Below the pieces are notes generated by a model that worked only from the letters and a program-made list of their open reading frames with translations, made no database searches and had not been told where the DNA came from. DNA of 61,236 nucleotides, the filler included, from Hausera hauseri (taxonomy: Eukaryota): assembly GCA_046269625.1 (NCBI GenBank). It is 11 parts of 11 records of this genome, joined end to end, with 100 filler letters (N's around TTAATTAATTAA, not from the genome) between each part and the next. Parts side by side here need not be neighbours in the genome. Positions count along the whole stretch, not along the records: positions 5,497 to 11,906 come from JBJURY010103543.1; 10 more parts are not named here. One strand, 5' to 3'. Of this stretch, positions 1 through 61,236 are shown piece by piece. A program made the translations under genes and the position numbers. Numbering within the stretch: the first letter of the stretch is position 1; each line of letters begins with the position of its first letter.

Positions 1-35
1 ACACACAAAAACACAAACACACACACACACACACA

Positions 36-90
<55 letters not shown>

Positions 91-104
91 GCCAACACAC
101 ACAC
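1..104. repeat. (CA)n microsatellite
   Basis: Direct reading: imperfect then pure AC dinucleotide run at the contig start. Confidence 0.97.
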
Positions 105-1583
105 GGGCCCGAGGATCTGAACCCCGATTTCAAACCTGGGGACTGATAGCATAGAAGGAGGAGGGGATTCTGCGCTGCGCCATCAGAGAGAGACACCGAG
201 GAGAAGAGAGGGTTGGGACCGGGAGGAAGAGCCGAAGGGAGGGAAGGAGAGAAACTCCCACCCTGGACTGATCTTATCCGAGCAAGAGGGAGAAAAGGAG
301 AGAGAGAGAGGAAGGGGGAGGAAGAGGAGCGCATTGGGAGGCAGCAGCAGACACATTTCACTGGATTTCCTTTTGGGGATTAAAGGACGCGCTGAATCCA
401 TGAGTGCAGAGGTATGAAAGATCATTTAATCTGTTTTCTGAATGAGTCTCAGGTGCTGCTCTCAGCCCAACCTGTTACTAAAAACAGAATCTGATCTCAA
501 ATCGTAGAAACTTTAATAGAAGCAGCAGCCTGCTCAGAGAGCCAGGGCGCATTTGTGCTGCAAATTCAGACCTAAACTTAAAGAAATGAATATTATATGC
601 TTGAAATCAGCTTCTTTTTTAATATAATCTGATGAAATGACTTTAAAAATATACTAATTCTGCAAATTCAGAAATATTGTTGTAAAAGTGCAGAATTTTT
701 GTAAAATAAACTGGTTAAATTTATAAATTAACTCAACTTTTCCTTCATAAATCAACCAGTTGTAAAATTGTAATCTGGAAGAGCATTCTCTGAGATCCAG
801 AGGAACTTTAGTGTAAGAATCATGAATCTAAAAAAAATGTCCATTTTTTTAACACCTTTTATTTTGTTTCTCTGCCACTTAAGTTTGTTGTTTGCTCAAA
901 TAAATCAGTTGTATTCAGGAGCTATTAATGCATATTAAGATGCAGGGTCGTGCTGTCTGATCGTTTAACGCCCACCTCACAGGAACAAAGTTCAGTTCAT
1001 TCATGATGTGTCGGTCAGCCAGGTGTGTTCCCTTTTAAGTGTCCATGCCCTCAGGTAATGATGAGTGGCTGGCAGGTGAGGAGACGGAGAGGATGCAGAG
1101 AACAAAAAGTGAAAGAAAGTCATGAGATAAAGGAGGAGGAGAGGAGAGGTGCTGTTGTGTTTGGTCTTATTGTCAGACGACAACACTCATCATATATTCT
1201 CCCTCAGGACCGTCCATCAAATGGTCCCCCCACCCCCCTCCTCACAAATCTTCTGTCAGGTCCTTTTTGTTAATTTAATTTTCTTCTCGGCTCTCAGACA
1301 AAGTCGCCCAGTGTTTCCCCCTCAGCTCAGTCAGCTCTGTGTGGGCAGGAGCCTCAGCCGCTGCTCTGCGGTCGGTCCAGACACGTTGCTCTGTAATTGG
1401 AAAAAAGGGGGATCGAGGACCTAAATAACTGACTCCAGATCAGTGTGCAGGAGTTGTGTGAGCATGGGATCTGATGTCACTCTTTTTCTACTTCCTTCCT
1501 CTTATCTAGCTTTTGCCCCTTTGTTCCTTCACTTTTTTAATTCAACACGTTCCTCTGCCTGCAGGTTTAGAGGGCTGCTGAGG

Positions 1584-1671
1584 ATGTTGTCCACAGGAGA
1601 GGTCAGGTGGCGTTTGTGGTTGGTGGTGCTGGCCCTTGTTTCCTGTTACCCCAACAGGGCACAAAGTGAGG
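1584..1671 (+). CDS. First coding (signal peptide) exon of a teleost secreted/extracellular protein; candidate collagen XIV alpha-1
   Basis: Acceptor (pyrimidine tract, cag at 1562-1564), ATG 1584, MLSTGEVRWRLWLVVLALVSCYPNRAQSE, then phase-1 GTAAGT donor at 1672. An upstream GA-rich leader exon ends at donor GTATGA (412). A non-coding exon followed by an 88-nt phase-1 signal exon resembles COL14A1 as I recall it; identity unconfirmed. Confidence 0.65.
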
Positions 1672-2424
1672 GTAAGTCTTCCTCTTCTTTAGTTCACTTT
1701 CACCCCGTCTGTCATCCATCCTCTTCCCAGTCAACCTCTCCACTGTAGCTCTACATTTTTCATAATTTCTTCTACTTTCTTCCTTCAGTTGTGTTTTCTT
1801 TTTTCTGATAGAAGCTCAGATAAAATATTACTCCTGCTCATTTCACCCTGACATCATGGCAACACTTCCAGCATTGTTTCATGCTGTCGTTTTTCTGCAC
1901 CAGGTAGTAAGTTATGCTTTGTGGTTAAATCAGGAAACTTTATTTCATCAGAGTTTCCTCAAAATCATCTTTGATTTAATCAGTGAGCTTTCACAAAAAA
2001 ACTGATTGCATTCTTAAAACGATATTCATATTTGCTTTGTTAGGTAGTGTTTATGAGAAAACAGCTTCTGCTTTATTTGGGTCACAGATTTTTAAAAGCA
2101 TTTCAGCAATTTTGGCACTTAGTGGTTTTTTTTTTGTTTTCAAAAGTAGCTTTTATTGAATGAATGCACATCGCTCACAGCCTTCTGTGCTTGAGTTTTA
2201 TTCTAAGATCATACTATAGTGAGAAATGATGGAGGTTTAGTCATTTGCGTCAAACCTTGAAAATGTCACATGACATGATCTATTAGTGCTCAGCTTCATA
2301 TCACAGCTCAGCGTCTGTAAATCGCTGAGTTGAAGGCACTTTTCTGTTCGCTAAGGTCAATTAGCCGTGGCAGCAATGTGGAACTGTGACGACTTCCAAC
2401 AGTTATAGTTGTTCTGTGATTAAA

Positions 2425-2995
2425 AGTACGTCAAAGTAATATTCAATTTAAAGTACTATCTTACCATAAAATACTTTGGTAAAAGTTAAAGTCTCCTTTA
2501 AGAGTATTACTTGAGGATTTCTTGAAGTATCTGACATTTACTGTTCTCCAGTATCGAAAGTATATTTCTGATATTAAAGTTAGAAATTAGTAGAATTAGT
2601 AGGTTTGGATAGTGACATTAATTGGGAGACCCCCCCCCCACCACCACCACCACCAAAATAAATAAATAAATAAACAAAAAAAAATTTATAAAGGGCATAA
2701 TTACTATATTGATACATTAAATATCTAATGTTGAAAAGTTTATACTTTATACTTCTCTTCCAACCACAATTACATATTGGGGAGGTGCCATATGGATAGT
2801 TTTTGGAAAGTTTGGATAGTTTTTTTCTAAGTTTTCTAAGTTTTTTTCTTATAAGCCAAAGGGAAATTGGAGTAATGAGGCTATTTTTAAAATTCATGAG
2901 TAAAATTTAGAAGTTAGCTGGGGAAAAATGACTCCAGTAAAGTATAGATAACCAAAATTCCTACTTCAGTAAATTAAAATATTAGAACATTTTTT
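2425..2995. mobile_element. Degenerate non-autonomous fish DNA transposon (TACTT/AAGTA-rich), related to 44461-45259 and ~47100-47282
   Basis: Shares motifs such as aaatactttggtaaaagttaaa and aagtatctgacatt with the 44461-45259 element; boundaries approximate. Confidence 0.5.
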
Positions 2996-5396
2996 ACTTT
3001 AAGTCTCAACCAGTGATCAAATAAATAACAAAAAAGTGTTATTTGCTTTTTTTGAAAAACAATTTTTATCGTTTTCCTCTTGAAAAATTGACCTTTTCTC
3101 AAAGCTTCAGTGGACCGGACTGTTTGTTGGAGAAAATAAATTACTACACATATTTTACCTTTAAGTGGAGTCATGAGACACTTGTGACAAAGAGGGTGTC
3201 GAGGAAAAGGGAACCAATACAGAAGTAAGACTGGTTGGGCCATCTACAGACAATTTATTATGCCTGTAAATGGCTCTGAATTCAGAAAGCAAACACATTA
3301 TAACACCTTCTTCTTGAGCCCGACCTCTTTTCCGGGGCAGCATTCCCAATGGAAGAGCTGGGCTCCGTAACAACAGTTCTAATTACTTGTGGGAACAAAA
3401 GTTATGTGTTGTGTGTGATTAAGGCACGTGCTAACTAATGCATCAAGGGGAGTACACACTGAGTTGTCCGTGTCATGTCACTCACAGATTAATCATAAAA
3501 GTAAATAATTACACAAAAATTCGTCATAGTTAACCTCCAAATAAAACAGTATGTGTGATTCATTAAATCAGTGAAAAACAGAACAAATTTTCTTCCTTTA
3601 TTCAGTGCTGAAGTTCTTACATTTGGAAAAAAAGTGGTTTCTTAAACCTGTTCACTCTTACTTAATCTGAATCCTTTGACAGGACATTTTGTGTTAATAT
3701 GAGCATTTATGTGATCAAATATTTGTTTATAAAACCTGCATCTGGCATCCAGAGTCTAAACTACTCATGCAGTCACCTCTGAGAGGCTCGTAAACATTGA
3801 ACTCATCCTGGTTTCAGAGTGGATCTGCTTGTGTTCATCTACTCATCTCACACGTTCAAACTTCTAGCTATCAGGATGTGAAGTTATTGGAGCAGAAAAC
3901 CAGCAGGTTGTGGTGAGAGGAAGACTGCACAGAATCCTCAGCTTGTTTAAAACAAGTAATGCAGACATTTAAATAAATCCACAAAATTCAACCTTGAAAA
4001 TCCACTTCTGGAAGTTGCAGCAGTTTTTGCTCTCAGATGCTGAATGAGCCGACGCGGGTTTGTTGTGAATTCATCAGCAGTGAGTCCTCGACAAACAAGG
4101 CCTGCTTTGAAATAAGAGCTGTCTGTTTGCTTTACTACTTAGTCCTCATTCTTTGCCTGTTTTCCTTCTTCTTTCCCCAAAACCTTCATCCTCTCATCAT
4201 TCCGTCAGTGTCTAGCTTCACTTTGTTCTTAATTTTTCTTATTTACCTTTATTGCCCATTGCTGGAGGGTGACATTGCTTTAACCACGGTCTCTGTGTTT
4301 GTCATGTTAGAAAAATATCTTATACGCCAATGAATTTGAATGAAATTGTCAAAGGGTGAACGTCAACAGTTGATTACTTTTTTATTCAACTTCATACATG
4401 ATGGCAACCTCGGCAAAGTCAAACATTGTATGATGTTTTAATGTCTTCAGAACAGGTCGTTGAAAATGAGAGTTAGTTCTCAGTCAACCTGGTTAAATAA
4501 ATTAATAAAATAGAATTTAAAAATGATCAACTAAGCCTGTTTTACAGATATTACTCTAAGATTTGATGAGATAGCACCTGAGAGTCATCCATACCACATG
4601 GTAACCACTTGATACAGGCCTTCAAAAAAACATAAAATAAAAACAAATCCCTATTAAACTCACAAGACACAAACTTCATTTACAACAACAGAAATATGCA
4701 CACGTACACAGACCAATCCAGAAAACAACTCATTATAACATTTTAGTGTCTTAGGTGAGAAAATTAAAGTCAACAATTATTGCAGTTTTACTCAAGATTC
4801 AGGAAAAAATATAGACCGCACCACAGACAGCGCAAACATGACAAAGAACCAGTTATTTCCTTTCTTTTTCAAAAGTATTTACAGCTAAACAACATAATGA
4901 GCAGCAGGATATAAAAGGGCTTCCACCTACTCTTCAAGAAGAATATGTCTTTCTTTTTTAATCATTTCGTAATCCAGAATTCAAAGCGCTCCAAAAATGC
5001 CTTTTTTAGACACATCCTCGTCAGAAAAATCCCTTTTCTTTGCTGTAGAGAGACATAGATCGACTCAGTTGGTCAAAAGAGGTGTTAATCAAATCCCTTA
5101 GCATTTTAATTTGAAGCCCCCTGGTAGAAGGTGGGAGTCTCTAAATGCCAAAATACCTCAGCCTGTGGGTGGGCCGTCGCCTAGACGTGCTTTTGCTCTG
5201 CTCCTGACACCCTCCCCCCCTTACCAGCTTGCTGCTTTTTTCTCAAGCTCTTTTTTCACCTAATCATCCGAACACAGAAGGAATTATGGATTTGGTCAAC
5301 TGGTCTCTGAACGCAATCGACACTATTTTTTCCACATTGAGATTGGATCGTGGGGAGCGAAGCTGTCCCAGTGGTACAGTGCCAGCCGGGCGCTTG

Positions 5397-5496
5397 NNNN
5401 NNNNNNNNNNNNNNNNNNNNNNNNNNNNNNNNNNNNNNNNTTAATTAATTAANNNNNNNNNNNNNNNNNNNNNNNNNNNNNNNNNNNNNNNNNNNN
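5397..5496. other. Artificial contig spacer N44-TTAATTAATTAA-N44; others at 11907-12006, 16939-17038, 21489-21588, 25762-25861, 31874-31973, 36732-36831, 47593-47692, 51765-51864, 56014-56113
   Basis: Ten identical 100-bp spacers; the palindromic 12-mer places stops in all six frames. Confidence 0.99.
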
Positions 5497-6526
5497 CAAC
5501 TGCCTCTAGCCTCAATTAATAAATGTCTTCCTGGTTCAAAATTTAAGAAATTGCTGCTTACACATGAGCGTAAGTCCAAGTATGTTGTTCAATATCGCCT
5601 CTTACAGTTGTACATCGAGTTAGGAGCTGTAGCTGAAAAGGTTCATAGCGCTGTTGAGTTTGACCAGGGTTTTCTTTAAGGATTACATCGATCTAAAGAC
5701 TGCAAAAAGGGCTGCGGCGAAAAATCCTTTCGAGAAAGATTTCTTTAAGCTGAAGAACAACAGTTTGTATGGAAAAACAGTTGAAAACCTTCTGAAAAGG
5801 TCAAACGTAAGACTATGTAATAATGCTAAGGAGCTTATTACTTACGCTAACAAGGCACAGTTTAAATAGAGCATTATAATCGCAGATGATCTGGTTGCCG
5901 TTCTTCTGGATAAAGACATGGTAACATTAGATAGACCCTCATACATTGGTCAGGCCGGACTTGATTTTTCTAAGTTGCGCATGTATGAGTTGCATTATAT
6001 CTAGTTGGAGTCTTATAGGCAAGAGTTTAATTGTCAACCTAATATTATTGCTAGTAATACAGACAGCTCTTTCATCGAATTCCGCGGTGTTGATTTGCGA
6101 TCACAGCTCCTGCCAGCAATGATAACTAATGAACAGTTGGACACTTCAAACTATGATAAAAGTGATCTGCTGTACTCCACTCGCTTCGCTTCTGTCGTAG
6201 GCAAATTTAATGATGAGAGTAAGGGCTGTGTCCAGTATCAGGACGAGATTTTCCTACGGCCGAAATCATATGCATTGAAAACTGAAAGCAAATCAATCCT
6301 TAAATGCAAATGAATCAATTTGAAACAGACTGACTTACAGTTCGACAGCTATTTACAAGCATACAAAACCGGTTGATCGACTATGGTGGACCAGTAGCGA
6401 ATTGGGACAGAAAATTATCAGTTGATGACAATACAAAAAAGGAAGAAAGCACTGGACCCGTTTGACGATAAAAGGCAGTGGATTGACAAAAACAAAAATG
6501 TCGCATATGGATATTATTGTATATGA
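5497..6526 (+). pseudogene. Polinton/Maverick protein-primed DNA polymerase B, C-terminal part (disrupted)
   Basis: KNPFEKDFFKLKNNSLYGKTVEN, NTDS (motif C, degenerate), GKFNDE, LRPKSY, ALDPFDDKR; several stops and frameshifts. Confidence 0.9.
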
Positions 6527-6648
6527 TTGTTGTATATATTTTGTGTAAATAAATATTTCATTCTTTACTGTGTTTGTTTTATTAATAAGGTTTTTTAATC
6601 AAATACGTTTCATTTATACTGTTTTGTGAACATTTATAACATACAAAG

Positions 6649-7250
6649 TGTCAGTAGTTGAAGGTGGGCCCTATCCAACACCAAACTATAACGATTGCAA
6701 ATTGAAGTTTATTTATAATTTAGCAGGTAAGTTCTAACGTTCTCGTTAGAAGTTTTGCACTATTTTAGATGTTTGTACTGCGTGTTGTGCCTTGCGTAAT
6801 TTATAAATTCTCGACTTAGCTAGTTTAATTCAAGTTTAACCTTAGTGTCGTACTAATCCCTCGTAAGGAGCGACGGAAACTATAAGGAAGTTTAATACAG
6901 TTTATTCAACAAAAAAGGAAAATAAATACCGAATAATAACAACTGAATATCGACACAGTAATTAATCAATAAGCAAGTCCGAATACAGTTTCTTTCGCTG
7001 ATTAACAGATTTGATTTTCAGATTTTAATTACATCTGACATGCTATACATCATGCTACAGCTTATATAGTTGCTTGTAAACAACATCGACTGAGAGGGAA
7101 TTATCTTTAAATTCTTTTTAGATTAATTTTGATTTGCTACGATTTTATCTGTTTCTTCGCATGCAATTTTTCCATTAAATTTTTGTGTATTTAGAGTGGA
7201 TTTAATAAACTGATTGATTTTCAACTTAAAATTGGCAGTAATCCAGTTTC
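6649..7250 (-). mobile_element. 3' LTR of cargo-carrying Gypsy-type element (copy A); inner boundary approximate
   Basis: Starts TGT on + (ends ACA on -). Minus-strand TATATAA near 7062-7068 and AATAAA at 6901-6906. Colinear similarity to 28788-29417. Confidence 0.7.
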
Positions 7251-7296
7251 GGTTTCCACTTTCATTTTCAATTTCTAATTTCGATTTCACTTTCGA

Positions 7297-7800
7297 TTAT
7301 CTATTATTTACAATTTGTACATGACGACTCTTAGTCGCTCTTTTTAGAACATTTTTCCTCCCTGAACGGCACTCGGATGTGCCCATTGCGTCAGAAGAGG
7401 TTCCGCGCAATCGGTTCATTCGTCCGCGTAAGTCCGCTTCTGAATCCGATTCGTCTGGTGGCGATTGTAAGTCAAAGTGGTAGGATGTAGTGGGTCTTTG
7501 GGGTAGGATCTCCACTATCTTTATATTCTCTCCATTTGCGTAGTATCTCAGTGTTGTAGCCTCGGCTCTACATACTGGACAGGTTGTTTTCCCATTTTTC
7601 AGGGTCCACGTTTTTAGACAGTACCGGCAATATTTGTGATTGCAATATTTGTTGTCCAATACTACGAATTCTTGATAGAGATCCGCATCGCAAACGGGAC
7701 ATTCTTCTTTCTCAGATCCGTCTATGTCCACAAGGTTTTCATACATTTCTATTCTCTCAAATACTAGTCTTTTTTGTCTCAATATAGGTATCTGTATAAT
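7297..7800 (-). CDS. C3HC4 RING finger domain, C-terminus of accessory ORF3 of LTR element copy A
   Basis: CPVC-x13-CNHKYCRYC-x12-CPVCR followed by an acidic then basic tail. Confidence 0.85.
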   Translation of the reverse strand: MIQIPILRQKRLVFERIEMYENLVDIDGSEKEECPVCDADLYQEFVVLDNKYCNHKYCRYCLKTWTLKNGKTTCPVCRAEATTLRYYANGENIKIVEILPQRPTTSYHFDLQSPPDESDSEADLRGRMNRLRGTSSDAMGTSECRSGRKNVLKRATKSRHVQIVNNR

Positions 7801-9727
7801 CTTTTTTTATTTGAGTTTATAGAACTTTTCTTAGGATCGTCTGATACCGTGACCAATGTCCATTCGACTATTTTTTGTTTATCCAAATCCGGTATTCCAG
7901 TTTTTCGTATTGCCTTTTAGTTGAATTCTAACTTGGGCATCTACAGGAATTGTCAATCTGTTAGTACCATTCTTTGACTAAAATATTGGAGCTAGGTATC
8001 TGCCAATAGTGGTATCTTCCCTGGCACATCTATTTCCACTTACTATCCTTCTCGGAACGGTGGATACATAAGATACAGCTTCTTTGATCTTATCCTAGCT
8101 ATAATATTCGGCTATGAAAAGCATTCATTTGTATTCTTTTACTTGACCGAATTCCGTAACTATAATTGGGGTATTTTCTTCCCAGTTCTTCCGAAGAACG
8201 TAAACTTCCGTCTTTATAGATCTGGGCTTGGTAATTTTCAACTGATTTTCGTTGTTCTCTTTTGTTTCTCGTTGGTTCTATATTTCTTTTTGATTATTCG
8301 CTTGTTCATTCGGGATTAGGCTGTCTGCTGCTGATCTGTTTTCGTCCATTTAGTTTTTACTGGTTTTGCTCTTCTTTCTACTTATATATCCCAGGAAGGA
8401 AGTTTTCGTCTTTTGTCTTCTTGGATTTTCTGAGTTACTTAATTTTACGGTTATTCCTTCTTGAGCCTTATTGGTCGATGACTTCTGTCGGCTGTTCGGG
8501 GCTTCTATTGGATTATTATGGACTGTTACTCGAAATCGGTTATGTTCTTGGGGCTCGACTTGTCTATAGCTCGGGTATTCACTAAACCATTTTCAGAATT
8601 TTTGTATCAGTACCTTTGGGTTGTTGTCGGATATCGCATTCTGCATGGGGTTTTTGGGTTTCCACTCGTGTTCCCGTCGTAATGAGTCATAGATTTTCTT
8701 TATAAATCTTGTCTGTTGACTTGCCGATATAAGTTTAGGGAATTTAAATCGTTCGCCATTCGTGGCTTTTAGCCTCATTTTAAATTGTGATTCGCATGAT
8801 GCTGACGGAAGCAGGCATCCTCTTTTCCTCATCAACGTGTTTTCTACTTGACTCACAACCGTTGGATTTCGACTCAGTTCCCGAATTCCAGCTATATACT
8901 CTTGTCGAATTCCTAGCCGTTCTAACGCTTTGTGCACTCGGAATCCGGCAACAATGTACCCATATAAACAATGGCTTATATCTTCCTGGATTTCTAAGAA
9001 ATCTTTTCCTTTTTCGAGATGTACTTTTGTAATCCCTGTAACGTCGGGAAAGGTATCTTTTACCCTAGCTCGAGGCGCGATTATTTTGTTTATAAGTTCT
9101 TCCCCGTTCGTATTTCTGATAGAGACCTCAATAGGAGTATACCATCCATCATCCTTTTCTCCGTAGTTTACGGCTATTATCCTAGTGTTCCTGCCGTCTA
9201 GAACTAATCTGTAAGACTCTCCATTTTGCTCTATTTCGTCTTCTGATGGCTTTTGTATATATAGTAACGGTGGTATTGGCTTCATCACTTCTGTTCGCCA
9301 GGTCATTTCAATTGTGATTTTCGTCGGAAGTTCAGGGGCTATAGCAACATAGTTTATAATTATTAAATTTCCATTGTTGCCCCTTTTGTGTATTCCGGGA
9401 TTGTCCTACGATCCTGTGTTGAATTTCTTCACCAGCGACATGTATGTACAACTGCTGATGTGTCGGCTCATATGGAATCATATTTCTTAAAAGGCATGCC
9501 CGTGCATCCTCTGGATTCCGCATTGCATATAACAGAACCAGTCGATTTTCCTCTAAACCCCATTTTAACCCAATCGGTATTTTACTTTCCTGATTGAATT
9601 TTAAGTAGGTTTTGTTTTTCAGATTTTCTCAAATTTTTTCTAAGACAGATCATCGTTTTGAAGCAAAATATTTTCTCTGTCTGATGATAGGATAACCTGA
9701 TGTGTAATTGTCAGGTTTTGCTATCAT
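7297..9727 (-). pseudogene. Accessory ORF3 of LTR element copy A: N-domain, inactive DEDDh exonuclease fold, Lys-rich linker, unknown domain, RING (frameshifted)
   Basis: ORF 8593-9306 has IIAVNYGE..EVSIRN..GEELINKII.P...VKD....VTGIT..HL..GKDF.EIQ..I...L.GYIVAG, the REXO4/ISG20 layout. Peptide blocks are colinear with copy B (34702-36731). Confidence 0.75.
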
Positions 9728-11030
9728 AAAGTCCGTCTCTGCGCCCTTTTCCCCGTTTATCTCCCTTTAGATTTTTATCGCGTTTATTACAATTTTTGGA
9801 AACTAGAAAAATCGTCGCCGTTAATATAATAAGAACGAAAATTAACAAACTTAATATAGCTATTGTCGGTAATTTGTTTTCCTCAATAGAATTATTCGTA
9901 GTGAACGCACTTTGGGTAGTAATACCCTTATATTGCATTACTTCAATTTTGTTGTCTAGAGTTCGCACTGTATAAGTTTTAGGATTCTTACCCCTTGCAA
10001 TGATTCTGATTATATAGTTATGTAGCGGTCGTAAGTATAGTCATTCGGTTTCCGGACTATTCTTTCTTAAGACTACGATTTGATTGGTGTGCATGGTGCG
10101 ACATTCGATTTTGACGTCGTAAATTAACGTTTCCTCAACGTAAAATAGGATTTTGTTCCTTTTTGCCAAGACCTTAAACGGTATACTCCCTAGTTCTTTC
10201 TCGAGCAGTTCCTCCGAAGTGACGATCGCAGTAGTTAGAGTTGTACTCGGAACAGTGGACGGTTTCCCCGTAGTGGTTGGAAACGAAAGCTTCCATATTC
10301 CGATTTTGTGACGGTATCCCATTAAGTAAGTGCTTTGTTCGCCGGGATATGTATTGTACAAATTGAGTTGCAATTGATACTTCTGTCCTAGTTGCAATTC
10401 ACAACACACAGTAGGTCGCCGTCGGGCTAGATAACAGTACTCAGGGATAGGAGTCGAAGTAATTAGTGATACAAATCGGACGGGAATTTGTCTGTCTCCT
10501 CGTAGTTCTAACTTGGTTTTAATACGAATACATCAGTTCTTAAAGTCCTTATAAATTCCAATGATGTTGTAGTCTAAGAGTCTTTTAAATGGGTCAGTAT
10601 TTTGAATTATCTCCTCTGTTTTGGCTTGGCTTGTGTCCTTTTGTTGAGGCATTCTTATCAAAAAATCAGTAATGATATAGGCTTGGGCTCCAAGCTGATT
10701 GTAATAAAACATTTGAAACCTGTATCGGTAGGTTTGTCCGAAGTCCAAATCGCAACATTTCCTATGAATTTCATACGGAAAATCGCATGTTCTTATCGTG
10801 GATTTAGTTGCAAATATTATTTAAAATTTCACATGGTTCTGAATATGTCCACTTGCTTCGAACCACGCACATGGTTTGCTCTAATCCATATCGTACACTC
10901 TAATTGATTGCAAGTTTTGGATATCCTTTCGTCTTGCCGCATACTGTAATTTTTCGGTTTGAGTTATCGACTTCACCTTCGGTACATACGAAGCGATTAA
11001 CAATAAGGCGAAAATTATTTGCACGTATGA
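9711..11030 (-). pseudogene. Env-position type I membrane protein with three FN3-like domains (copy A)
   Basis: Signal-like YVQIIFALLLIASYVPKVKS; repeats CCDLDFGQTYRYRF, CCELQLGQKYQLQL, LRPLHNYIIRIIA; Thr-rich linker; TM ILSLLIFVLIILTATIFLV; basic tail. Confidence 0.7.
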
Positions 11031-11802
11031 TATCGGTCTCGCCGTTATGGACGATGTTTTTTTTTCTCTGTCCGTATATTCCGATTTCGCTCTGCTAGAA
11101 CGTAGATTGTCGCGTTTACTTGGTTTTATCTCGGTTTCAACTACTCTCTGAATCGATATGACCTCTTCCTTGCCATTTTTATTTATATAAACTGCGGTCG
11201 GTGTAGTTTTGGTATCTTCATACGGCCCTCTACTGGTTCTGCTAAGTTTGAGAGATGTGACTTTCTTGGTCACTGGATAGTGTACGTAAACTCAATTTCC
11301 TGGTTCTAGGTTGTGTGATTTAGCATTCTTGTCGTATTGCTTCTTAAATTGTTCCTGGTATTGTTTAGATAATTTCTTGGCTATTTCCAACACTTGTGTA
11401 ATCTCAGTTGTAATACCTCGACAAAATTCTGCTCCAATTCCTCCGTTTTTGTGGTCTAGGCAATTAATCCTAAATCTGTAGGCAGTACAGCTTCTCTGCC
11501 GTATATCATAAAAATGGAGTGAATCCTGTCGCAGGATTTGGGGTAGTGTTAATGGCAAACTGTGTACCTTCTAAGAACTCGTTCCAATCTTTCTGGTCTT
11601 TTGCGACTACTGTCTATAAGATTCGTGTAACTGTCGCGTTCATCCGTTCAACCATTCTATTACATAGGGGGTGATAAGCTATGGTAGTTAGTCGTTCAAT
11701 TTCGAAAATTTTGGTAATTTTATCAAACAATTAGCTCGTAAAGTTTCTCCCTCGGTCTGTTAAAATTTGTTCGGGCGGTCCGTATCTGCAAATAATCGTC
11801 CG
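11031..11802 (-). pseudogene. Gypsy-type integrase core and GPY/F region (copy A)
   Basis: ICRYGPPEQILTDRG, AYHP..NRMVERMNATV, FAINTT, GPYE; near-colinear with 32570-33270. Confidence 0.9.
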
Positions 11803-12006
11803 TGTGAGGAGGAATTCAGGCAGCCAATCTAAAGTGAGGAAATTCATAAGAGGAGGAAAATAAGGTTCATTTACTGATTGAATTGAGTGAAATGTTATAT
11901 CAACTTNNNNNNNNNNNNNNNNNNNNNNNNNNNNNNNNNNNNNNNNNNNNTTAATTAATTAANNNNNNNNNNNNNNNNNNNNNNNNNNNNNNNNNNNNNN
12001 NNNNNN

Positions 12007-12290
12007 GATAGATATACAGTAGACTTTGAAAAGAATGACTTTACCGATGCATATTATCGGTCCATAATACTAAACATGGGATGTGTAAATAAAAATATGA
12101 ATAATGGCATGACCATGGATGAATTCAAAGAAAAGTGCCCCTTCATTACGTTTGTTTTGGCACCGGACTTTGATGTTAATCAACCACAAATGCAACAAAC
12201 AGGCTATTTGAAATTGGATTTAAGATTCAACAAGGCATTTGGGAATGTAGCTACATTGTACGTATATGCAGTTTTCGATAGTGAATTATA
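12007..12290 (+). pseudogene. Polinton major capsid protein (double jelly-roll), C-terminal fragment
   Basis: GYLKLDLRFNKAFGNVATLYVYAVFD matches the typical Polinton MCP C-terminal strand pattern; lies next to protease and pPolB. Confidence 0.7.
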
Positions 12291-12354
12291 TTTTATTCAT
12301 GCAGTACATTTCAGATTGAAAAGGTCTTGGGCAGACTCAGAAACTTCTGTGACG

Positions 12355-12640
12355 TATATAATTTGGATAAAGTTCCAGACTATCTACTCAATGGTGGATG
12401 TGATTAATACGTATTCTGCTAATTTACCAGGAGAATACTAGACAGCAATACATGTAACACCAGATCATATTCAAGTGTTTGATTCACTTGCAATGTATTA
12501 CCCATCATTGGTGACGAAATTGAAACGTATGCGGCAATCCGTCACATACAATAACATTATTTATCAACATCCATTGACATTTCTAAGTGGGAATTATTGT
12601 GTGGACTGGCTTAGGCATCAATGTATATAAAATTGTTATA
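12355..12640 (+). pseudogene. Polinton adenain-like cysteine protease (degenerate)
   Basis: INTYSANLPGEY*TAIHV...QVFDSL...YQHPLTFLSGNYC follows the NT...PGxHW..FDS..Q...CG.YC layout; catalytic His and Cys are substituted. Confidence 0.75.
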
Positions 12641-12783
12641 AACATTGTCTTCTTTATTGACTTGGAGGGATTTTTGATATTAATAATCAATACATTATAA
12701 AGGAGCTGTGTATAATGTCAGTGGATAATATGTTTAATCCACTACATTATGTATTTGCGTAAGTGAATTTCTTACTATAATAC

Positions 12784-13170
12784 ATGCAATATATATATTA
12801 TTTTAGACCTACAATGCATTGTTGCACAAACAAAGCACAAGCAACAAATGCCTATTTGACGCCATATCATCAAAAACTAACGTGGGAACAATATAATACC
12901 CAGTTTTGCAAAGATTTCCTCATGCAATCTTTGACACTATGTGTGATATACGTGAGGCTACGTTCTACGTCAAGGATCATGCTGATAGGCGAAAGAAGAT
13001 ATTTAACATTACATCTCCAGAATTACGAATATGTGCATACGATTGTGGGAAATTGGTATCTATACCAAAGAACATTACATGTATTTATCGTGAACACGGT
13101 TTACATTGTGCTTATAAAAAGTGTTCAGCGTCATGTCAAAGTTATGTTGTTGCGAAATGTGTTATGAAAT
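12784..13170 (+). pseudogene. Polinton uncharacterised DEDD-like protein (homolog of 27868-28320 and 59382-59860)
   Basis: TNAYLTPYHQKLTW...CDIREATFYVK...PKNITCIYREHGLHCAYKKC aligns with TNGFLIRHRNVIYW...TMFYVN...PDNILGPYRKHEPHCAYRKC. Confidence 0.7.
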
Positions 13171-13279
13171 TAGTTGGCCTTATCCTATATCCCACATTAC
13201 TTGATCAAGACAACACCACATTTTTATAAGATTTATTAATACAAAATACAACACGTCATAACAAAGATATTTACATTAA

Positions 13280-16200
13280 TGCAACATGCCCGTGAAATAG
13301 TGTGCTTATTCCATCACCCAGGATCTGCATTTGTCACCTATTCAATCCAGGCTTTCGATGGATCACTTTGAACCCCTTTACCCGCTTCTTTACTTGACCA
13401 CATACATGAATCGCATACATTTTGGACATAAGAGCCATAAATCTCGACATGATTGTCCAATTCACCTCGTCCTTAAATTTCCCAAGGATCTTTTCGTTAG
13501 TAATTGAATAATTGGGATGTACTTCGGATAGTCAGAAGCATAGTACCCCGTCTTGTCTTCCTGATCAAATAATGTGGAATATAGGACAATGCCAACTAAT
13601 TTCATAACATACAGTGGACATTGTTGAGGACTTTGCTAAGTTCGTTCAGCATATGTATATGCTTGACATTCCGGCAGAGCATCCCAACTATTCAGTTACC
13701 AAAAAAATGTCCTATGTAAGGATCTGATAGATGAAACTACCAGTATCCATATACATCAGCTGTATGGACTTGAATGTGGGGACCATGATGTCATAGTGGA
13801 ATTTGTACATCAGGGTCCTTGACAGATCCAGTATTGTCATACCCACATATATGGGCTTGCTGAATTGCAAGGATGTTTTCATCATATTGATGCTGACCAC
13901 GTTCTCCGCATATATGATGCTGCTGTGGAAATTGGGCTTGGCAATGAGCATCTTTTCCCGCTTCCACTCAGAGACCAGTTCGATGTTGATCCTGTTGCGG
14001 ATAATCTCCATGGTCTTGCCAAAAACGCTGTTGTTGTAAAGCTTGAACTGATCCTTCTCAAAGTCGTTCTTGGCACTTGCCCGCAGTTTCGTATTGAGGT
14101 CTATATATTGTTTCGGCCAGTTAGACTGGTTGAACTGCAGGGCTCAATGAATCTTAGTAATGCGGAGTCAATTTCTGACTATCTGCTGGAGATTTATGCA
14201 GTGGACTACATACCTCTCCCTACTAACCAGATGACAGAGCAGCTTTCTATGCTTTCCATGGGGCGGAGGCTTGAACTTATGGAGGAAAGGCAGATGTTGA
14301 TGACTTGTACGGATAGAAGCAGGATATTCCATATCCACCTCAAGTATGTATCCGGTATCTCCAGTGGGATCCCGAATTCGGTCATATCTTGTTGGCCTCG
14401 CTATAGTAGTAAATGGACTAACATATTCCACCTCTAATGCCTCGCTCGATCATGAAGATCATGTCGTAATCCTTTATGATCTGCAGCCTAATCCCGGTGT
14501 ATCTTATCATAGCTGCCCAACTCATCCCTGGAGCCGTAAAGAAATGAACCAGATCCAATGCATGGCTCTTCATAGTAACATCTCTCAAACTCTCAAAGAC
14601 ATTCGTCAGCAGCAGAACGTCAGTCTTGAGGTATATGTCGCTATATTCTCCTCATGTTCGGCGTTGAAATGCATCCCAAACGTTCTGAGCATGCTGGTAG
14701 TCAGGACAACTAATATCGCAATCAGAGAGGATATTGCAAACGTCCTTGGCCGGCAATGAGGTCTAATCTAGTGTTTCCCATGAAATTATGTAGTCATAGA
14801 GAAACACGCCTTTCCTTTTGACAAGGTCAAATGTAGTAGGGAAGAAACGCTTCGTCTTCTTGAGTTCTTCTACAGGGAGGTTCTTCACTAAACTATCAAG
14901 TGAAAAAGACATGAAACGGAAACTGTAAATGAAGCGAAGCCCGATTTTCCCCACATGCTTGGTAAATGTTATGTACTTCTCCTCATTATTAGGGATCACA
15001 TCAATGTTTCGTTCAATGCTGCACAGTTCCCGAACAATGAAATGGGAATGATAGCCACTGAGATTATGGAACACTACAGGCACTTGTGTACATGTTTTGA
15101 AACGTAGATAGCAGTTGTTGCATACCGCACCTCGATATGTGCCTGTAAAATGGAAATGATCCCAGACTTTATAATTCTCCTTAGTGAATGATTTGGAACG
15201 CAACTAACATGCTGTTGCCTTGCGCCAGTTTTCTTCTTGCTGCTTCGACATGCTCATTGTATCCTTATGCTGCTGCTGCATATCTCCAATCCTATGAACC
15301 ATATCTTCAAGTCGCTTCATGAAATGAGCTGCTGCGCCTGGACCCCTGGATAGGTATGGTTCACTGTCTAGTGCTTTGGCATACATGCAATATGAGAGCT
15401 CATGATATTCGTATGCCGTTGTGCTGCTACGTTGGGGGATTAGGACTGCAACTCTGAACTGGACGCAGAATAGCCTCAAATTCGCATATAGATAATTATC
15501 GGGACGTTGATCTTCTTCTCGAACTCCTTGAATTCAATGGAGTCCTACTTGGGAAATTCCGGCTTGATACAATAATTATTGTTGCAGTACATCTTGTGTA
15601 CTGCAAGCTTAAATATTGGTACATCGCCGTTCAAATGAGACAAGCATCGTTTACATATTTCTATTTGTACATGATGTTTCGTAATTTGTGATCTTACTAG
15701 CCGCTCAAAGTCTTTGATCCAAACATACTGATTCTTCTCCATCGTCTCGTAGGAGCAGATCCCTATGATCTTTCAATTCAGCATCGCATATCTGCAGGGG
15801 ATAGAATTTGTCCTCCTCATCCAATCCCAAGATATTTATGAACATGTTGTTCACTTTTCCAAATTTTTTGACTTCATATATGGATGTAGGGAACTTGATA
15901 CATTGGAAGTCATAGTTGTGCTGAACATCCTTATATAGCCAAACTCGTGAAGCATGATTATGATCCGTTACGAGTTTTGATAAAATGGCATACATGAAAC
16001 ACATGTTGTCGCTATTATGGACATTGACATGCTTTTTTATTGGCGATCCAATCAGAAAGCTGAATATATGAACTGCCCCGCATGAGAGAGTACTTGTGAA
16101 CATACACAAGCAATCTCTTTATGGTTGCAAGAGTCCATCCGCTCTTCTTATCCTGACACTCCCGGCTTCACGGATCAGCTTTTCGTGCGCATCTTGCAGC

Positions 16201-16880
16201 CATTCAGCTATATTGGTGTTTTCCAATATGGACCTATTTTTAGTCTTGAAGGCCATTTTGGATTCTTCGCCATCAACATTGATGTATGTGGCCTCCAGTT
16301 TCATATTCACCTTAAGGGCTTTGATCTCAGTCATGTTGTCCTGATGAATTCCCACTGTCTCGTCCTTTGTGTATAAGAGAGAGTCTTGGAGGGTTGTTTG
16401 ACTAGTTACATCAATAAAATATATATGGCATTTTCTCTTTAATGCTGCCGCATCAACTGGCCACAGTCTTTGGCTTTTTGACCGACCATCTTCTGCTCCT
16501 GCTGCTATAGGTTTTAGTCTTGCATCAGGCCTTGCTGCCAAAGCAGGCTGTACAACTTGCTGTGCTGCCGAAGCAGGCTATATAACCGGTTGTGCTACCA
16601 AAGCAAGCAGCTACTCATTAAAGATGACTTTCTTTGACTTTGACTTGAAGTCTGTCAAATGGGCAATATGATCTTCGTAAATCTGCGTGTATTCTCCATC
16701 ACATACAGCCTCACATCCTGGGCAAGTATAATAGAAGATCCTATTGAATTTGTATCCATAATGGCTCCTCATAGTATTATGACAATTCTGAGGGTTGTGT
16801 ATTGCACATGTGCAATACACGTATGAACTGCATCTTTGATTTTGCTTAGGCATGGAAGTCTTTATTGGCATATTGGTACT
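13280..16880 (-). pseudogene. Polinton protein-primed DNA polymerase B with N-terminal Cys/His region and endonuclease VII-like domain (disrupted)
   Basis: [112 protein letters not shown]; many stops and frameshifts. Confidence 0.95.
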
Positions 16881-17369
16881 GAATATTTGTTTTTTCGACT
16901 TGGTGAAGGAAATCAAGTGCTGTTTATGGACATTGTAANNNNNNNNNNNNNNNNNNNNNNNNNNNNNNNNNNNNNNNNNNNNTTAATTAATTAANNNNNN
17001 NNNNNNNNNNNNNNNNNNNNNNNNNNNNNNNNNNNNNNTGAGGAGGAGGGGGCACAACCAACAGAACAGAGGGCAAGAGACAGAGAAAACAAAAAACATG
17101 ACTCAGGAGACTGGGGGGAGGGTACAGACAGGACAGTGCAAGTACAAGAAAAACATCAAGACCAATGAACCCGGAAAAGGCAGAGCAAGACTTCAGGCAG
17201 ACGGCCCACGGCCCGCTAAGCTGGAACCATGGAAGACTCGTGGACTGTGAAAGACCTAGGAACTAGGGAGACTGGAACAGAAGACTTGTAAGGAACTGCG
17301 GGTGAGCCAGACAATATACTCAAAGGTGAAGATGGACCAGGAGACTGAAGAAAGTGGATGCAGCCCAGG

Positions 17370-17740
17370 AACCCATGGGACCAGGAGACTCTGGAAAAGA
17401 GATGGAACCAGGAGACTCGGGAAAAGGCGTGGAACCAGGAGACTCTGGAGAAGGCGTAGAACCAGGAAACTTGGGAACAGGTGTAAATGACTCGGGAACA
17501 GACAAGAAACCTGGAGACCCCTGAACTGAGGAAACTGGTAGTCCTGGGACTGATGAGACTGGAGACTCTGGGATGGATATGACTGGAGACTCTGGGATGG
17601 ATGAGACTGAAGTCTCTGGGGCTGAAGAGACTGGAAGCTCTGTGGCTGAAGAGACTGGAAACTTGGGGGCTGAGGGAACTCAGCGACTTAAGATGATGGA
17701 CCAGACAAAGAGGATGGACCAGAAGGGACTGAAGACTCTG
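17370..17740. repeat. Degenerate 27-bp and 24-bp tandem repeats (Pro/Ser/Gly-rich on the minus strand), probably part of a fish retroelement remnant
   Basis: Repeated ggaaccaggagactc(t/g)gg and gagactgga(g/a)(a/g)ctctg units. Confidence 0.7.
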
Positions 17741-17754
17741 GAACTGGAACCTTA

Positions 17755-20700
17755 TGCCGCATTCACACTAGCACCTACTCAGCCCGACTGAGCCTAATTC
17801 AGCTCGACTCGGCCTGTGTTCACATTAGTACTTCTTCGTGGAACCCGGGCCAAATCAGGACTTTTTTAGGACCCAGAAGAGTGAGGTTCTGCCGGGCCGA
17901 GCCGGGCTGTAAATGTGACGTCAGCGCACTGTTCATCACTGATTGGTCTGGGGGTGGAGTCATCAAGCCTGAGAAAGTTTTCCAGTCCGCCATTGTTGCT
18001 ACCGCCCGCTAACTCAACCGTAGCTAATTCGTACGTCTCTTTTTATAAACAGTTATGGCAAAAGCTTGGTCTAACAGCGAAGTGCAGGCGTTTTTATGTT
18101 TTTTAGCCGACGAGAAGGTGCAGCATGAGCTAGATGGAAGCACTCGTAATGAGAAAGTTTTTAACGAGTTGTCGGAGCTAATGGCTACTTGTTACGAGAG
18201 AACACCAAAACAATGCCGGGAGAAGCTTGAAAAATTAAAAAGCGATGACCGCGCAGTGAAAGATCATAATGGCAGGAGCGGAGACGATATTGGAAGTGGT
18301 TTGAAGAGATGGACGCTATTTACGGGAGGCGGCCTGCGAACAACGCAAGTGTGCAACAAGTGTGCAGCTTGTGTGGAAGCAGCTACAGAAAATGGTGAGC
18401 ATTTTAAAACTTTAAGCATAATTACATTTATTCATGCAATCGGTTCAGAACATATTTTGAACAGAAAAAGGAGGCAGACGCCATTGCCCACGACGCTATC
18501 CTCATTAGCATCGTCGCTAACTGCTATTCTCCTTGATCCAGAATGTCCATCTGCAGGTGAAGATGTGTCTGCTGAACACATTTTGGACCCTCCAAACATC
18601 CCTGCCTCTGCCCCATCTCCATCAGCGGAACACACACCGTCTGCCAGTTCTCCATCATGTGGATCAACACCAAGTCCTACCACCACACACATCAGCACAA
18701 CACGACGCTCTGTATTAGGTAAGATTCATCAAAAATAATGTTTACATCACTTTATGTGTGCCTATAGGAAACCAATTTTGTTAATGTGTTTTTATGTGAA
18801 TAAGTAATATGTGGGAAACCGCTTCCTTCTGCTAATTCTCACTTAATTCGGCTTGTTTAGCTAAACCGATGTTTGTGCAGCAATAAACATGTACAGTTGA
18901 AAATTCTCAGGAAATGCCATATCTCTAGTTCATTTTGTTTTATAATTTTCTTGTTATTAATGCAACTACTGTTTAGTTATATGTTTGAAGTTGCTCGTGA
19001 AGATTTAAATGAGCAAAAAGAGAGTTTTTCTACACACCTGCTTAAAAACAGCACACTCAAGCAGGTTGAATTATGTGAAGAACCACTAACTTCTCAATAT
19101 CACAACATTGAACTTGAAAACAAAGAAAGACATTTATTAATAACCAGTAACTGTGTTTGTGTAAAGCATTTATTTTAAAAGAAAATATGTACTGTGCAAA
19201 ACCTCCTGAAATTGTTTTCTTTTTTTTAGGCAAACAAAGAAACGTTCCTGAAGTCGTTCAGGTTATTTCACAAATGAATGCACATGAGGAACCGGGCTCA
19301 GCGCAAAGATCACTTCCGTCTTCTTTCAGCTGATGCACACGAGGCGAGGGTCGAGGGAGCGACCTTACGAAGGGAGGAGACGGCTATGAGAGAGAAGGAG
19401 CTTCTGTTACAGGCGGAGACAACTGCGTTGCTTCGAGAAGATTCAGCCCTTAGGAGGGAGGAGGTCGCTCAAAATGCTGCCTTCAATCAAGCGTTCCTTG
19501 GGGTTCTCGGTGACATGACCCGTGCCATTGCACAAAGACATGTGTAACAAAAAGCTATAGTTAATTGCATAGACACATATGAATGTATAAGCAGTACGTA
19601 GATTCACTTTTGTTTGTTCTACATTTGTTATCTGTACTGAGTTGCTATTTTTTCATTGTTTTTCAATAAAAAAAGTAATGAACAGAGCTTGTAGCATTTT
19701 CAATGTTGACACCTTACAGTGTGTGTTAAACTCATAGTCTGCTGAGAATTTATCAAATGTTGTTTTGTAGAAATGACCCCTTAAGTTATCAGAACAGTAT
19801 CACATATGTTTACCTGTTATTAAACGTGGCCTCTTTAGGTTCAAGGATGAGGTCGCCAGTCCAGATTTCTTGATCATCACTACATTTACTTTAATCTTGT
19901 TAAATTATGAATGCTTGTATTTTCAAGATACATAGCCAGCAGAATAAAAAGTTGTGGGTTTAACATTTATACATAATTAAACATAAAATATAGTATACAG
20001 AGAGTAACCTGTATAAAAAAAGGTATTTTGAATGAAGATGTATATGGTATCGGTATATATATGTAAATATATACTATGAAAGTATACAGGGTTGTTTATT
20101 ATACATGTATATACATATACGTTATTCAAATAGTACATATATGAAGATATGTATATAGTATATAACGGTACATATCTAAATATATGTATACATACATGTT
20201 ACACATGTTTGTTAATCTGTATAAATATGTGGTTATACTCTGCAGAGTATAACCACATATTTATACAGATTAACACTCAATATAATATATGGTAATGTGT
20301 TAACTTTTTAACCAAAGTGAAAAGAAGGTAAAACATTTGTGCTAAAGTTCTACATAGTTGTCAAGTTCCTGCTGTAAAGATAATGTTTGCTAAAGTACAG
20401 CTGATTGAAAACGTTTGTGCGGACAGCACATTGGGATTTGTTTTGCAGTTTCATCATGAACCAAAAAGTGCATATCTGTAAATAACAATAGTCAAAAAAT
20501 TGTTAAAACATATTTATTGTCCACTTATTTACTGAACTGGTACATGTTGCTTTATTGGATTCCAACGCACTCCGGACTTTATCCTGAGTTTTTCGCCTCG
20601 CTGACCGCAACTTGCAGCGAGGAGCCAGCAGCCTACCGTGTCTGTTCTCTTTGACGTCTGACAAAAAGCCAAAAACTAAGCAGAACATTCAACAAAACAA

Positions 20701-20956
20701 CGAGATCCTCATGTTGTTTGTGTTATTTTCCCGTTGTTCTTCCTCTACATGTTTAGTGGAAACTAGAAAATAGCTTAAAGGAAGCACTACTGCCCCCAGC
20801 TGGTAAGGCGCGCTGGATTCTTGATCCGCCCACGATCCGCCCACGGGAACTGGGACAAAAGTATAATGTGAACACGGGCCGAGTAGAGCCGGGCCGAGTA
20901 GGGTACAGTAGGGCCGAGTAGAGTCGGGCCGAGTAGGTGCTAATGTGAATGCGGCA
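17755..20956 (+). mobile_element. PIF/Harbinger DNA transposon, internally deleted (Myb/SANT gene kept, transposase mostly lost)
   Basis: TIRs TGCCGCATTCACACTAGCACCTACTC / GAGTAGGTGCTAATGTGAATGCGGCA; subterminal GGCCGAGTAG repeats; flanks TTA and TAA; Myb/SANT ORF. Confidence 0.85.
18055..19547 (+). pseudogene. Harbinger Myb/SANT-like DNA-binding protein, about 3 exons (18055-18394, ~18509-18718, ~19230-19547), with frameshift
   Basis: WSNSEVQAFL...RNEKVFNELSELM...RTPKQCREKLEKLK; GT-AG junctions; coiled-coil C-terminal exon. Confidence 0.8.
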
Positions 20957-21588
20957 TAAAAGTTAATGATTTGTGTTAATTACATGTACATCGTTGGAAC
21001 TAATGATAATTTAGCTTTTAGTTGTGATCACCTTTCCTCTATGGATACTACTAAACTGCATTTATCCAGTCTGAATCCATATAGAGGAGTACATGATCAT
21101 TGTTCTATTTTGGAATCAGATTCCACTCTTCATAAGGGTCTGGCTGAGGGAGTTCAGGTCCATGCAGAACAGGAATAGGAACAGAGAATCATCTTGCTAT
21201 GTGCCACATTTGATGCTGACTTGTGTAATTTGCTTTAAACGATGTAGTGGGTGAGAGAACATTTCAAACACAGATCTGGTTTATGTTAAGGTCAGCTGTT
21301 ACCATGGCAATCAGAGGTCAACCCAAACCCTGAGTTCTACAAAAATTGCTTAAAAATTGTTTAAAATTTTTTTGTTTTGTTTGTATACTTGGAGTAATAT
21401 TTTACATTAAAATCCACATGCAGTGTGTTCTGAGCAGAAACTCTCAGAGAGATGTTCTCGCAGTAGAAAATGCTTTAAAAACATTTTGNNNNNNNNNNNN
21501 NNNNNNNNNNNNNNNNNNNNNNNNNNNNNNNNTTAATTAATTAANNNNNNNNNNNNNNNNNNNNNNNNNNNNNNNNNNNNNNNNNNNN

Positions 21589-24100
21589 ATGTCGTCCGGT
21601 GCGACAGGAATTTGATGGTAAGCTTTAGCTAAATCAATTGTCGAATAAACGGAAGTAGTATTAAGTCTATGTAATATGTCTTTAATTAATGGTAGTAGAT
21701 ATGCGTACATTATGGTTAAAGTATTAAGCTGACGGTAATCACCTCATGGTCAGAAGGATCCATCTTTTTTTGAACAACGTGGAGGGGCGAAGACCATGGT
21801 GATTTAGATCTCCGGACGATACCTGATTGTTCGAGTTCCATAAATTCAGCTTCTACTGCCTGTCTGCGTCGCAGTGACAATGGACGGACCTTTTGTCTAA
21901 TTGACCTTTGATGCCTTGTAATTATGTGGTGGTAAATGCTGTTTACTGGGGTGAAATTCCTATCTTTCTGAAGTATACGAGGACAAGAAGTATGGACGAA
22001 GTGTTGCAAACTTGCGGGTAGTTGCGGGAATGTTGTAATTGACGATGAACCGAGGTTGTTAGCAGTACTTGGTATATGGTGATTAGTTGTTGGTGAGGAA
22101 TCAAGTAGAGTTTTGAGTAGTATTGTCGGGTCCGGAACCGTGTTTTAGTATGTGTTATTGTTTAATGATTTTATGGAAAATACCAGATTGTCGGTGTCGA
22201 CATTGAGCCGTGATTGGCTGTCGACATTGTCCTTTGGAAGCTTACGATGTAAAACGTGATAGTTATTGGAATTAGAACGAGGTACTGACTGCTTTGAAAT
22301 GGATTGCTTACTTACTGTTGACTGTGATGTCATTGGGATGCTGTCTATACCTGTGCTACGGTCTACAGGTGTATTTGCTTTTAGGCAGCGTCGGTTACAA
22401 TCGACTAGCAACTTATCGTGCGAAAGGAAATCTGAGCCAAGTATTGCCGTCTGGACTTTAGCGACTGTAAACGTCCAATGAAATAAAGAGGAAAAGTTTG
22501 GTAGAGTAAAAGATAATTTACAAGTTCCAGCAATACAAAGAGATTGACCAGAGGTAGTGTATAAAGGTTTTATTTTAGGTGAAGAATGCTGAATCGGAAA
22601 GGAAAGTGGGAGTAGTGAGATCGCTGCGCCAGTATCGATGAGAAAACCTATGGATTGAATGTTAGGATTAGCGACAGCAGCTTTTATTGTGAAGACTGCA
22701 AATAAAGTGTGTCGGCAGTAGGAATTAGATAAACTGCCTTTGCCAGGATCTTCCGAAAATACTGGCGGCGAAATTAGTTTTTTTGGATTGGTGAGTTAGA
22801 ACGGTTACTGTTAGAGACGTTGGGACGTCTATCAGTGGGGTAGTTTTTGTTATTTTTATAGTTACTGCCAAAAATACAATTCCGAGCATTAAATCCGAAT
22901 TTTGCATGATAGATGCAAATTATGTTATTAGAGTGTAGATTCGATGAAAAATATCTACACCCTAAACAGCATTTATCTGCTTTGTTGTTAAATTTGTTGT
23001 GGTAATAACATATGAATGATCGCGATGGTGACGGTATCCGATTTCTGGAAGGAGAACGTGTTCGATGAGACGCGGAAGCATTCCGTCTGTATAAATAAAG
23101 GTCATTCAGCTTATCATTGATGGTGTTGATTGTGTGTTGGAATGCCACATTTTCGGCGCGTAATTGGTTCAATTGGTGCTAGATGGATGTATATCGTTAA
23201 TTGTCATCGTTCATAATAACGGCTGATATGATAGGTTGTGATTGGATTTGTCAGATTTCGTGTGCTTTATCTGCCAATTCAGCCAGTTTATCCAAGGCTG
23301 TGGAATCTTCAACAACGGTAAGTAAAGCCCTCATTTGAATAGGTTAAACATTAAGGAAATATCGTCGAAGTAGATCCGGATTGTGTTCATTGGTGACACC
23401 TAAAGTACGTAAGTGAACTAACGAGGTACGTAGGGAATCACTAGATTTTTGTATCTCCATTGCATTTTCATTAAGGAACGCTGTATTATTGAATCAATTG
23501 ATGGTTCTATCAGTTTTAACGCATCATTGAACAATTGCGCATAAGGGTCAGGGTGTTGAAAGATATTGAGTAAGTTATGGATTAAGGCCTTTATGGAGTT
23601 TGGTAGAAGGTAGAGTAGATTATGGGCTTTGGATAACGAGTCTCTAATACCGTTGGTTTGTAACCAGAGTTGATGGAAGTGGAGCCAAGTTTTGCCAGAA
23701 TTTTCATTGTCTATAAAGTATTCAGAGCAATGTAGGGGTGTAGTTGTAGGATTTTTGTGAAGAGTTAGTATCGGTTGAAGTAGGTGGATGGTTTAATTTG
23801 GGATAATAAAGAATGGATTTGGGTTTTGTGTTCACCTTATCTGTGATGTCACTGGTTGGTGAAGAAATCATACCGCCTCGAATTCTAGGGTGGATGTAAG
23901 TACAGAGGTAGCATTGTGAGGACGTAATGTGTGAGATGTCAGTTAAAATGAATCCATTGTGAGTCAAAAAGTCATTGAAGGCGGTGGCTTTATGAATGAA
24001 GTCATATAACTGTAATGTGTCGATACGTTGTGACATGTGCGATATGTATTAATTTATTATTTACAAAAAGGTGGATGGGAAATGACGTTGGTAAACAAAA
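21589..24100 (-). mobile_element. CsRN1/Kabuki-like Gypsy LTR retrotransposon fragment (gag, protease, start of RT), decayed
   Basis: Gag with two CHCC knuckles (CYYHNKFNNKADKCCLGC; CIYHAKFGFNARNCIFG); FLIDTGAAISLLP protease; GIVRRSKSPWSSPLHVV, DYRQLN, IDLAKAYHQIP. Confidence 0.9.
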
Positions 24101-24149
24101 AGCTGGGTAGTGTGGTATTTCCACACATTTTATCGGGTGGATTCTGAGT

Positions 24150-24927
24150 AAGTGATAACTTTGTGTCTTTGAATGGAATAACCGTCGATTTCTTTTTAAT
24201 AAAGAAGTATTCACCACTGTACAGTGACTCACGTAAAACATTCCAGGATTCCGTACCTAGATTGTAGATCAGTGGGAAAAATTCGCCTATGAAATTAAAT
24301 ACTTCAATCTCAATAGACTCTTTAATACTGTGTTTAAACTTTATTCTGGGACTGATGGGAACGGCATTCTGATAGTCAATATCAACAGCACATAATATTC
24401 GTAATAGTGTTTCAGTAGCATATAGGTGTGTCAATGCCTGCAAATGGTATCTGTTTCCAGAATAGGTTGGATGGAATCTTGGGAAAAAGGCTAAGAAAAA
24501 GTGCAGAGAATTTTGGAGAATTACATAGAGTAAGTGTTCCGCCGCCTATGAATAAAAGCCCAATGGACATAGAATACGTCATATAGACACCGTAATGAAG
24601 CGTATTTTTAGCTCGAATAATTGATCGAAGGCTTCGAGACATACGTAACCGCGTTAAATTACTAGTGCCGGATGCAATCTTGCACGCCGATAAATAGAGG
24701 ATGGATAAAGTCCAATCATAAAAATATTGCCTAATGTTCTCCAATAATTCACAATCGTTTTTTATGGATAATAATATTTCTCAATGTGCGAAAGAATAGT
24801 AGCAAGACCATCCTGCTTATCCGTACCAGCATATCGCATGACCATTACAAAACTTGACCCCACGAGCAACGAAAGGTAACTCATTGGCCATCAGAATATA
24901 CTTTTCAACAAAGTCCGTCGGTTGGAC
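24150..24927 (-). pseudogene. ANAPC1: Intronless fragment of anaphase-promoting complex subunit 1 (C-terminal PC-repeat region)
   Basis: MRYAGT, ASGTSNLTRLRMSRSLR, YGVYMTYSMSIGLLFIGGG, LFLSLFPKIP, QALTHLYA match APC1 motifs (RFAGS; MAGSG.L..L; HMA.GLLFLGGG; LQALRHLY); frameshifted. Confidence 0.85.
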
Positions 24928-25446
24928 CTATCGAAAGGAGTTGAGATACCCTTCGGACAGTTCGGGAAATATATAAAACAGATGAATACTCGTAATTGGT
25001 TTAAAAACGGCATTGCCAAAGCATTCCAATCTTTCTTTCCCGAACCTACCCGATCGTGTTATATGTCGATAAGGAATATGCGACGTTGCATTTACTATTT
25101 TACTCAAACCTTTCTTTCTGAGAGATCGATAGAGGTGTAGTTTGTCGCCGTATTCAATGTGTATTAATCCACAAGTAGTCATTGTGTTCTGAAAATGATC
25201 GGGGTTCGTTCCATAATTTGTGTTGCGATAAGATGGATGAGTCAATGCTTGATGCAACAATGGTTTGTCTTTAATCATGTACTTCAATCTCTCCTCAAGT
25301 TCCGAGAGGGAAAAATAAAAGCGTACATGACATAAAACACTTGGAATTAGTATGGCAAATTGTACAATATCGGTATAACGTCCTGTCTTAAAGAAAGGAT
25401 CGGAACGGATTTCGGGGTAAATCCGTGACGTTGGATTACGTTCATT
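24928..25446 (-). pseudogene. DROSHA: Intronless fragment of Drosha (connector and RNase IIIa region), non-vertebrate-like
   Basis: Open frame ...FFKTGRYTDIVQFAILIP...LLHQALTHPSY...NYGTNPDH...TCGL...YGD...RKKGL...ERLECFGNAV...TSIHLFYIFPELSEG vs Drosha LAMTHPS..NFGMNPDH..CGI..YGD..RKKGI..ERLEFLGDAV..TSVHLYYLFP.LEEG. Confidence 0.9.
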
Positions 25447-25861
25447 TCAAAATTTTCAATCAGTCTTGCAAGAGGTTTGAGAATCGGAGCCATGAAATAA
25501 GAATTTTCATTATTAGTCACATCTTTGATAATTGTGTCAAGATAGACAATAATAAAGGCAATCTCTTCATTATTCATTACTTTGCTGAGTCCCATAATTA
25601 TTTGATGGAGGCAGGCACTGACGGCGGCAAATATTTTGGTATTGTTATTGGAGCATAGATTTGTTCAGTTCCCGCTAATTCAAGTATGGGAGAGACTTTA
25701 TTTATGACTTTTGTAGAATTAAAGGGATGAACAATTACGTAGGTACTTAGGGTCGTGATAGNNNNNNNNNNNNNNNNNNNNNNNNNNNNNNNNNNNNNNN
25801 NNNNNTTAATTAATTAANNNNNNNNNNNNNNNNNNNNNNNNNNNNNNNNNNNNNNNNNNNN

Positions 25862-26426
25862 TGTGAATTCCTGTTAACGGAACAAGCTAGAGTTCTGTGG
25901 GCGGATTTCAAGGAAAAGAAGGGAAACCAACCGTCGGAAGAAGATGAACTCAAGGTTTTCGATCATCTGACTTTGCCGAACAAAGTCTTTACTCTTGTTT
26001 CGTTAAGAATTTCTTTTGGCGACTGCGTAGGGTTCGATTGAATCGCTCAACGAGTGCAGCCTTGTATTGAGAAAACACAGTAGTAGTTTACACCGAACCG
26101 ATTCAAGACTGATGCGACATGCGAGTTATAGAATTCTTTACACAAATCCGTTTGTATATATTTCGGCGGTTGTTGGTTTGTTAATGTGTGAACAGCGTCG
26201 GCAATTTCTTTACCGGATTTTGATTTGCACGTGCAAAACGATTAAATACATCAATACACGTCAGCACGTACAAATATCCATCATTAATGCTAGCGTACGG
26301 GATCATTTCCATCAGATCCGTTTGCCATATATTATTTACGTCTGCAGCGCGGTATGAACGAGTTGGAAACCGTTTTTTTATCTCTTTGTTCAGGCTGTAA
26401 CATAATCTTTGTGCAACAATCTTCAT
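25862..26426 (-). pseudogene. Polinton retroviral-like (rve) integrase, N-terminal/core fragment
   Basis: KKRFPTR...NIWQTDLMEM...NDGYLYVLTCIDVFNRFA is the typical Maverick integrase signature. Confidence 0.85.
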
Positions 26427-26439
26427 GCAACATAATCTA

Positions 26440-26887
26440 TGATAGTGATCATGGAGATTTTTAAACAGTATTAAATAATGTACGTTTAGATTTCGTGTTC
26501 AATGCTGTCCACTCTGATGGAACATGTTTTGCATAATGAAAATAGCCGTCACACCACGGTATGGTGCAATCTTCGTAAACAGGTTGTTGAAGTCGGTTTG
26601 TTTCGTGGCGTCTTGAAATAAATCTTCAGTGACAATAACGTCAACGTTGCGTAATCGTTCAGACCAGTTCTCGTCAAACCCATCTATTACTGTTATCCAT
26701 TTTAATTTACAAAATTCTTGATGTGTCAGACCGGATTCTCCATCACCTCCACTACCTTGATTCCGGTAAATGTGATTGGACCGCGGTGAATGCCACGGTA
26801 GTTTTGCAATAGTTTACAAACAAGGTATGTTTTACCATTTCCACTGAGACCTACAATCTGGAAAATTGCATTATTCTGCAGCTTCAT
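26440..26887 (-). pseudogene. Polinton FtsK/A32-like packaging ATPase (disrupted)
   Basis: MKLQNNAIFQIVGLSGNGKT Walker A; VIVTEDL Walker B; IFIMQNMF; NVHYLILFKN. Confidence 0.85.
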
Positions 26888-26930
26888 GTTAATAAGACAC
26901 CTTTCGTCACATGTACGATCAGTTTCCATA

Positions 26931-27392
26931 ATGTTAGCCAATATCAACTACCGCGGACATGTTGCCGAGTGTATTAATGCATCACCGTTTAGTCAATGGA
27001 AGCCGAAGCAGTATATCCACAAATGTTTACCAGATTTTACATGCGTTATATTTCAATCGAGATAGTGTCGTATTATGGGTTGTCGCAAACCAATCACAGC
27101 TGACAGTAACAGTAAACTACTGTGATTCGGAATTGTCATTGACGAAATTCAATCAATAATGGTAACGACTCAGTTAGATTGACCATCAATCAATCTATAC
27201 AAATTAGCAATGGCCACTGAATGTACGTATGAACCCGAACTGTTTCTTGCACTGAGACTGACATCGTTTCGCCCACTCTGTGTCAATGTGTTTAGCAGTG
27301 GAAAAATTGTTGTACTCGGTATTCAAGCAGTGGATTATGAACCGATTATTAATCAAATTGAAAACCGCAAATGTTCTAGTAAATCAAAATAA
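26931..27392 (+). pseudogene. TATA-binding-protein-like gene carried by the Polinton (3 in-frame stops)
   Basis: One frame from ATG 26931: FTCVIFQSR*CRIMG (TBP repeat 1, cf. TALIFSSGKMVCTG), IQSIMVT..INLYKLA, YEPELFLAL...VNVFSSGKIVVLG (repeat 2, cf. YEPELFPGL...LIFVSGKVVLTG). Confidence 0.8.
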
Positions 27393-27669
27393 CTTACTTT
27401 GCACAATAAACTATAAATACCATTCCGATGCTCTTTCAGACATTACTGCCATGGAATGCGACGATGAAACGATACTACGCAATGGTGACAGTGATGAGAG
27501 TTCAGATTAGTCATGGTTGTTTGGTGGCGAGAAAGATAATTCCAATGTCGAACTTCTGGAACCGAAAACAGAACCTGTCCAGCAATCGGCAAAGCCGTTA
27601 CTAAAACGGCAAGGGGTTGACAGTGGGATACGCAAACCAAAATTAAAGCCATTGGGCAATGCAATGGGA

Positions 27670-27804
27670 CAAATCGTATTTCTGTGAAGAGGCGGAATTC
27701 AGTGCAGTGTTACAGGAAGAGTGGGGATTGTTTTCTGTCAATGAAATACGAAATGAATGCAAAGAATTTGGTTTCGGTGATATGGACAAAACCACTTACG
27801 TTTA
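27670..27804 (+). pseudogene. dut: dUTPase C-terminal remnant
   Basis: CEEAEFS...IRNECKEFGFGDMDKTTYV* is nearly identical to the end of the dUTPase at 58837-59308. Confidence 0.7.
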
Positions 27805-27867
27805 ATTATACTAATAATAATTTCTTTAGTGTTATAAACAAAAATCGATTTTGTACGTAAACTAATA

Positions 27868-28320
27868 ATGGCGATTGGTTTTATAGATATTGAAGCTTTC
27901 CAAGACGACAATGCTCTTTACCTGATAAAGGACGTTTGTAACATTTTCAAATCACTTATGTACGTTTTCAAGCCATACGTTATGTGGAAACAGTTTACAG
28001 AAAGGGCGAAAATTACTAATGGATTTCTCATACGACATCGTAATGTAATTTATTGGTATGAAGGCAATTCAAACTTTTGCGTATCATGTATCATGATTGA
28101 CATTTGTGATCGTTTTGAAATCCAAAATACAATGTTTTACGTTAACGATCAAATTAAGGTTCAAAAGTTTGCGCAACTACACTCACAATTTGCCGACTTT
28201 CGAATGACGACGTATTCAACATCGAACAACTCAACAATGGTGGCGGTACCTGACAATATTCTAGGTCCATATCGTAAACATGAGCCGCATTGCGCGTACC
28301 GAAAATGTTTATCGCTGTAA
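27868..28320 (+). CDS. Polinton uncharacterised protein with N-terminal DxE (DEDD exonuclease-like) motif and C-terminal H..HCA..C
   Basis: 150-aa ORF MAIGFIDIEAFQ..YLIKD; homologs at 12784 and 59382; TATAAA at 27833. Confidence 0.7.
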   Translation: MAIGFIDIEAFQDDNALYLIKDVCNIFKSLMYVFKPYVMWKQFTERAKITNGFLIRHRNVIYWYEGNSNFCVSCIMIDICDRFEIQNTMFYVNDQIKVQKFAQLHSQFADFRMTTYSTSNNSTMVAVPDNILGPYRKHEPHCAYRKCLSL

Positions 28321-28402
28321 ATAAGGTCCATGACATATTTGGCCGTATTGATCGTCGAATTGTTCAAAACTATAACTAAAAGTAGTTTATAATAATAATA
28401 TT

Positions 28403-28600
28403 CATGGAAATAGTAGATCAGTTAAGCAATTGCAAAAAAATGGATTATCAACCAGTACTTGATAGTGATTTGGTTGTAAGAGCAGCAGATTTTTGACTTA
28501 AAGCAGATTTGGTGTCAATAGCATTGATGACAACAACAACAGATTGTAGCTCAATGGTAAATCTTATTATTATGGTAAATCAAATGTACATTCACCGATT
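28403..28600 (+). pseudogene. 5' remnant of the Polinton RING-protein gene (homolog of 59985-60200)
   Basis: Nucleotide similarity (atggaaatag...caattgcaaa...tagcattgatgaca...aatcaaatgta.attcaccg) to 59985-60200, in the same gene order. Confidence 0.65.
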
Positions 28601-28787
28601 TTATTTGTTATGAATAACCCAGATTTGCAGTAAAATTCATTTTCTTGTGAGTGTGCTGTTTATTATTCAACATTTTACGAATGAAATTTACAAACTGCTC
28701 TAATTTGTTAGAAACAAGAATATTCAAAGTAACGATAGTTGTTAGTACACCATAAATGAATTTCCACATCATAAATACCAGTAATAT

Positions 28788-29417
28788 TGTTACGGTTAGG
28801 GTGGCCCTTATCCGTCCCCCACTATAACAATATTATCTCTAATTTATGAATCGCTCTTTAAGCAGGTTAGGATTACTCGTTCTCGAGTAATCTGCTTGTG
28901 CCCTAGTATTTTAGAATAATTTAGATCTCAATGCAGGTACTGCGTGCGTTTGTGAATGTCTCAAGTTATAGATTTCTTGTCTTATCTATTTAAATTTTCA
29001 CTGGATTTTAAAACTAGGGTAGTGCAAATCAGCTTTAAGAGCCGATGAAAAACTATATGATTTTATCACACAAAAACAATGGATAATAACCTTTATTGAA
29101 TCACGCACCAAATGAATACTTCAAGTAGCACAATAGTCAACAGAATATATAGTCAATTATCAACTGTACTCAAGACTGACTGTAGCGATATCTAAGTCGC
29201 AATCACTGTCGATTTTCCAAAATAAAATGCGATACTAAGTCGCAGAAAAACTGTTCGATTCAACTGTTTCAACGTCTGCTTATATACTGTTCATATACAC
29301 CGATAATCTACATGTTTGTCTTTTTTCGGATTTTCTCACATAATTATATTTACATTTTAGATTTATATCTCTATATGTTAATTCCGACACCTACAAATAA
29401 ATAAAGTTCTTATAACA
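28788..29417 (-). mobile_element. Solo LTR related to the cargo Gypsy element
   Basis: TGTTA...TAACA termini; flanks AATAT/ATTAT (5-bp TSD with 1 mismatch); blocks homologous to 6649-7070; minus-strand TATA near 29280 and AATAAA at 29092. Confidence 0.7.
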
Positions 29418-30884
29418 ATTATCCAAAATTATCTACAATTGATAAAAACTTGAGCATATGCTTGATCCATATGTTCTATTCAGCTCAATTTCTCATACTA
29501 TGAAAAAAGTCTTAAAGTCGATTTTCAGCGAGAGGATTTAACATCATATACTCTCCTTTATACTTTTTACATATTTTATAACTATTTTATTTTATTTGTA
29601 ATCAAATGAATATGGTACTCTGTTCGATTTTCTAATTTAAATAAATTTTAATTTCATGAATTTTTAATTTATTCACATTTAAGTTTTACAAAAGATACTA
29701 AATTTTAAATTTTTAAATGTCTTCAAAAACTAAATGTCCTCGTCCTTGATCATAAGAAAGAACTCTTGAAGTTTAACCCTTTCCTCTATCCTTGTCACGC
29801 CACTGATTACTCACAAATCAAAAGTTAAAAGCAAAGCAAAACTTCGAAATAATAAATGATGAAGATCAATTCGGTTGAATAGTTACACATAATTCTATCA
29901 AATTGAGAAAGCCATAAAAGTCAATAAAATGTAGCCAATGGATCTTTCCTCATAACCGCCATTTTTATACAAAAATACTTCGTATATCAATGTAGTACTA
30001 ACTACTTTCCCGTGGAATACTGATTTAATGAAATTCTTTAGAGTAAGATAATTGTTTACGCTAAAGTCAAAAATATAAATTATTTTTGCGCATATCCAGA
30101 AATTTCAGAGTACTAGACACCGATTTTTGCAATATTAAATCTTCCTGCATAAGTAGTTCCCCAATGTCACATAAATCTGACAAGGGAACATTCAAACTGT
30201 CACACACAGGGTTCTTTATAAAAAATAGTCAACTGCGTGAAAAATACAATGGGGATTAAAAATATGATAAAAGTTTTGCCAAGGAAGTCAAAATATCGCA
30301 ACTGGAGCTTTTAAATATGATAGATTTTTGCACCTGTTCAAGTTTCCTCCACTACGTTTAGGAATTTTGAACTTTAAAGAAATGTTTGTTTATTTTCTCG
30401 AGTTCACGTTCTTTTAATATTCGGTTTATAATATTTTCGTGATGTTCTGTCGAAATAAAATATTTCTATCTAATATTCAACCTATAGTCTGTGGTCGGTC
30501 ATGTATATAGTCAAAGTTTATACGATAGAATATGTGATTGATGATCTGAAGAATACATTTTAAATTGATAGTATTATATTTTATACGTATTTGACTATTT
30601 GTTATAAAAATCCCTGTTTGGTAGTTAGAAAAGTTCCTTCTCAGATATTTTTACAAATTTTGTTAGGCTGTTGTTAAGGAAAGTGTGTCTAGGTGATTTA
30701 CGCCATTTTATTTTGATGTAGTTAGAAAATTATAAACAAAACATTTTACCACTTTGTATACAATTCAATATCACAGTCATAACCATGTGTAATTTCTGCG
30801 CCGTAGAACTGAAATATTTACTTAATATAAATAGCTTGTGTGATGCTCAGTGTAATTCTTAACTTTAACAAGAGCATTATTTTA

Positions 30885-31873
30885 TTAGGGCGTTGAAAAG
30901 TTTCCGGACACTTATACAAAAAGTATATTTTAAAAATCCCCTTGTCTTCCAGAAAATTCTATATCTTTTGTTTTAATGAATCGATTACATCCTTAATTAA
31001 TACGCAAGTATATGCCGCTGCGGCCATTGTTTATTCATTTTACAATATTGCAATGTGATGAAAAAATTGCAGTTCGAGTTTTATTGCGTCACTATTTGAA
31101 AAGGGCTCAGCACAAGAGCCGCAGCCGAGAAAGTTTGTGCAGTGGAAGGTGGTTCAAGCGTTTTAATGAAGGTGACACAAGTCTCGAAGACAAAACTCAC
31201 TCCGGACACCAATCCAGAGTGCACAACGAAGCGCTGCTACAAGCATTGAAAAACTAGCTAGCCGGCAGTACACGCAGATTGTCGGTAAAACTTGGCTCTT
31301 ATTATTCCACTAATGATCGTCATCTCCAACAACTTGAGTTCCACAGCAGACGCTGTCGAAAAATTCCATAGGCGCAACGTTGTATGGACATCTGTCAACA
31401 TCTCATTGTCAATCCTCAGGACACCCGATTCTGGAAACGAGTTGTGACTGTGGATGAAAAATGAATTTCTTTAAGCAATCTCTGCAAGAATAATCAATAG
31501 TTTATGCCCAGCCAACCAGAAGTCCCGGTTGTTTGAAGAGGGCAATTTGAAAACGTTATTCTATGGGTACGGTGGAATTTTGAGGGAGTACTGCACTTCT
31601 AATTTGTTCGAGAGGGTCATGAAATAAATGCTAACCTCTATTCTGAACAGCTGCAACGAGTTTATGAAGTTTTGCGAACGTGCTACCCTGACTTGATCAG
31701 TCGGAAGCGGATACTTTTCCTGCATAAAAACACCTCAGCGCACACCTCAAAGGCTTGCCGACATTGAAGTCCTCTTTCATACAGTCCGGACCTCACACCA
31801 TCTAAGTATTGCTTGTTCCGGTCGATAGCTGACTTTCTTCGAGGACGCCAGTTTGAGAATGTCGAGGAAGTGG
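30885..31873 (+). mobile_element. Mariner (Tc1/mariner, DD34D-type) transposon, decayed, cut by the contig end
   Basis: TA then putative 5' TIR ttagggcgttgaaaagtttccgg; WFKRFNEGDTSLED..SG, VVTVDEK*, LHKNTSAH, YSPDLTPS motifs. Confidence 0.88.
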
Positions 31874-31975
31874 NNNNNNNNNNNNNNNNNNNNNNNNNNN
31901 NNNNNNNNNNNNNNNNNTTAATTAATTAANNNNNNNNNNNNNNNNNNNNNNNNNNNNNNNNNNNNNNNNNNNNCC

Positions 31976-33273
31976 TTGACACTAAATAAAACAATCAAAA
32001 TTTCTGCCGAACAAGCCAAAGATAAAGTTATCCAACAAATAGTCAAATTTTCCGAGCAAGATGAGATACCAAAAGGACGTCAACTAAAGAAACACTTACA
32101 GAGACACGGACATAAATATTATTTATCAAATCCGGATAATATTTTATATTATGAACGCAAAGGATGGAAACTGGTTGTTATTCCAAAAGGATTACGCACA
32201 GAAGTACTAATGGCCAAACATGATTCACATCTAGCCGGACATATGTCATGGGAGAAAACATTAGAGTGTATACTGAATAAGTATTACTGGCCAAGCGTTT
32301 ATATCGATGTGAAAAATTGGGTGGACGCTTGTGAATGCTGCGCAACAAAACAAAGAAAAGTGAAAAACTATATAGCAGAATTAAAACCTATCGACGTACC
32401 AGACAGATCTATGCAAGCTACGTCTATGAATATAGTAGGATCTTTACCTACAACTCATAAAAATAACAAATATATTTTGACATGCGTAGATCGTTTAACA
32501 CACTTTGTGGAATTAATCTCATTAATCGATCAAAAAGCAGAAACATTAGCAGACGCAGTAGTAAGGAAAATCATCTGCAGATATGGACCGCCCGATCAAA
32601 TACTAACCGATAGAGGAAGAAGTTTTACGAGTGAGTTATTTGACAAAATTTCTAAAATCTTTGACATCGAACGATTAACTACTACCGCATATCACCCTTA
32701 GTGCAATGGGATGGTCGAGCGTATGAACGCAACAGTTATACGAGTCTTATCGACCGTAGTAGCGAAGGATGAAAAAGACTGGGATGAATTTTTAGAAGGA
32801 ACACAATTCGCTATCAATACTACTCCACATCCCGCCACAGGATTTACACCATTTTTTATGATGTATGGACGCGAAGCGATTTTACCTACGGACTTAGGGA
32901 TGACTCCGTATCACGCAAATCTAGAAGATTTAGAACCAAATTTTGCGGAAGTTTAGCAAATAAGATTACAAAAATATTGGGATATGGCGAAAACGCTCAC
33001 GCTTGAGTATCAAGAACAGTTTAAAAAACAATATTATAGAAAGCCAAACCTCACGATTTATAAAAATGAAACTGGGTCTATGTACACTACCCAGGTGCAA
33101 AGAAAGGCACCTCATTAAAATTTACTCGTACTGGACTAGGGCCTTACGAAGTTATTCGAACCACACCAACTACTGCCTACATTAATAAAAATGGTAAAGA
33201 AGAGGTATTATCCATACAGAGAATTGTTAAAACAGAAATAAAACCAGAAAAACGTTACAATCTGCGATCTAGC
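31976..33273 (+). pseudogene. Gypsy-type integrase (HHCC, DDE, GPY/F) of cargo LTR element copy B
   Basis: HDSHLAGH...CECC zinc finger, ILTDRG, MVERMN, GFTPFFMMYGRE, GPYEV; two stops. Confidence 0.93.
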
Positions 33274-34718
33274 TTGAATCAAGATAAAAAGAAAACGAAA
33301 ACGTCCTCTATAATTAGCGGACCAATATCTTACGTACAGATAATATTAGCATTATCGCTAATTGCCTCCTATATCCCGAGAACACAAGCTAAATGGTGGT
33401 ACGACAGTTACGGAGTTCGAAAAAGTGGAGCAAGATCGGAGGTTATTAAAACGGAAAAGAAATCAACAGTCAAAGGAAATCAAAGACAAGAAAATATAAG
33501 ATTATTACAAGCAATAATGATCCACTATTACTCGCCTAACTCTACATGCGTTGGATTGAAAACACGGAAACAACACCGAAATTCTGGAAGGATCCAAATT
33601 GTCTTAGATGATGTAATAACAAAAGAAGCAAAGAATTGTGATTTTGAGCCCGGAGAACGTACACAATGTTGCAATACGGATTTCGTACACACTTACAACT
33701 TTACCTCTCGACTATACGTACCGAAATGATCTAAAATCTTGAAATAAAACCACAATTCCAATTGGTCATCCCTGCATGGAACAGGCATCGTGGAATAAAA
33801 CCCAACAAAATGCTCAAGTCCGTCGACCCAGTAAATGGATGCTGGAAAAAAATATTGCCAGTATAACAGAAAACGCAAAGGACAGTTGTGTTCAAATAAA
33901 AACAAAAGGACGATTAATTAACGGTCGAGTAATCACGGTCCAATTCCTGAAAGAGAACATACCAGCTGACAACCAACAGTACTGCCAAATCGATGTCGAG
34001 CAACCGAAAATATGTTGCAAGTTACCCCAGAAATATAAATAAGATTCGGTTAAACTTATATGAAGTTAGATCAAACCAGTCGGGTATTTATCTAGGAATC
34101 TACCAATTTAGAAGTCCAATCGAGCAAAATTCACTTCGGACGACAACGAATACGGAAACAAAATCTACTACTCCTGCACTTATCAAAAGCACTCCAACGG
34201 ATAGATCATCTCAGAATGATCTAAAAATAATCCCTGTAAAATATTGGGCACAACAACGCGAAATAACGTTCATTGTGGAGGAAACACTTAACTACGACGT
34301 AGAAATAAGCTGCCGAACATTACACGATAATCGGAAGGTAACACTGCCAAAAGGCAGCTACCGAATCAAATGTATCGGATTGAAACTCAAAACAGATTAT
34401 ATAATACAAATGGGTGCAGAGAACAAACAAGGTTCAGTGTTAACAATACGGACCTTAAAAGAGATTGTCGTAACGAAACCACTGACTGATGAGAAAGCAG
34501 AGGATGGGACTACGACTACCGCCAAAATGGAAAATTTAACTAAATGGACAGCGTTGTCATTAACATCGATTACTGGAACGTCAGTATTTGCTTTCATAAT
34601 TTTAATTGCGTTTTGTCGATTGGTTACCAAAAACTGTTGTACCAAGCGTCATAAAATCACCGAGAGGGAGTTAAGGGTGGTGGTACCGCAGGATGGAATC
34701 AATGATGGAATAACCTGA
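33274..34718 (+). pseudogene. Env-position type I membrane protein with three FN3-like domains (copy B), in frame with the integrase C-terminus
   Basis: YVQIILALSLIASYIPRTQA signal-like segment; two C..C..CC domains; GLKLKTDYIIQMGAENKQG FN3 signature; TM SVFAFIILIAF; colinear with copy A. Confidence 0.72.
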
Positions 34719-36731
34719 CAACTACAGATTGGGTTATTCCACCATCAAACAAATAATTGGTTCAGATTTAGAACAATACTTTGTTTTAGGACTGACCCTT
34801 ATTTTTTATTTTCTTTCAGAATGGTAAGTATGATCAGCCGAATTAGAGTCGACGAATTCCTACAAGGATACGCAACGGTCTTCATTCCCAAACCGAAAGC
34901 CATATACAGAAGGATAAATGACCCATTACAAACAGAAACATACGTCGAATACCGGAAAGTAAACGAAATACCAAATGACTTGAAGGATACCACCGAATAG
35001 AACCGCACAATTTTCCTATACGCGATGCGCAAAAACAATCAAGCTAAGTCATATAGCCTTAAGGAAATGATCCAGAATAGGATCGCCCAAGTGGAAGATA
35101 TATTTATCCATCTAGCTAATGACGAAGTGTACTATAGAATAGAAAATCAACGATGGAACTGTAATAAATGGCGCCAATACCGATTTAGTACATTCAAAAT
35201 AAGCGGACAAGGCCTAAAAAGTATCGATTATGACCTAGAATTTACATAGAGAAAACTGCAACTTAGGCTTGCCAGTTCTAGAATTCAAACAAATCCCAAC
35301 CTAAACGGAGAAAGACGAACATTACCAGTCATATAGGCTAGTACAGGATGTCGTAATACAAGAATTATGGCGATAAATTGTGGCAGAGGAGACGATGCGT
35401 ATGGGATACCTATCAAAGTATCTATTAGAGAAAGAGATGAAACTGAGCTTTACTCTACCATTATAAACCCCAGGAAACATGTTCAAGAATGATATGCGGA
35501 AGTAACTGGTTTACGAAAGGAACAACTTATAAGCGGAAAAGACATTCAATAGGTCCATTCTGAGTTAGACCATTGCCTCTACGGGTGTATGATAACGGGA
35601 TACAACGTAAAACGGGAAACCGAGCTATTAGGGATATCCGATACAAATATTGCCGGACTTAGGGAAATAGCTACTCACCCAATGGTTCAGAAACAAATGG
35701 AAAAGACCGTACAAGGAAGAAATAGGCCGACTACACCAGAAGCCTTCTTCAACCTGATGATCGAATCAATGAATAATAATTCGGGCAGAATTCCCAGACT
35801 TCTGACGACCAGCCAACGCTCCAAAAATTTGCAGGAAATTTATAAGACATTAAAATGGGAACATGAATGGGCCCTACAAGCCCTACATACAATTTACGTA
35901 GTTCCTTGAAATCTGAACAGATAGACCTCAAATATAGAAAAAACATCAAGCCCTATTTCCCGGTCAGGACTGTCCAGCCAACAGACAAACATAGTCTCAG
36001 GATTACCGTACCAGAACCAAGGGGAGAACAAGGAAGTAAAACGAAATTACGGAGGATCAAAGAAAAAGATAAGACATTAGAGGGAACATCAAAGTCTCCG
36101 GAAGAACAAAGAGACGAACCAAGGCCAGAAATAATAATTAAAAAGATGAAGTTGGAAGAGAAACCCCAGCCCAGGAAGACTTTATCCATTTATAATTATC
36201 TATTCAAGAAGAAAAGGGAAGATAAAGAACAAAAAGTAGAAAACCAACAAAACAGGCCAAGTATCGCACAGAAGATAGAACCATTGAAAAAGGGAATTAA
36301 GAGTCCCATAATAATGGAAATTAATGCCCTAATAGGAAAAAGAAAAAAAGGGGACGTGCATTGCAGAACAGCCCAAGATTTTCCTAGAATGCTGGTAACT
36401 ACTGAATATTATAGTAAAAAGACGATAAAAGAAGCTATGTTTTTCATCAAAATTGCCCCAGCAAGAGAAGTCTTTGAAGATACCTATGTATTGGAAAATA
36501 CTAAACTGGAAACTTATCTTACATCAATTTTTGGTTCAAAGAGGACCAAAAAAATAGTAGTTCCTGTGGATAAACAAATTCGAATATTGTTAAAGAAACT
36601 ATCAAAAATATAAAATAGAAGGAAAGATTCCTGACCTAGACAAGGATCTTATCAAGGATTGGACTTTGATACAAGTGAACTGTGACTCACGTAAAAGTTC
36701 AATTAACCCTAAACAAAAGGTAATTCACGGA
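34702..36731 (+). pseudogene. Accessory ORF3 of LTR element copy B (inactive DEDDh fold, Lys-rich linker, conserved unknown domain); cut by the contig end just before the RING
   Basis: RIMAINCG..IKVSIR..LYSTIINP..VTGL..GKD..HCLYG..IAGLREI..EHEW; EYYS..IKEA..YL..IF..PVD.Q.RI.LK..IPDLDK..WTL..KSSIN shared with copy A. Confidence 0.75.
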
Positions 36732-36831
36732 NNNNNNNNNNNNNNNNNNNNNNNNNNNNNNNNNNNNNNNNNNNNTTAATTAATTAANNNNNNNNNNNNN
36801 NNNNNNNNNNNNNNNNNNNNNNNNNNNNNNN

Positions 36832-36908
36832 TTTTTCACTGACCTAGCCTTGAAAACACACCCTTTTTACTGACTACCCAAAAAAGGTACCCCTTTTTCA
36901 CTGACGAA
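36832..36908 (+). repeat. Exact 77-bp direct repeat at both ends of the contig (second copy 47516-47592)
   Basis: Base-by-base identity of the first and last 77 nt of the contig. Confidence 0.95.
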
Positions 36909-37044
36909 CTGTACGAAAACACCTCTTCAATTATCACACATATTTTGCATTGCATTTATTTTTCTATTACTTGTTTTAAACATTGTATTTCACTGACCTT
37001 GGAGTTATGTGACCTAATGTGTAACTGAAGCAAGACTTATAAGA

Positions 37045-37330
37045 TCCATCCATCCATAACCCAATTCTTTCTTTCGGGGTCATAGGGGTCACTGGTGTTT
37101 ATATCCAGCAGTCTGTGTGAGAGGCAGGGGGTACCATGGACAGGTCGCAAATCCATCACAGGGACATAAAGACAAACAAGACACTCTCTCACTTAAACCT
37201 AGGGACTATTTAAGACTTACCAATTAACCTAACCTAACCAAACAGTCGTGTTTTGGTCTATGGAAAGAAACCGGATTACCTGGAGAAAACCTACATATGC
37301 AGAGAGAACGTGCAAACTCTCCCCAGAGAG
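37045..37330 (-). mobile_element. Fish SINE (V-SINE/Mermaid-like), degenerate
   Basis: catccatccat tail, ggacaggtcgc..atccatcacaggg and ggaagaaaccgga.tacctggagaaaacc.aca motifs typical of this family. Confidence 0.65.
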
Positions 37331-37599
37331 CTCCCCTAATAGGTTAAAATGTGAATACACAGGGATTGATAATACATATTGTTTATAGAAGGACAGTAAT
37401 AAGTAATGCAATAAGTAACAATACAACTGCATTAAAAAGTTTCAATACACATCCCAACCTTTATTGGTGTATATTACAAGATATAGGAAACTGAAATGGA
37501 GTGTGGGTCAGGATGCTTAATATTTATTCTATTATCTTTACTGATTATTACTTTATTCTGTTCTTTAACTCTTTCTATACTTTTATTTGCTCTGTTCTT

Positions 37600-38200
37600 T
37601 CCCATATGAAACCAAATACAAATAAACAACTAAAAAACTTAAATAAATAAAATAAACAAACATATATATAACTTAAATAAATAAATAGTATTCTATAATC
37701 ATATTCTGTTTATTACGTTTGTTTTTAAAAAAAATCTAATTAAGTTAATACTTTTGCTTCCTGAATCTCTTTGTAGTAAATTTATTAAATTGAATGTTTC
37801 TTTAATGGTTCTGAATGCTTCCATCATCGCTCTCCTTTCTCTCTCATATCTTTTACATATTAATATTACATGTTCTATGGTTTCTGTCATTCCACAATGT
37901 TGGCAATTTCCATTTTCATGTTTCATGTAGTGTGCTGTTAAGTCCAGTGTGCCCCAATCTCAATCTTGTTATTAAACTCTCTTCCTTTCTGTTTCTCCCA
38001 GTTACTCTCCTTTCTCCCACTCTCCTTTGGATCTTATAAAACCATCTTCCTTTATTTTCTTTGTTCCATTCTTTTTGCCACTTTTCTTTCAGTTTTTGTT
38101 CGACTAAACTTTTTGCCTCAGATTTACTCGTATTTATTGTAAAGTTGATTAGACCTGTTGTTGCCCTTTTTGCTACTCTGTCTGCTGCTTTTCCCTCCAG
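37600..38200 (-). mobile_element. 3' end of an I/Nimb-clade LINE (RNase H end and CCHC knuckle)
   Basis: ADRVAK, KWQKEW, ITRLRLGHTGLN, CQHCGMTETIEHVILIC; A-rich (TAAA)n tract beyond the ORF end. Confidence 0.8.
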
Positions 38201-38527
38201 CCCACTGTCTACTTGCTCATGAAGATAGCCAATCACAGAAGAGAAAATGTCCAAGCTTGGCCAATCAGAAGTGAGAACACAAATAATGTTGAAACACTGT
38301 TGGAATCAACTGGAGGGGAATTTACTTGCAATGCATCAATACAGCACAGCCAGATAGAAGCTCAAGTATAAAAAGATACCCCTTTTTCATTGAAATGGTG
38401 GAAATACTCCCCCTAAACGCTGACCCACGTGGGTCCATGCTTGTGTATAAAAGACCCCCCTTTCCCGTGATTTTTTGTATGCGGTTGGTACCACTGGCTG
38501 CCTGAGTCCCCCCCCCCACAGACTGAA

Positions 38528-39110
38528 CATCCATCCATCCATCCATCCATCCATTATCTTCTTCTTTATCCAAAGTTGAGTCACAGGGGCAGCAGCTTGA
38601 GCACAAAAGCCCAGACATCTCTTCCAGCTCTTCTGGAAGGACTCCAAGGTAATCCCGGGCCAGATGTCCAGTGTGTCCTGGGTTTTCCTCGGGGTCTTAT
38701 CCCAGTTGGACAAGCCTGAAACACCTCCCTACGGAGGTGTCCAGGAGGCCTCCTTACCAGATGCCTGGACCAACTCAACTGGCTCCTCTGGAAAATAATT
38801 TGTTATATATTTTATTTTGGTTCATGACAGGCCCAGCCTAAAATCACCACTGGTCCACCGGGCAAGTGCCCGCTGTGCCCGCTGTGCCCAATGGGCAGTC
38901 CAGTGCTGACTGGATTAGAAAACTCCCATCACCCCTCAAGGACCCTAGCGGTGGTTAAGAGTTGGTCCAGTGTTCCACATCGAGGACAGAACCTGCATTC
39001 TTCCTCCAGAATCTGAGTTTCAACTATTGATCTCACTCTCTTCTCAGTATCCCTGCAAAGACCTTACTGGGGAGGCTAAGAAGAGTGATGCCCCTGTAAT
39101 TGGTCATTCT
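38528..39110 (-). mobile_element. Expander/Rex3 (RTE clade) LINE fragments with (GGAT)n tail
   Basis: (catc)n tail; LVRRPPGHLRREVFQACPTGIRPRGKPRTHW C-terminus; internal fragment near 38945-39110. Confidence 0.75.
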
Positions 39111-39114
39111 CCAC

Positions 39115-39460
39115 CAGCTTGGGAGGTGGTCCCCACTCTGACCTTGGGGTCTCCAGTTCTGCACAGATGTTTCTGTACACTATACAAGCCACCTGGTTAT
39201 GGCATTCCATCTATTACCTTCATGCTAGTATTTTTCACCCTGCTGTGAGATGCTGGATTGTTTCTGGGGCTATTTTATACAGTCTGCACCTGGGATCTTG
39301 CCTGGTATTGTAGATCTGATCCTCTATTACTCTGGTGCTCAAAACCTGGTCCCGTGCTGCCATGATCATTGTTTCTGTGCTGTCCATCAGTCTGGCCCTC
39401 TCTAGCCATTGGTAGGATTTGGTCATATTAGTCACTTCATCTATCTGTGGTACATCCCAC
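39115..39460 (-). mobile_element. R4/Dong (Rex6-like) non-LTR retrotransposon fragment
   Basis: KSYQWLE..L.DSTE..IMAA.DQ.LSTR...DPRCRL...PETIQHLTAG. Confidence 0.75.
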
Positions 39461-40289
39461 GCATTTTTCCTCCTGTGACCAGCAGGTGGAGCTCTTTTTA
39501 AAAGGCACCTGAACACAGACTGACCGTGCACAATATTTTTTATTAACAATTCTCTTAAAACAGTTCTTTTAAAAGCATGGCTTCAGGCCTACTACTTGGT
39601 CCTAAGAAAGAAAAATGAAACAAGTGGAGAGAGACCGACAAGTTCAATTGTTCCCAAAAACAAAACCTGCAAAGTAAAACAAGCAAATTAATGAAGAAAA
39701 CCAAAATGGAAAAATCAAGCAAATTAGTAATTACAATAATAAACAAAACAAGCTGTAAAAATAAACCACGGCAAATAATGGAACAAATTGTTGTCGTGGT
39801 CCAGTTCCAAATGCCATTCAATGGGGCCAGAGGAGTAATGCCCCGCCCACACAGGAACCGGCTTCGATGATGCGGCCCAAAACAAACTGCAAGACAAGAC
39901 AGCAGAGCGTCCCGAACGCTCCAACTCCCAAAACAGTAAAAATCCGGTGCCTGAAACAGAAAAACCATTAACCGTGGATCAAGACAAATAAATCAAACGC
40001 TAAATAATAGGGGGCTTACCCAGGGGTGGTGACACAGCCTAACCCGGGAGGGAGCGGGTCAGCAGGCGAAGACTAGGCGAAAGACGCAGGCCACAACAAC
40101 CTCCAGCCGCAGCCGGCAACGCCAGCAAAGCAACGCTGCAGAAACGCGCGACAGGTGTAGCACCCAAAAACCAACCATGACCCCAGTCACTGATGGCAAA
40201 ACCGGCACTTACGATCTCAGATGAGCCGATCAGGAACACAAGCTGACATGTAGCAGTCGATTGTCGCAGCAGCGGGAGAAACAGAGACA

Positions 40290-43200
40290 CACACACCTTG
40301 CAGTGGCCTGACCAACTATGAAGGCATCTGCCCCACCCACCAATCAACAATGTGCCTCTCGCTGCACCTGTACACAGAGTGGGGGGTGGAACAACATCCC
40401 AACACACTTCCATGATGGGCATCGGTTGAGAGAGCTGTACGGGAAACTAAAGCAACATGATGCAGAAGGTGAACCCACTGAGACTCATATTAGAGCCCAA
40501 TTCCTGCCTTCAGATGTTTAAGTGAGCTGTGCGCCTGGATTCTGACATGACCTTCATTGCCGTTCAACATGAGATCCTCCCATTGGAAAAGGAGCAGCAA
40601 GGTCCAAAATGGCCTGAAGTGACTTGTGCTGCTGTGAGACCCTGACCCTGTTAGACATCACCAACAGAGCAACTTGTGGAAACAGGAACTGTAAAATGAA
40701 ATCTTGCAGGAGGTGAAGGCCCAGATGAAGGAACTTACCTGTAAGTTATTCAGAGACCAGACATCAATGAGCTCCATACAAACACCAGCCCATCACAGTG
40801 CCATCCAGCCATGTTCTCGAGTAAGAAGTCATCAGGAATGTCACATCAACTACCGCTGTGATGGGGAATGTAGGCCTATCTGTAGAGTATGCAGAAATCC
40901 AGGTCACATAGCCCAGTTTTGCAGAGAGTACTCTGTCAACCAGCCAGCTTTAAACCAGCACACCCTACTGTTGGGGTAAATGCAGTGTGGTCAGAGCAAG
41001 GAGAAGCCCACAGGGCCCCTAAAATTTTAGTGGGGGAACTGCCCATATATGGATGTGTCTGTGGGAGGAATCAATTTAGACACCAGCTCACATGTGACTC
41101 TTATGCAGCAGAGCCTATTCCATAAATATTTACCTGATTACAGTGTTAACAATGGGCCTCATGCAAGAACATTTTCGTATTCTTATCCTAAATTTCTCTT
41201 ACTTTTGTTCGTATGAAGTGTTCGTACGAACATGCCACATCAGATTCAACAAACTCTTCTATCTTCAGGAAAAGTGTGTAAATGAGCAAGCTAAATTGAT
41301 GAATGTGTATCCAGGTGCTCACGCATGAGGAGAGGATATTATCATAGTTACCGCCCCAAAACAGGCAATGTTTCCTGCCCTAAATACCAGGAGGTCTTCA
41401 TTCATAAATGACAGCGCAAAATAAAAAGAAGAACTTTAGGAGTTCAGAGATTGAACACTGGGCCACTCTCCCTGGGTGGGTTTCGGGGAATGGGGGGGGC
41501 CTATCGGGGTCAGCGGGGGAGCTAACTCCTTGGGGGAGGTTTTTTTTTTGGCTCCTTCAGTTTTTTTGTCCTCCCCATCCCTCAATGCATACCCCCACCC
41601 TCTTCATTCTCATTCCACCCAAGTAGGTTTCTGGGGTGCAGGTGTGTTATAGGAGCAATAATTTCACATCTCCATTTGCCACGACCACCTGTGCCCCAAT
41701 TTTTATTGTACATCCTAGACACTCACACATAACACTTTCATATCATTCACATATAGGAACTTGAGGTGGGCGCGCTATGGGTTGCGGGACCCTTCTCTCG
41801 CCGAACAAGCCTGTGCCCACTTCCAAGGTTGCATTTAGACATTTAGGGTTGTGGGGGGGAGTAGGGGCAGAGGGGAAACTGGCGCCTTGCTGACCTCTGA
41901 ATACATATGCCTTTTTGTCCCTTCAATGCGCTTGCAACATTTCAAAGATTGATGCAGTTGAAAAAATGTATTTTTACTACTGATTGTTGAAAGCACTACA
42001 CATTTTATAGTTTTTCTAAGGACCAGTATTGGCCTATGCAGATTACACCTAGCCTTTTAGCTTGTTCACTGATGCCAGCCACCATGGATTAGGTGCAGTG
42101 CTGGCACAAAATCAAGAAAGTAAGTAGTCATTGCTCACACCAATCACAGTCTATATCCTGCTGAGCAACATAACGTAAACTACAGCTCATTTAAACTAAA
42201 GCTGTTGGCACTTAAGTGGGCAATCACTGGACAATTTAAAGACTATTTAACTGATGGTAAGTTCACAGTTTTTACCAACAATAATCCAGAAGCTCATCTA
42301 CAAACTGCTTAATGGGGGAGAGTAGAACAAAGGTGGGTTGCTCAGTTGGCCTCGTTTGATTTTGAGGTAAAATATCGAGCCCGGAAGGAAAACGTGAATG
42401 AAGACACACTATCCAGATTCCCCAAGGGAGAAAATGCAGATCCCATGAGGGGAGGATCCAGACATTCAGCAGGTACAGAGGTATGTGGAAAGGGGAAGAG
42501 CCCCGAGTAAGATCAACCATGAAGTTCTAAATGAAACTGCTCAAAGGTTGCTCCAACACTGGAAGACACTCTGCATGCACAAAGGGGTTCTGTGAGGATC
42601 TGTGCTGTGTGTGTGTGCGTGTGTGGGTGCGTGTGTGTGTGTGTGTGTGTTGTGCCTTTGCCTCCCTCTGGTGTTTGTTTTGTATTTTCATGCCCAGCTT
42701 ATTTCCTCAGTCTTTCTGGTTCCTTCTAGTTCGTTCATCTCCCACCTGTCTTCAGTCTCTAATCACTTAGCTGTCTCCACTTTCCACTTATCCTCCTGAT
42801 TATATTGTTAGCTCTCTTTCTACACGTGCCCATCTGTTCATTGCTTGGTTCTTGTCCTGGTTTTTCTGTGTTTACCTTTATCTTGTGAGTTTTTCAGCTT
42901 TGGCCACCATGTTGGCTTTTTATTTTAATAAAGTCTTTTGTTTTTTGAACCTACCTGTCTGCCTGGGTTTGGCTCCCACCTTGCTACCTAAACCTTAACA
43001 GGTTCTCTGTAGACATGTGTTTGATTATTATGGATGTTAGCCCTGTTTTCAGATTGTGTGCCCAGATCCTAAGGGCCAGGAAGTCTGGAGGAAGTGCCAT
43101 TAGGCTACAGCCCAGGCCGTTATGGAGAAGACCCTCACTCACCTGAGGTGTCATTTCTTCTGGACAAGCATGGAAAAGGGGCTACAGTGTTTTCAGAAAG

Positions 43201-43800
43201 GGAGTGTTGTCTGTAGTCTACAAAAAGACTAAGGCACCTTTTAAACTGATAGAAGTGTCGTACCCTTCAGAGGTACTGGCTTTAGACTTCCTCTCTTTGT
43301 GTCGGCCGGGCGACACTTATCAAAATATTTTAGTGATGACTGACATGTTCACTTCTTATTCATTGGCCATCACCACTGATGATCAAACTGCTCAAACCAC
43401 TGTCTTATGGTCTTGGTTTCATGTCATTCAACCGTTTTGCTGCCCAGAATGTTTTTATTCTGACCAGGAACCTGATTTTGTATTTTGAAGTAATGAAAGT
43501 TCTATGTAGCTTGTATGGCATTTCTAAAAGCCACACTATTTCATATCCCCCCTGCAATGGGAGAGTAGAAAGAATGAACCTAACACTAATAAACATGCTT
43601 CACACACTTGAGGTTGAGGAACAGAGTAGGTGGCCAGAGCAGAGTTGTTGCATGCTTATTATAATGTCCACAGTGCTACTGGGTTTGCACCATCTTACTT
43701 CAGGTTTGATCGTCATCTTAGGCTCCCAGTCGATCTTAGCTAGGTGTTTTCGACACACAGCCTTGCCAAGACTTGCAGGGATGGGTCTTAGAAGGTTTTA
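40290..43800 (+). mobile_element. Highly decayed fish Gypsy element (gag zinc knuckle, RNase H, integrase) with nested insertions
   Basis: CRVCRNPGHIAQFC; FTDASHHGLGAVLAQ; YSSFKLKLLALKWAIT; EVLALDF..ILVMTDMFT; NGRVERMN. Confidence 0.8.
42591..43000 (+). mobile_element. Solo LTR (410 bp) with 5-bp TSD GGTTC, nested in the Gypsy remnant
   Basis: GGTTC|TGTGAGG...CCTTAACA|GGTTC; internal AATAAA near 42928. Confidence 0.85.
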
Positions 43801-44460
43801 ACATCCAGATCTTATCTTAAATAGATGTACAACATCAAGTCTCCAATCCTTTTCATCTTTAAATGTTTTGAAACCTTGTTGCTTGTCTTTGTTATTTTAC
43901 TGTATTAGTCATAATTCCTCATCTTTGAGTATTTTGGCCTGAGATAAAGATTCACTGTTACATCTTACGACCATCAGCCCCCTTTAGAAAAATCCTCCAA
44001 AATTAGGGTGTATTCACACAAGGAAAGTCCTTTGGTCCGCTTGTTTGGTCCAGGCCAAAAATGGACTTTCTTTTTTTCGTTTGGTGCGGTTTGCATTCAC
44101 ATCGTACTTTCTCGCAACCGAACTATAACTTGATATCTAAGCCACGATGGTGACGATCATTGCTCCCATTGGACAGAAAGGACGGGGGCGGGACAGTGCT
44201 CACAGACCCAGAATAACACATGGAATTTCTGCATGCTGCAGTTCTGATGTGCAAATTTGTGCTGTTAGAACACCCACAATACCATTTAAAATGTCAAAAG
44301 CAGCTAATTTAACAGTGGCTTTTCTATATACCTCCTGGTGAAAGAGGAGCTGGTAAAGTCAGACCAAAGCCTTCTACTTCAGTTTTATAAAGACCCCAAC
44401 TGAATGATTTAAGTGTGAAATGAAGGATTTAAAACATCATATGTCTACTTCAATAATAAA

Positions 44461-45259
44461 CAGAGTTGTAAGGTAACTAAGTACAAATACTTTGTCACTG
44501 TACTTAAGTGGAATTTTTGGGTATCTGTACTTTACTTGAGTAATAATTTTCAGCCTAGCTTTTACTTCTACTTCTTTCCTTTTTAAAAAATGTATTAAGT
44601 AGAAAGTACAGATAATTGTGTGAAAATGTAAGAAGTATAAAGTCGTTACTTTGATTTCATGTTTGCTTGTTTTCATTCCAGCTTGTTATTGTAAAATATA
44701 AATACTATCCATGTAAATTGCTCCTCTGAGTGAATTTAATTGTAGTTGAATGAGAAGTATAAGTATATAAAATTCTGATACTGTATTAGTTTGTACACAA
44801 AAACGCATGTCACACTCCAGCATTACATAATAATTAAATTAAAAGGACTGTACTTAAGAAGTATTTGTATTTCATGATGTATAATATTGCATTTGGCCAC
44901 AGCCTCGGACAGATTTTCATTTTGGGGAAAAGGTTTGGGCCTCCTTGATATATGTATACAACCTGAAACAGACAAGTCCATCCTACATTTAACATTAATT
45001 AATTATTTTAATACACCAGTAATATCTGCACTTTTTGGGGAGTTCACGTCCTATTAAATGTCATAACAGAAACTCTAAAGGCTTATTTTAAATCAATACT
45101 TTTACTTTTAATACTTGAGTAAAAATCTTAAAGTATCTGACATTTTTTGTACTTCAGTAATATTTCTAAAGAATACTTAAACTTTTACCAAAGTAATTTT
45201 TTGGTAAGATACTTGTACTTTTACTCAAGTATCACTCTGTGGTACTTTATGCAACACCG
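44461..45259. mobile_element. Non-autonomous hAT-type element with 8-bp TSD ATAATAAA
   Basis: ATAATAAA|CAGAGTTG...CAACACCG|ATAATAAA; imperfect TIRs. Confidence 0.8.
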
Positions 45260-45719
45260 ATAATAAAAGAACCCCTCAATGGTGTAAGAAATAAACGTTT
45301 CACACGAAAAGCCTTCCTATATTTTTACATTCATGCTTAAAACAGAATATTCTTTCTGGAACCTTTTTAAAGTGAGAGACAAAAGCTTAATCTTAAGAAC
45401 TGGACAGTATACTAATTAACTGATTTAATTTTAAGATATTAACACCAAATTGCAAGGCAATCACATTAAATACAAACAAAAATATTTAGCTTAGACCTGG
45501 AGAATTTGACCAAACTTTACTAAACTTGCTCATTTGTTTCAGCTGCCACCAAATTGGTTATAGTTACTCCTACAAGGAAAAAAAATCTATTTTTTTACAT
45601 TTTTATTGTATTCTGGGGCGCTTTATGCAACATATATGAGATGTAATGTAAAGCTGCAGATTAAAATAATTCTCTATTGGAAAGTAAGTAATTAAGACTG
45701 AAACAGGTTGCTTTTCTGA

Positions 45720-45785
45720 GGAAAGAACCAATCACAGCAGATTACACACACCTGTGAAACCTGCAGGTTAGGCTATTTAAACCTC
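45720..45785 (+). promoter_or_regulatory. Putative oocyte promoter: CCAAT box, E-box CACCTG, TATA-like TATTTAA
   Basis: CCAAT near 45728, CACCTG near 45749 and TATTTAA at 45774, all upstream of ATG 45822. Confidence 0.55.
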
Positions 45786-45821
45786 ACATGTTGGTCACAC
45801 CTTCAGTCAGAGACAGGAACC

Positions 45822-46508
45822 ATGGGAGGTGTTTGGTTTCTGATGGTTTGTGTGGCAGCTGTGTGGCTCAGGAAAGGTTTGTGCAAAATGTTATTTGGTC
45901 ATTTCTTTTAGATTTTGTGAAAGTTCTCAGTTAGCAATGAAATTTACATTTTTTTATTATTTTAGAATAAGAAATTAATTGGCTTTGCTCACAAACTGAG
46001 GGGAATTGTCAGGACTTGGCTTAAGGTTTTTCTTTAGGAATGTTTTTAAATGTGTAATATCTTTAACTGCAGGGTCCAGTTTACCAATTGATGTGACACA
46101 TGAAAGTGCTGATCATAAGGAAGCTGACCTGAAACATGGTAAGATGGGGAAGGAATAAAAACTGACATTAACAAAGCAATGATTAAACTAACTTATGTAT
46201 TCTTCTTAATGCAGTTATGTTGCTGACTGATGTTGCTCAAAGAAATGTGATTGAATTTCTCCAGTCAAAAGACTCCAAGATGAACCTGCAATCTAAGCAA
46301 GGTAAAATATCAAGGTTCAACAATTTACCAGAATATTTTAAGCTTTTGACTTTACTGCTCAAACCTAGTGTACCTGGAAACTAATGAAGTGGGTGCAATT
46401 CATGACGAACCTGAGGGCCCCAGCAACGTGACTGCCGTCGACGATGGCCCCAGCAACGTGACTGCCGTCGACGATGGCCCCAGCAACGTGACTGCCGTCG
46501 ACGATTAA
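45822..46508 (+). CDS. psgp: Hyosophorin / polysialoglycoprotein (PSGP)-like cortical alveolus glycoprotein; exons 45822-45876, 46073-46138, 46215-46301, 46369-46508 (115 aa as assembled)
   Basis: Four exons joined by phase-1 GT-AG introns give MGGVWFLMVCVAAVWLRKGSSLP...VYLETNEVGAIHDEPE(GPSNVTAVDD)x3*. MGGV and YLETNEV match trout apo-PSGP as I recall it; the repeats carry an N-x-T sequon and DD. Confidence 0.85.
46416..46505 (+). repeat. Perfect 30-bp coding tandem repeat x3 (GPSNVTAVDD)
   Basis: ggccccagcaacgtgactgccgtcgacgat x3. Confidence 0.98.
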
Positions 46509-47692
46509 ACTTTTTAAAATTCTAATTTTGTGTGCTGTTTAAATATGCCATGTGGATAGTCTGAAGTTTCCAGTACATGCGTTAAAGTTAAACTAGTCTT
46601 GACATTGAACATCACAATCGTGAGTGGTGCTTAAGGGTCAATTAAAGCTAGTAGCACACTGGTATATTTTGTTACCCAAATGTCACCCCAGCAAGACATA
46701 CCAGACATTGTGTATGAGGGCTGTGGGCAAAAACTGGACCAAGAGTTTTAATTTGTCCCACCAGTAGTAACATGTTAGGTTGTATCTGTGGTCCTATGTA
46801 GATGCGCAGTATTTCCACCTAAAGTTCTTCGATTAATTGACACAATGGAGCTGGGGTGCAGTTGGTCAAAAATGTGGACCACCACACTGCCTGCTAGCTT
46901 TATCATTAAAAATAGGACTTTCAAGTATTGAATATTGCATTTTGCTGCAGCCCTAGGATAGATTTTCATTTTTGGAAAATGGTTTTGTGCACCTTTAATG
47001 TAAAATTTAGGATGCACTAGTCAGTTTCAGTTTATGTACATATATCAAACATTTTAATACAACAGTCATTTCTACATTGTTTGGAGGAAAGGTCCCCTAA
47101 TGTCATCACTGAACTGCTCATTTTAAATCAATACTTTGATATTTTTTGTACTTAAGTATTAAAATTAAAATACTTTAGTAAAAGTTAAAATCTCCTTTAT
47201 ATGAGTAAAAGTACAAGTATCTTATCAAAAATTTACAAGACTTTTACTCAAAGTATCACTTTGGTACTTTATACAACACTGCTTGGCTGGACAGAGAAAT
47301 TCTGTCCATGAAATTTGTGGACAGAATCTGACAACAGGCAGCCCTGACAGTCCACCTCCCACCCTGAATGGGTTAAACTTGCTGCTGGCAATGCAAGCGA
47401 AACTCTTACACCCCGGGGGGGCAATTCTTTATCAACTACATAGCGCCATCCTCATACATGACCTTCCCAAGCCCCACCCTAATCACTGACCAGGGACTTT
47501 GTGAAAAATATACCCTTTTTCACTGACCTAGCCTTGAAAACACACCCTTTTTACTGACTACCCAAAAAAGGTACCCCTTTTTCACTGACGAANNNNNNNN
47601 NNNNNNNNNNNNNNNNNNNNNNNNNNNNNNNNNNNNTTAATTAATTAANNNNNNNNNNNNNNNNNNNNNNNNNNNNNNNNNNNNNNNNNNNN

Positions 47693-47842
47693 AATATTTG
47701 GTTGATGCATTTCATGATGCAACGAAAAATGCACATGGGTATATTTTCATTGACTTTACACAACAATGTGCAGATGATGAACGGGTTAAAACAGATATAT
47801 TTAATCCTAAAGGAATAACTGTGTATAAACAAATCAAATAGT
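47693..47842 (+). pseudogene. Polinton packaging ATPase C-terminus (partial)
   Basis: YLVDAFHDATKNAHGYIFIDFTQQCADDERVKTDIF is the typical Polinton ATPase C-terminal block. Confidence 0.75.
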
Positions 47843-47860
47843 TGCTTACGAAAAACAATA

Positions 47861-48076
47861 ATGAAACAACGTATCAATCATCGAAAGCATCACATTAAAC
47901 GTCGAAAGCATCACATTAAACATCGAAAGCAACACATTAAACGTAGAAAGAGTCAAAAAGGTGGGTTTTTGGATATGTTGTCGTCAGAGAAAACTTTAAG
48001 GTCGATTATTGAATTAAGTCGAGCACTGCAGCGAGATATAAACAAAATGAAAGAACAACAACAAATACCAATATGA
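47861..48076 (+). CDS. Small basic Polinton protein (putative DNA-condensing core protein) with (H/R)RK(H/Q)HIK repeats and QKGG|F site
   Basis: 21-bp repeats at 47879-47950; TATAAA at 47824; GG|F resembles an adenain cleavage site. Confidence 0.6.
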   Translation: MKQRINHRKHHIKRRKHHIKHRKQHIKRRKSQKGGFLDMLSSEKTLRSIIELSRALQRDINKMKEQQQIPI

Positions 48077-48237
48077 AATTCAGAAAAGTAATAATCAAAC
48101 CACATATTGTACGAAAGCAGAGGAAAGTTGCTAAAAAGGAACATAAACGACGGATTAGATTACCTAAGGGAAAAAAATTACCTAAAGGGTGGATTAGATT
48201 GTAAATAAACAAAAGTGTTGAAACAAACAGTTGTAAA

Positions 48238-48483
48238 ATGAAGCGATTAGAGAGAAGTTTATCATATTTTCAAGCAATTATCAAATCACCATGCAGATTT
48301 AGATGGAAATTGTTACATTCCATGCCAGAATTTGTATTACATGATTTCTTTGAAGCATTGCAAAATATAATAGAGGGACGTGTTGATATTGGAAGCAAGA
48401 AAACAACTTTAAGGAAATATAGAAAAATTCTTATTGATTTTGCAAACAAAGAAAGTTTAATCGGACGCCGCACCGTCGCCTAG
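48238..48483 (+). CDS. Conserved small basic Polinton protein (possibly 3'-truncated)
   Basis: EALQNIIEGRV...KTTLRKYRKIL pattern recurrent in Maverick small basic ORFs; located after the ATPase. Confidence 0.55.
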   Translation: MKRLERSLSYFQAIIKSPCRFRWKLLHSMPEFVLHDFFEALQNIIEGRVDIGSKKTTLRKYRKILIDFANKESLIGRRTVA

Positions 48484-48799
48484 CATACTACAGATCGATA
48501 GTGAACAGTGTGCACTATCGATTGGCACATGAGCAAAATTGATTTATCGATTAACTGCCCCCCACCCCGAGGAGTGAGGGCCAACCCGCATTTTCTCCTT
48601 CTGTCTTAATTGTATGAATTCATTTCTTATAAAAATTACGCGATGAACATATTAATTAATCTATATGGCATGAACCATATATTCTGCCTATATTTCATGC
48701 CCAATATATTCTATAATTCCTATTTCACATACATACTCCTCATGTATTACCTGCATATTACTTGCATTTTATACACACACACAACATATATATGAGCTA

Positions 48800-49470
48800 T
48801 ACATTTTCTCTAGTTAGTTGCATTTTACTCACACAGGCAAGCATATGGACATATACCTAAGATATTCCTTGCCTCAGGATTGTTGCATTTTGCAAGCATA
48901 GACAAGTACAAGCACAAGCATATGTACATATACCTGAGATAAAGCTTTTCTCAGGTTGGTTGCACTTTACATGCAGAGACAAGCATACGGACATATACGT
49001 GAGATATCCCTTTTCTCAGGTTCGTTGCATTTACATGCAGAGACATGCACATACAGACACATACACACACCATATATCTTAATCATTCATTTCTCAAATT
49101 AATCACATTTTTACTCACACATACACACACACTCAAATATGTGCACAGACATATATCTTAGCAATACATTTCCCTTATTCCATTTTACCCACACAGACAA
49201 ACACACAGCACATATTCCCCACATATTACCAATATATTCCTTCCCATATTGCACATATATTCCCTAATTATCCTGATACATTCCCCCTCTATTCCTCATA
49301 CACTCCCTCTTAATTACTTAGCATCCTCCTATATTCCCTATTGATTCCTTATGATAGTGGTATATCAGCTCTATATATTCCCTCTAATACTGATATATTC
49401 CCTCTTGATTCCCTATTATAGTGGTATATCCCCTCTCTATATTTCCTATAATACTGATATATTCCCTCAT
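48800..49470. repeat. Degenerate tandem repeats (~60-bp acaagcata..gacatatac.tgagat units; atattccct units)
   Basis: Recurrent motifs seen directly between the basic ORFs and the truncated pPolB end. Confidence 0.6.
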
Positions 49471-51764
49471 TAGTCCTTACTGTTTGGATGTTATGATCTC
49501 TAAATTGGATTCTTCGCATATCTGATATGATATGAGTCTGCTCATGCAGAACTCTCACATAGTTCTCAAAACTGATCTTGGCCAATGTAGCCCTTTGGAC
49601 GCCCTTGGCTCTCTTTTTGATCTGACAACATATGTTTAGAGCATACATTTTAGATTTGAGAGCTAAAAATCTCGAGATGATTGCTTCATTCACCTTGTCT
49701 TTGAATTTCTCTAGGACTTTGTTATTGAATAGTTGGGATGATCCTTCGGATAGTCCGACGAATCCATATGTTGAGCCAATTGGGCAAAGTCTTCATAAAT
49801 ATAATCTGTATGGATCTGATAGATGAAACTTTCAGTATCCGTATACATCAGCTGCATGGACTTGAACTTTGGGACCATGATGTCATAATGGAATTGCTGC
49901 ATTAGAGTTTTTGATAGATCCAATATTGCCGTACCCACATATATGGGCTTATTGATTATCAATGCTGTTTTCAGCATATGGATGCCTACCAAGTTCTCCG
50001 CATATATGGTGCTGCTGAGGAAGTTGGACTTAGCAATGAGCTTCTTTGCTCGCTTCCAGTCACATACTAGCTCAATGTTGATCCTGTTTCGGATATTCTC
50101 CATGGTCTTGACAAAGACCGAGTTGTTTTAAAGCTTGAACTGGTCCTTCTCAAAATCGTTCTTGGCATTTGTCCGCAGCTTGGTATTGAGATCTATGTAT
50201 GACTGCAGACACATGGACTGGCTGAACTAGAGGGCTGTATGGATCTTGGTAATTCGAAGTCCATGTCTAACTGCCTGCTGGAGATTGATGTAGTGAACTA
50301 CATACCTCTCACAATTACCCAGATGACAGAACAGCTTTCTCTGCTTTCCATGGGGCGGAAGCCTGCCCTCAGGTAGGAAAGGCAGCTGTTGATGCTTGGT
50401 GTGGATGGAAGCCGCATATTACATATCTAATTCTAGTATATAGCCCGTATGTCCAGTTGGATCCAGGTCCAATATGGGGATGTTTTCAGAATTCTTGGCC
50501 AATTTGAAGTTATCATATGGAAATGAAGCGCTCATTGCATACAAGTTGTTGGCATCCTGGTATGATATATATGAGAATTCACTAGATGGATCATACTGGG
50601 CCATATATTTGTTGTTGGCCTCGCTATACCGATGAATGGCCTGGCATATTCCGCTTCTAATGCCTCTCTCGATCATAAGGAACATATCATAATCCTTAAT
50701 GATCTGCAGCCTAATACCAGTATATCTCAGCATAGCTGCCAAACTCATCCCTGGAGCTGTAAAGAAATCAGCTGGATCCAATGCATGGCTCTTCATTGTA
50801 ACATCCCTGAAACTTTCAAAGACATCTGTCAGCACCAGAACATCGGTTTGGAGATATATATCACTATATTCTCCTAATGTTCTGCATTGGAATGCCTGCC
50901 AGACGTTCTGAGCATGCTGGTAGTCCTCGTCATTGATATCGCAGTCCGACAGCTGGCTGTAAAAGTCCTCCTTGGTCGGCAATAATGACTCATCCAGTGT
51001 TTCCCATGATGTTATATAGTCATAGGGAAACACTCCTTTCCTTTTAACGAGGTCAAAAGTATCCGGAAAGAATCACTTCGTTTCTTTTACTTCTTCGACA
51101 GGTAGGTTCTTCACTAAACTGTCCAGTAAAGACGACATGAATTGGAAACTATCGATGAGGCGATGTCGGATTTTTCCAACATGCTTAGTGAAAATGATAT
51201 ATTTCTCCTCAATGTTGGGGATCACATCTATATTGCCATCAATGTTGCCTAATTCTCGGACCATGAAGTGGCTGAAGCCACAGAGATTATGGAATACTAC
51301 AGGCACATAATTGCATGTTTTACAGTGAAGATTGCAGTTGTTACATGCTGCGCCCCGATATGCACCTGTAAAATGGCAGTGATCCTTGACTTTCTTATTT
51401 TCCTTTGTAAAGGACTTGTCACACAAGTTGCATGATGCTGCCTTGTGCCATTCTTGTTCTTGTATCTGAGACATGCTCATGTCGTCCTTATGTTGTTGCA
51501 GCATGTATTCAAGCTTAAGAGCCGTGTCTTCAATTCTCTTCATGAAATGTGCTGGTGCACCTGGAACCCTGAATAGATATGGTTCACTGTACAATCCTTT
51601 GGTATACATACTATACGATGATAATTCATGATACTGGTATACCGTTGTACTGATATATTGAGAACTGGGACTGCATGTGTGAACTGACCTGAGAATGGCC
51701 TCAAAGTCGCAATAGACGACAATTGGGACCTTGATCTTCTTCTCGAATTCCTTAAATTCGATAT
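49470..51764 (-). pseudogene. Polinton protein-primed DNA polymerase B (paralog of 13280-16880), disrupted
   Basis: DHCHFTGAYRGAACNNCN, RKGVFPYDY, YLQTDVLVLTDVFESFR, YQDANNLYAMS, KTMENIRNR, YTDTES, LKSKMY, KRAKGV. Confidence 0.95.
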
Positions 51765-51899
51765 NNNNNNNNNNNNNNNNNNNNNNNNNNNNNNNNNNNN
51801 NNNNNNNNTTAATTAATTAANNNNNNNNNNNNNNNNNNNNNNNNNNNNNNNNNNNNNNNNNNNNCTCAACGGAGAAACAAGCTTTCTCGCCACAGGCAC

Positions 51900-52155
51900 A
51901 GAATCTGATGTTTAGCATCTAATATCTCGTAGTGGTCGAGGCTGATAAAGTTGTTTATCGGAGGATTGGGGCGTTGTCACTGGATGCCTCGCAAGGTTTC
52001 TCCAAACGGGCGATTAGGTTTTGACCTCTCTCACCAAGGTACTTAAGGCCACACTTTCTGCAGATGACAAAATAAATCATATTGCATGATTTACACACGG
52101 CGCTATTTCGAATACAGACGTTGCACCTAGGCACATGTAACAATCTCTCCCACAA
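51900..52155 (-). mobile_element. GIY-YIG endonuclease fragment, Penelope-like element
   Basis: CKSCNMIYFVICRKCGLKYLGERGQNLIARL matches Penelope C..xN.IY.I.C..C...YIGET...L..R. Confidence 0.75.
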
Positions 52156-52659
52156 GGAGGTGTATATCTGAACCTGTCATAATGGACACGGAGACGAAGA
52201 AGCACATAACCGGAAATCTTAACACCTGTCAGAGAAAGTAAAGGCGGTCAGGCCTTATTGTGACCACATGCTCAATTTAGTGCCGTTGGTCAATGAAAAA
52301 TATGGACAAGACCTCTACATGTATATCTACGTCTTAGGGGATGAGGTTATACAACACCGCTTGCAGAACCTTGGTTCACCCCCAGCCCCGTCGGGACAAC
52401 AGGAAAACTCTTCAGTACAATATGCAAAGCCCCATATAATTTGTGGTAACATAATACTATCATCTCCGCAGTCTCATCACAGAACGAGACACAGACAACA
52501 TTTTTATTTGTAAGATCATAATCCAGGTACACAAACATATAAATAGGCGTGCGTACACACAGTCACTCGTCTTCACACCCGCATTAATATAACTGAAGAA
52601 TATGCGACATAGAAGAAAACAAAACTGAACGTAGAAATGTATGATATATGTCGCTCTTG

Positions 52660-55600
52660 TCTCGGCGATAGTTGTTTTAAAGATATGATGTGCAGGAGCG
52701 GCTTGTGGTCAGTTTGAATAACAAATGGACGAGAAAGAAGTATGTGTTTGAAATGTTTTACTGCCAGAACTATAGCGAGTAACTCACGGTCAAATATTGA
52801 ATAGCGGCTTTCGGATTATGTAAGCTTCCTAGAGTAAAATTCTAATGGTTCATCAACCCCGTCGGAAATCTGGTGTAGTACTGCACCGGTAGATGTGGTT
52901 GAGGCATCGGTCGTAAGTATGAGATCTGCCTTTGGCTTCGGATAGGCTAGTATTTCTACGGTTTTTAGGCATTCGCGTAAGTGATCAAATTTGGCGACTA
53001 AATAAGGAGTCCAGTGGATTAATTGTCGCTTTTTTCTTGAAGATAGATGTGCGAAAGGTACCATGAGCTCAGAACAAAGAGGTACGTATTTGTGGATGAA
53101 GTAGAGTGTGCCTAAAAAACTTCTCATATCCGTCGTGGTCGTTGGTAGCGTTATGTTTTTCAATTATTGTAGTCGATCCGGTTGTGGAGAGTGGCCGTTA
53201 GGAGTGATCACGTGGCCTAGGAAATTAACACGATTTTGGAAAAATGACACTTAGAGAAATTGATTTGCAAATTGCTGTGATGTAATCTGTGAAAGATAAT
53301 ACGGAAGTGTTCTTGATGTTGTTTAACAGATGTAGAGGCAACTAATATGTCATCAATGTATGGATGAGCAAAGTCAAGGCCTGAGAAAACGGTATCAATG
53401 TGTCGTTGAAAAGTTTGGGAAACACTACGTAAACCAAATGGCATAAAGATACATTCATAGAGGTCAAATTGAGTAAAAAACAGCATTTTTGGGAATATCA
53501 TCAGATGCAACCGGAATTTGATAATAAGCTTTATGCAAGTCAATTGTGGAGTATGTGTTAGTGTTGGTAAGACTATGCAGGCTGTCCTTTATGAGAGGTA
53601 AAGAGTAAGCATCCAGGGCTGTTAGGTTGTTTAACTTACGATAGTCACCACATTATTTGTAAGTGCCATCTTTCTTTGTCACTACATGCAAATGTGAAGC
53701 CCATGGAGATTTGGATCTTCGAATAATGCCAGCCTTTTCGAGTTCATTGAACTCTGATTCAACAGCTTTTCGCCTACTAGGTGACAGTGGTCTGACCTTT
53801 TGTCTGATAGGTCTTTGGTGTTCGGTGACTATGTGGTGATAAGTTGTAGAATGCGGATTGAAATTGACGTCCTTCTTAAGAGTGCGTAAACAAGAAGTTT
53901 TGATGTAGGATTTAAGATTGGATTCCAACGACAAAAATGATGAGGGCATATTATTGGAAGAGTCAGTAGCTGTAATTGATGTACAATGACTGAACACTTC
54001 ATTAACGACATTCGGTTCAACCGATTGTTTCAAGAGTAATTTCTTTCCACTTGACAAAATTGAAAATATTGATGAATTATTAAGAGTATTGTTATCAGCC
54101 GATGAACAGCATGAAATTGATATTTGAATGAACAGAGGAGAACAAGAAGGTGTGTGACTGGTCGTCTGGTGAACATTTGTTGGTATTTGCAACGGAGTTT
54201 TTGCGCAGGATACATCTGTGCTTACAGTCGACTAACAAATCGTATGCAGCCAGGAAATCGTAGCCTATTATGAGCGATCTAATATTGGCTGTGAAAATTC
54301 TAAGAGAATTTCCCTGGTAGGTTGGAGAATGTGAAGGACAGTTTTGTGGTATCTACAGTGTTCAAGGGTTGACCACAGGCAATGAAGAGTGGAGGAGAGA
54401 AAACTGTGTTAGATGTAGGAGCAAAGGACAAAGGAAGAGTTGAAAAGGCAGCCCCAAATTCGATAAGGAAGTCTATGTGAGGTGTCTCCAAATAACAGTT
54501 TAGCTTTCAACAGAAAGACTGCAGAGGCGGTGTTGAAACGGCCAGAAGATTGAGCAATATTGCCTATACCAGAATGTGTCGTGGCATCTGGCGCCGTTAT
54601 TAGTTTTTGAGGCTTGTTGGGAAAAAGAAGAGGAATGATGAGTACGAGGATGCGAAAAAGATGGAGAAAAACTAGAATTCTTATAATATTTGCATCCTGG
54701 CACACACGACCTGGCCTTGGGCTGATACTTTGTGTGATAAATGCAGACTGGGCTGTCTACTTCATAAAGTTCGTAGTAAAATCTACAGCCTAAAACACAC
54801 TTTTTTGCGTCTCTGCGGAATTTACTGTGATAAAAACAAGTCTTTCTTCCATTTTGAGATTTGGACCGAAAGGAGTGTCTGGAAAGGTTACAACTGCGTG
54901 AAACACGGTTATCACTTCTTTTGGGCACAGATAAATCATTAAGTTGGGATGTAATCGCAGAAATTGCCTGTTGGAGTGTGTCGAACCGTTTCTGCATCAT
55001 ATGCAGTTGTTGTTAAAAGAAAGTGTTATCTGCGTGTGATGGCTTGTGAGCGGTTTCTGCAGCTACTGATTGTGAGCTATTTGATTGCAAGATGTGGAAA
55101 CTTCTGTCTGCCAGTAAGGCGAGTTTCTCGAGTGCCGTTGAATAGTCTACTACCGTGAGCAAAGCTGATAGAGGTGGGCAAAAAAGAAAGGAAATACCAA
55201 CGAAGAAGATCGGCATTGCTTGCAGGAGTGAAGCCTAAGAAACTCAGCTGAGAAATTGCAATTTTAAGGAAATCCGAAGGTTTTTGAGTTCCGATAGCAT
55301 GCTCATTGAAGTACTTTTGTATTATGCTGTCAATGGAAGGGTCGGTGATATGTAGGACTGATTCATAAAGCATATCATATGGATTTGAAGAGGTGAGTAT
55401 ATCGGCAAGATTATTGATCTTCTGCTTGATATTTGCTGGAAGAAAAAGCAACAAGCTGTTCGCCGGCAAGAAAGAATCTGTAATGTGATTGGCTTTAAGC
55501 CATTGCAAACGGAATTTTAACCAGGTGAATCTCGAATTCGTTTTGTGGAGAAAACATGTGTAAGGAAAATTTGGAAATTCTGTTGGTGTGGGGTCGGCAG

Positions 55601-56013
55601 GACGACGACCAGATCTAGTCTTAGTGGGATTTTCAAAATAAGAAGGATCGGGGTCCGATACACCCCGTAGGCGAAAGTGTCGAGTAAGATGGATAATTTT
55701 GGAGGAAAATGCAGAAAGCTGATCATAGACGTTAAGTATTGAGCAATGATACGAGATAAAAGTCTGAGGAGTGGAGGAGGAAGGATAGGTGTGTAGCGCT
55801 TAAGATATAGAGCTGTATATTATTGAAAAAGACAAGCATGGATAAAGGATGTGGTGCAGCCGGGACGGTGATACTCGGTTCCCCAAACAAATCATTCATT
55901 GATTGCGCTTTAAGACCGAAACTACTTCTCAATAATGAAAAGACAGCTCTCTCCTGATTAGGACTATCATAGTTCTGAGATGACATATAACACTCACGTG
56001 AATCATCAGCATC
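52660..56013 (-). mobile_element. CsRN1/Kabuki-like Gypsy element (gag, protease, RT, RNase H), decayed; relative of 21589-24100
   Basis: Two CHCC knuckles; degenerate protease FLIEFGAAFSTLP; SPWASHLHVV; MPFGL; YIDDILV; TTDAS..GAVLHQ; YSIFDRELLAI. Confidence 0.93.
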
Positions 56014-56113
56014 NNNNNNNNNNNNNNNNNNNNNNNNNNNNNNNNNNNNNNNNNNNNTTAATTAATTAANNNNNNNNNNNNNNNNNNNNNNNNNNNNNNN
56101 NNNNNNNNNNNNN

Positions 56114-56365
56114 ACCAGTCCTCAAATGCAAAGGTATAAATCTCAAGCAGACCGACTTGCAGTTTGACAGCTACCTACAGGCTTATGAAACCGGTTGCAG
56201 CACCATGGTAAACCAGGAGCAAATTGACAGTAAAAACCATCAGCTTATGACAATCAGTTCAAAAAAGAAAGCACTGGACCCGTTTGACAACAAGCGCCAC
56301 TGGACTGAGGAAAACCGGAGTGTTGCATACGGACATTACTGTATAAATGTGAACATTTACTTTGT
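56114..56365 (+). pseudogene. Polinton pPolB extreme C-terminus (close relative of 6290-6526)
   Basis: LKCKGINLKQTDLQFDSYLQAY...KKALDPFDNKRHW...VAYGHY. Confidence 0.85.
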
Positions 56366-56439
56366 ACATTTTTTGTATATGTTATATCAATAAAAGTTTT
56401 AAATCTCTCTTATATTTTATTACTTTGGCTCTGTTCTCG

Positions 56440-58250
56440 GGGTGGGAATAGTCAAACCACGATCACGTCAGAATGCTTTGTTTTTGGGGGTGGGAATAGT
56501 AAAACCCAATCCGAGCCAGAAATACCTTTGTTCACAACCAAAATTTAAACAAATTTTTTGGCGAGAAATTCATATTTTTTAAACCACTTCGAATCCATAC
56601 AGTACGCGTGCTTGTGTGTATCACTCTCATCACCCTCTGCCTCCTATCTCCGCCCTATTCACTGTGTATGTTTGTATCGTTTTTTTCTACCCAATGACTC
56701 ATTTCGAAGCACTTCTTTTCTTCCTTCCCTGGGGGTTGCGTGTTGGCTTGGTGTGCTCACATGTACCTACTGTGGGGAATCAAGGGTCAAATGCAGGAAT
56801 TGTGCTTTGATACAACTGCGAGCAACACGGAAAAAATCATAGGTGCATGCACAGTGATTGAGTAGCAGATCGGAAGTGAGTTGTTACATATGACATGCCG
56901 CCATCACATCGTGGACATTATGGGAAGTTCCGTCTTTGCGGAATGCTACAAGTCGTCAGAAGGACCCAAGGTTCTTAGATTTCAACATTTTAAGCAGGCC
57001 TGAAAAACATAAATAAAACGAATTTTAAGTTTTCGATGGGTAAGTTGGCGACATGGAAGGGATAATCGCTTTTTGCCACAATCAGCTTATCATCAGCCAG
57101 ACTCGTTATGATTATCGGGAACTGCTTCACCTGACAATAATTTTTCTTTGAAGCATTCCGCCTGGAGATGTTCGCTTCATGAAACCCGGAGCTGTCCATC
57201 ACGAGAGATGGATAGCGAAAATGATATACTCATTAAAAATCTGCCTTGTTTGCTCCCAATTTTGAATGACCCAGATGGAGATAAAAGGGAATGCAGAGAT
57301 TTGCTGCATTTTCAACTACCATATACGTTCGCGCCTTGTTCCGAGCACCTTTTTTAGCATTTGCACCTTCTAACGACCTATCCCTCATGAAACAATTAAT
57401 CCACTACGATGACCTGCCCATCTCTCGTGCTGCGGTTACTTCATTTGCACGTTACCAGTGGTATCTGAGTGAAAGCTTAGTGCCACTAGCATTTTTCGAT
57501 CCAGCGATCAGTGTCGCCGTCTCGAAACGGATAGTCCATGCATTAGTTGAAAAAGATGGTTTAGCGAAACCCTTGAAGAGTATCGCTGTGGTCGCAGATA
57601 CACAAATGTTTGCCAGCGCAGCAGTTGTTGACTATGTTACCAAATTTTCAATTCGATTTTTCAAAATACTGGGATTTTCAACTGAATTTATCGCAGTAGA
57701 TCCTGAGGAATGGGAAACCAAGAAGGACTATAAAGCAGGTAGGGAGGTAGTTCAGTTCGTTAAGGTTGTCAACGACTGTGCCGAAATAGGAATAGCATTA
57801 ATCCATGATTGCAATAACCTTGTGACCAAGGATGAGGAGCAGAAGCAGTATCTCCTGCAGGTGGTCGAGGAACATCGACGCGAATTTTCTGACGCTAGAA
57901 TAGGAAATTTTTGACCGAGGATAGAAGCACAACGGTACACCGAAACAGATGATAGTGACAGTTAATTATACATTTACTGAGACGGCAGAATGAAGTTTTA
58001 ACCTGCTAATTATGTCATTTTAGTATTATTTTGTCATTAAAATGCAGATGTGTGCTATTAATTATGCGTATTTGTATTGGACATTATTAACATGTCGGGT
58101 ATAGATTCCAAAGTCGATGTGACACCCTTTTCACTTATCCTATCACACTGAAATTTTATACTTTTTAGCTTCTAATTACAAAGAACAAAACTAGAGGGTA
58201 AAACTTTGGCATTTTGAAAAAATTTTTGGACCAAAAGGCTTGGATCACTA
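56440..58250 (+). mobile_element. hAT-superfamily (hATm-like) transposon remnant; boundaries approximate
   Basis: CRHHIV (CxxH), PGAVHHERWIAKMIYSLK, APSNDL, WYLSESLVPLAFFD, VVNDCAE.G, KDEEQKQYLLQVVEEHR. Confidence 0.7.
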
Positions 58251-58299
58251 TTTAAAAGTATATAAATACAAAGAAAATACTGTGACGTTAAAAAGGCAA

Positions 58300-58746
58300 A
58301 TGGCAATGATTGGAATACGTAAACGAAAATCAAAACCGTCGCGCCAAACAGAGATATTTTTACAGAAACGAATTTTTCTCAAGTATGAAATACATTTTCT
58401 GCAAACGCCCGTACTGATTTCATTGAATGATGCCCTGTCTCTAAGCGCACCCAAGTACAGATATCGTGTAAAACGGCTTTGGGGTGAAAATTCGGATAAA
58501 CTTTCTGATGCTCTACACCAATTAAATGCGGATTTAAAGTTGAACGAAACAATTGTGCAACAGCAATCTGTCGTTTTACCGGCTCAGAAAACCAAATTGT
58601 TTGATTTTATCGGTTGCGAAATGTCTAATGTACCCGATGATGATTTAAAGTGTCAATTGAACATTGAACTGCAAGGGTACAAGGAAAAAGTCGGTATCAA
58701 AAGCCCGATTTGGCGTGTAGCTGAAGCACAATTTAATTATCAATAA
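58300..58746 (+). CDS. Hypothetical Polinton-associated protein (~148 aa, basic NLS-like N-terminus)
   Basis: Intact ORF with TATAAATA at 58261 and AATAAA overlapping the stop; first gene of the dUTPase cassette; no recognisable domain. Confidence 0.5.
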   Translation: MAMIGIRKRKSKPSRQTEIFLQKRIFLKYEIHFLQTPVLISLNDALSLSAPKYRYRVKRLWGENSDKLSDALHQLNADLKLNETIVQQQSVVLPAQKTKLFDFIGCEMSNVPDDDLKCQLNIELQGYKEKVGIKSPIWRVAEAQFNYQ

Positions 58747-58836
58747 ATTTTGTTTTACCATTCTTCTTCTTTCATTAACCCAATTAAGGAGTATAAAAAT
58801 ACGTGTAATTTTAATATTGGTATAGAAATAAGAATA

Positions 58837-59308
58837 ATGATAATGAATGATGTAAAGATTATCTTAACAGACGAAAGGCCTTTGTACCGAGATGTGTTAC
58901 AGCATCAGTGTAGGCTGCGATGTGTTTTCATAGGTCAATATGACAATTGCAGACAGCACAATCAAATGCATAACGACTGGGATTCGATTGGCGGTTCCAC
59001 CCGGTTACTACGGTCAACTTTTATCGAAAAACGGATTGGCAAAGCTCGGACTGACGGTTGTGGGCCGCAGCGTCATTGATTCAGACTTTCATGATGAAAT
59101 TAAGGTGTTGCTGGAAAACCAATCCGGGGAACCGTATGCTTTTTCGAAAGGCAGTGCAATCGCATAAATCGTTTTTCTTCGCTGTGAAGAGGCGGAATTC
59201 AGTGTAATGTCACCGGACCAATGAGGATTGCTTTGTGCCAATGAAGCAATACGAAATGAACGCAAAGAATTTGGCTTTGGTGATATTGACAAAACTACCT
59301 ATGTTTAA
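58837..59308 (+). pseudogene. dut: dUTPase (trimeric type), disrupted
   Basis: GCDVFS, ITTGIRLAVPPGYYGQLLSKNGLA, VIDSDFHDEIKVLL, KGSAIA*IVF, R...GFG motifs. Confidence 0.9.
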
Positions 59309-59381
59309 TGATTGTGATAATAATAATAGTTAGTTGTTTTGTTTGTGTTATAAACAAAAATGATTTGGTACATGATAAGTA

Positions 59382-59860
59382 ATGGCGACAGGATTTATAT
59401 ATATTGAAGTTTTCCAAGATGATAATGCTCGGTACCTGATAAAGGAATTATGCATTATGGACGTCAGTAACATTTTCAAACCGATTGTGTACGTATTCAA
59501 ACCGGTGTTTTGTGGAATGACCTGACGGAAAAGGCAAAATTTACAAACGGATTTCTCTTTCGACATCGTCATGCACTTCATTGGTATGAAGGCGATTCAG
59601 TTTTCTGTGATGTGTATTATGGGCGAGATTTGTGATCGCTTTGATATTGAAAATACAATGTTTTACATGAATGATCAAATTGACGGACAAAAGTTTACAC
59701 AACTACATTCACACTTTCCCAAGTTGCGAATGACGACGTAATCAACATCGAACAGCTCGATGGCGATGGTACCTGACAATATGAGATGTCCGTATCGTGA
59801 TCATGGACCGCATCGTGCTTACAAAAATGTCTGCGGCTTTGTATTGACTATATTTCATGA
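59382..59860 (+). pseudogene. Polinton DEDD-like protein (homolog of 27868-28320), frameshifted
   Basis: MATGFIYIEVFQDDNARYLIKE...; high nucleotide similarity to 27868-28320. Confidence 0.8.
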
Positions 59861-59984
59861 AAATAAATGAATGTATTTCTCTTTCTTTTTTTCTTTCCGT
59901 AAATAAGATCCGTCGTATTGATCAGTAGAATAATTCAAAAACTATAAATACGTATAGGTTATAGTAGTAATAATAATAATCATC

Positions 59985-60443
59985 ATGGAAATAGTTAATC
60001 AACTGAAACAATTGCAAAGTTTTGATGGATTATCATTTTCAGACTTGGTGCGATGGTGGTAAGCACTTGATTGTGATCTGGTTGCGAGAGAAGCAGGTGA
60101 TTTTGGATTTAAGATTTAGTGTAAATAGCATTGATGACAGCAACAGATTTTAGCTCTATAGAAAATCTAATTATTGTGTTAAATCAAATGTAGATTCACC
60201 GTTTGTATAATACAAGTTACTTTAATACCGTTGAAAAGGTACGTGGTAAATCAACGAACTTGAAAGAGGAAATAATGGACAAAGTACGAGACTGTCAGTT
60301 TGTGTGTACTATGTAAACAAAAAAAAGATGATACGGTATTCTTAATGTGCGGTCATCTCGTTGTTTGTTCCACCAAAGTAACCCATCAATGGCCAGAATG
60401 TAAATGTGCTATAATAAAAATTGTACACGTTTATTACGAATGA
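59985..60443 (+). pseudogene. Protein with C-terminal IAP-type RING finger (degenerate)
   Basis: VCTM*...DTVFLMCGHLVVC...WPECKCAIIKIVHVYYE* resembles the IAP/MDM2-type C-terminal RING (VFLPCGHLV.C...CP.CR..I...V.VY). Confidence 0.65.
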
Positions 60444-60609
60444 CTTCTTCAATAACTGAACCAAAACAGTGTCATGGGCTGCAATGACGTGGAGGTAATT
60501 TTAACTAGTATGTATCACTGGGATGAGACAATATGTATCAATATATGATTGTCACAGTAACTGACCTGAACTGAACCGACAGAGCACCGATTGTTTGGAC
60601 GTGCGTTTA

Positions 60610-61236
60610 TTTCAGTAGCCAATGTTCATACGCCCAACTCTTATTTCGCCCCACCCACTTTCACTTATCATCGTTACATGACAAAGCGACTTTTGCACTA
60701 GTTATTGTGTACAGCTGGTGCTTAATTGATCGGATGATAGTTTGAGACAAAACAGCCACTGATTGTCCTCCTTCTGCTGCTGCTGCTGCTTCATATATAC
60801 GGCGGTAATCACCGTGGCCGATTTTTGACTGCTTCAGCTGGACTCCTTTTGCTCGCATTTTTGGTCCACAGTCCGTCAGAAGACTCTAGCACTTTGGGCG
60901 TAGGAATATCCTTTCCTGATACTGAACTCTGCCTTCACTTTCATCTTTGAAGCAGCCGATTTTGATGGTAATCGTGATGCTGTACAACGAATGATCCTGT
61001 GGGCAGTTCGACGTATCCAGTAATCTATCTGACTGCATTTGCTACAGTAGCTGTTCGCTATTGACTATTTTCATACGCAAAAAAATACTGTCTGCGTCAC
61101 CGGCAATTACACTAATGTTACAGCCATCAAACATTTGCCTGTAACGTGCAAAATCACGATACTGTAGCTCAAACATCCGCAACTTTCTCGGGTCCAATAC
61201 CACTTTTCCAATGTAACTTGGCCGGTCTAGAACGAC
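60610..61236 (-). pseudogene. Polinton pPolB C-terminal part (same subtype as 5497-6526)
   Basis: LDRPSYIG, AGDADSIF, LDTSN, IGCFKDESEG, FLRPKC, RAKGV, KVALSCNDDK, AYEHW. Confidence 0.88.

Follow-up and report, generated by a model that had tools for sequence, protein, structure and literature searches.

A candidate readthrough stop between a surface-protein gene and a pseudo-exonuclease-RING gene in a Ty3/gypsy-type retrotransposon lineage

Two diverged copies of one retroelement are present in the stretch of DNA analysed here (the window, 61,236 nt of assembly GCA_046269625.1), which consists of 11 contigs joined by N/linker spacer. Copy A lies on the minus strand of contig 2, and copy B, on the plus strand, is contig 7. 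Both are covered from the integrase onward; gag, protease, RT, RH and 5' LTR lie outside the window. The gene order is integrase, a surface protein (signal, three beta-rich repeats and a transmembrane segment), a pseudo-exonuclease/RING protein (ORF3), polypurine tract and LTR, of which RING, polypurine tract and LTR are seen in copy A only, as copy B ends with its contig before the RING. This order, the colinearity of the copies and their coordinates had been claimed in the original prediction and were confirmed by re-examination of both contigs. The features are as follows.

6649..7351, minus, copy A: 3' LTR of 703 bp, TGT...ACA, with TATA box at 7068-7061 and AATAAA at 6906-6901
7352..7363, minus, copy A: polypurine tract, crossed by the last ORF3 codons
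7567..7704, minus, copy A: C3HC4 RING finger
7705..8660, minus, copy A: ORF3 linker of charged low-complexity sequence, then a conserved C-terminal domain, no family assigned, with stops and a local frame change
8662..9192, minus, copy A: ORF3 ISG20/REX4-like DEDDh domain, catalytic residues lost
9350..9632, minus, copy A: ORF3 N-terminal domain, no family assigned, 30% identical to copy B and 38% to the relative P0120
9633..9710, minus, copy A: 26 post-stop codons with coding constraint in the surface frame
9705..9713, minus, copy A: TGA followed by CAATTA (CARYYA), candidate type I readthrough signal
9822..9866, minus, copy A: transmembrane helix, hydropathy 3.25, followed by a basic tail of ~30 aa
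9942..10900, minus, copy A: ectodomain of two Cys-bearing duplicated beta-rich repeats, a Ser/Thr linker and a third repeat
10989..11033, minus, copy A: signal-like hydrophobic segment, hydropathy 2.24, kept in copy B, in the integrase frame
11034..11400, minus, copy A: integrase C-terminal region (GPY motif, NLRSS tail) in the surface-protein frame
11509..11802, minus, copy A: integrase core (Pfam rve), 5' part lost to the contig end, two in-frame stops
28788..29118, minus: 3' half of a related LTR, from alignment to the copy A LTR
31976..33288, plus, copy B: integrase (H2C2, core, GPY, RYNLRSS tail), from Pfam and alignment with copy A
33289..34718, plus, copy B: surface protein in the integrase-tail frame, frame changes near 33730 and 34040, ending with TGA at 34716-34718
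34716..34724, plus, copy B: TGA followed by CAACTA (CARYYA), candidate type I readthrough signal
34719..36731, plus, copy B: ORF3, in the surface-protein frame as far as 35870
34790..34829, plus, copy B: candidate splice acceptor for a distinct ORF3 mRNA, with a CTGAC resembling a branch point, a polypyrimidine tract and CAG, followed by an ATG in frame with ORF3 and by GTAAGT

The integrase is of the Gypsy type, with H2C2, DDE core and GPY/F tail; the GPY motif is present in both copies. Pfam matches are clear for copy B (rve, E 3.5e-12; Integrase_H2C2, E 6.7e-17) and weaker for copy A (rve, E 1e-4), whose C-terminal region gives weak matches to the integrase tails of Pol relatives. These relatives comprise 119 proteins at E<=1e-20, the best being 30-39% identical. 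A quick tree of the integrase only, with 112 relatives, places copies A and B together on a single long, isolated branch that joins no named clade. RT is absent between integrase and LTR, which excludes the copia order, RT and RH being past the contig ends; copy A shows the polypurine tract and TG...CA LTR of Ty3/gypsy elements. Decay is visible in both integrases: in the copy A tail the GPY motif is preceded by one stop, at 11294, and copy B has stops at 32699 and 32954 and a frame change near 33040-33070. A and B are best read as two degraded members of a Ty3/gypsy-type LTR retrotransposon lineage with multiple copies. A solo LTR of the same kind had been suggested at 28788. Its relatedness is borne out by a local score of 99 against the copy A LTR (200 shuffles: mean 36, maximum 61), with ~350 bp of the 3' half aligning over 213/363 columns; its solo status was rejected as unproven, since a search at plausible distances revealed no target-site duplication.

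In both copies the frame runs from the integrase into the signal sequence with no stop between them, and one open frame of copy B (33070-33729) covers integrase tail, signal and repeat 1. A hydropathy scan of A and B finds a signal-like stretch and one transmembrane segment per copy and no others; the gene is predicted to encode a type I surface protein. It has sequons and conserved cysteines, and the copy A ectodomain is interrupted by stops at 10883, 10823, 10535 and 10043. Three FN3-like repeats had been proposed for this ectodomain. The duplication is sound, repeats 1 and 2 being clear internal duplicates, and the FN3/Ig likeness stands as a lead: Atlas gives the copy B piece an adhesion-type FN3/Ig lead at 0.90 with 166 shared features, a borderline value, with 10/10 best family matches in one clan, and the repeats carry an L-x-x-G-x-x-Y pattern, which we take to resemble the FN3 motif. 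Pfam fn3 does not match the protein, PDB yields no meaningful match, the surface pieces match none of 228 retrieved proteins at E<=1, and a word-based homologue search with the copy A protein, a weak blank confined to near lengths, returned 0/3,896 candidates. The single-sequence fold of the copy B piece has a pLDDT of 38.5, the transmembrane helix being its sole confident part.

ORF3 was said to combine a DEDDh fold with a RING finger, and it does, with the catalytic residues of the nuclease lost. The copy A RING passes the Pfam cut-offs (zf-RING_2, 31.2 bits vs 27.3; zf-C3HC4, 29.1 vs 21), as does that of P0120, an intact natural ORF3 relative of 870 aa (E 4e-108, full HMMER search), whose model has a pLDDT of ~80 over RING residues 743-817. 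The C3HC4 zinc ligands are in place in both, and ORF3 is a putative RING E3 ligase. P0120 and P0121 are the only two whole-ORF3 matches at E<=1e-10 among 1.84 billion representatives, with no cellular homologue; an earlier word-based search with copy A ORF3, limited to near lengths, had returned 0/7,642 candidates. P0120 ends AVQGGEML where copy A reads AVQGGKMF-stop across the polypurine tract, the same junction. Residues 242-417 of P0120 match the ISG20 fold (Foldseek E 4e-9, TM 0.78 of target), a result biased toward ISG20 by REX4-type proteins in the model alignment; sequence-level matches to ISG20L2 and SDN1 (E 0.003-0.04) are independent of the model, and PHROGs add a weak exonuclease match only. 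The Exo I D-x-E reads N-x-G/A in 4/4 family members, P0121 included, and the Exo II and III catalytic residues are replaced in all three members that reach them. With D, E, D, H and D all replaced in A, B and P0120, the domain is, by its sequence, a pseudo-enzyme. A cupin-like barrel, suggested for the N-terminal domain by a motif resemblance, was rejected, with no Pfam or PDB match and an unreliable model in that region.

From signal to the end of ORF3 the cargo measures 3,737 bp, in line with the ~3.7 kb given originally. Protein identity between the copies is 26-38% in the cargo blocks and 84% in the integrase core. Codon positions 1 and 2 are better kept than position 3 in the main reading frames, and pN is 0.38-0.47 against pS of 0.76-0.91 in five cargo blocks, values not turned into a numeric dN/dS since synonymous sites are saturated and blastp-guided alignments favour positions 1 and 2. 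A coding-selection pattern in every cargo block supports past purifying selection. The earlier view that the cargo belongs to the element and was selected is upheld by this pattern, by the many related contigs carrying it in run X1 and by the intact ORF3 relative. Run X1 also contains both long pieces of the fish-like contig 8 as exact matches, so it does not serve to assign the host and may not be independent of the window, and its summed depths are left out as copy numbers. No related loci were found in the viral contigs or JGI metagenomes searched.

CpG o/e is 1.15 and 1.04 in the two copies and 0.22 in a decayed gypsy element of a fish-like contig. Because of this CpG content, the host of the element is likely an invertebrate and not the co-assembled fish. 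The element-bearing contigs in this fish assembly would then probably come from another animal, a warning for such assemblies. The element in contig 5 carries a piece of Drosha, in which Atlas gives no hint of the host.

The surface frame is closed by the same TGA in A (9713) and B (34716), each followed by a CARYYA hexamer; the two hexamers differ only at a Y position. No other listed in-frame stop in the true frames is followed by CARYYA, and over all frames, candidate sites included, it follows 1/270 stop triplets in A and 2/248 in B. Past the stop, 26 codons of A and B can be aligned gap-free, with identity by codon position of 17/22/10 of 26, a bias significant by Fisher (p 0.003) and permutation (p 0.002) tests in a stretch picked after the alignment had been seen; for the 26 codons before the stop the figures are 15/16/11. 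Each of the other two frames meets a stop in at least one copy. In copy B the post-stop frame continues into the N-terminal and exonuclease domains of ORF3. Copy A lacks ~110-130 nt of B after the post-stop codons and changes frame, so it is not continuous into ORF3. The stop is seen directly in two copies only, and their common ancestry makes this one origin of the motif. There is no conserved stem-loop after the stop common to A and B (folding z over 100 nt, -0.74 in A and -2.25 in B; over 140 nt, -0.04 and -0.57); type I readthrough motifs need none. The type I (CARYYA) motif, as defined, stimulates UGA as well as UAG readthrough, and the natural contexts listed for it include UAG-CAA-CUA and UAG-CAA-UUA (PMC3542737). 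A stop, CAR-YYA and a constrained in-frame continuation are all found here, and the surface-gene TGA is likely read through into ORF3. Because the integrase frame extends into the surface gene and one conserved TGA in a readthrough context precedes ORF3, the three parts may be made as one or two fusions, not as three free ORFs.

Copy B also has a strong, textbook acceptor at 34819, ~100 nt past the stop, with an in-frame ATG, so that ORF3 does not need readthrough to be made. A weak CAG in B, at +7 to +9 past the stop, could account for the post-stop constraint via splicing.

We lean towards a Ty3/gypsy lineage in which the integrase frame runs into a type I surface protein whose TGA-CARYYA stop is likely read through into the pseudo-exonuclease-RING part. 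The internal signal would direct the C-terminal portion of Pol to the ER, and cleavage by signal peptidase or by the protease of the element would separate the integrase and the surface protein; the latter may also be made from a spliced RNA. Most ribosomes would stop after the ~30-aa cytoplasmic tail, giving a short, non-fusogenic, adhesin-like surface protein. Readthrough by a minority would yield a protein anchored in the membrane and bearing, on its cytosolic side, an RNA-end-binding pseudo-nuclease and a RING E3; soluble ORF3 would come from splicing at the strong acceptor 100 nt downstream of the TGA. The likeliest role would be to tether element RNA or particles at the membrane and ubiquitinate a nearby target, either to help vesicle-type release and uptake along or to eliminate a host factor of silencing. 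More tentatively, and as a proposal we rather doubt, a fusogenic envelope may have been replaced by a Pol-cut adhesion-type receptor, with a readthrough switch to a membrane-anchored RNA-binding E3 and fusogen-free cell-to-cell spread.

The strong acceptor in copy B (34790-34823), with its branch point, polypyrimidine tract, CAG and in-frame ATG, fits an account to which we give a minority chance. Here the TGA simply ends translation, and a spliced or subgenomic RNA is the sole source of ORF3, a free soluble protein that would act as a cytosolic RNA-binding E3 against host silencing; the post-stop conservation would reflect an acceptor just past the stop or an overlapping RNA signal. P0120 and P0121 keep an F-x-F...VS pattern at the acceptor-equivalent site and a Met just before the conserved core, and ORF3s of LTR elements are typically spliced, according to the available text of one study (PMC5408684). 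This account, however, leaves unexplained the third-position-biased divergence upstream of the strong acceptor (p ~0.002), the exact CARYYA match and the frame of the two intact relatives. Upstream of the acceptor-equivalent position both are open in the surface frame and share residues with the post-stop peptide, and 54 open codons would arise by chance with a probability of ~0.05 each; their called starts lie ~10-15 codons past the expected stop position, which in these protein-level data is inferred.

An unrecognised, possibly fusogenic cell-entry envelope would make the element an errantivirus-like infectious retrovirus. Post-integrase position, signal and transmembrane topology, sequons and conserved cysteines agree with this, yet there are two hydrophobic segments only, no fusion-peptide-like internal stretch exceeds the hydropathy threshold in A or B, the Atlas leads are adhesion-type FN3/Ig proteins, and env genes in a pan-metazoan survey, in the text available, are F-type or gB-type (PMC13524379). 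The surface protein has no Pfam, PDB or PHROG match to an F-type or gB-type fusogen, a test limited by the low-confidence fold, and we consider the envelope reading improbable. Captured host sequence with no function for the element is more improbable still, and already largely refuted: other elements of the assembly do carry host fragments (the Drosha piece of contig 5) and A and B are both now broken, but the coding-selection pattern runs throughout the cargo, the intact 870-aa P0120 ends at the polypurine tract, whole ORF3 has no cellular homologue and the cargo is fused to the integrase frame.

The readthrough reading bears on germ-line entry by fusogen-less LTR elements and on the role of non-envelope third ORFs, for which it offers a concrete, testable design: a Pol-fused adhesion-like surface protein with a recoding switch to a pseudo-nuclease-RING. 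The literature searched contains no case of a retroelement surface protein that is extended by readthrough at its cytoplasmic tail into a receptor-type E3. If real, such readthrough would equip the element with a ubiquitin tagger of its own, anchored in the membrane, where a fusion envelope is the usual equipment. The layout ectodomain, transmembrane segment and cytosolic RING is that of receptor-type RING E3 ligases such as RNF43/ZNRF3. The readthrough product would match this layout, a works-like comparison only: the ZNRF3 RING is a weak match in sequence search, there is no homology outside the RING, and a pseudo-nuclease stands in between.

The literature searched describes no such architecture, Repbase, Dfam and GyDB being outside its scope, and in its accessible text no catalogue of such elements in parasitic flatworms. 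In the main text of the pan-metazoan survey (PMC13524379), as available, the terms fibronectin, RING, readthrough, exonuclease and immunoglobulin each occur 0 times, and the flatworm elements are given as gag-env-pol. Our lineage resembles the metazoan errantiviruses treated there in being Ty3/gypsy with a signal/transmembrane glycoprotein gene, and differs from those with F-type or gB-type env in that its surface protein bears no fusogen likeness. Closer in cargo are the rotifer Juno/Vesta elements, in whose described portion ORF3 is a DEDDy, GDSL or transmembrane protein (PMC5408684). They too are gypsy-type, with a non-envelope ORF after pol and DEDD-family exonuclease and transmembrane proteins. 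As far as that account extends, their nuclease is RNase D-like DEDDy with intact catalytic residues, whereas ours is of the ISG20/REX4-like DEDDh type, has lost its catalytic residues, is joined to a RING and follows a surface gene; no RING or FN3 ORF is named there. The planarian Burro/GYPSM1 are giant gypsy elements with ubiquitin-related and RING-type motifs (PMC6431247, partial text). Burro shares with our lineage the accessory RING-type motifs and a membrane protein in frame inside a polyprotein, while its cargo and fusogen-type env lie, in the text at hand, between gag and pol and ours lies 3' of the integrase, with a surface protein that is no recognised fusogen and a readthrough-type stop splitting the cargo. 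As DEDD-type and RING cargo are thus separately known from the accessible descriptions of Juno/Vesta and Burro, the accessory genes as such are less surprising than first supposed. The nearest parallel for the stop is soybean SIRE1, a Sirevirus which, in the available extracts (PMC2829016; PMC2194720), expresses its env-like gene via stop suppression. Both are LTR retrotransposons with a single in-frame stop ahead of a 3' accessory ORF. According to those extracts SIRE1 is copia-type, from a plant, and has its stop between pol and the env-like ORF, whereas in our lineage pol and the surface gene are joined without a stop and the candidate readthrough stop follows the transmembrane tail.

The window consists of 11 contigs with a spacer between them. 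Two copies of the element, interrupted alike by stops and frame changes, are present in it:

Copy A: contig 2, minus strand
Copy B: fills contig 7, plus strand
3' LTR of copy A: 7351-6649, 703 bp, directly after the polypurine tract

Gag, protease, reverse transcriptase and the 5' LTR are absent from both copies because the contigs end. As in the original prediction, integrase is present in both (Pfam match), the RING of copy A lies above Pfam cut-offs, and a three-frame comparison of A with B finds colinear blocks from integrase to the contig end of B. At 28788, where a solo LTR had been proposed, lies the end of a related LTR (score 99, 200-shuffle maximum 61), but its solo status was not borne out: plausible distances were checked for a target duplication and none was seen. 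Repeated Polinton/Maverick-like DNA adjoins the 3' ends of both LTRs:

5497-6648: next to the copy A LTR, with a decayed B-type polymerase end (read from translation)
27655-28787: next to the 28788 LTR, with a repeat common to contig 11

As n=2 and such DNA is abundant in the window, a preference for it as a target is no more than possible.

The surface protein measures about 440 amino acids from signal to stop and has two hydrophobic segments per copy, one signal-like and one transmembrane (TM). Of the three FN3-like repeats predicted, 1 and 2 are internal duplicates sharing a cysteine pattern, and repeat 3 is more distant. FN3/Ig-like domains are fairly probable: Atlas, a protein-feature search giving leads, points to FN3/Ig adhesion proteins (0.90) for the C-terminal piece of the copy B protein, but Pfam, PDB and single-sequence fold gave no confirmation of FN3. 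In both copies the signal sequence, overlooked in this respect before, is in frame with the integrase tail, so full-length Pol would carry the surface protein, whose release would fall to signal peptidase or to the protease of the element. Pol relatives stop shortly past a similar tail motif.

33070-33729: copy B open frame covering GPY motif, integrase tail, signal and repeat 1
11099-11110, minus strand: copy A integrase-tail Ser-Ser, TCT-AGC
33255-33273, plus strand: copy B integrase-tail Ser-Ser, also TCT-AGC

The conserved TCTAG might serve as a weak splice acceptor, giving a separate mRNA for the surface protein.

Conservation of the coding blocks was compared by codon position, a pattern somewhat inflated by the protein-guided alignment; a numeric dN/dS is withheld for A versus B because synonymous sites are saturated. 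The cargo is almost certainly real.

Identity between copies A and B at codon positions 1/2/3
Integrase core: 0.89/0.96/0.47
Repeat 2: 0.44/0.60/0.33
Repeat 3-TM: 0.52/0.60/0.34
ORF3 N-terminal domain: 0.52/0.64/0.35
Exonuclease-like domain: 0.56/0.67/0.34
Linker and C-terminal domain: 0.51/0.53/0.36

In X1, a sequencing run whose contigs were compared to the window, 22,946 contigs match contig 2 at 80% identity or more over 30 of 30 bins, a count that takes in the Polinton-like flank too (861 at 99% and above, 3,297 at 95-99%, 10,325 at 90-95%, 8,463 below 90%). Several cargo variant sites are each represented by dozens of these contigs (for example 33 at 7743, 53 at 8589, 63 at 9393), other listed sites by as few as 10. 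The cargo is a trait of the element family. A HMMER search with copy A ORF3 gave 109 matches at E<=0.001 and two at E<=1e-10: P0120 (870 aa, E 4e-108, 37% identity, query residues 9-636) and P0121 (333 aa). Each is a singleton; the ENA contigs that encode them are 16,242 and 12,445 bp long, respectively. P0120 runs unbroken from N-terminal domain to RING. Its C-terminal residues match the copy A reading that passes through the polypurine tract and enters the LTR; by this match P0120, too, is very likely encoded at the 3' end of an LTR element. No relatives of the surface protein were found among near-length candidate proteins, fetched Pol/ORF3 relatives or JGI metagenomes. In a quick tree of 112 relatives (7 of 119 matches were excluded as too short), the A and B integrases together make up a single long isolated branch, the closest relatives being 30-39% identical at best. 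A selected, multi-copy cargo in a poorly sampled gypsy-type lineage is real.

The middle domain of ORF3 resembles ISG20L2, SDN1 and ISG20 in sequence, and residues 242-417 of P0120 are predicted to fold like ISG20 (pLDDT about 80; Foldseek E 4e-9), a match not fully independent, the alignment for the model having contained REX4-type rows. Compared with REX4-type proteins, all four family members have N-x-G/A in place of Exo I D-x-E. Three of them extend to Exo II and Exo III, and in each of these three other residues stand where the Exo II aspartate and the Exo III H/D would be. Judged from its residues, the domain is a pseudo-nuclease kept by selection; since catalytic residues are lost yet the domain is selected, its role would be binding rather than cutting. 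The N- and C-terminal domains have no family match in Pfam, PDB or PHROGs. Four ISG20/REX4-like proteins (P0139, P0192, P0225, P0146) have an upstream motif in common with the ORF3 domain; two of them keep Exo I D-x-E and two are degenerate. They are possibly a mobile pool, the source of the pseudo-nuclease.

How ORF3 is expressed can be approached from the end of the surface frame. A and B share the TGA that closes it, and the next six bases are CAATTA in A and CAACTA in B, a feature the original prediction overlooked. Both hexamers fit the type I readthrough consensus, effective on UGA too (PMC3542737), and the hexamer follows 1 of 270 stop triplets in A and 2 of 248 in B, all frames counted. 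The 26 codons past the TGA, a stretch picked after inspection of the alignment, align gaplessly (identity 17/22/10 of 26 by codon position, p about 0.002-0.003); the 26 before it are less constrained (15/16/11). The post-stop frame leads into ORF3 in copy B and is broken by a deletion in copy A. The same frame is open in P0120 and P0121. Both have residues in common with the post-stop peptide; neither reaches beyond the stop position. Against readthrough, no RNA structure shared by A and B was found after the stop, and copy B has a strong splice acceptor and an in-frame ATG 100 nt past it. On these sequence features we marginally favour a readthrough fusion of surface protein with ORF3; the element likely makes both, soluble ORF3 by splicing and, as a minor product, the readthrough fusion.

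34820-34829, plus strand: copy B strong acceptor, four bases (AATG), then a perfect donor-like GTAAGT

Relatives keep V-S at the GTAAGT position, and a start-codon micro-exon here is possible.

The proposed mechanism, for which the steps shown are all at sequence level, would yield three products: the surface protein in a short, non-fusogenic form, a longer form anchored in the membrane with pseudo-nuclease and RING in the cytosol, and soluble ORF3. The long form might tether element RNA or particles to the membrane and ubiquitinate a neighbour, leading to budding or removal of a silencing factor.

As to the host, contigs 1 and 8 resemble fish DNA (CpG observed/expected 0.39 and 0.31; 0.22 for a decayed gypsy inside contig 8), whereas the values for copies A and B, which are equally decayed, are 1.15 and 1.04. 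Further observations concern other contigs:

24931-25664, minus strand: contig 5, intron-free Drosha RNase IIIa fragment (PDB E 3e-27)
36832-47592: fish-like contig 8, exact 77-nt terminal repeat
31000-31873, plus strand: weak HTH match, by motifs presumably a decayed mariner-like transposase

Contig 5 also contains a decayed gypsy gag-pol, with the Drosha fragment and a weak Sec3 match on its upstream side: host-gene capture. The fragment is far from human Drosha, and its CpG content is similar to that of A and B; fish Drosha is near human Drosha in that region. A non-vertebrate host is highly probable. X1 carries relatives of the element as well as exact matches to long pieces of fish-like contig 8, so it does not discriminate between hosts. 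One X1 contig links the end of contig 8 to its start; contig 8 would be a collapsed 10.7-kb tandem unit or circle.

Searches confined to open-access papers found no literature on gypsy elements with a fibronectin type III env-like protein, on gypsy LTR elements with an extra RING finger/exonuclease ORF, or on the full cargo layout. A pan-metazoan survey describes env of F and gB types (PMC13524379); fibronectin, RING, readthrough and exonuclease do not appear in its main text, and its supplements may bear on novelty. Among known systems, rotifer elements have active DEDDy ORF3s (PMC5408684), Burro combines motifs related to RING and ubiquitin with an env that lies in frame between gag and pol (PMC6431247), and in SIRE1 the stop that separates pol from env is suppressed (cited in PMC2829016, PMC2194720).

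Follow-up and report, generated by a model that had tools for sequence, protein, structure and literature searches.

The window analysed here, a stretch of 61,236 nucleotides from the genome assembly of Hausera hauseri, is made up of 11 contigs joined by N spacers, two of which carry incomplete copies of a retrotransposon: copy A on the contig at 5497-11906, read on the minus strand, and copy B on the contig at 31974-36731, read on the plus strand (Table 1). The assignment to Ty3/gypsy is based on the presence of a gypsy-type integrase at the end of pol, and both contigs start inside this integrase. It is followed in both copies by a gene for a membrane protein, ORF2, and then by a long ORF3. 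The two integrases share 82 of 99 residues (83% amino acid identity over 99 codons). Outside the integrase the copies are only about 30-50% alike, a level of divergence at which they are best regarded as distinct subfamilies. A run of purines followed by TG, the sole such run between 7420 and the end of the copy A contig, coincides with a fall in the cover by sibling sequences from 7371 to 151 across 7356/7357, and is likely to represent the polypurine tract and the start of the 3' LTR, which would make ORF3 the last gene of the element. No second LTR was found on the copy A contig. Downstream of copy A, the segment 6206-6523 matches 56116-56345 and 60893-60951, at the two ends of the contig 56114-61236, one of them in inverted orientation.

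Table 1. Positions in the window of the features of retrotransposon copies A and B
Feature	Position	Strand	Remarks
Copy A, integrase core and C-terminal part	11094..11906	-	Broken; runs off contig end
Copy A, ORF2	9713..11093	-	In frame with integrase tail; hydrophobic leader, ectodomain, one transmembrane helix near 9803-9857; 4 internal stops
Copy A, ORF3 N-terminal beta-rich domain	9338..9667	-	Start damaged; frameshift near 9335; 39% identity to P0003 75-180; strands in model
Copy A, ISG20/REX4-type DEDDh pseudonuclease	8659..9195	-	42% identity to P0003 241-418
Copy A, ExoI remnant A-V-N-Y-G	9160..9174	-	Ala 9172-9174 and Asn 9166-9168 most likely at D and E positions
Copy A, ExoII acid position	8926..8928	-	Ala
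Copy A, ExoIII positions	8713..8730	-	His position Ile 8728-8730, Asp position Gln 8713-8715; anchored on conserved last-helix Tyr
Copy A, premature stop	8593..8595	-	Private to A; first of 6 in-frame stops between 8595 and 7980
Copy A, basic, poorly conserved linker	8041..8592	-	24% identity to P0003; model pLDDT <50
Copy A, domain X, conserved	7782..8139	-	Stops and frameshifts; 50-57% identity to P0003 in A and B
Copy A, C3HC4 RING, end of ORF3	7567..7701	-	8/8 ligands; Pfam zf-RING_2 3e-8; 65% identity to P0003 RING
Copy A, 12-base purine run, then TG	7352..7363 (with TG 7363-7350)	-	Likely polypurine tract and 3' LTR start
Copy B, integrase	31974..33273	+	Pfam Integrase_H2C2 4e-17, rve 1.5e-12
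Copy B, ORF2 membrane protein	33274..34718	+	Frameshifted
Copy B, ORF3 start and N-domain	34821..35351	+	ATG after pyrimidine-rich AG (splice-acceptor-like); broken; N-domain 41% identity to P0003
Copy B, DEDDh pseudonuclease	35352..35870	+	Stops at 35490, 35550; ExoI Ala 35370, Asn 35376; ExoII position Glu 35616; 41% identity to P0003
Copy B, linker and domain X	35873..36731	+	Contig stops short of RING position; linker 28% identity to P0003

ORF2 occupies the position of env. Its predicted product is a single-pass protein in which Cys-containing, beta-rich units are repeated. Scans of pieces of the ectodomain against Pfam gave no match and no Env family, the furin motif R-x-[KR]-R is absent from copy A ORF2, and copy B ORF2 gave an Atlas lead to fn3/Ig at 0.90. 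The protein is not recognisable as a fusogenic Env and could instead be of an adhesion type.

Several other mobile sequences are present in the window. A gypsy-like gag-protease at 21589-25761 on the minus strand lies beside intron-free, broken pieces that resemble host genes (24060-24545 and 24931-25446). One of these pieces is a fragment that matches RNase III (Pfam, 1e-3) and is presumably Drosha-like, and the other we take to resemble APC1. A related element is found at 51865-56013. At 12007-16938 and 47693-51764 there are two DNA polymerase B genes of the Polinton type, both decayed and with an Endonuclease VII-like domain, which are about 78% alike. A Polinton-like contig pair at 27838-28317 (plus strand) and about 59370-59830 has an ORF without Pfam match whose FIDIEAF motif is like the ExoI of another DEDD protein. 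An ORF at 18049-18735 (plus strand) is Myb/SANT-like (Pfam, 3e-11), presumably of the kind typical of Harbinger transposons. Contigs 1, 4 and 8 look unlike the rest and may derive from a second organism within the assembly.

The composition of ORF3 became clear by alignment with P0003, an unbroken ORF of 870 amino acids that is an intact natural member of the same lineage. In copy A the alignment runs from 9649 down to 7411, in copy B it starts at 34848 and continues until the contig stops, and it gives a layout of N-domain, pseudonuclease, linker, domain X and RING. A first-pass annotation of this DNA had placed a DEDDh domain at 8593..9306; the domain does lie inside this interval, which is itself a fragment of a longer ORF3 ending in a RING. 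A stand-alone gene at 8593-9306 was rejected, as the alignment with P0003 extends beyond both ends. The RING is the best-conserved part of ORF3 (65% between copy A and P0003), and the ligand pattern C-x2-C...C-x-H-x2-C-x2-C...C-x2-C is found both in copy A (7701-7567) and in P0003 (residues 747-791). The pseudonuclease is conserved about as well as the N-domain and far better than the linker (42/41% against 24/28% identity to P0003 in copies A/B). The N-domain is beta-rich (pLDDT about 60 in the model). Weak matches to cupins and plant-virus replicases were obtained at E of about 1e-3, without ranges, and in a wide structure comparison the nuclease domain took up all the matches. Compared with an E. 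coli-type AlkB profile and with 77 of the 80 relatives fetched, it gave no profile match; AlkB domains are reported for orchid gypsy elements (PMC9289625).

The middle domain of ORF3 was shown to have a DnaQ-like fold of the ISG20/REX4 DEDDh group, by a profile of the dead members alone and by the ranking of known structures. The match to DEDDh proposed in the first-pass annotation was thus recovered by a profile containing only members that lack the catalytic residues, and structure superposition agrees with it. The closest structures to the model are those of the ISG20/REX4/SDN1/PAN2 group, a ranking that is partly circular, since the alignment behind the model contained REX4 rows. An origin from Exu, EXD1 or Maelstrom was rejected on structure ranks. 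Single sequences were much less informative: the copy A fragment alone matched none of the Pfam families, its single-sequence fold had a pLDDT of 41, and word-seeded protein searches gave nothing for copy A, only P0003 itself for P0003 55-440 and three matches for profile A3. A titin-like match, P0005, was spurious and was dropped. Scans of viral contigs with P0003 and with a catalytically intact relative, P0010, found nothing.

By sequence, the catalytic set is lost throughout the dead lineage, with a common replacement only at ExoI. This motif reads AVNYG in copy A, AINCG in copy B, AINTG in P0003 and AVNLA in P0004, so that Ala and Asn are invariant in all four and Gly is not. The ExoII position is Ala, Glu and Met in copy A, copy B and P0003, respectively (P0004 ends before it), and at ExoIII the same three proteins have Ile, Leu and Leu at the His position and Gln, Arg and Cys at the Asp position. 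The earlier view that both copies share the same losses therefore holds for ExoI, and fails at ExoII and ExoIII, where the replacements differ between them (Ala against Glu; Ile/Gln against Leu/Arg). The reported absence of the ExoII Asp and the ExoIII His and Asp was borne out in copies A and B and in P0003, Glu being present at ExoII in copy B, and a family consensus without D-E-D-D is found, in that all four divergent members lack the ExoI acids.

It had also been proposed that the ExoI losses are D>N and E>G. Both acids are indeed gone, while the mapping is probably off by two, the losses most likely being D>A and E>N. When the register was tested against host REX4, the Asn was favoured on the Asp position (4.95 against -8.9), in agreement with the earlier reading; against element-borne exonucleases, the Asn was favoured on the Glu position without a gap (4.75 against -0.65), as it was by hhalign and by HMMER in comparison with SDN1. 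The superposition starts with model residue 243 on residue 6 of ISG20, which reads E6-V-V-A-M-D11-C-E13-M14, and an ungapped strand therefore pairs D11 with Ala248 and E13 with Asn250. For Pol III epsilon, ExoX, TREX1, ERI1 and Pan2, the starts of the ranges agree with this offset if their catalytic Asp residues are, as we assume, 12, 6, 18, 134 and 910, respectively; RNase T gives the other register.

Conceivably, the domain has kept nuclease activity through a rearrangement of its active site. Copy B keeps a Glu at ExoII, as do the active relatives, an acid is found three residues past the ExoI Asn in three of the four dead members, and Maelstrom reportedly cuts RNA without a DEDD set. However, none of the five catalytic positions has a conserved acid or His across copy A, copy B and P0003, and a search of the dead members for a conserved Cys/His cluster found none, which makes this explanation very unlikely.

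Both copies of ORF3 in the window are broken, copy A by frameshifts and six in-frame stops and copy B by two stops inside the domain, and this would be in keeping with a loss of the catalytic residues after insertion, as dead copies decayed at random. Against this, the same ExoI residues are present in an unbroken natural ORF and in the fourth member, and none of the listed sibling variants touches them. The sibling data come from one public sequencing run, which may be the source sample and is not independent, and 413 contigs of this run cover 8895-9200 at a likeness of at least 80%. There are 76 variants with a share of at least 10%, and the analysis was made on 40 of them, all with a share of at least 0.32. 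No variant among these 40 of 76 falls in the ExoI codons, at bin depths of about 6,000-11,000, or in the ExoII codon. Silent changes make up 31 of the 40, where 22% would be expected if all changes are considered and 33% if only transitions are (p 8e-9; crude pN/pS 0.08-0.14), and 30 of the 40 affect the third position of a codon. Letters found in copy A alone, of which 16 are listed for this frame, served as a control; they are distributed 9/4/3 over codon positions 1/2/3, three rows being common to both sets. The stop at 8593..8595 is also private to copy A, about 99% of the sibling depth differing there. Identity between copies A and B by codon position is 0.57/0.65/0.28 over 131 codons, and the four members A, B, P0003 and P0004 are 37-50% identical. 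The silent excess and the bias to third positions, set against the control, indicate at the sequence level that purifying selection acted on the dead domain as the family spread, the decay of copy A coming later. The suggestion of an ancestral inactivation, as opposed to random decay, is upheld by ExoI replacements common to four of four divergent members, including the intact 870-residue ORF. Decay after insertion is thus highly improbable, and we are confident that the domain is both catalytically dead and selected.

Relatives of the domain in other elements help to place its origin. P0010, P0020 and P0021 keep D-A-E at ExoI, Glu at ExoII and H...D at ExoIII, and the first two of these motifs are retained in P0006. 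The substitutions that make P0009 dead are other than those of the four-member clade, and no RING or other Pfam family was found in it. Hhalign links the dead clade to the element exonucleases across the N-domain and nuclease (probability 96.8); for the N-domain alone, comparison of dead and active families gave P 0.045, and the case for a common N-domain is made by a few motifs and by position. In a tree of 21 rows, weakened by several long branches, the four dead members group at 100/99 and are joined with P0010, P0020, P0021, P0006 and P0009 at 98/96 against host REX4. An AU test of the four dead members and P0009 as one clade gave p 0.31, which does not distinguish a separate from a single loss in P0009. 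The tree also included P0011, used there only, a protein of 804 amino acids with four tandem REX4-like domains, only one of which has D-C-E at ExoI and none the full catalytic set; one of its repeats reads AINYG, and this close resemblance to the window copies seems to be convergent.

The four loci of the P0010 type (L001-L004) are related copies and not independent, with the exonuclease last in a cassette in which RING-H2, IAP-type RING and TRAF-like ORFs are separate genes alongside it. In L001 the cassette is followed by non-coding DNA, a PBS-like motif, presumably of the tRNA-Lys type, and a gag with Retrotrans_gag and zf-CCHC. A cassette has at most eight ORFs (for example L004:1-6727 and L002:54-4652), comprising two RING-H2 ORFs, an IAP-type RING, a TRAF-like RING-zinc-MATH ORF, coiled-coil ORFs and the catalytically intact DEDDh exonuclease. 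A T-rich AG precedes all 16 ORF starts examined in these loci, which suggests that many ubiquitin-pathway genes could be expressed from spliced subgenomic transcripts. The presence of the P0010 type in an LTR-element cassette and of the dead clade in gypsy shows that LTR elements carry a DEDDh exonuclease in apparently active and dead forms.

It is possible to propose how the dead form might act. An ancestor of the element would have captured an active REX4-like exonuclease, and a lineage that lost the catalytic residues would have retained the fold as a binding surface. Fusion to a RING could then have given an adaptor-ligase by which a bound target is tagged with ubiquitin, the target being an RNA-protein complex of the host, from RNA decay or silencing, to which the element RNA would otherwise be exposed. 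That the dead fold is a binding module of some kind seems rather likely, and the RNA-binding or decoy module of the first-pass annotation remains a plausible form of it. We favour, with a probability of about 0.45, a role for the pseudonuclease as the targeting module of an ORF3 RING ubiquitin ligase, because a selected fold without chemistry most simply binds, and shares its protein with the best-conserved, intact RING. That the target belongs to RNA silencing is possible and on the unlikely side, and it is somewhat more doubtful still that the pseudonuclease docks on host Argonaute or RNA-decay complexes that are then destroyed, which would make this gypsy-encoded E3 a silencing suppressor. 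Against a targeting module, the RING fusion is seen in two of the four dead members, copy A and P0003 (copy B and P0004 end before the RING position). P0009 is dead without a RING, and a dead fold can therefore persist without one. The RINGs of the active elements are also separate genes, so that fusion may represent consolidation of the cassette. The charge of the domain is mixed, not consistently basic (pI of 7.1-9.7 for the three full dead domains), and the Arg with which ISG20 and SDN1 grip the terminal 3' ribose (PMC9157404 and PMC6123492) has given way to Phe or Tyr in the dead members; the active relatives have Val at this position.

P0009 also fits the possibility that the pseudonuclease binds, shields or chaperones the element's own RNA, for 3' end protection, localisation or packaging, much as Exuperantia acts on mRNA, with the RING serving separately. 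In favour of such a role, the ancestor was presumably an RNA-processing enzyme of the element. A basic linker follows the domain (41 K+R against 26 D+E in 201 residues), the Arg of a P-R motif is invariant across dead and active retroelement members, and Exu and PXL are described as binding nucleic acid (PMC13659232). We consider this role possible and on the unlikely side.

The closeness of the fold to the ISG20/REX4/SDN1/PAN2 group, and the report that SDN1 binds the AGO PAZ domain without RNA (PMC6123492), would also suit a decoy, that is, an inactive mimic that occupies the partners of a host nuclease, for example Argonaute or decay complexes, without involvement of ubiquitin. However, descent from an element-borne family, with long branches from host REX4, makes it unlikely that a partner surface was kept. 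Should the host be a parasitic flatworm, it would lack Piwi, Mut-7/Nibbler, Zuc and HEN1 (PMC8191739), which removes piRNA trimming as a target; the piRNA version is therefore weakened, leaving siRNA and decay pathways. Such a decoy is accordingly unlikely. A last possibility is that the domain is a structural remnant, folded only in order to pack against the N-domain or to space the other domains. The invariant residues of the dead members are mostly core Gly, Pro and hydrophobics, and nothing in the pseudonuclease pointed positively to a binding site. Surface-type Arg, Asn, Glu, Asp and His are nevertheless invariant as well, and across deep divergence the domain is as well conserved as the N-domain, so that a mere remnant is decidedly unlikely.

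Little is understood of how the LTR retrotransposons of animals counter RNA surveillance by the host, and few of their accessory genes have been assigned a function. A lineage-wide, selected pseudonuclease within a pseudonuclease-RING accessory protein is real, and its relatives form a natural series of intact exonuclease (P0010 type), dead form without RING (P0009) and dead form with RING (P0003 and the window copies), in the last-gene slot where the context is known. The distinction between enzyme, RNA reader and ligase adaptor is therefore testable with natural proteins. If the targeting module is correct, living relatives would preserve the steps by which an active nuclease with RING genes next to it became a pseudonuclease fused to a RING.

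In the openly accessible literature, no exonuclease of LTR elements was found to be described that is of the DEDDh/REX4 type, dead or fused to a RING, and in a survey of env-carrying gypsy elements a term search did not find 'exonuclease', 'RING' or 'DEDD' (PMC13524379). The nearest parallels described are Juno, Vesta and the Terminons of bdelloid rotifers, which have an intact DEDDy-exonuclease ORF3 whose catalytic set is reported to be DEED and not DEDD (Rodriguez et al. 2017, PMC5408684; cited in PMC6338049). In Juno and Vesta, as here, a gypsy-type LTR element carries the gene for a DnaQ-like 3'-5' exonuclease on the 3' side of pol, and their DEED is matched by the Glu at ExoII of the active relatives here. 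Unlike them, the present domain belongs to the DEDDh ISG20/REX4 group and not to DEDDy/RNase D (mut-7), is dead lineage-wide and forms one protein with an N-domain and a RING. Dada DNA transposons also carry a DnaQ-like exonuclease, of the DEDDy type and inserted in the transposase (PMC3706591), and differ, as far as described there, in being DNA transposons with an intact DEDD. Burro/GYPSM1, giant gypsy elements of planarians, have ubiquitination-related cargo (RING, MATH/TRAF and BIR; PMC6431247) and resemble the L001-L004 cassette in this; the Burro cargo is mostly in one huge polyprotein, and the accessible text names no exonuclease.

Among host proteins, REXO4, ISG20 and PAN2 are placed in one cluster (PMC3985635), and SDN1, a DEDDh enzyme of the REX4 group, is reported to bind Argonaute directly (PMC6123492). 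As these enzymes are described, the ORF3 domain differs from ISG20, ISG20L2, REXO4 and SDN1 in having neither D-E-D-H-D nor the ribose Arg, in being element-borne and in an extra helix segment before the last helix. EXD1 and Maelstrom are cited as pseudo-exonucleases of DEDD fold (PMC5408684), and the PXL of PML and Exu as DEDD folds without an active site (PMC13659232). The ORF3 domain is likewise, as with the PXL of PML-1 and Exuperantia, a DEDD fold without an active site. Unlike these it has a separate, REX4-like and not TREX/Exu-like origin and is encoded by a mobile element; a SAM-like subdomain is not evident in it, and it represents a further independent case of the passage from DEDD enzyme to pseudo-enzyme. 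PML is itself a TRIM protein that combines a RING with a dead DEDDh domain.

Follow-up and report, generated by a model that had tools for sequence, protein, structure and literature searches.

Retrocopies with more than one parent have been described for LTR retrotransposons, among them CG4799_CG11924_r in Drosophila and the four-gene "Super" retrocopy in mouse (Tan et al. 2016, PMC5131818). In the available text of that study, multi-parent chimeras truncated at both ends are a described signature, and in all 15 Drosophila cases part of the internal ORFs has given way to the cargo (PMC5131818). We analysed a window (the whole stretch of DNA considered here, 61,236 nt) that consists of 11 small contigs joined end to end via 10 spacers. 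The 5' half of one 4,173-nt contig, 21589-25761, is occupied by a chimera of host-gene fragments. Like the retrocopies in the available text of Tan et al. 2016, it contains partial pieces, truncated at both ends, of at least two unrelated mRNAs beside an LTR retrotransposon, and has no poly(A). Unlike them, it lies upstream of gag and leaves the ORFs unreplaced, has one visible flank, and is old and decayed. The retrotransposon flank is present 3' of the cargo; the 5' side is the contig end. The cargo is followed by the gag leader, gag, protease and the start of RT, all of them present as they are in the sister copy of the element. We therefore consider that the chimera works like the retrocopies of Tan et al., but do not file it as a strict member. 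The host here is a flatworm, a group absent from the species named in the available text of Tan et al. 2016.

By its CHCC knuckle the downstream element is classified as a CsRn1-like Gypsy. The CsRn1 clade of Ty3/Gypsy (CsRn1, PwRn1, AgCR) is described as having a CX2HX9CX3C gag and a tRNA-Trp primer site (PMC2582038), and as being dominant in tapeworm genomes (PMC12471100). The element shares with the clade, as far as the available text describes it, this knuckle, the gag-protease-RT order and the flatworm host. It differs in the tandem knuckles of both copies, the extra pre-gag leader and the host-gene cargo, and neither LTRs nor the tRNA-Trp site were seen. The giant planarian elements Burro/GYPSM1 are also flatworm Gypsy elements with host-like domains (PMC6431247). 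However, in the available description the Burro domains are in frame within a huge intact polyprotein that has a CCHC gag and env (PMC6431247), whereas the cargo here is broken, out of frame and seen in one copy. Strings of unrelated gene fragments in or beside a mobile element are likewise known from Pack-MULE and Helitron capture (PMC6431247, available text). Fragments captured as DNA usually retain their introns, and the elements involved have terminal repeats or hairpins; none of these were seen here. The maize element Bs1 is reportedly another case of multi-gene transduction, in a plant element, again with strings of unrelated gene fragments. Among the papers listed by a literature search that covered few subscription journals, no title or abstract opening matched a Drosha retrocopy captured by a transposon, and none matched gene capture by flatworm Gypsy elements.

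Table 1. Features of the chimera-bearing contig and the sister element, in window coordinates.
Feature	Position	Strand	Remarks
Start of pol, decayed: DTG aspartic protease, linker, beginning of RT	21589..22696	-	RVP E 0.04, RVT_1 E 6e-4
Decayed Gypsy gag, CsRn1-like	22777..23750	-	weak DUF7041 match (E 0.03-0.05), CHCC knuckles
Gag leader ("extended N-terminus"), ends PRIRGG, broken near 24050	23872..24073	-	weak similarity to sister leader
Linker, C-rich and G-poor like the element	24074..24175	-	neither LTR, primer site nor poly(A) seen
APC1 (anaphase-promoting complex subunit 1) C-terminal fragment	24176..24930	-	core 24723-24369 = human residues 1511-1627
Flatworm Drosha fragment, covering the connector and the first half of the RNase IIIa domain	24931..25481	-	P0001 residues 958-1138, decayed
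Coding-like piece in two frames, 25759-25601 and 25664-25482	25482..25761	-	possibly helical/HEAT-repeat
Artificial spacer (N run, TTAATTAATTAA, N run)	25762..25861	.	contig end at 25761
Sister Gypsy copy: leader, gag, protease, RT, RNase H	52576..56013	-	other contig

The Drosha piece matches the sequences of solved Drosha structures with E 3e-36. It is 70% identical to P0001 (113 of 161 residues) and 51-55% identical to flukes and tapeworms. Its start is at 25472 by tblastn and at 25481 by eye. A junction had been proposed near 25447; this position is inside Drosha, as similarity runs on over a frameshift at about 25415, upstream of which 15 of 19 residues are identical to P0001 958-976, reaching 25472. 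The other end is as described in the earlier note: the fragment ends ..NSFR at 24931 and is followed by TAG at 24930-24928. The piece is colinear with P0001 and has no insertions (542 nt for 181 aa, that is, 543 nt), but it ends at residue 1138 of 1589 and thus lacks the second half of the RNase IIIa active site and the whole of RNase IIIb. The signature at 25035-25009 is ERLECFGNA, where P0001 reads ERLECLGDA. Thus, of the signature changes noted earlier, L>F and D>N are specific to this copy, whereas the C of ERLEC is common to P0001 and therefore, by this comparison, a lineage-specific trait. With D changed to N in the signature and the early end, the features of an active Drosha RNase III (RNase IIIa acidic residues, RNase IIIb, dsRBD) are not retained. 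Among 86 residues otherwise invariant in 14 intact flatworm Droshas, 18 are changed, which matches simulated neutral decay of about 10%. Radical changes (G>P, S>P, R>I, E>I, I>R, E>K) are spread across the whole fragment.

Judged by its relatives, the Drosha piece is of flatworm origin. Its contig is unlike the surrounding vertebrate-like contigs and, since this piece is flatworm-type, is probably parasite DNA among them. A myxozoan origin, initially guessed from the CpG pattern, was ruled out by the Drosha relatives and the tree.

Intron sites in the Drosha piece were derived from gene-model slips among 17 flatworm Drosha records, not from the parent gene. The piece is contiguous at all three sites. 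One precedes VHRRE, where both Opisthorchis and Echinostoma break (window 25437/25436). Another precedes SIHLF, where an insertion in Hydatigera and a skip in Echinostoma, a tapeworm and a fluke, fall in the same column (24991/24990). The third corresponds to a 14-residue skip in Heterobilharzia (25110-25069). The absence of these introns supports an mRNA source. Just downstream of the captured stretch P0001 and the tapeworm Mesocestoides have an insertion at the same column, and this coincidence suggests that the lineage of P0001 keeps ancestral introns. The mean intron density of Gyrodactylus salaris is given as 4 exons per 906 nt in the available text (PMC4040987). At that density the 892 confirmed nt would be free of introns with a probability of about 0.05, a crude value with this species as a stand-in. 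An inferred exon start lies about 3 codons or less from the 5' boundary of the Drosha piece, and the 3' boundary is mid-exon.

The identification of the fragment directly downstream of Drosha as APC1 is upheld: 24723-24466 matches residues 1511-1595 of human APC1 (E 6e-8), and 24497-24369 matches residues 1585-1627 in another frame (E 4e-4), with a frameshift at about 24490. The piece is colinear with its relatives without insertions (355 nt for 117 aa, that is, 351 nt). The regions 24930-24724 and 24368-24176 lie outside the matched core, and we assign them to APC1 tentatively, from a general resemblance to it; the 3' limit comes from composition. The same frame had been thought to continue from NSFR* straight into APC1. 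However, the first 68 codons after the stop, starting VQPTDFVEKYI, gave no APC1 alignment, and APC1 is seen in that frame from 24723 only. An APC1-like reading in another frame was noticed by eye at 24887-24771, and the search gave no confirming match. Word-seeded searches found no flatworm APC1 relatives among 384 and 182 candidates, hence the ends and the taxon of this piece are not defined by search. At about 24176 the composition changes sharply to the C-rich pattern of the element (change point, support 24539-24078, 0 of 300 permutations). APC1 was said to run into gag with no LTR or primer site between. It is not in frame with gag, as the APC1 frame stops at 24059 and the composition shifts upstream of that, but no LTR or primer site is indeed recognisable there.

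The second frame of the piece upstream of Drosha is open into the Drosha piece. The possible UTP20 identity of this region found no supporting match in Pfam, PDB, the Atlas or a full HMMER search. The Atlas returned generic helical (HEAT/ARM) clusters only, with recognition 2249, below the 2300 mark. The seven HMMER hits were all summed matches to repeat-rich proteins, with a weak tblastn match (E 0.54) in just one of the seven. The upstream pieces are short and frameshifted, and a true but decayed UTP20 fragment could escape such searches. The chimera of host-gene fragments is present in the assembled sequence, but several details (UTP20, the 25447 junction, the reading frames) differ from the initial description.

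The gag has a CX2HX9CX3C knuckle at 23010 (minus strand) and a second, degenerate one at 22917. It carries a frameshift near 23476 and four stops, and is 34-63% identical to the sister copy. The pol start contains one stop and a frameshift near 21750, and is cut by the contig end with only 51 codons of the RT core. As stated previously, all pieces are co-oriented, with Drosha, APC1 and the Gypsy gag-protease-RT on the minus strand. The sister copy has two intact CHCC knuckles, at 54838 and 54745. It contains neither Drosha nor APC1, and its base composition shifts at about 55870, a short way upstream of the leader. The same chimera, which the earlier note had proposed to look for in other element copies, was found in none of the other 10 contigs. 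A scan of prokaryote genomes yielded two weak RNase III-like matches among 59 candidates. Matches to a tRNA-Trp-type primer site with at most 2 mismatches number 12 in the window (10.2 expected by chance) and none in 23700-25761, in agreement with the reported lack of a primer site between cargo and gag. Within 2 mismatches no such site is seen upstream of gag in either copy, and both contigs end before any LTR. As this contig stops at 25761, any 5' LTR or primer site further upstream lies beyond the data. No poly(A) was observed (the longest A run in 24300-23700 is 5 nt; old tails can erode), and no LTR-like repeat and no LINE, Helitron or TIR hallmark were observed in the contig. Scans for tRNAs and Rfam families found nothing. 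An AATAAA at 24058-24053 could be an LTR or mRNA signal; the window contains 136 AATAAA.

The leader has an RxRGG-type C-terminal motif and by eye only resembles the ubiquitin fold; the leader of the sister copy ends HFRLRG. A global alignment of the two leaders was weakly significant, its score being reached by 200, 65 and 46 of 5000 shuffles under three gap settings, picked after the motif was seen. Local alignment was not significant, with scores as high in 2287 of 5000 and in 126 of 200 shuffles. Comparison of the leader with Pfam, PDB and the Atlas gave no ubiquitin-like or SDE2-type match, and a single-sequence structure model had pLDDT 51 and one helix only. A ubiquitin-like leader common to both copies is a possible, unconfirmed side lead. 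Among the papers listed by searches covering few subscription journals, one of them broad and of low weight, no title or abstract opening matched ubiquitin-like gag leaders. One speculative possibility, which we consider quite unlikely, is a CsRn1-like flatworm family with two CHCC knuckles and a ubiquitin-fold leader (R-[IL]-R-G-G) that host deubiquitinases would clip, releasing Gag. Such a family would habitually take strings of host mRNA into its 5' UTR, keeping gag-pol. In a lineage without piwi it would spread fragments of genes such as Drosha, and might yield small RNAs directed against these genes.

Capture of mRNA by an LTR element, as the earlier note proposed, best explains why truncated pieces of unrelated genes, apparently without introns, directly precede a Gypsy element in its orientation, a pattern that matches the retrocopies of Tan et al. 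2016. This reading stays short of proof, as the 5' LTR, any microhomology at the junctions and the exon structure of the parents are out of view. To multi-gene mRNA capture by template switching into the 5' region of the element, leaving what is now neutral debris, we assign a probability of about 0.55. A flatworm CsRn1-like Gypsy retrotransposon would have co-packaged host mRNAs, and reverse transcriptase would have switched templates several times, joining internal pieces of 0.3-0.75 kb from three transcripts, namely Drosha, APC1 and the gene of the piece upstream of them. The captured pieces would have entered upstream of the gag leader. After integration the product would have decayed neutrally, with about 10% substitution, frameshifts and stops in gag, and would have no present function. 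We infer that the parents bore introns in these stretches, that entry was through this element by template switching, and that the 5' LTR lies past the contig end. In favour of capture, the cargo consists of abutting internal stretches of long, unrelated genes in the orientation of gag-pol, although three pieces share a strand by chance alone in 1 of 8 cases. The composition boundary at about 24176 and the lack of a poly(A) tail also speak for capture. Against it, no LTR or primer site is visible, the contig end leaves the retroelement known on one side only, the cargo lies upstream of gag as against ORF replacement in the Drosophila cases, and the sister copy has no cargo. Somewhat unlikely, in our view, is a separate origin of the chimera by LINE template switching, or by Helitron/Pack-type DNA capture with splicing and retroposition, the Gypsy element having adjoined it later, in a repeat graveyard where a deletion removed the 5' LTR. 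It would account for the lack of an LTR or primer site separating cargo from gag. The nearby low-methylation contigs are nested repeat debris, and the 5' Drosha boundary close to an inferred exon start would fit joining by splicing. However, the contig bears no hallmark of LINE, Helitron or TIR elements and no poly(A), the join lies some 100 nt ahead of the gag leader and spares the whole of leader-gag-pol, and a composition shift is found at a similar place in the sister copy.

An origin without an RNA step, from segmental duplicates of intron-poor genes joined by deletions or end-joining repair, is improbable. Monogenean genes can be compact according to the available text of PMC4040987, and the parents were not seen, but the three inferred introns are absent. 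Moreover, about 1.35 kb of Drosha coding sequence, more than 4 kb of APC1 coding sequence and intergenic DNA would have to be lost with all pieces on one strand. An assembly chimera from low-coverage contaminant reads has a similarly small chance. The contig is small, unplaced and probably from a co-sequenced parasite, and base quality may be low, with frameshifts at or near homopolymer runs. Yet misjoined real genes would stay intact, unlike this Drosha piece with its substituted invariant residues; three misjoins, all on one strand, would be required, and the junctions have no repeat (11-mers lie elsewhere). Least probable, with a very slight chance, is selection of the Drosha piece as a dominant-negative decoy or small-RNA source against the small-RNA machinery of the host. 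In its favour, N replaces the catalytic D, the 5' piece shares the Drosha frame, and there are no internal stops in 484 cargo codons versus 5 in 744 element codons. Parasitic flatworms are described as lacking piwi (PMC4040987, available text), and small-RNA control of transposons may matter more there. On the other hand, zero stops in 161 codons has probability 0.17 under 10% neutral decay, two further stops lie at piece boundaries, and the flanking frames were picked for being open. The gag is dead and the sister copy lacks the cargo. A protein decoy, raised in the earlier note, does not agree with a frameshifted fragment that has an incomplete RNase IIIa site, lacks RNase IIIb and is radically substituted over its entire length, and it is unlikely because neutral decay of about 10% accounts for the 18 changes. 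At about 10% divergence, few of the small RNAs from this copy would match the parental gene perfectly. Neutral debris, the alternative allowed by the earlier note itself, fits best, and the capture of Drosha in particular looks accidental.

Parasite DNA is probably present alongside the vertebrate-like contigs in this assembly bin, and annotation should therefore not assign the Drosha and APC1 pieces to the main organism as its genes. A ubiquitin-like gag leader, if borne out by intact copies, would be a more interesting result than the capture. The locus itself, with its broken pieces of two essential genes, most likely records an old event of a familiar type, the accidental copying of host mRNA fragments by such an element. 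If this is right, multi-gene mRNA capture by LTR retrotransposons would also occur in a flatworm, with the cargo placed upstream of gag, and would add modestly to what is known of this route of exon shuffling.

The 10 identical spacers (N-TTAATTAATTAA-N) show the window to be 11 contigs of 4.1-10.8 kb each rather than a single locus. The observed/expected CpG ratio is 1.06 in the contig bearing the chimera and about 1.0-1.1 in four further contigs, 0.55-0.82 in an intermediate group, and 0.39 and 0.32 in contigs 1-5396 and 36832-47592, a vertebrate-like depletion. Since the ratio differs among contig groups, we infer that the window is a bin of unplaced contigs mixing DNA from two organisms. 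As neighbouring contigs are vertebrate-like, the chimera contig could come from a monogenean fish parasite. Its cargo and element parts have similar ratios (1.12 and 1.05). The 77-nt repeat of the longest contig (see table) may reflect assembly overlap or circularity.

Features of the window (S., strand)
Position	S.	Feature
21589-25761	-	Contig with chimera (upstream half); 25761 is the contig end
25761-25482		5' piece: two open frames, the second stop-free into Drosha
25446-24928	-	Drosha ORF (E 3e-36 against solved Drosha)
24723-24466	-	APC1, aligned to human 1511-1595
24497-24369	-	APC1, shifted one frame, aligned to human 1585-1627
23010; 22917		gag knuckle CX2HX9CX3C; degenerate second knuckle
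51865-56013		Contig with sister copy: gag, protease, RT 34-71% identical to the chimera-contig element
56013-55870	-	143 nt upstream of sister leader: different composition, open frame
27183-27389	+	ORF fragment resembling TATA-binding protein (Pfam TBP, E 8e-8), Polinton-like contig
26184-26498		Integrase remnant (rve, E 3e-4), same Polinton-like contig
58934-59164	+	dUTPase fragment (E 3e-10), adjoining the next block
59150-60208		1-kb block, 71% identical to 27655-28604: second copy of same Polinton-like element
5497-11906; 31974-36731		Related pair of Gypsy-like elements (71% over 820 nt): integrase, then extra ORFs
7300-7806		RING-finger ORF (E 3e-8), in 5497-11906
33951-34718		ORF ending in a hydrophobic, membrane-anchor-like stretch (by eye), in 31974-36731
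13358-15538; 49585-51762		Decayed protein-primed B-family DNA polymerases with endonuclease VII domain, 78-82% identical; Polinton/adintovirus type
36832-36908; 47516-47592		Perfect 77-nt direct repeat at two ends of contig 36832-47592 (10.8 kb)

Among 177 proteins found, the closest to the Drosha ORF is P0001, a record of 1589 residues (70% over 161 aa), followed by 14 fluke, tapeworm and related records (51-55%) and then mostly arthropods (43-52%). Planarians and named monogeneans are absent from this set. In a tree of the window Drosha and 31 of the 120 matches listed, it pairs with P0001 (97/81) within the flatworm clade (100/100), the pair branching outside flukes and tapeworms (99/95); its exact position is unsure because its branch is long (0.59). 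The two have 12 residues in common at sites otherwise invariant in 13 fluke and tapeworm records. Flatworms have a single, conserved Drosha gene (PMC5594548).

The piece spans residues 958-1138 of 1589, without the remainder of RNase IIIa, RNase IIIb or the dsRNA-binding domain. The junction that the earlier note set near 25447 lies inside Drosha, because similarity carries on in a different frame to 25472 (15 of 19 residues identical); the true 5' junction is at about 25473-25482. The changed signature reported there, ERLECFGNA, is only partly a change of this copy: P0001 has ERLECLGDA, whereas the remaining 30 tree sequences read ERLEFLGDA, so that the cysteine is a lineage trait. Only L>F and D>N are copy-specific, the latter replacing the aspartate that is catalytic in the RNase III signature.

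The alignments to human APC1 bear out the second proposed source. The direct in-frame continuation from Drosha into APC1 that had been suggested is not confirmed: the 68 in-frame codons after the Drosha stop do not align to it. APC1 and gag form no in-frame fusion: the APC1 frame terminates at 24059. Segments 24887-24771 (another frame) and 24368-24165 may be APC1-like, from family resemblance; tool searches gave no match, and a search for closer APC1 relatives found none. No tool, including Pfam, PDB and HMMER searches, links the 5' piece to UTP20, the tentative assignment made before, and Atlas returned only generic helical-repeat clusters under the recognition mark.

In a set of 17 flatworm Drosha records, mis-predicted gene models are interrupted at three sites that the captured piece covers. 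Two of these sites are each seen in two independent species; the window Drosha is contiguous at all three. Just downstream of this piece, P0001 (residues about 1186-1203) and a Mesocestoides tapeworm record carry in-frame insertions in one shared column, probably an intron mis-spliced in both models, and therefore the P0001 lineage probably keeps ancestral introns. Cargo lengths are within 1 nt and 4 nt of those of relatives. If exons are as frequent as in Gyrodactylus salaris, which on average has four per 906 nt (PMC4040987), the chance of no intron in 892 nt is about 0.05. An mRNA source of the cargo is accordingly favoured, though not proven. At the 5' end, the Drosha piece begins no more than about three codons from an inferred exon start, and at the 3' end it breaks off inside an exon.

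Downstream of the cargo follow a leader, then gag and protease, and last the beginning of RT. The gag knuckle is the one defining CsRn1-like elements (PMC2582038). The sister copy has two intact knuckles and lacks both Drosha and APC1. The sense strand is rich in C in each of the two copies, a pattern that begins shortly upstream of the leader, at about 24176 in the chimera contig (0/300 permutations) and about 55870 in the sister copy (1-2/300). The stretch 56013-55870, without a Pfam match, could be an LTR end or another cargo piece. At the cargo/element join no tRNA-Trp primer site, LTR-like repeat or poly(A) was found, in agreement with the missing LTR and PBS noted earlier.

The leader, previously described as an extended gag N-terminus, ends in PRIRGG in the chimera contig and HFRLRG in the sister copy; R-[LI]-R-G occurs at only three other places in the window (six frames). 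The two leaders align at 33% (MAFFT); in shuffling tests the local similarity is not significant and the global one weakly so (1-4%). The leader is probably a feature of the element rather than cargo. By eye we take its pattern to resemble an SDE2-type ubiquitin-fold domain; this likeness is a lead, supported neither by Pfam, PDB or Atlas nor by a single-sequence fold.

Elsewhere in the window, a TBP gene is possibly borne by a Polinton/adintovirus-like element, and the extra ORFs of the two Gypsy-like elements are possibly env-like and accessory genes.

The 14 intact flatworm Droshas compared have 86 invariant sites; the window copy is altered at 18 of these, at 15 by a single base. In simulated neutral decay at 10%, 20% of residues are altered and 161 codons stay stop-free with probability 0.17. 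The cargo has no internal stops in 484 codons, the element (leader to RT start) five in 744 and several frameshifts. The frameshifts in the contig occur at or close to homopolymers, so some may be sequencing errors. The stop-free cargo is the sole hint that the Drosha piece was selected as a decoy or small-RNA source, as had been proposed. However, two stops at piece boundaries weaken the count and the flanking frames were chosen because open, and we consider such selection very improbable.

The best reading, to which we give a probability of about 0.55, retains mRNA capture by template switching from the earlier note. Host mRNAs would have been co-packaged with the element, its RT would have switched template repeatedly, and the resulting chimera would have been inserted into the element's 5' region, upstream of gag, then integrated and left to neutral decay. 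That the chimera formed independently and was later placed beside a 5'-deleted Gypsy is possible, but unlikely. A joining of intron-poor duplicates at the DNA level is improbable, and equally so a misassembly, against which the decay of the Drosha piece speaks.

Retrocopies truncated at both ends and drawn from several parents are ascribed to this route by Tan et al. 2016 (PMC5131818); the present chimera differs in that element ORFs are not replaced and one flank only is seen in the window. Planarian Burro elements bear host-like domains (PMC6431247). Searches of open-access literature turned up no paper describing the capture of a Drosha fragment. Gene capture by LTR elements is already known in animals and plants, and the chimera is a new, decayed instance of this kind.
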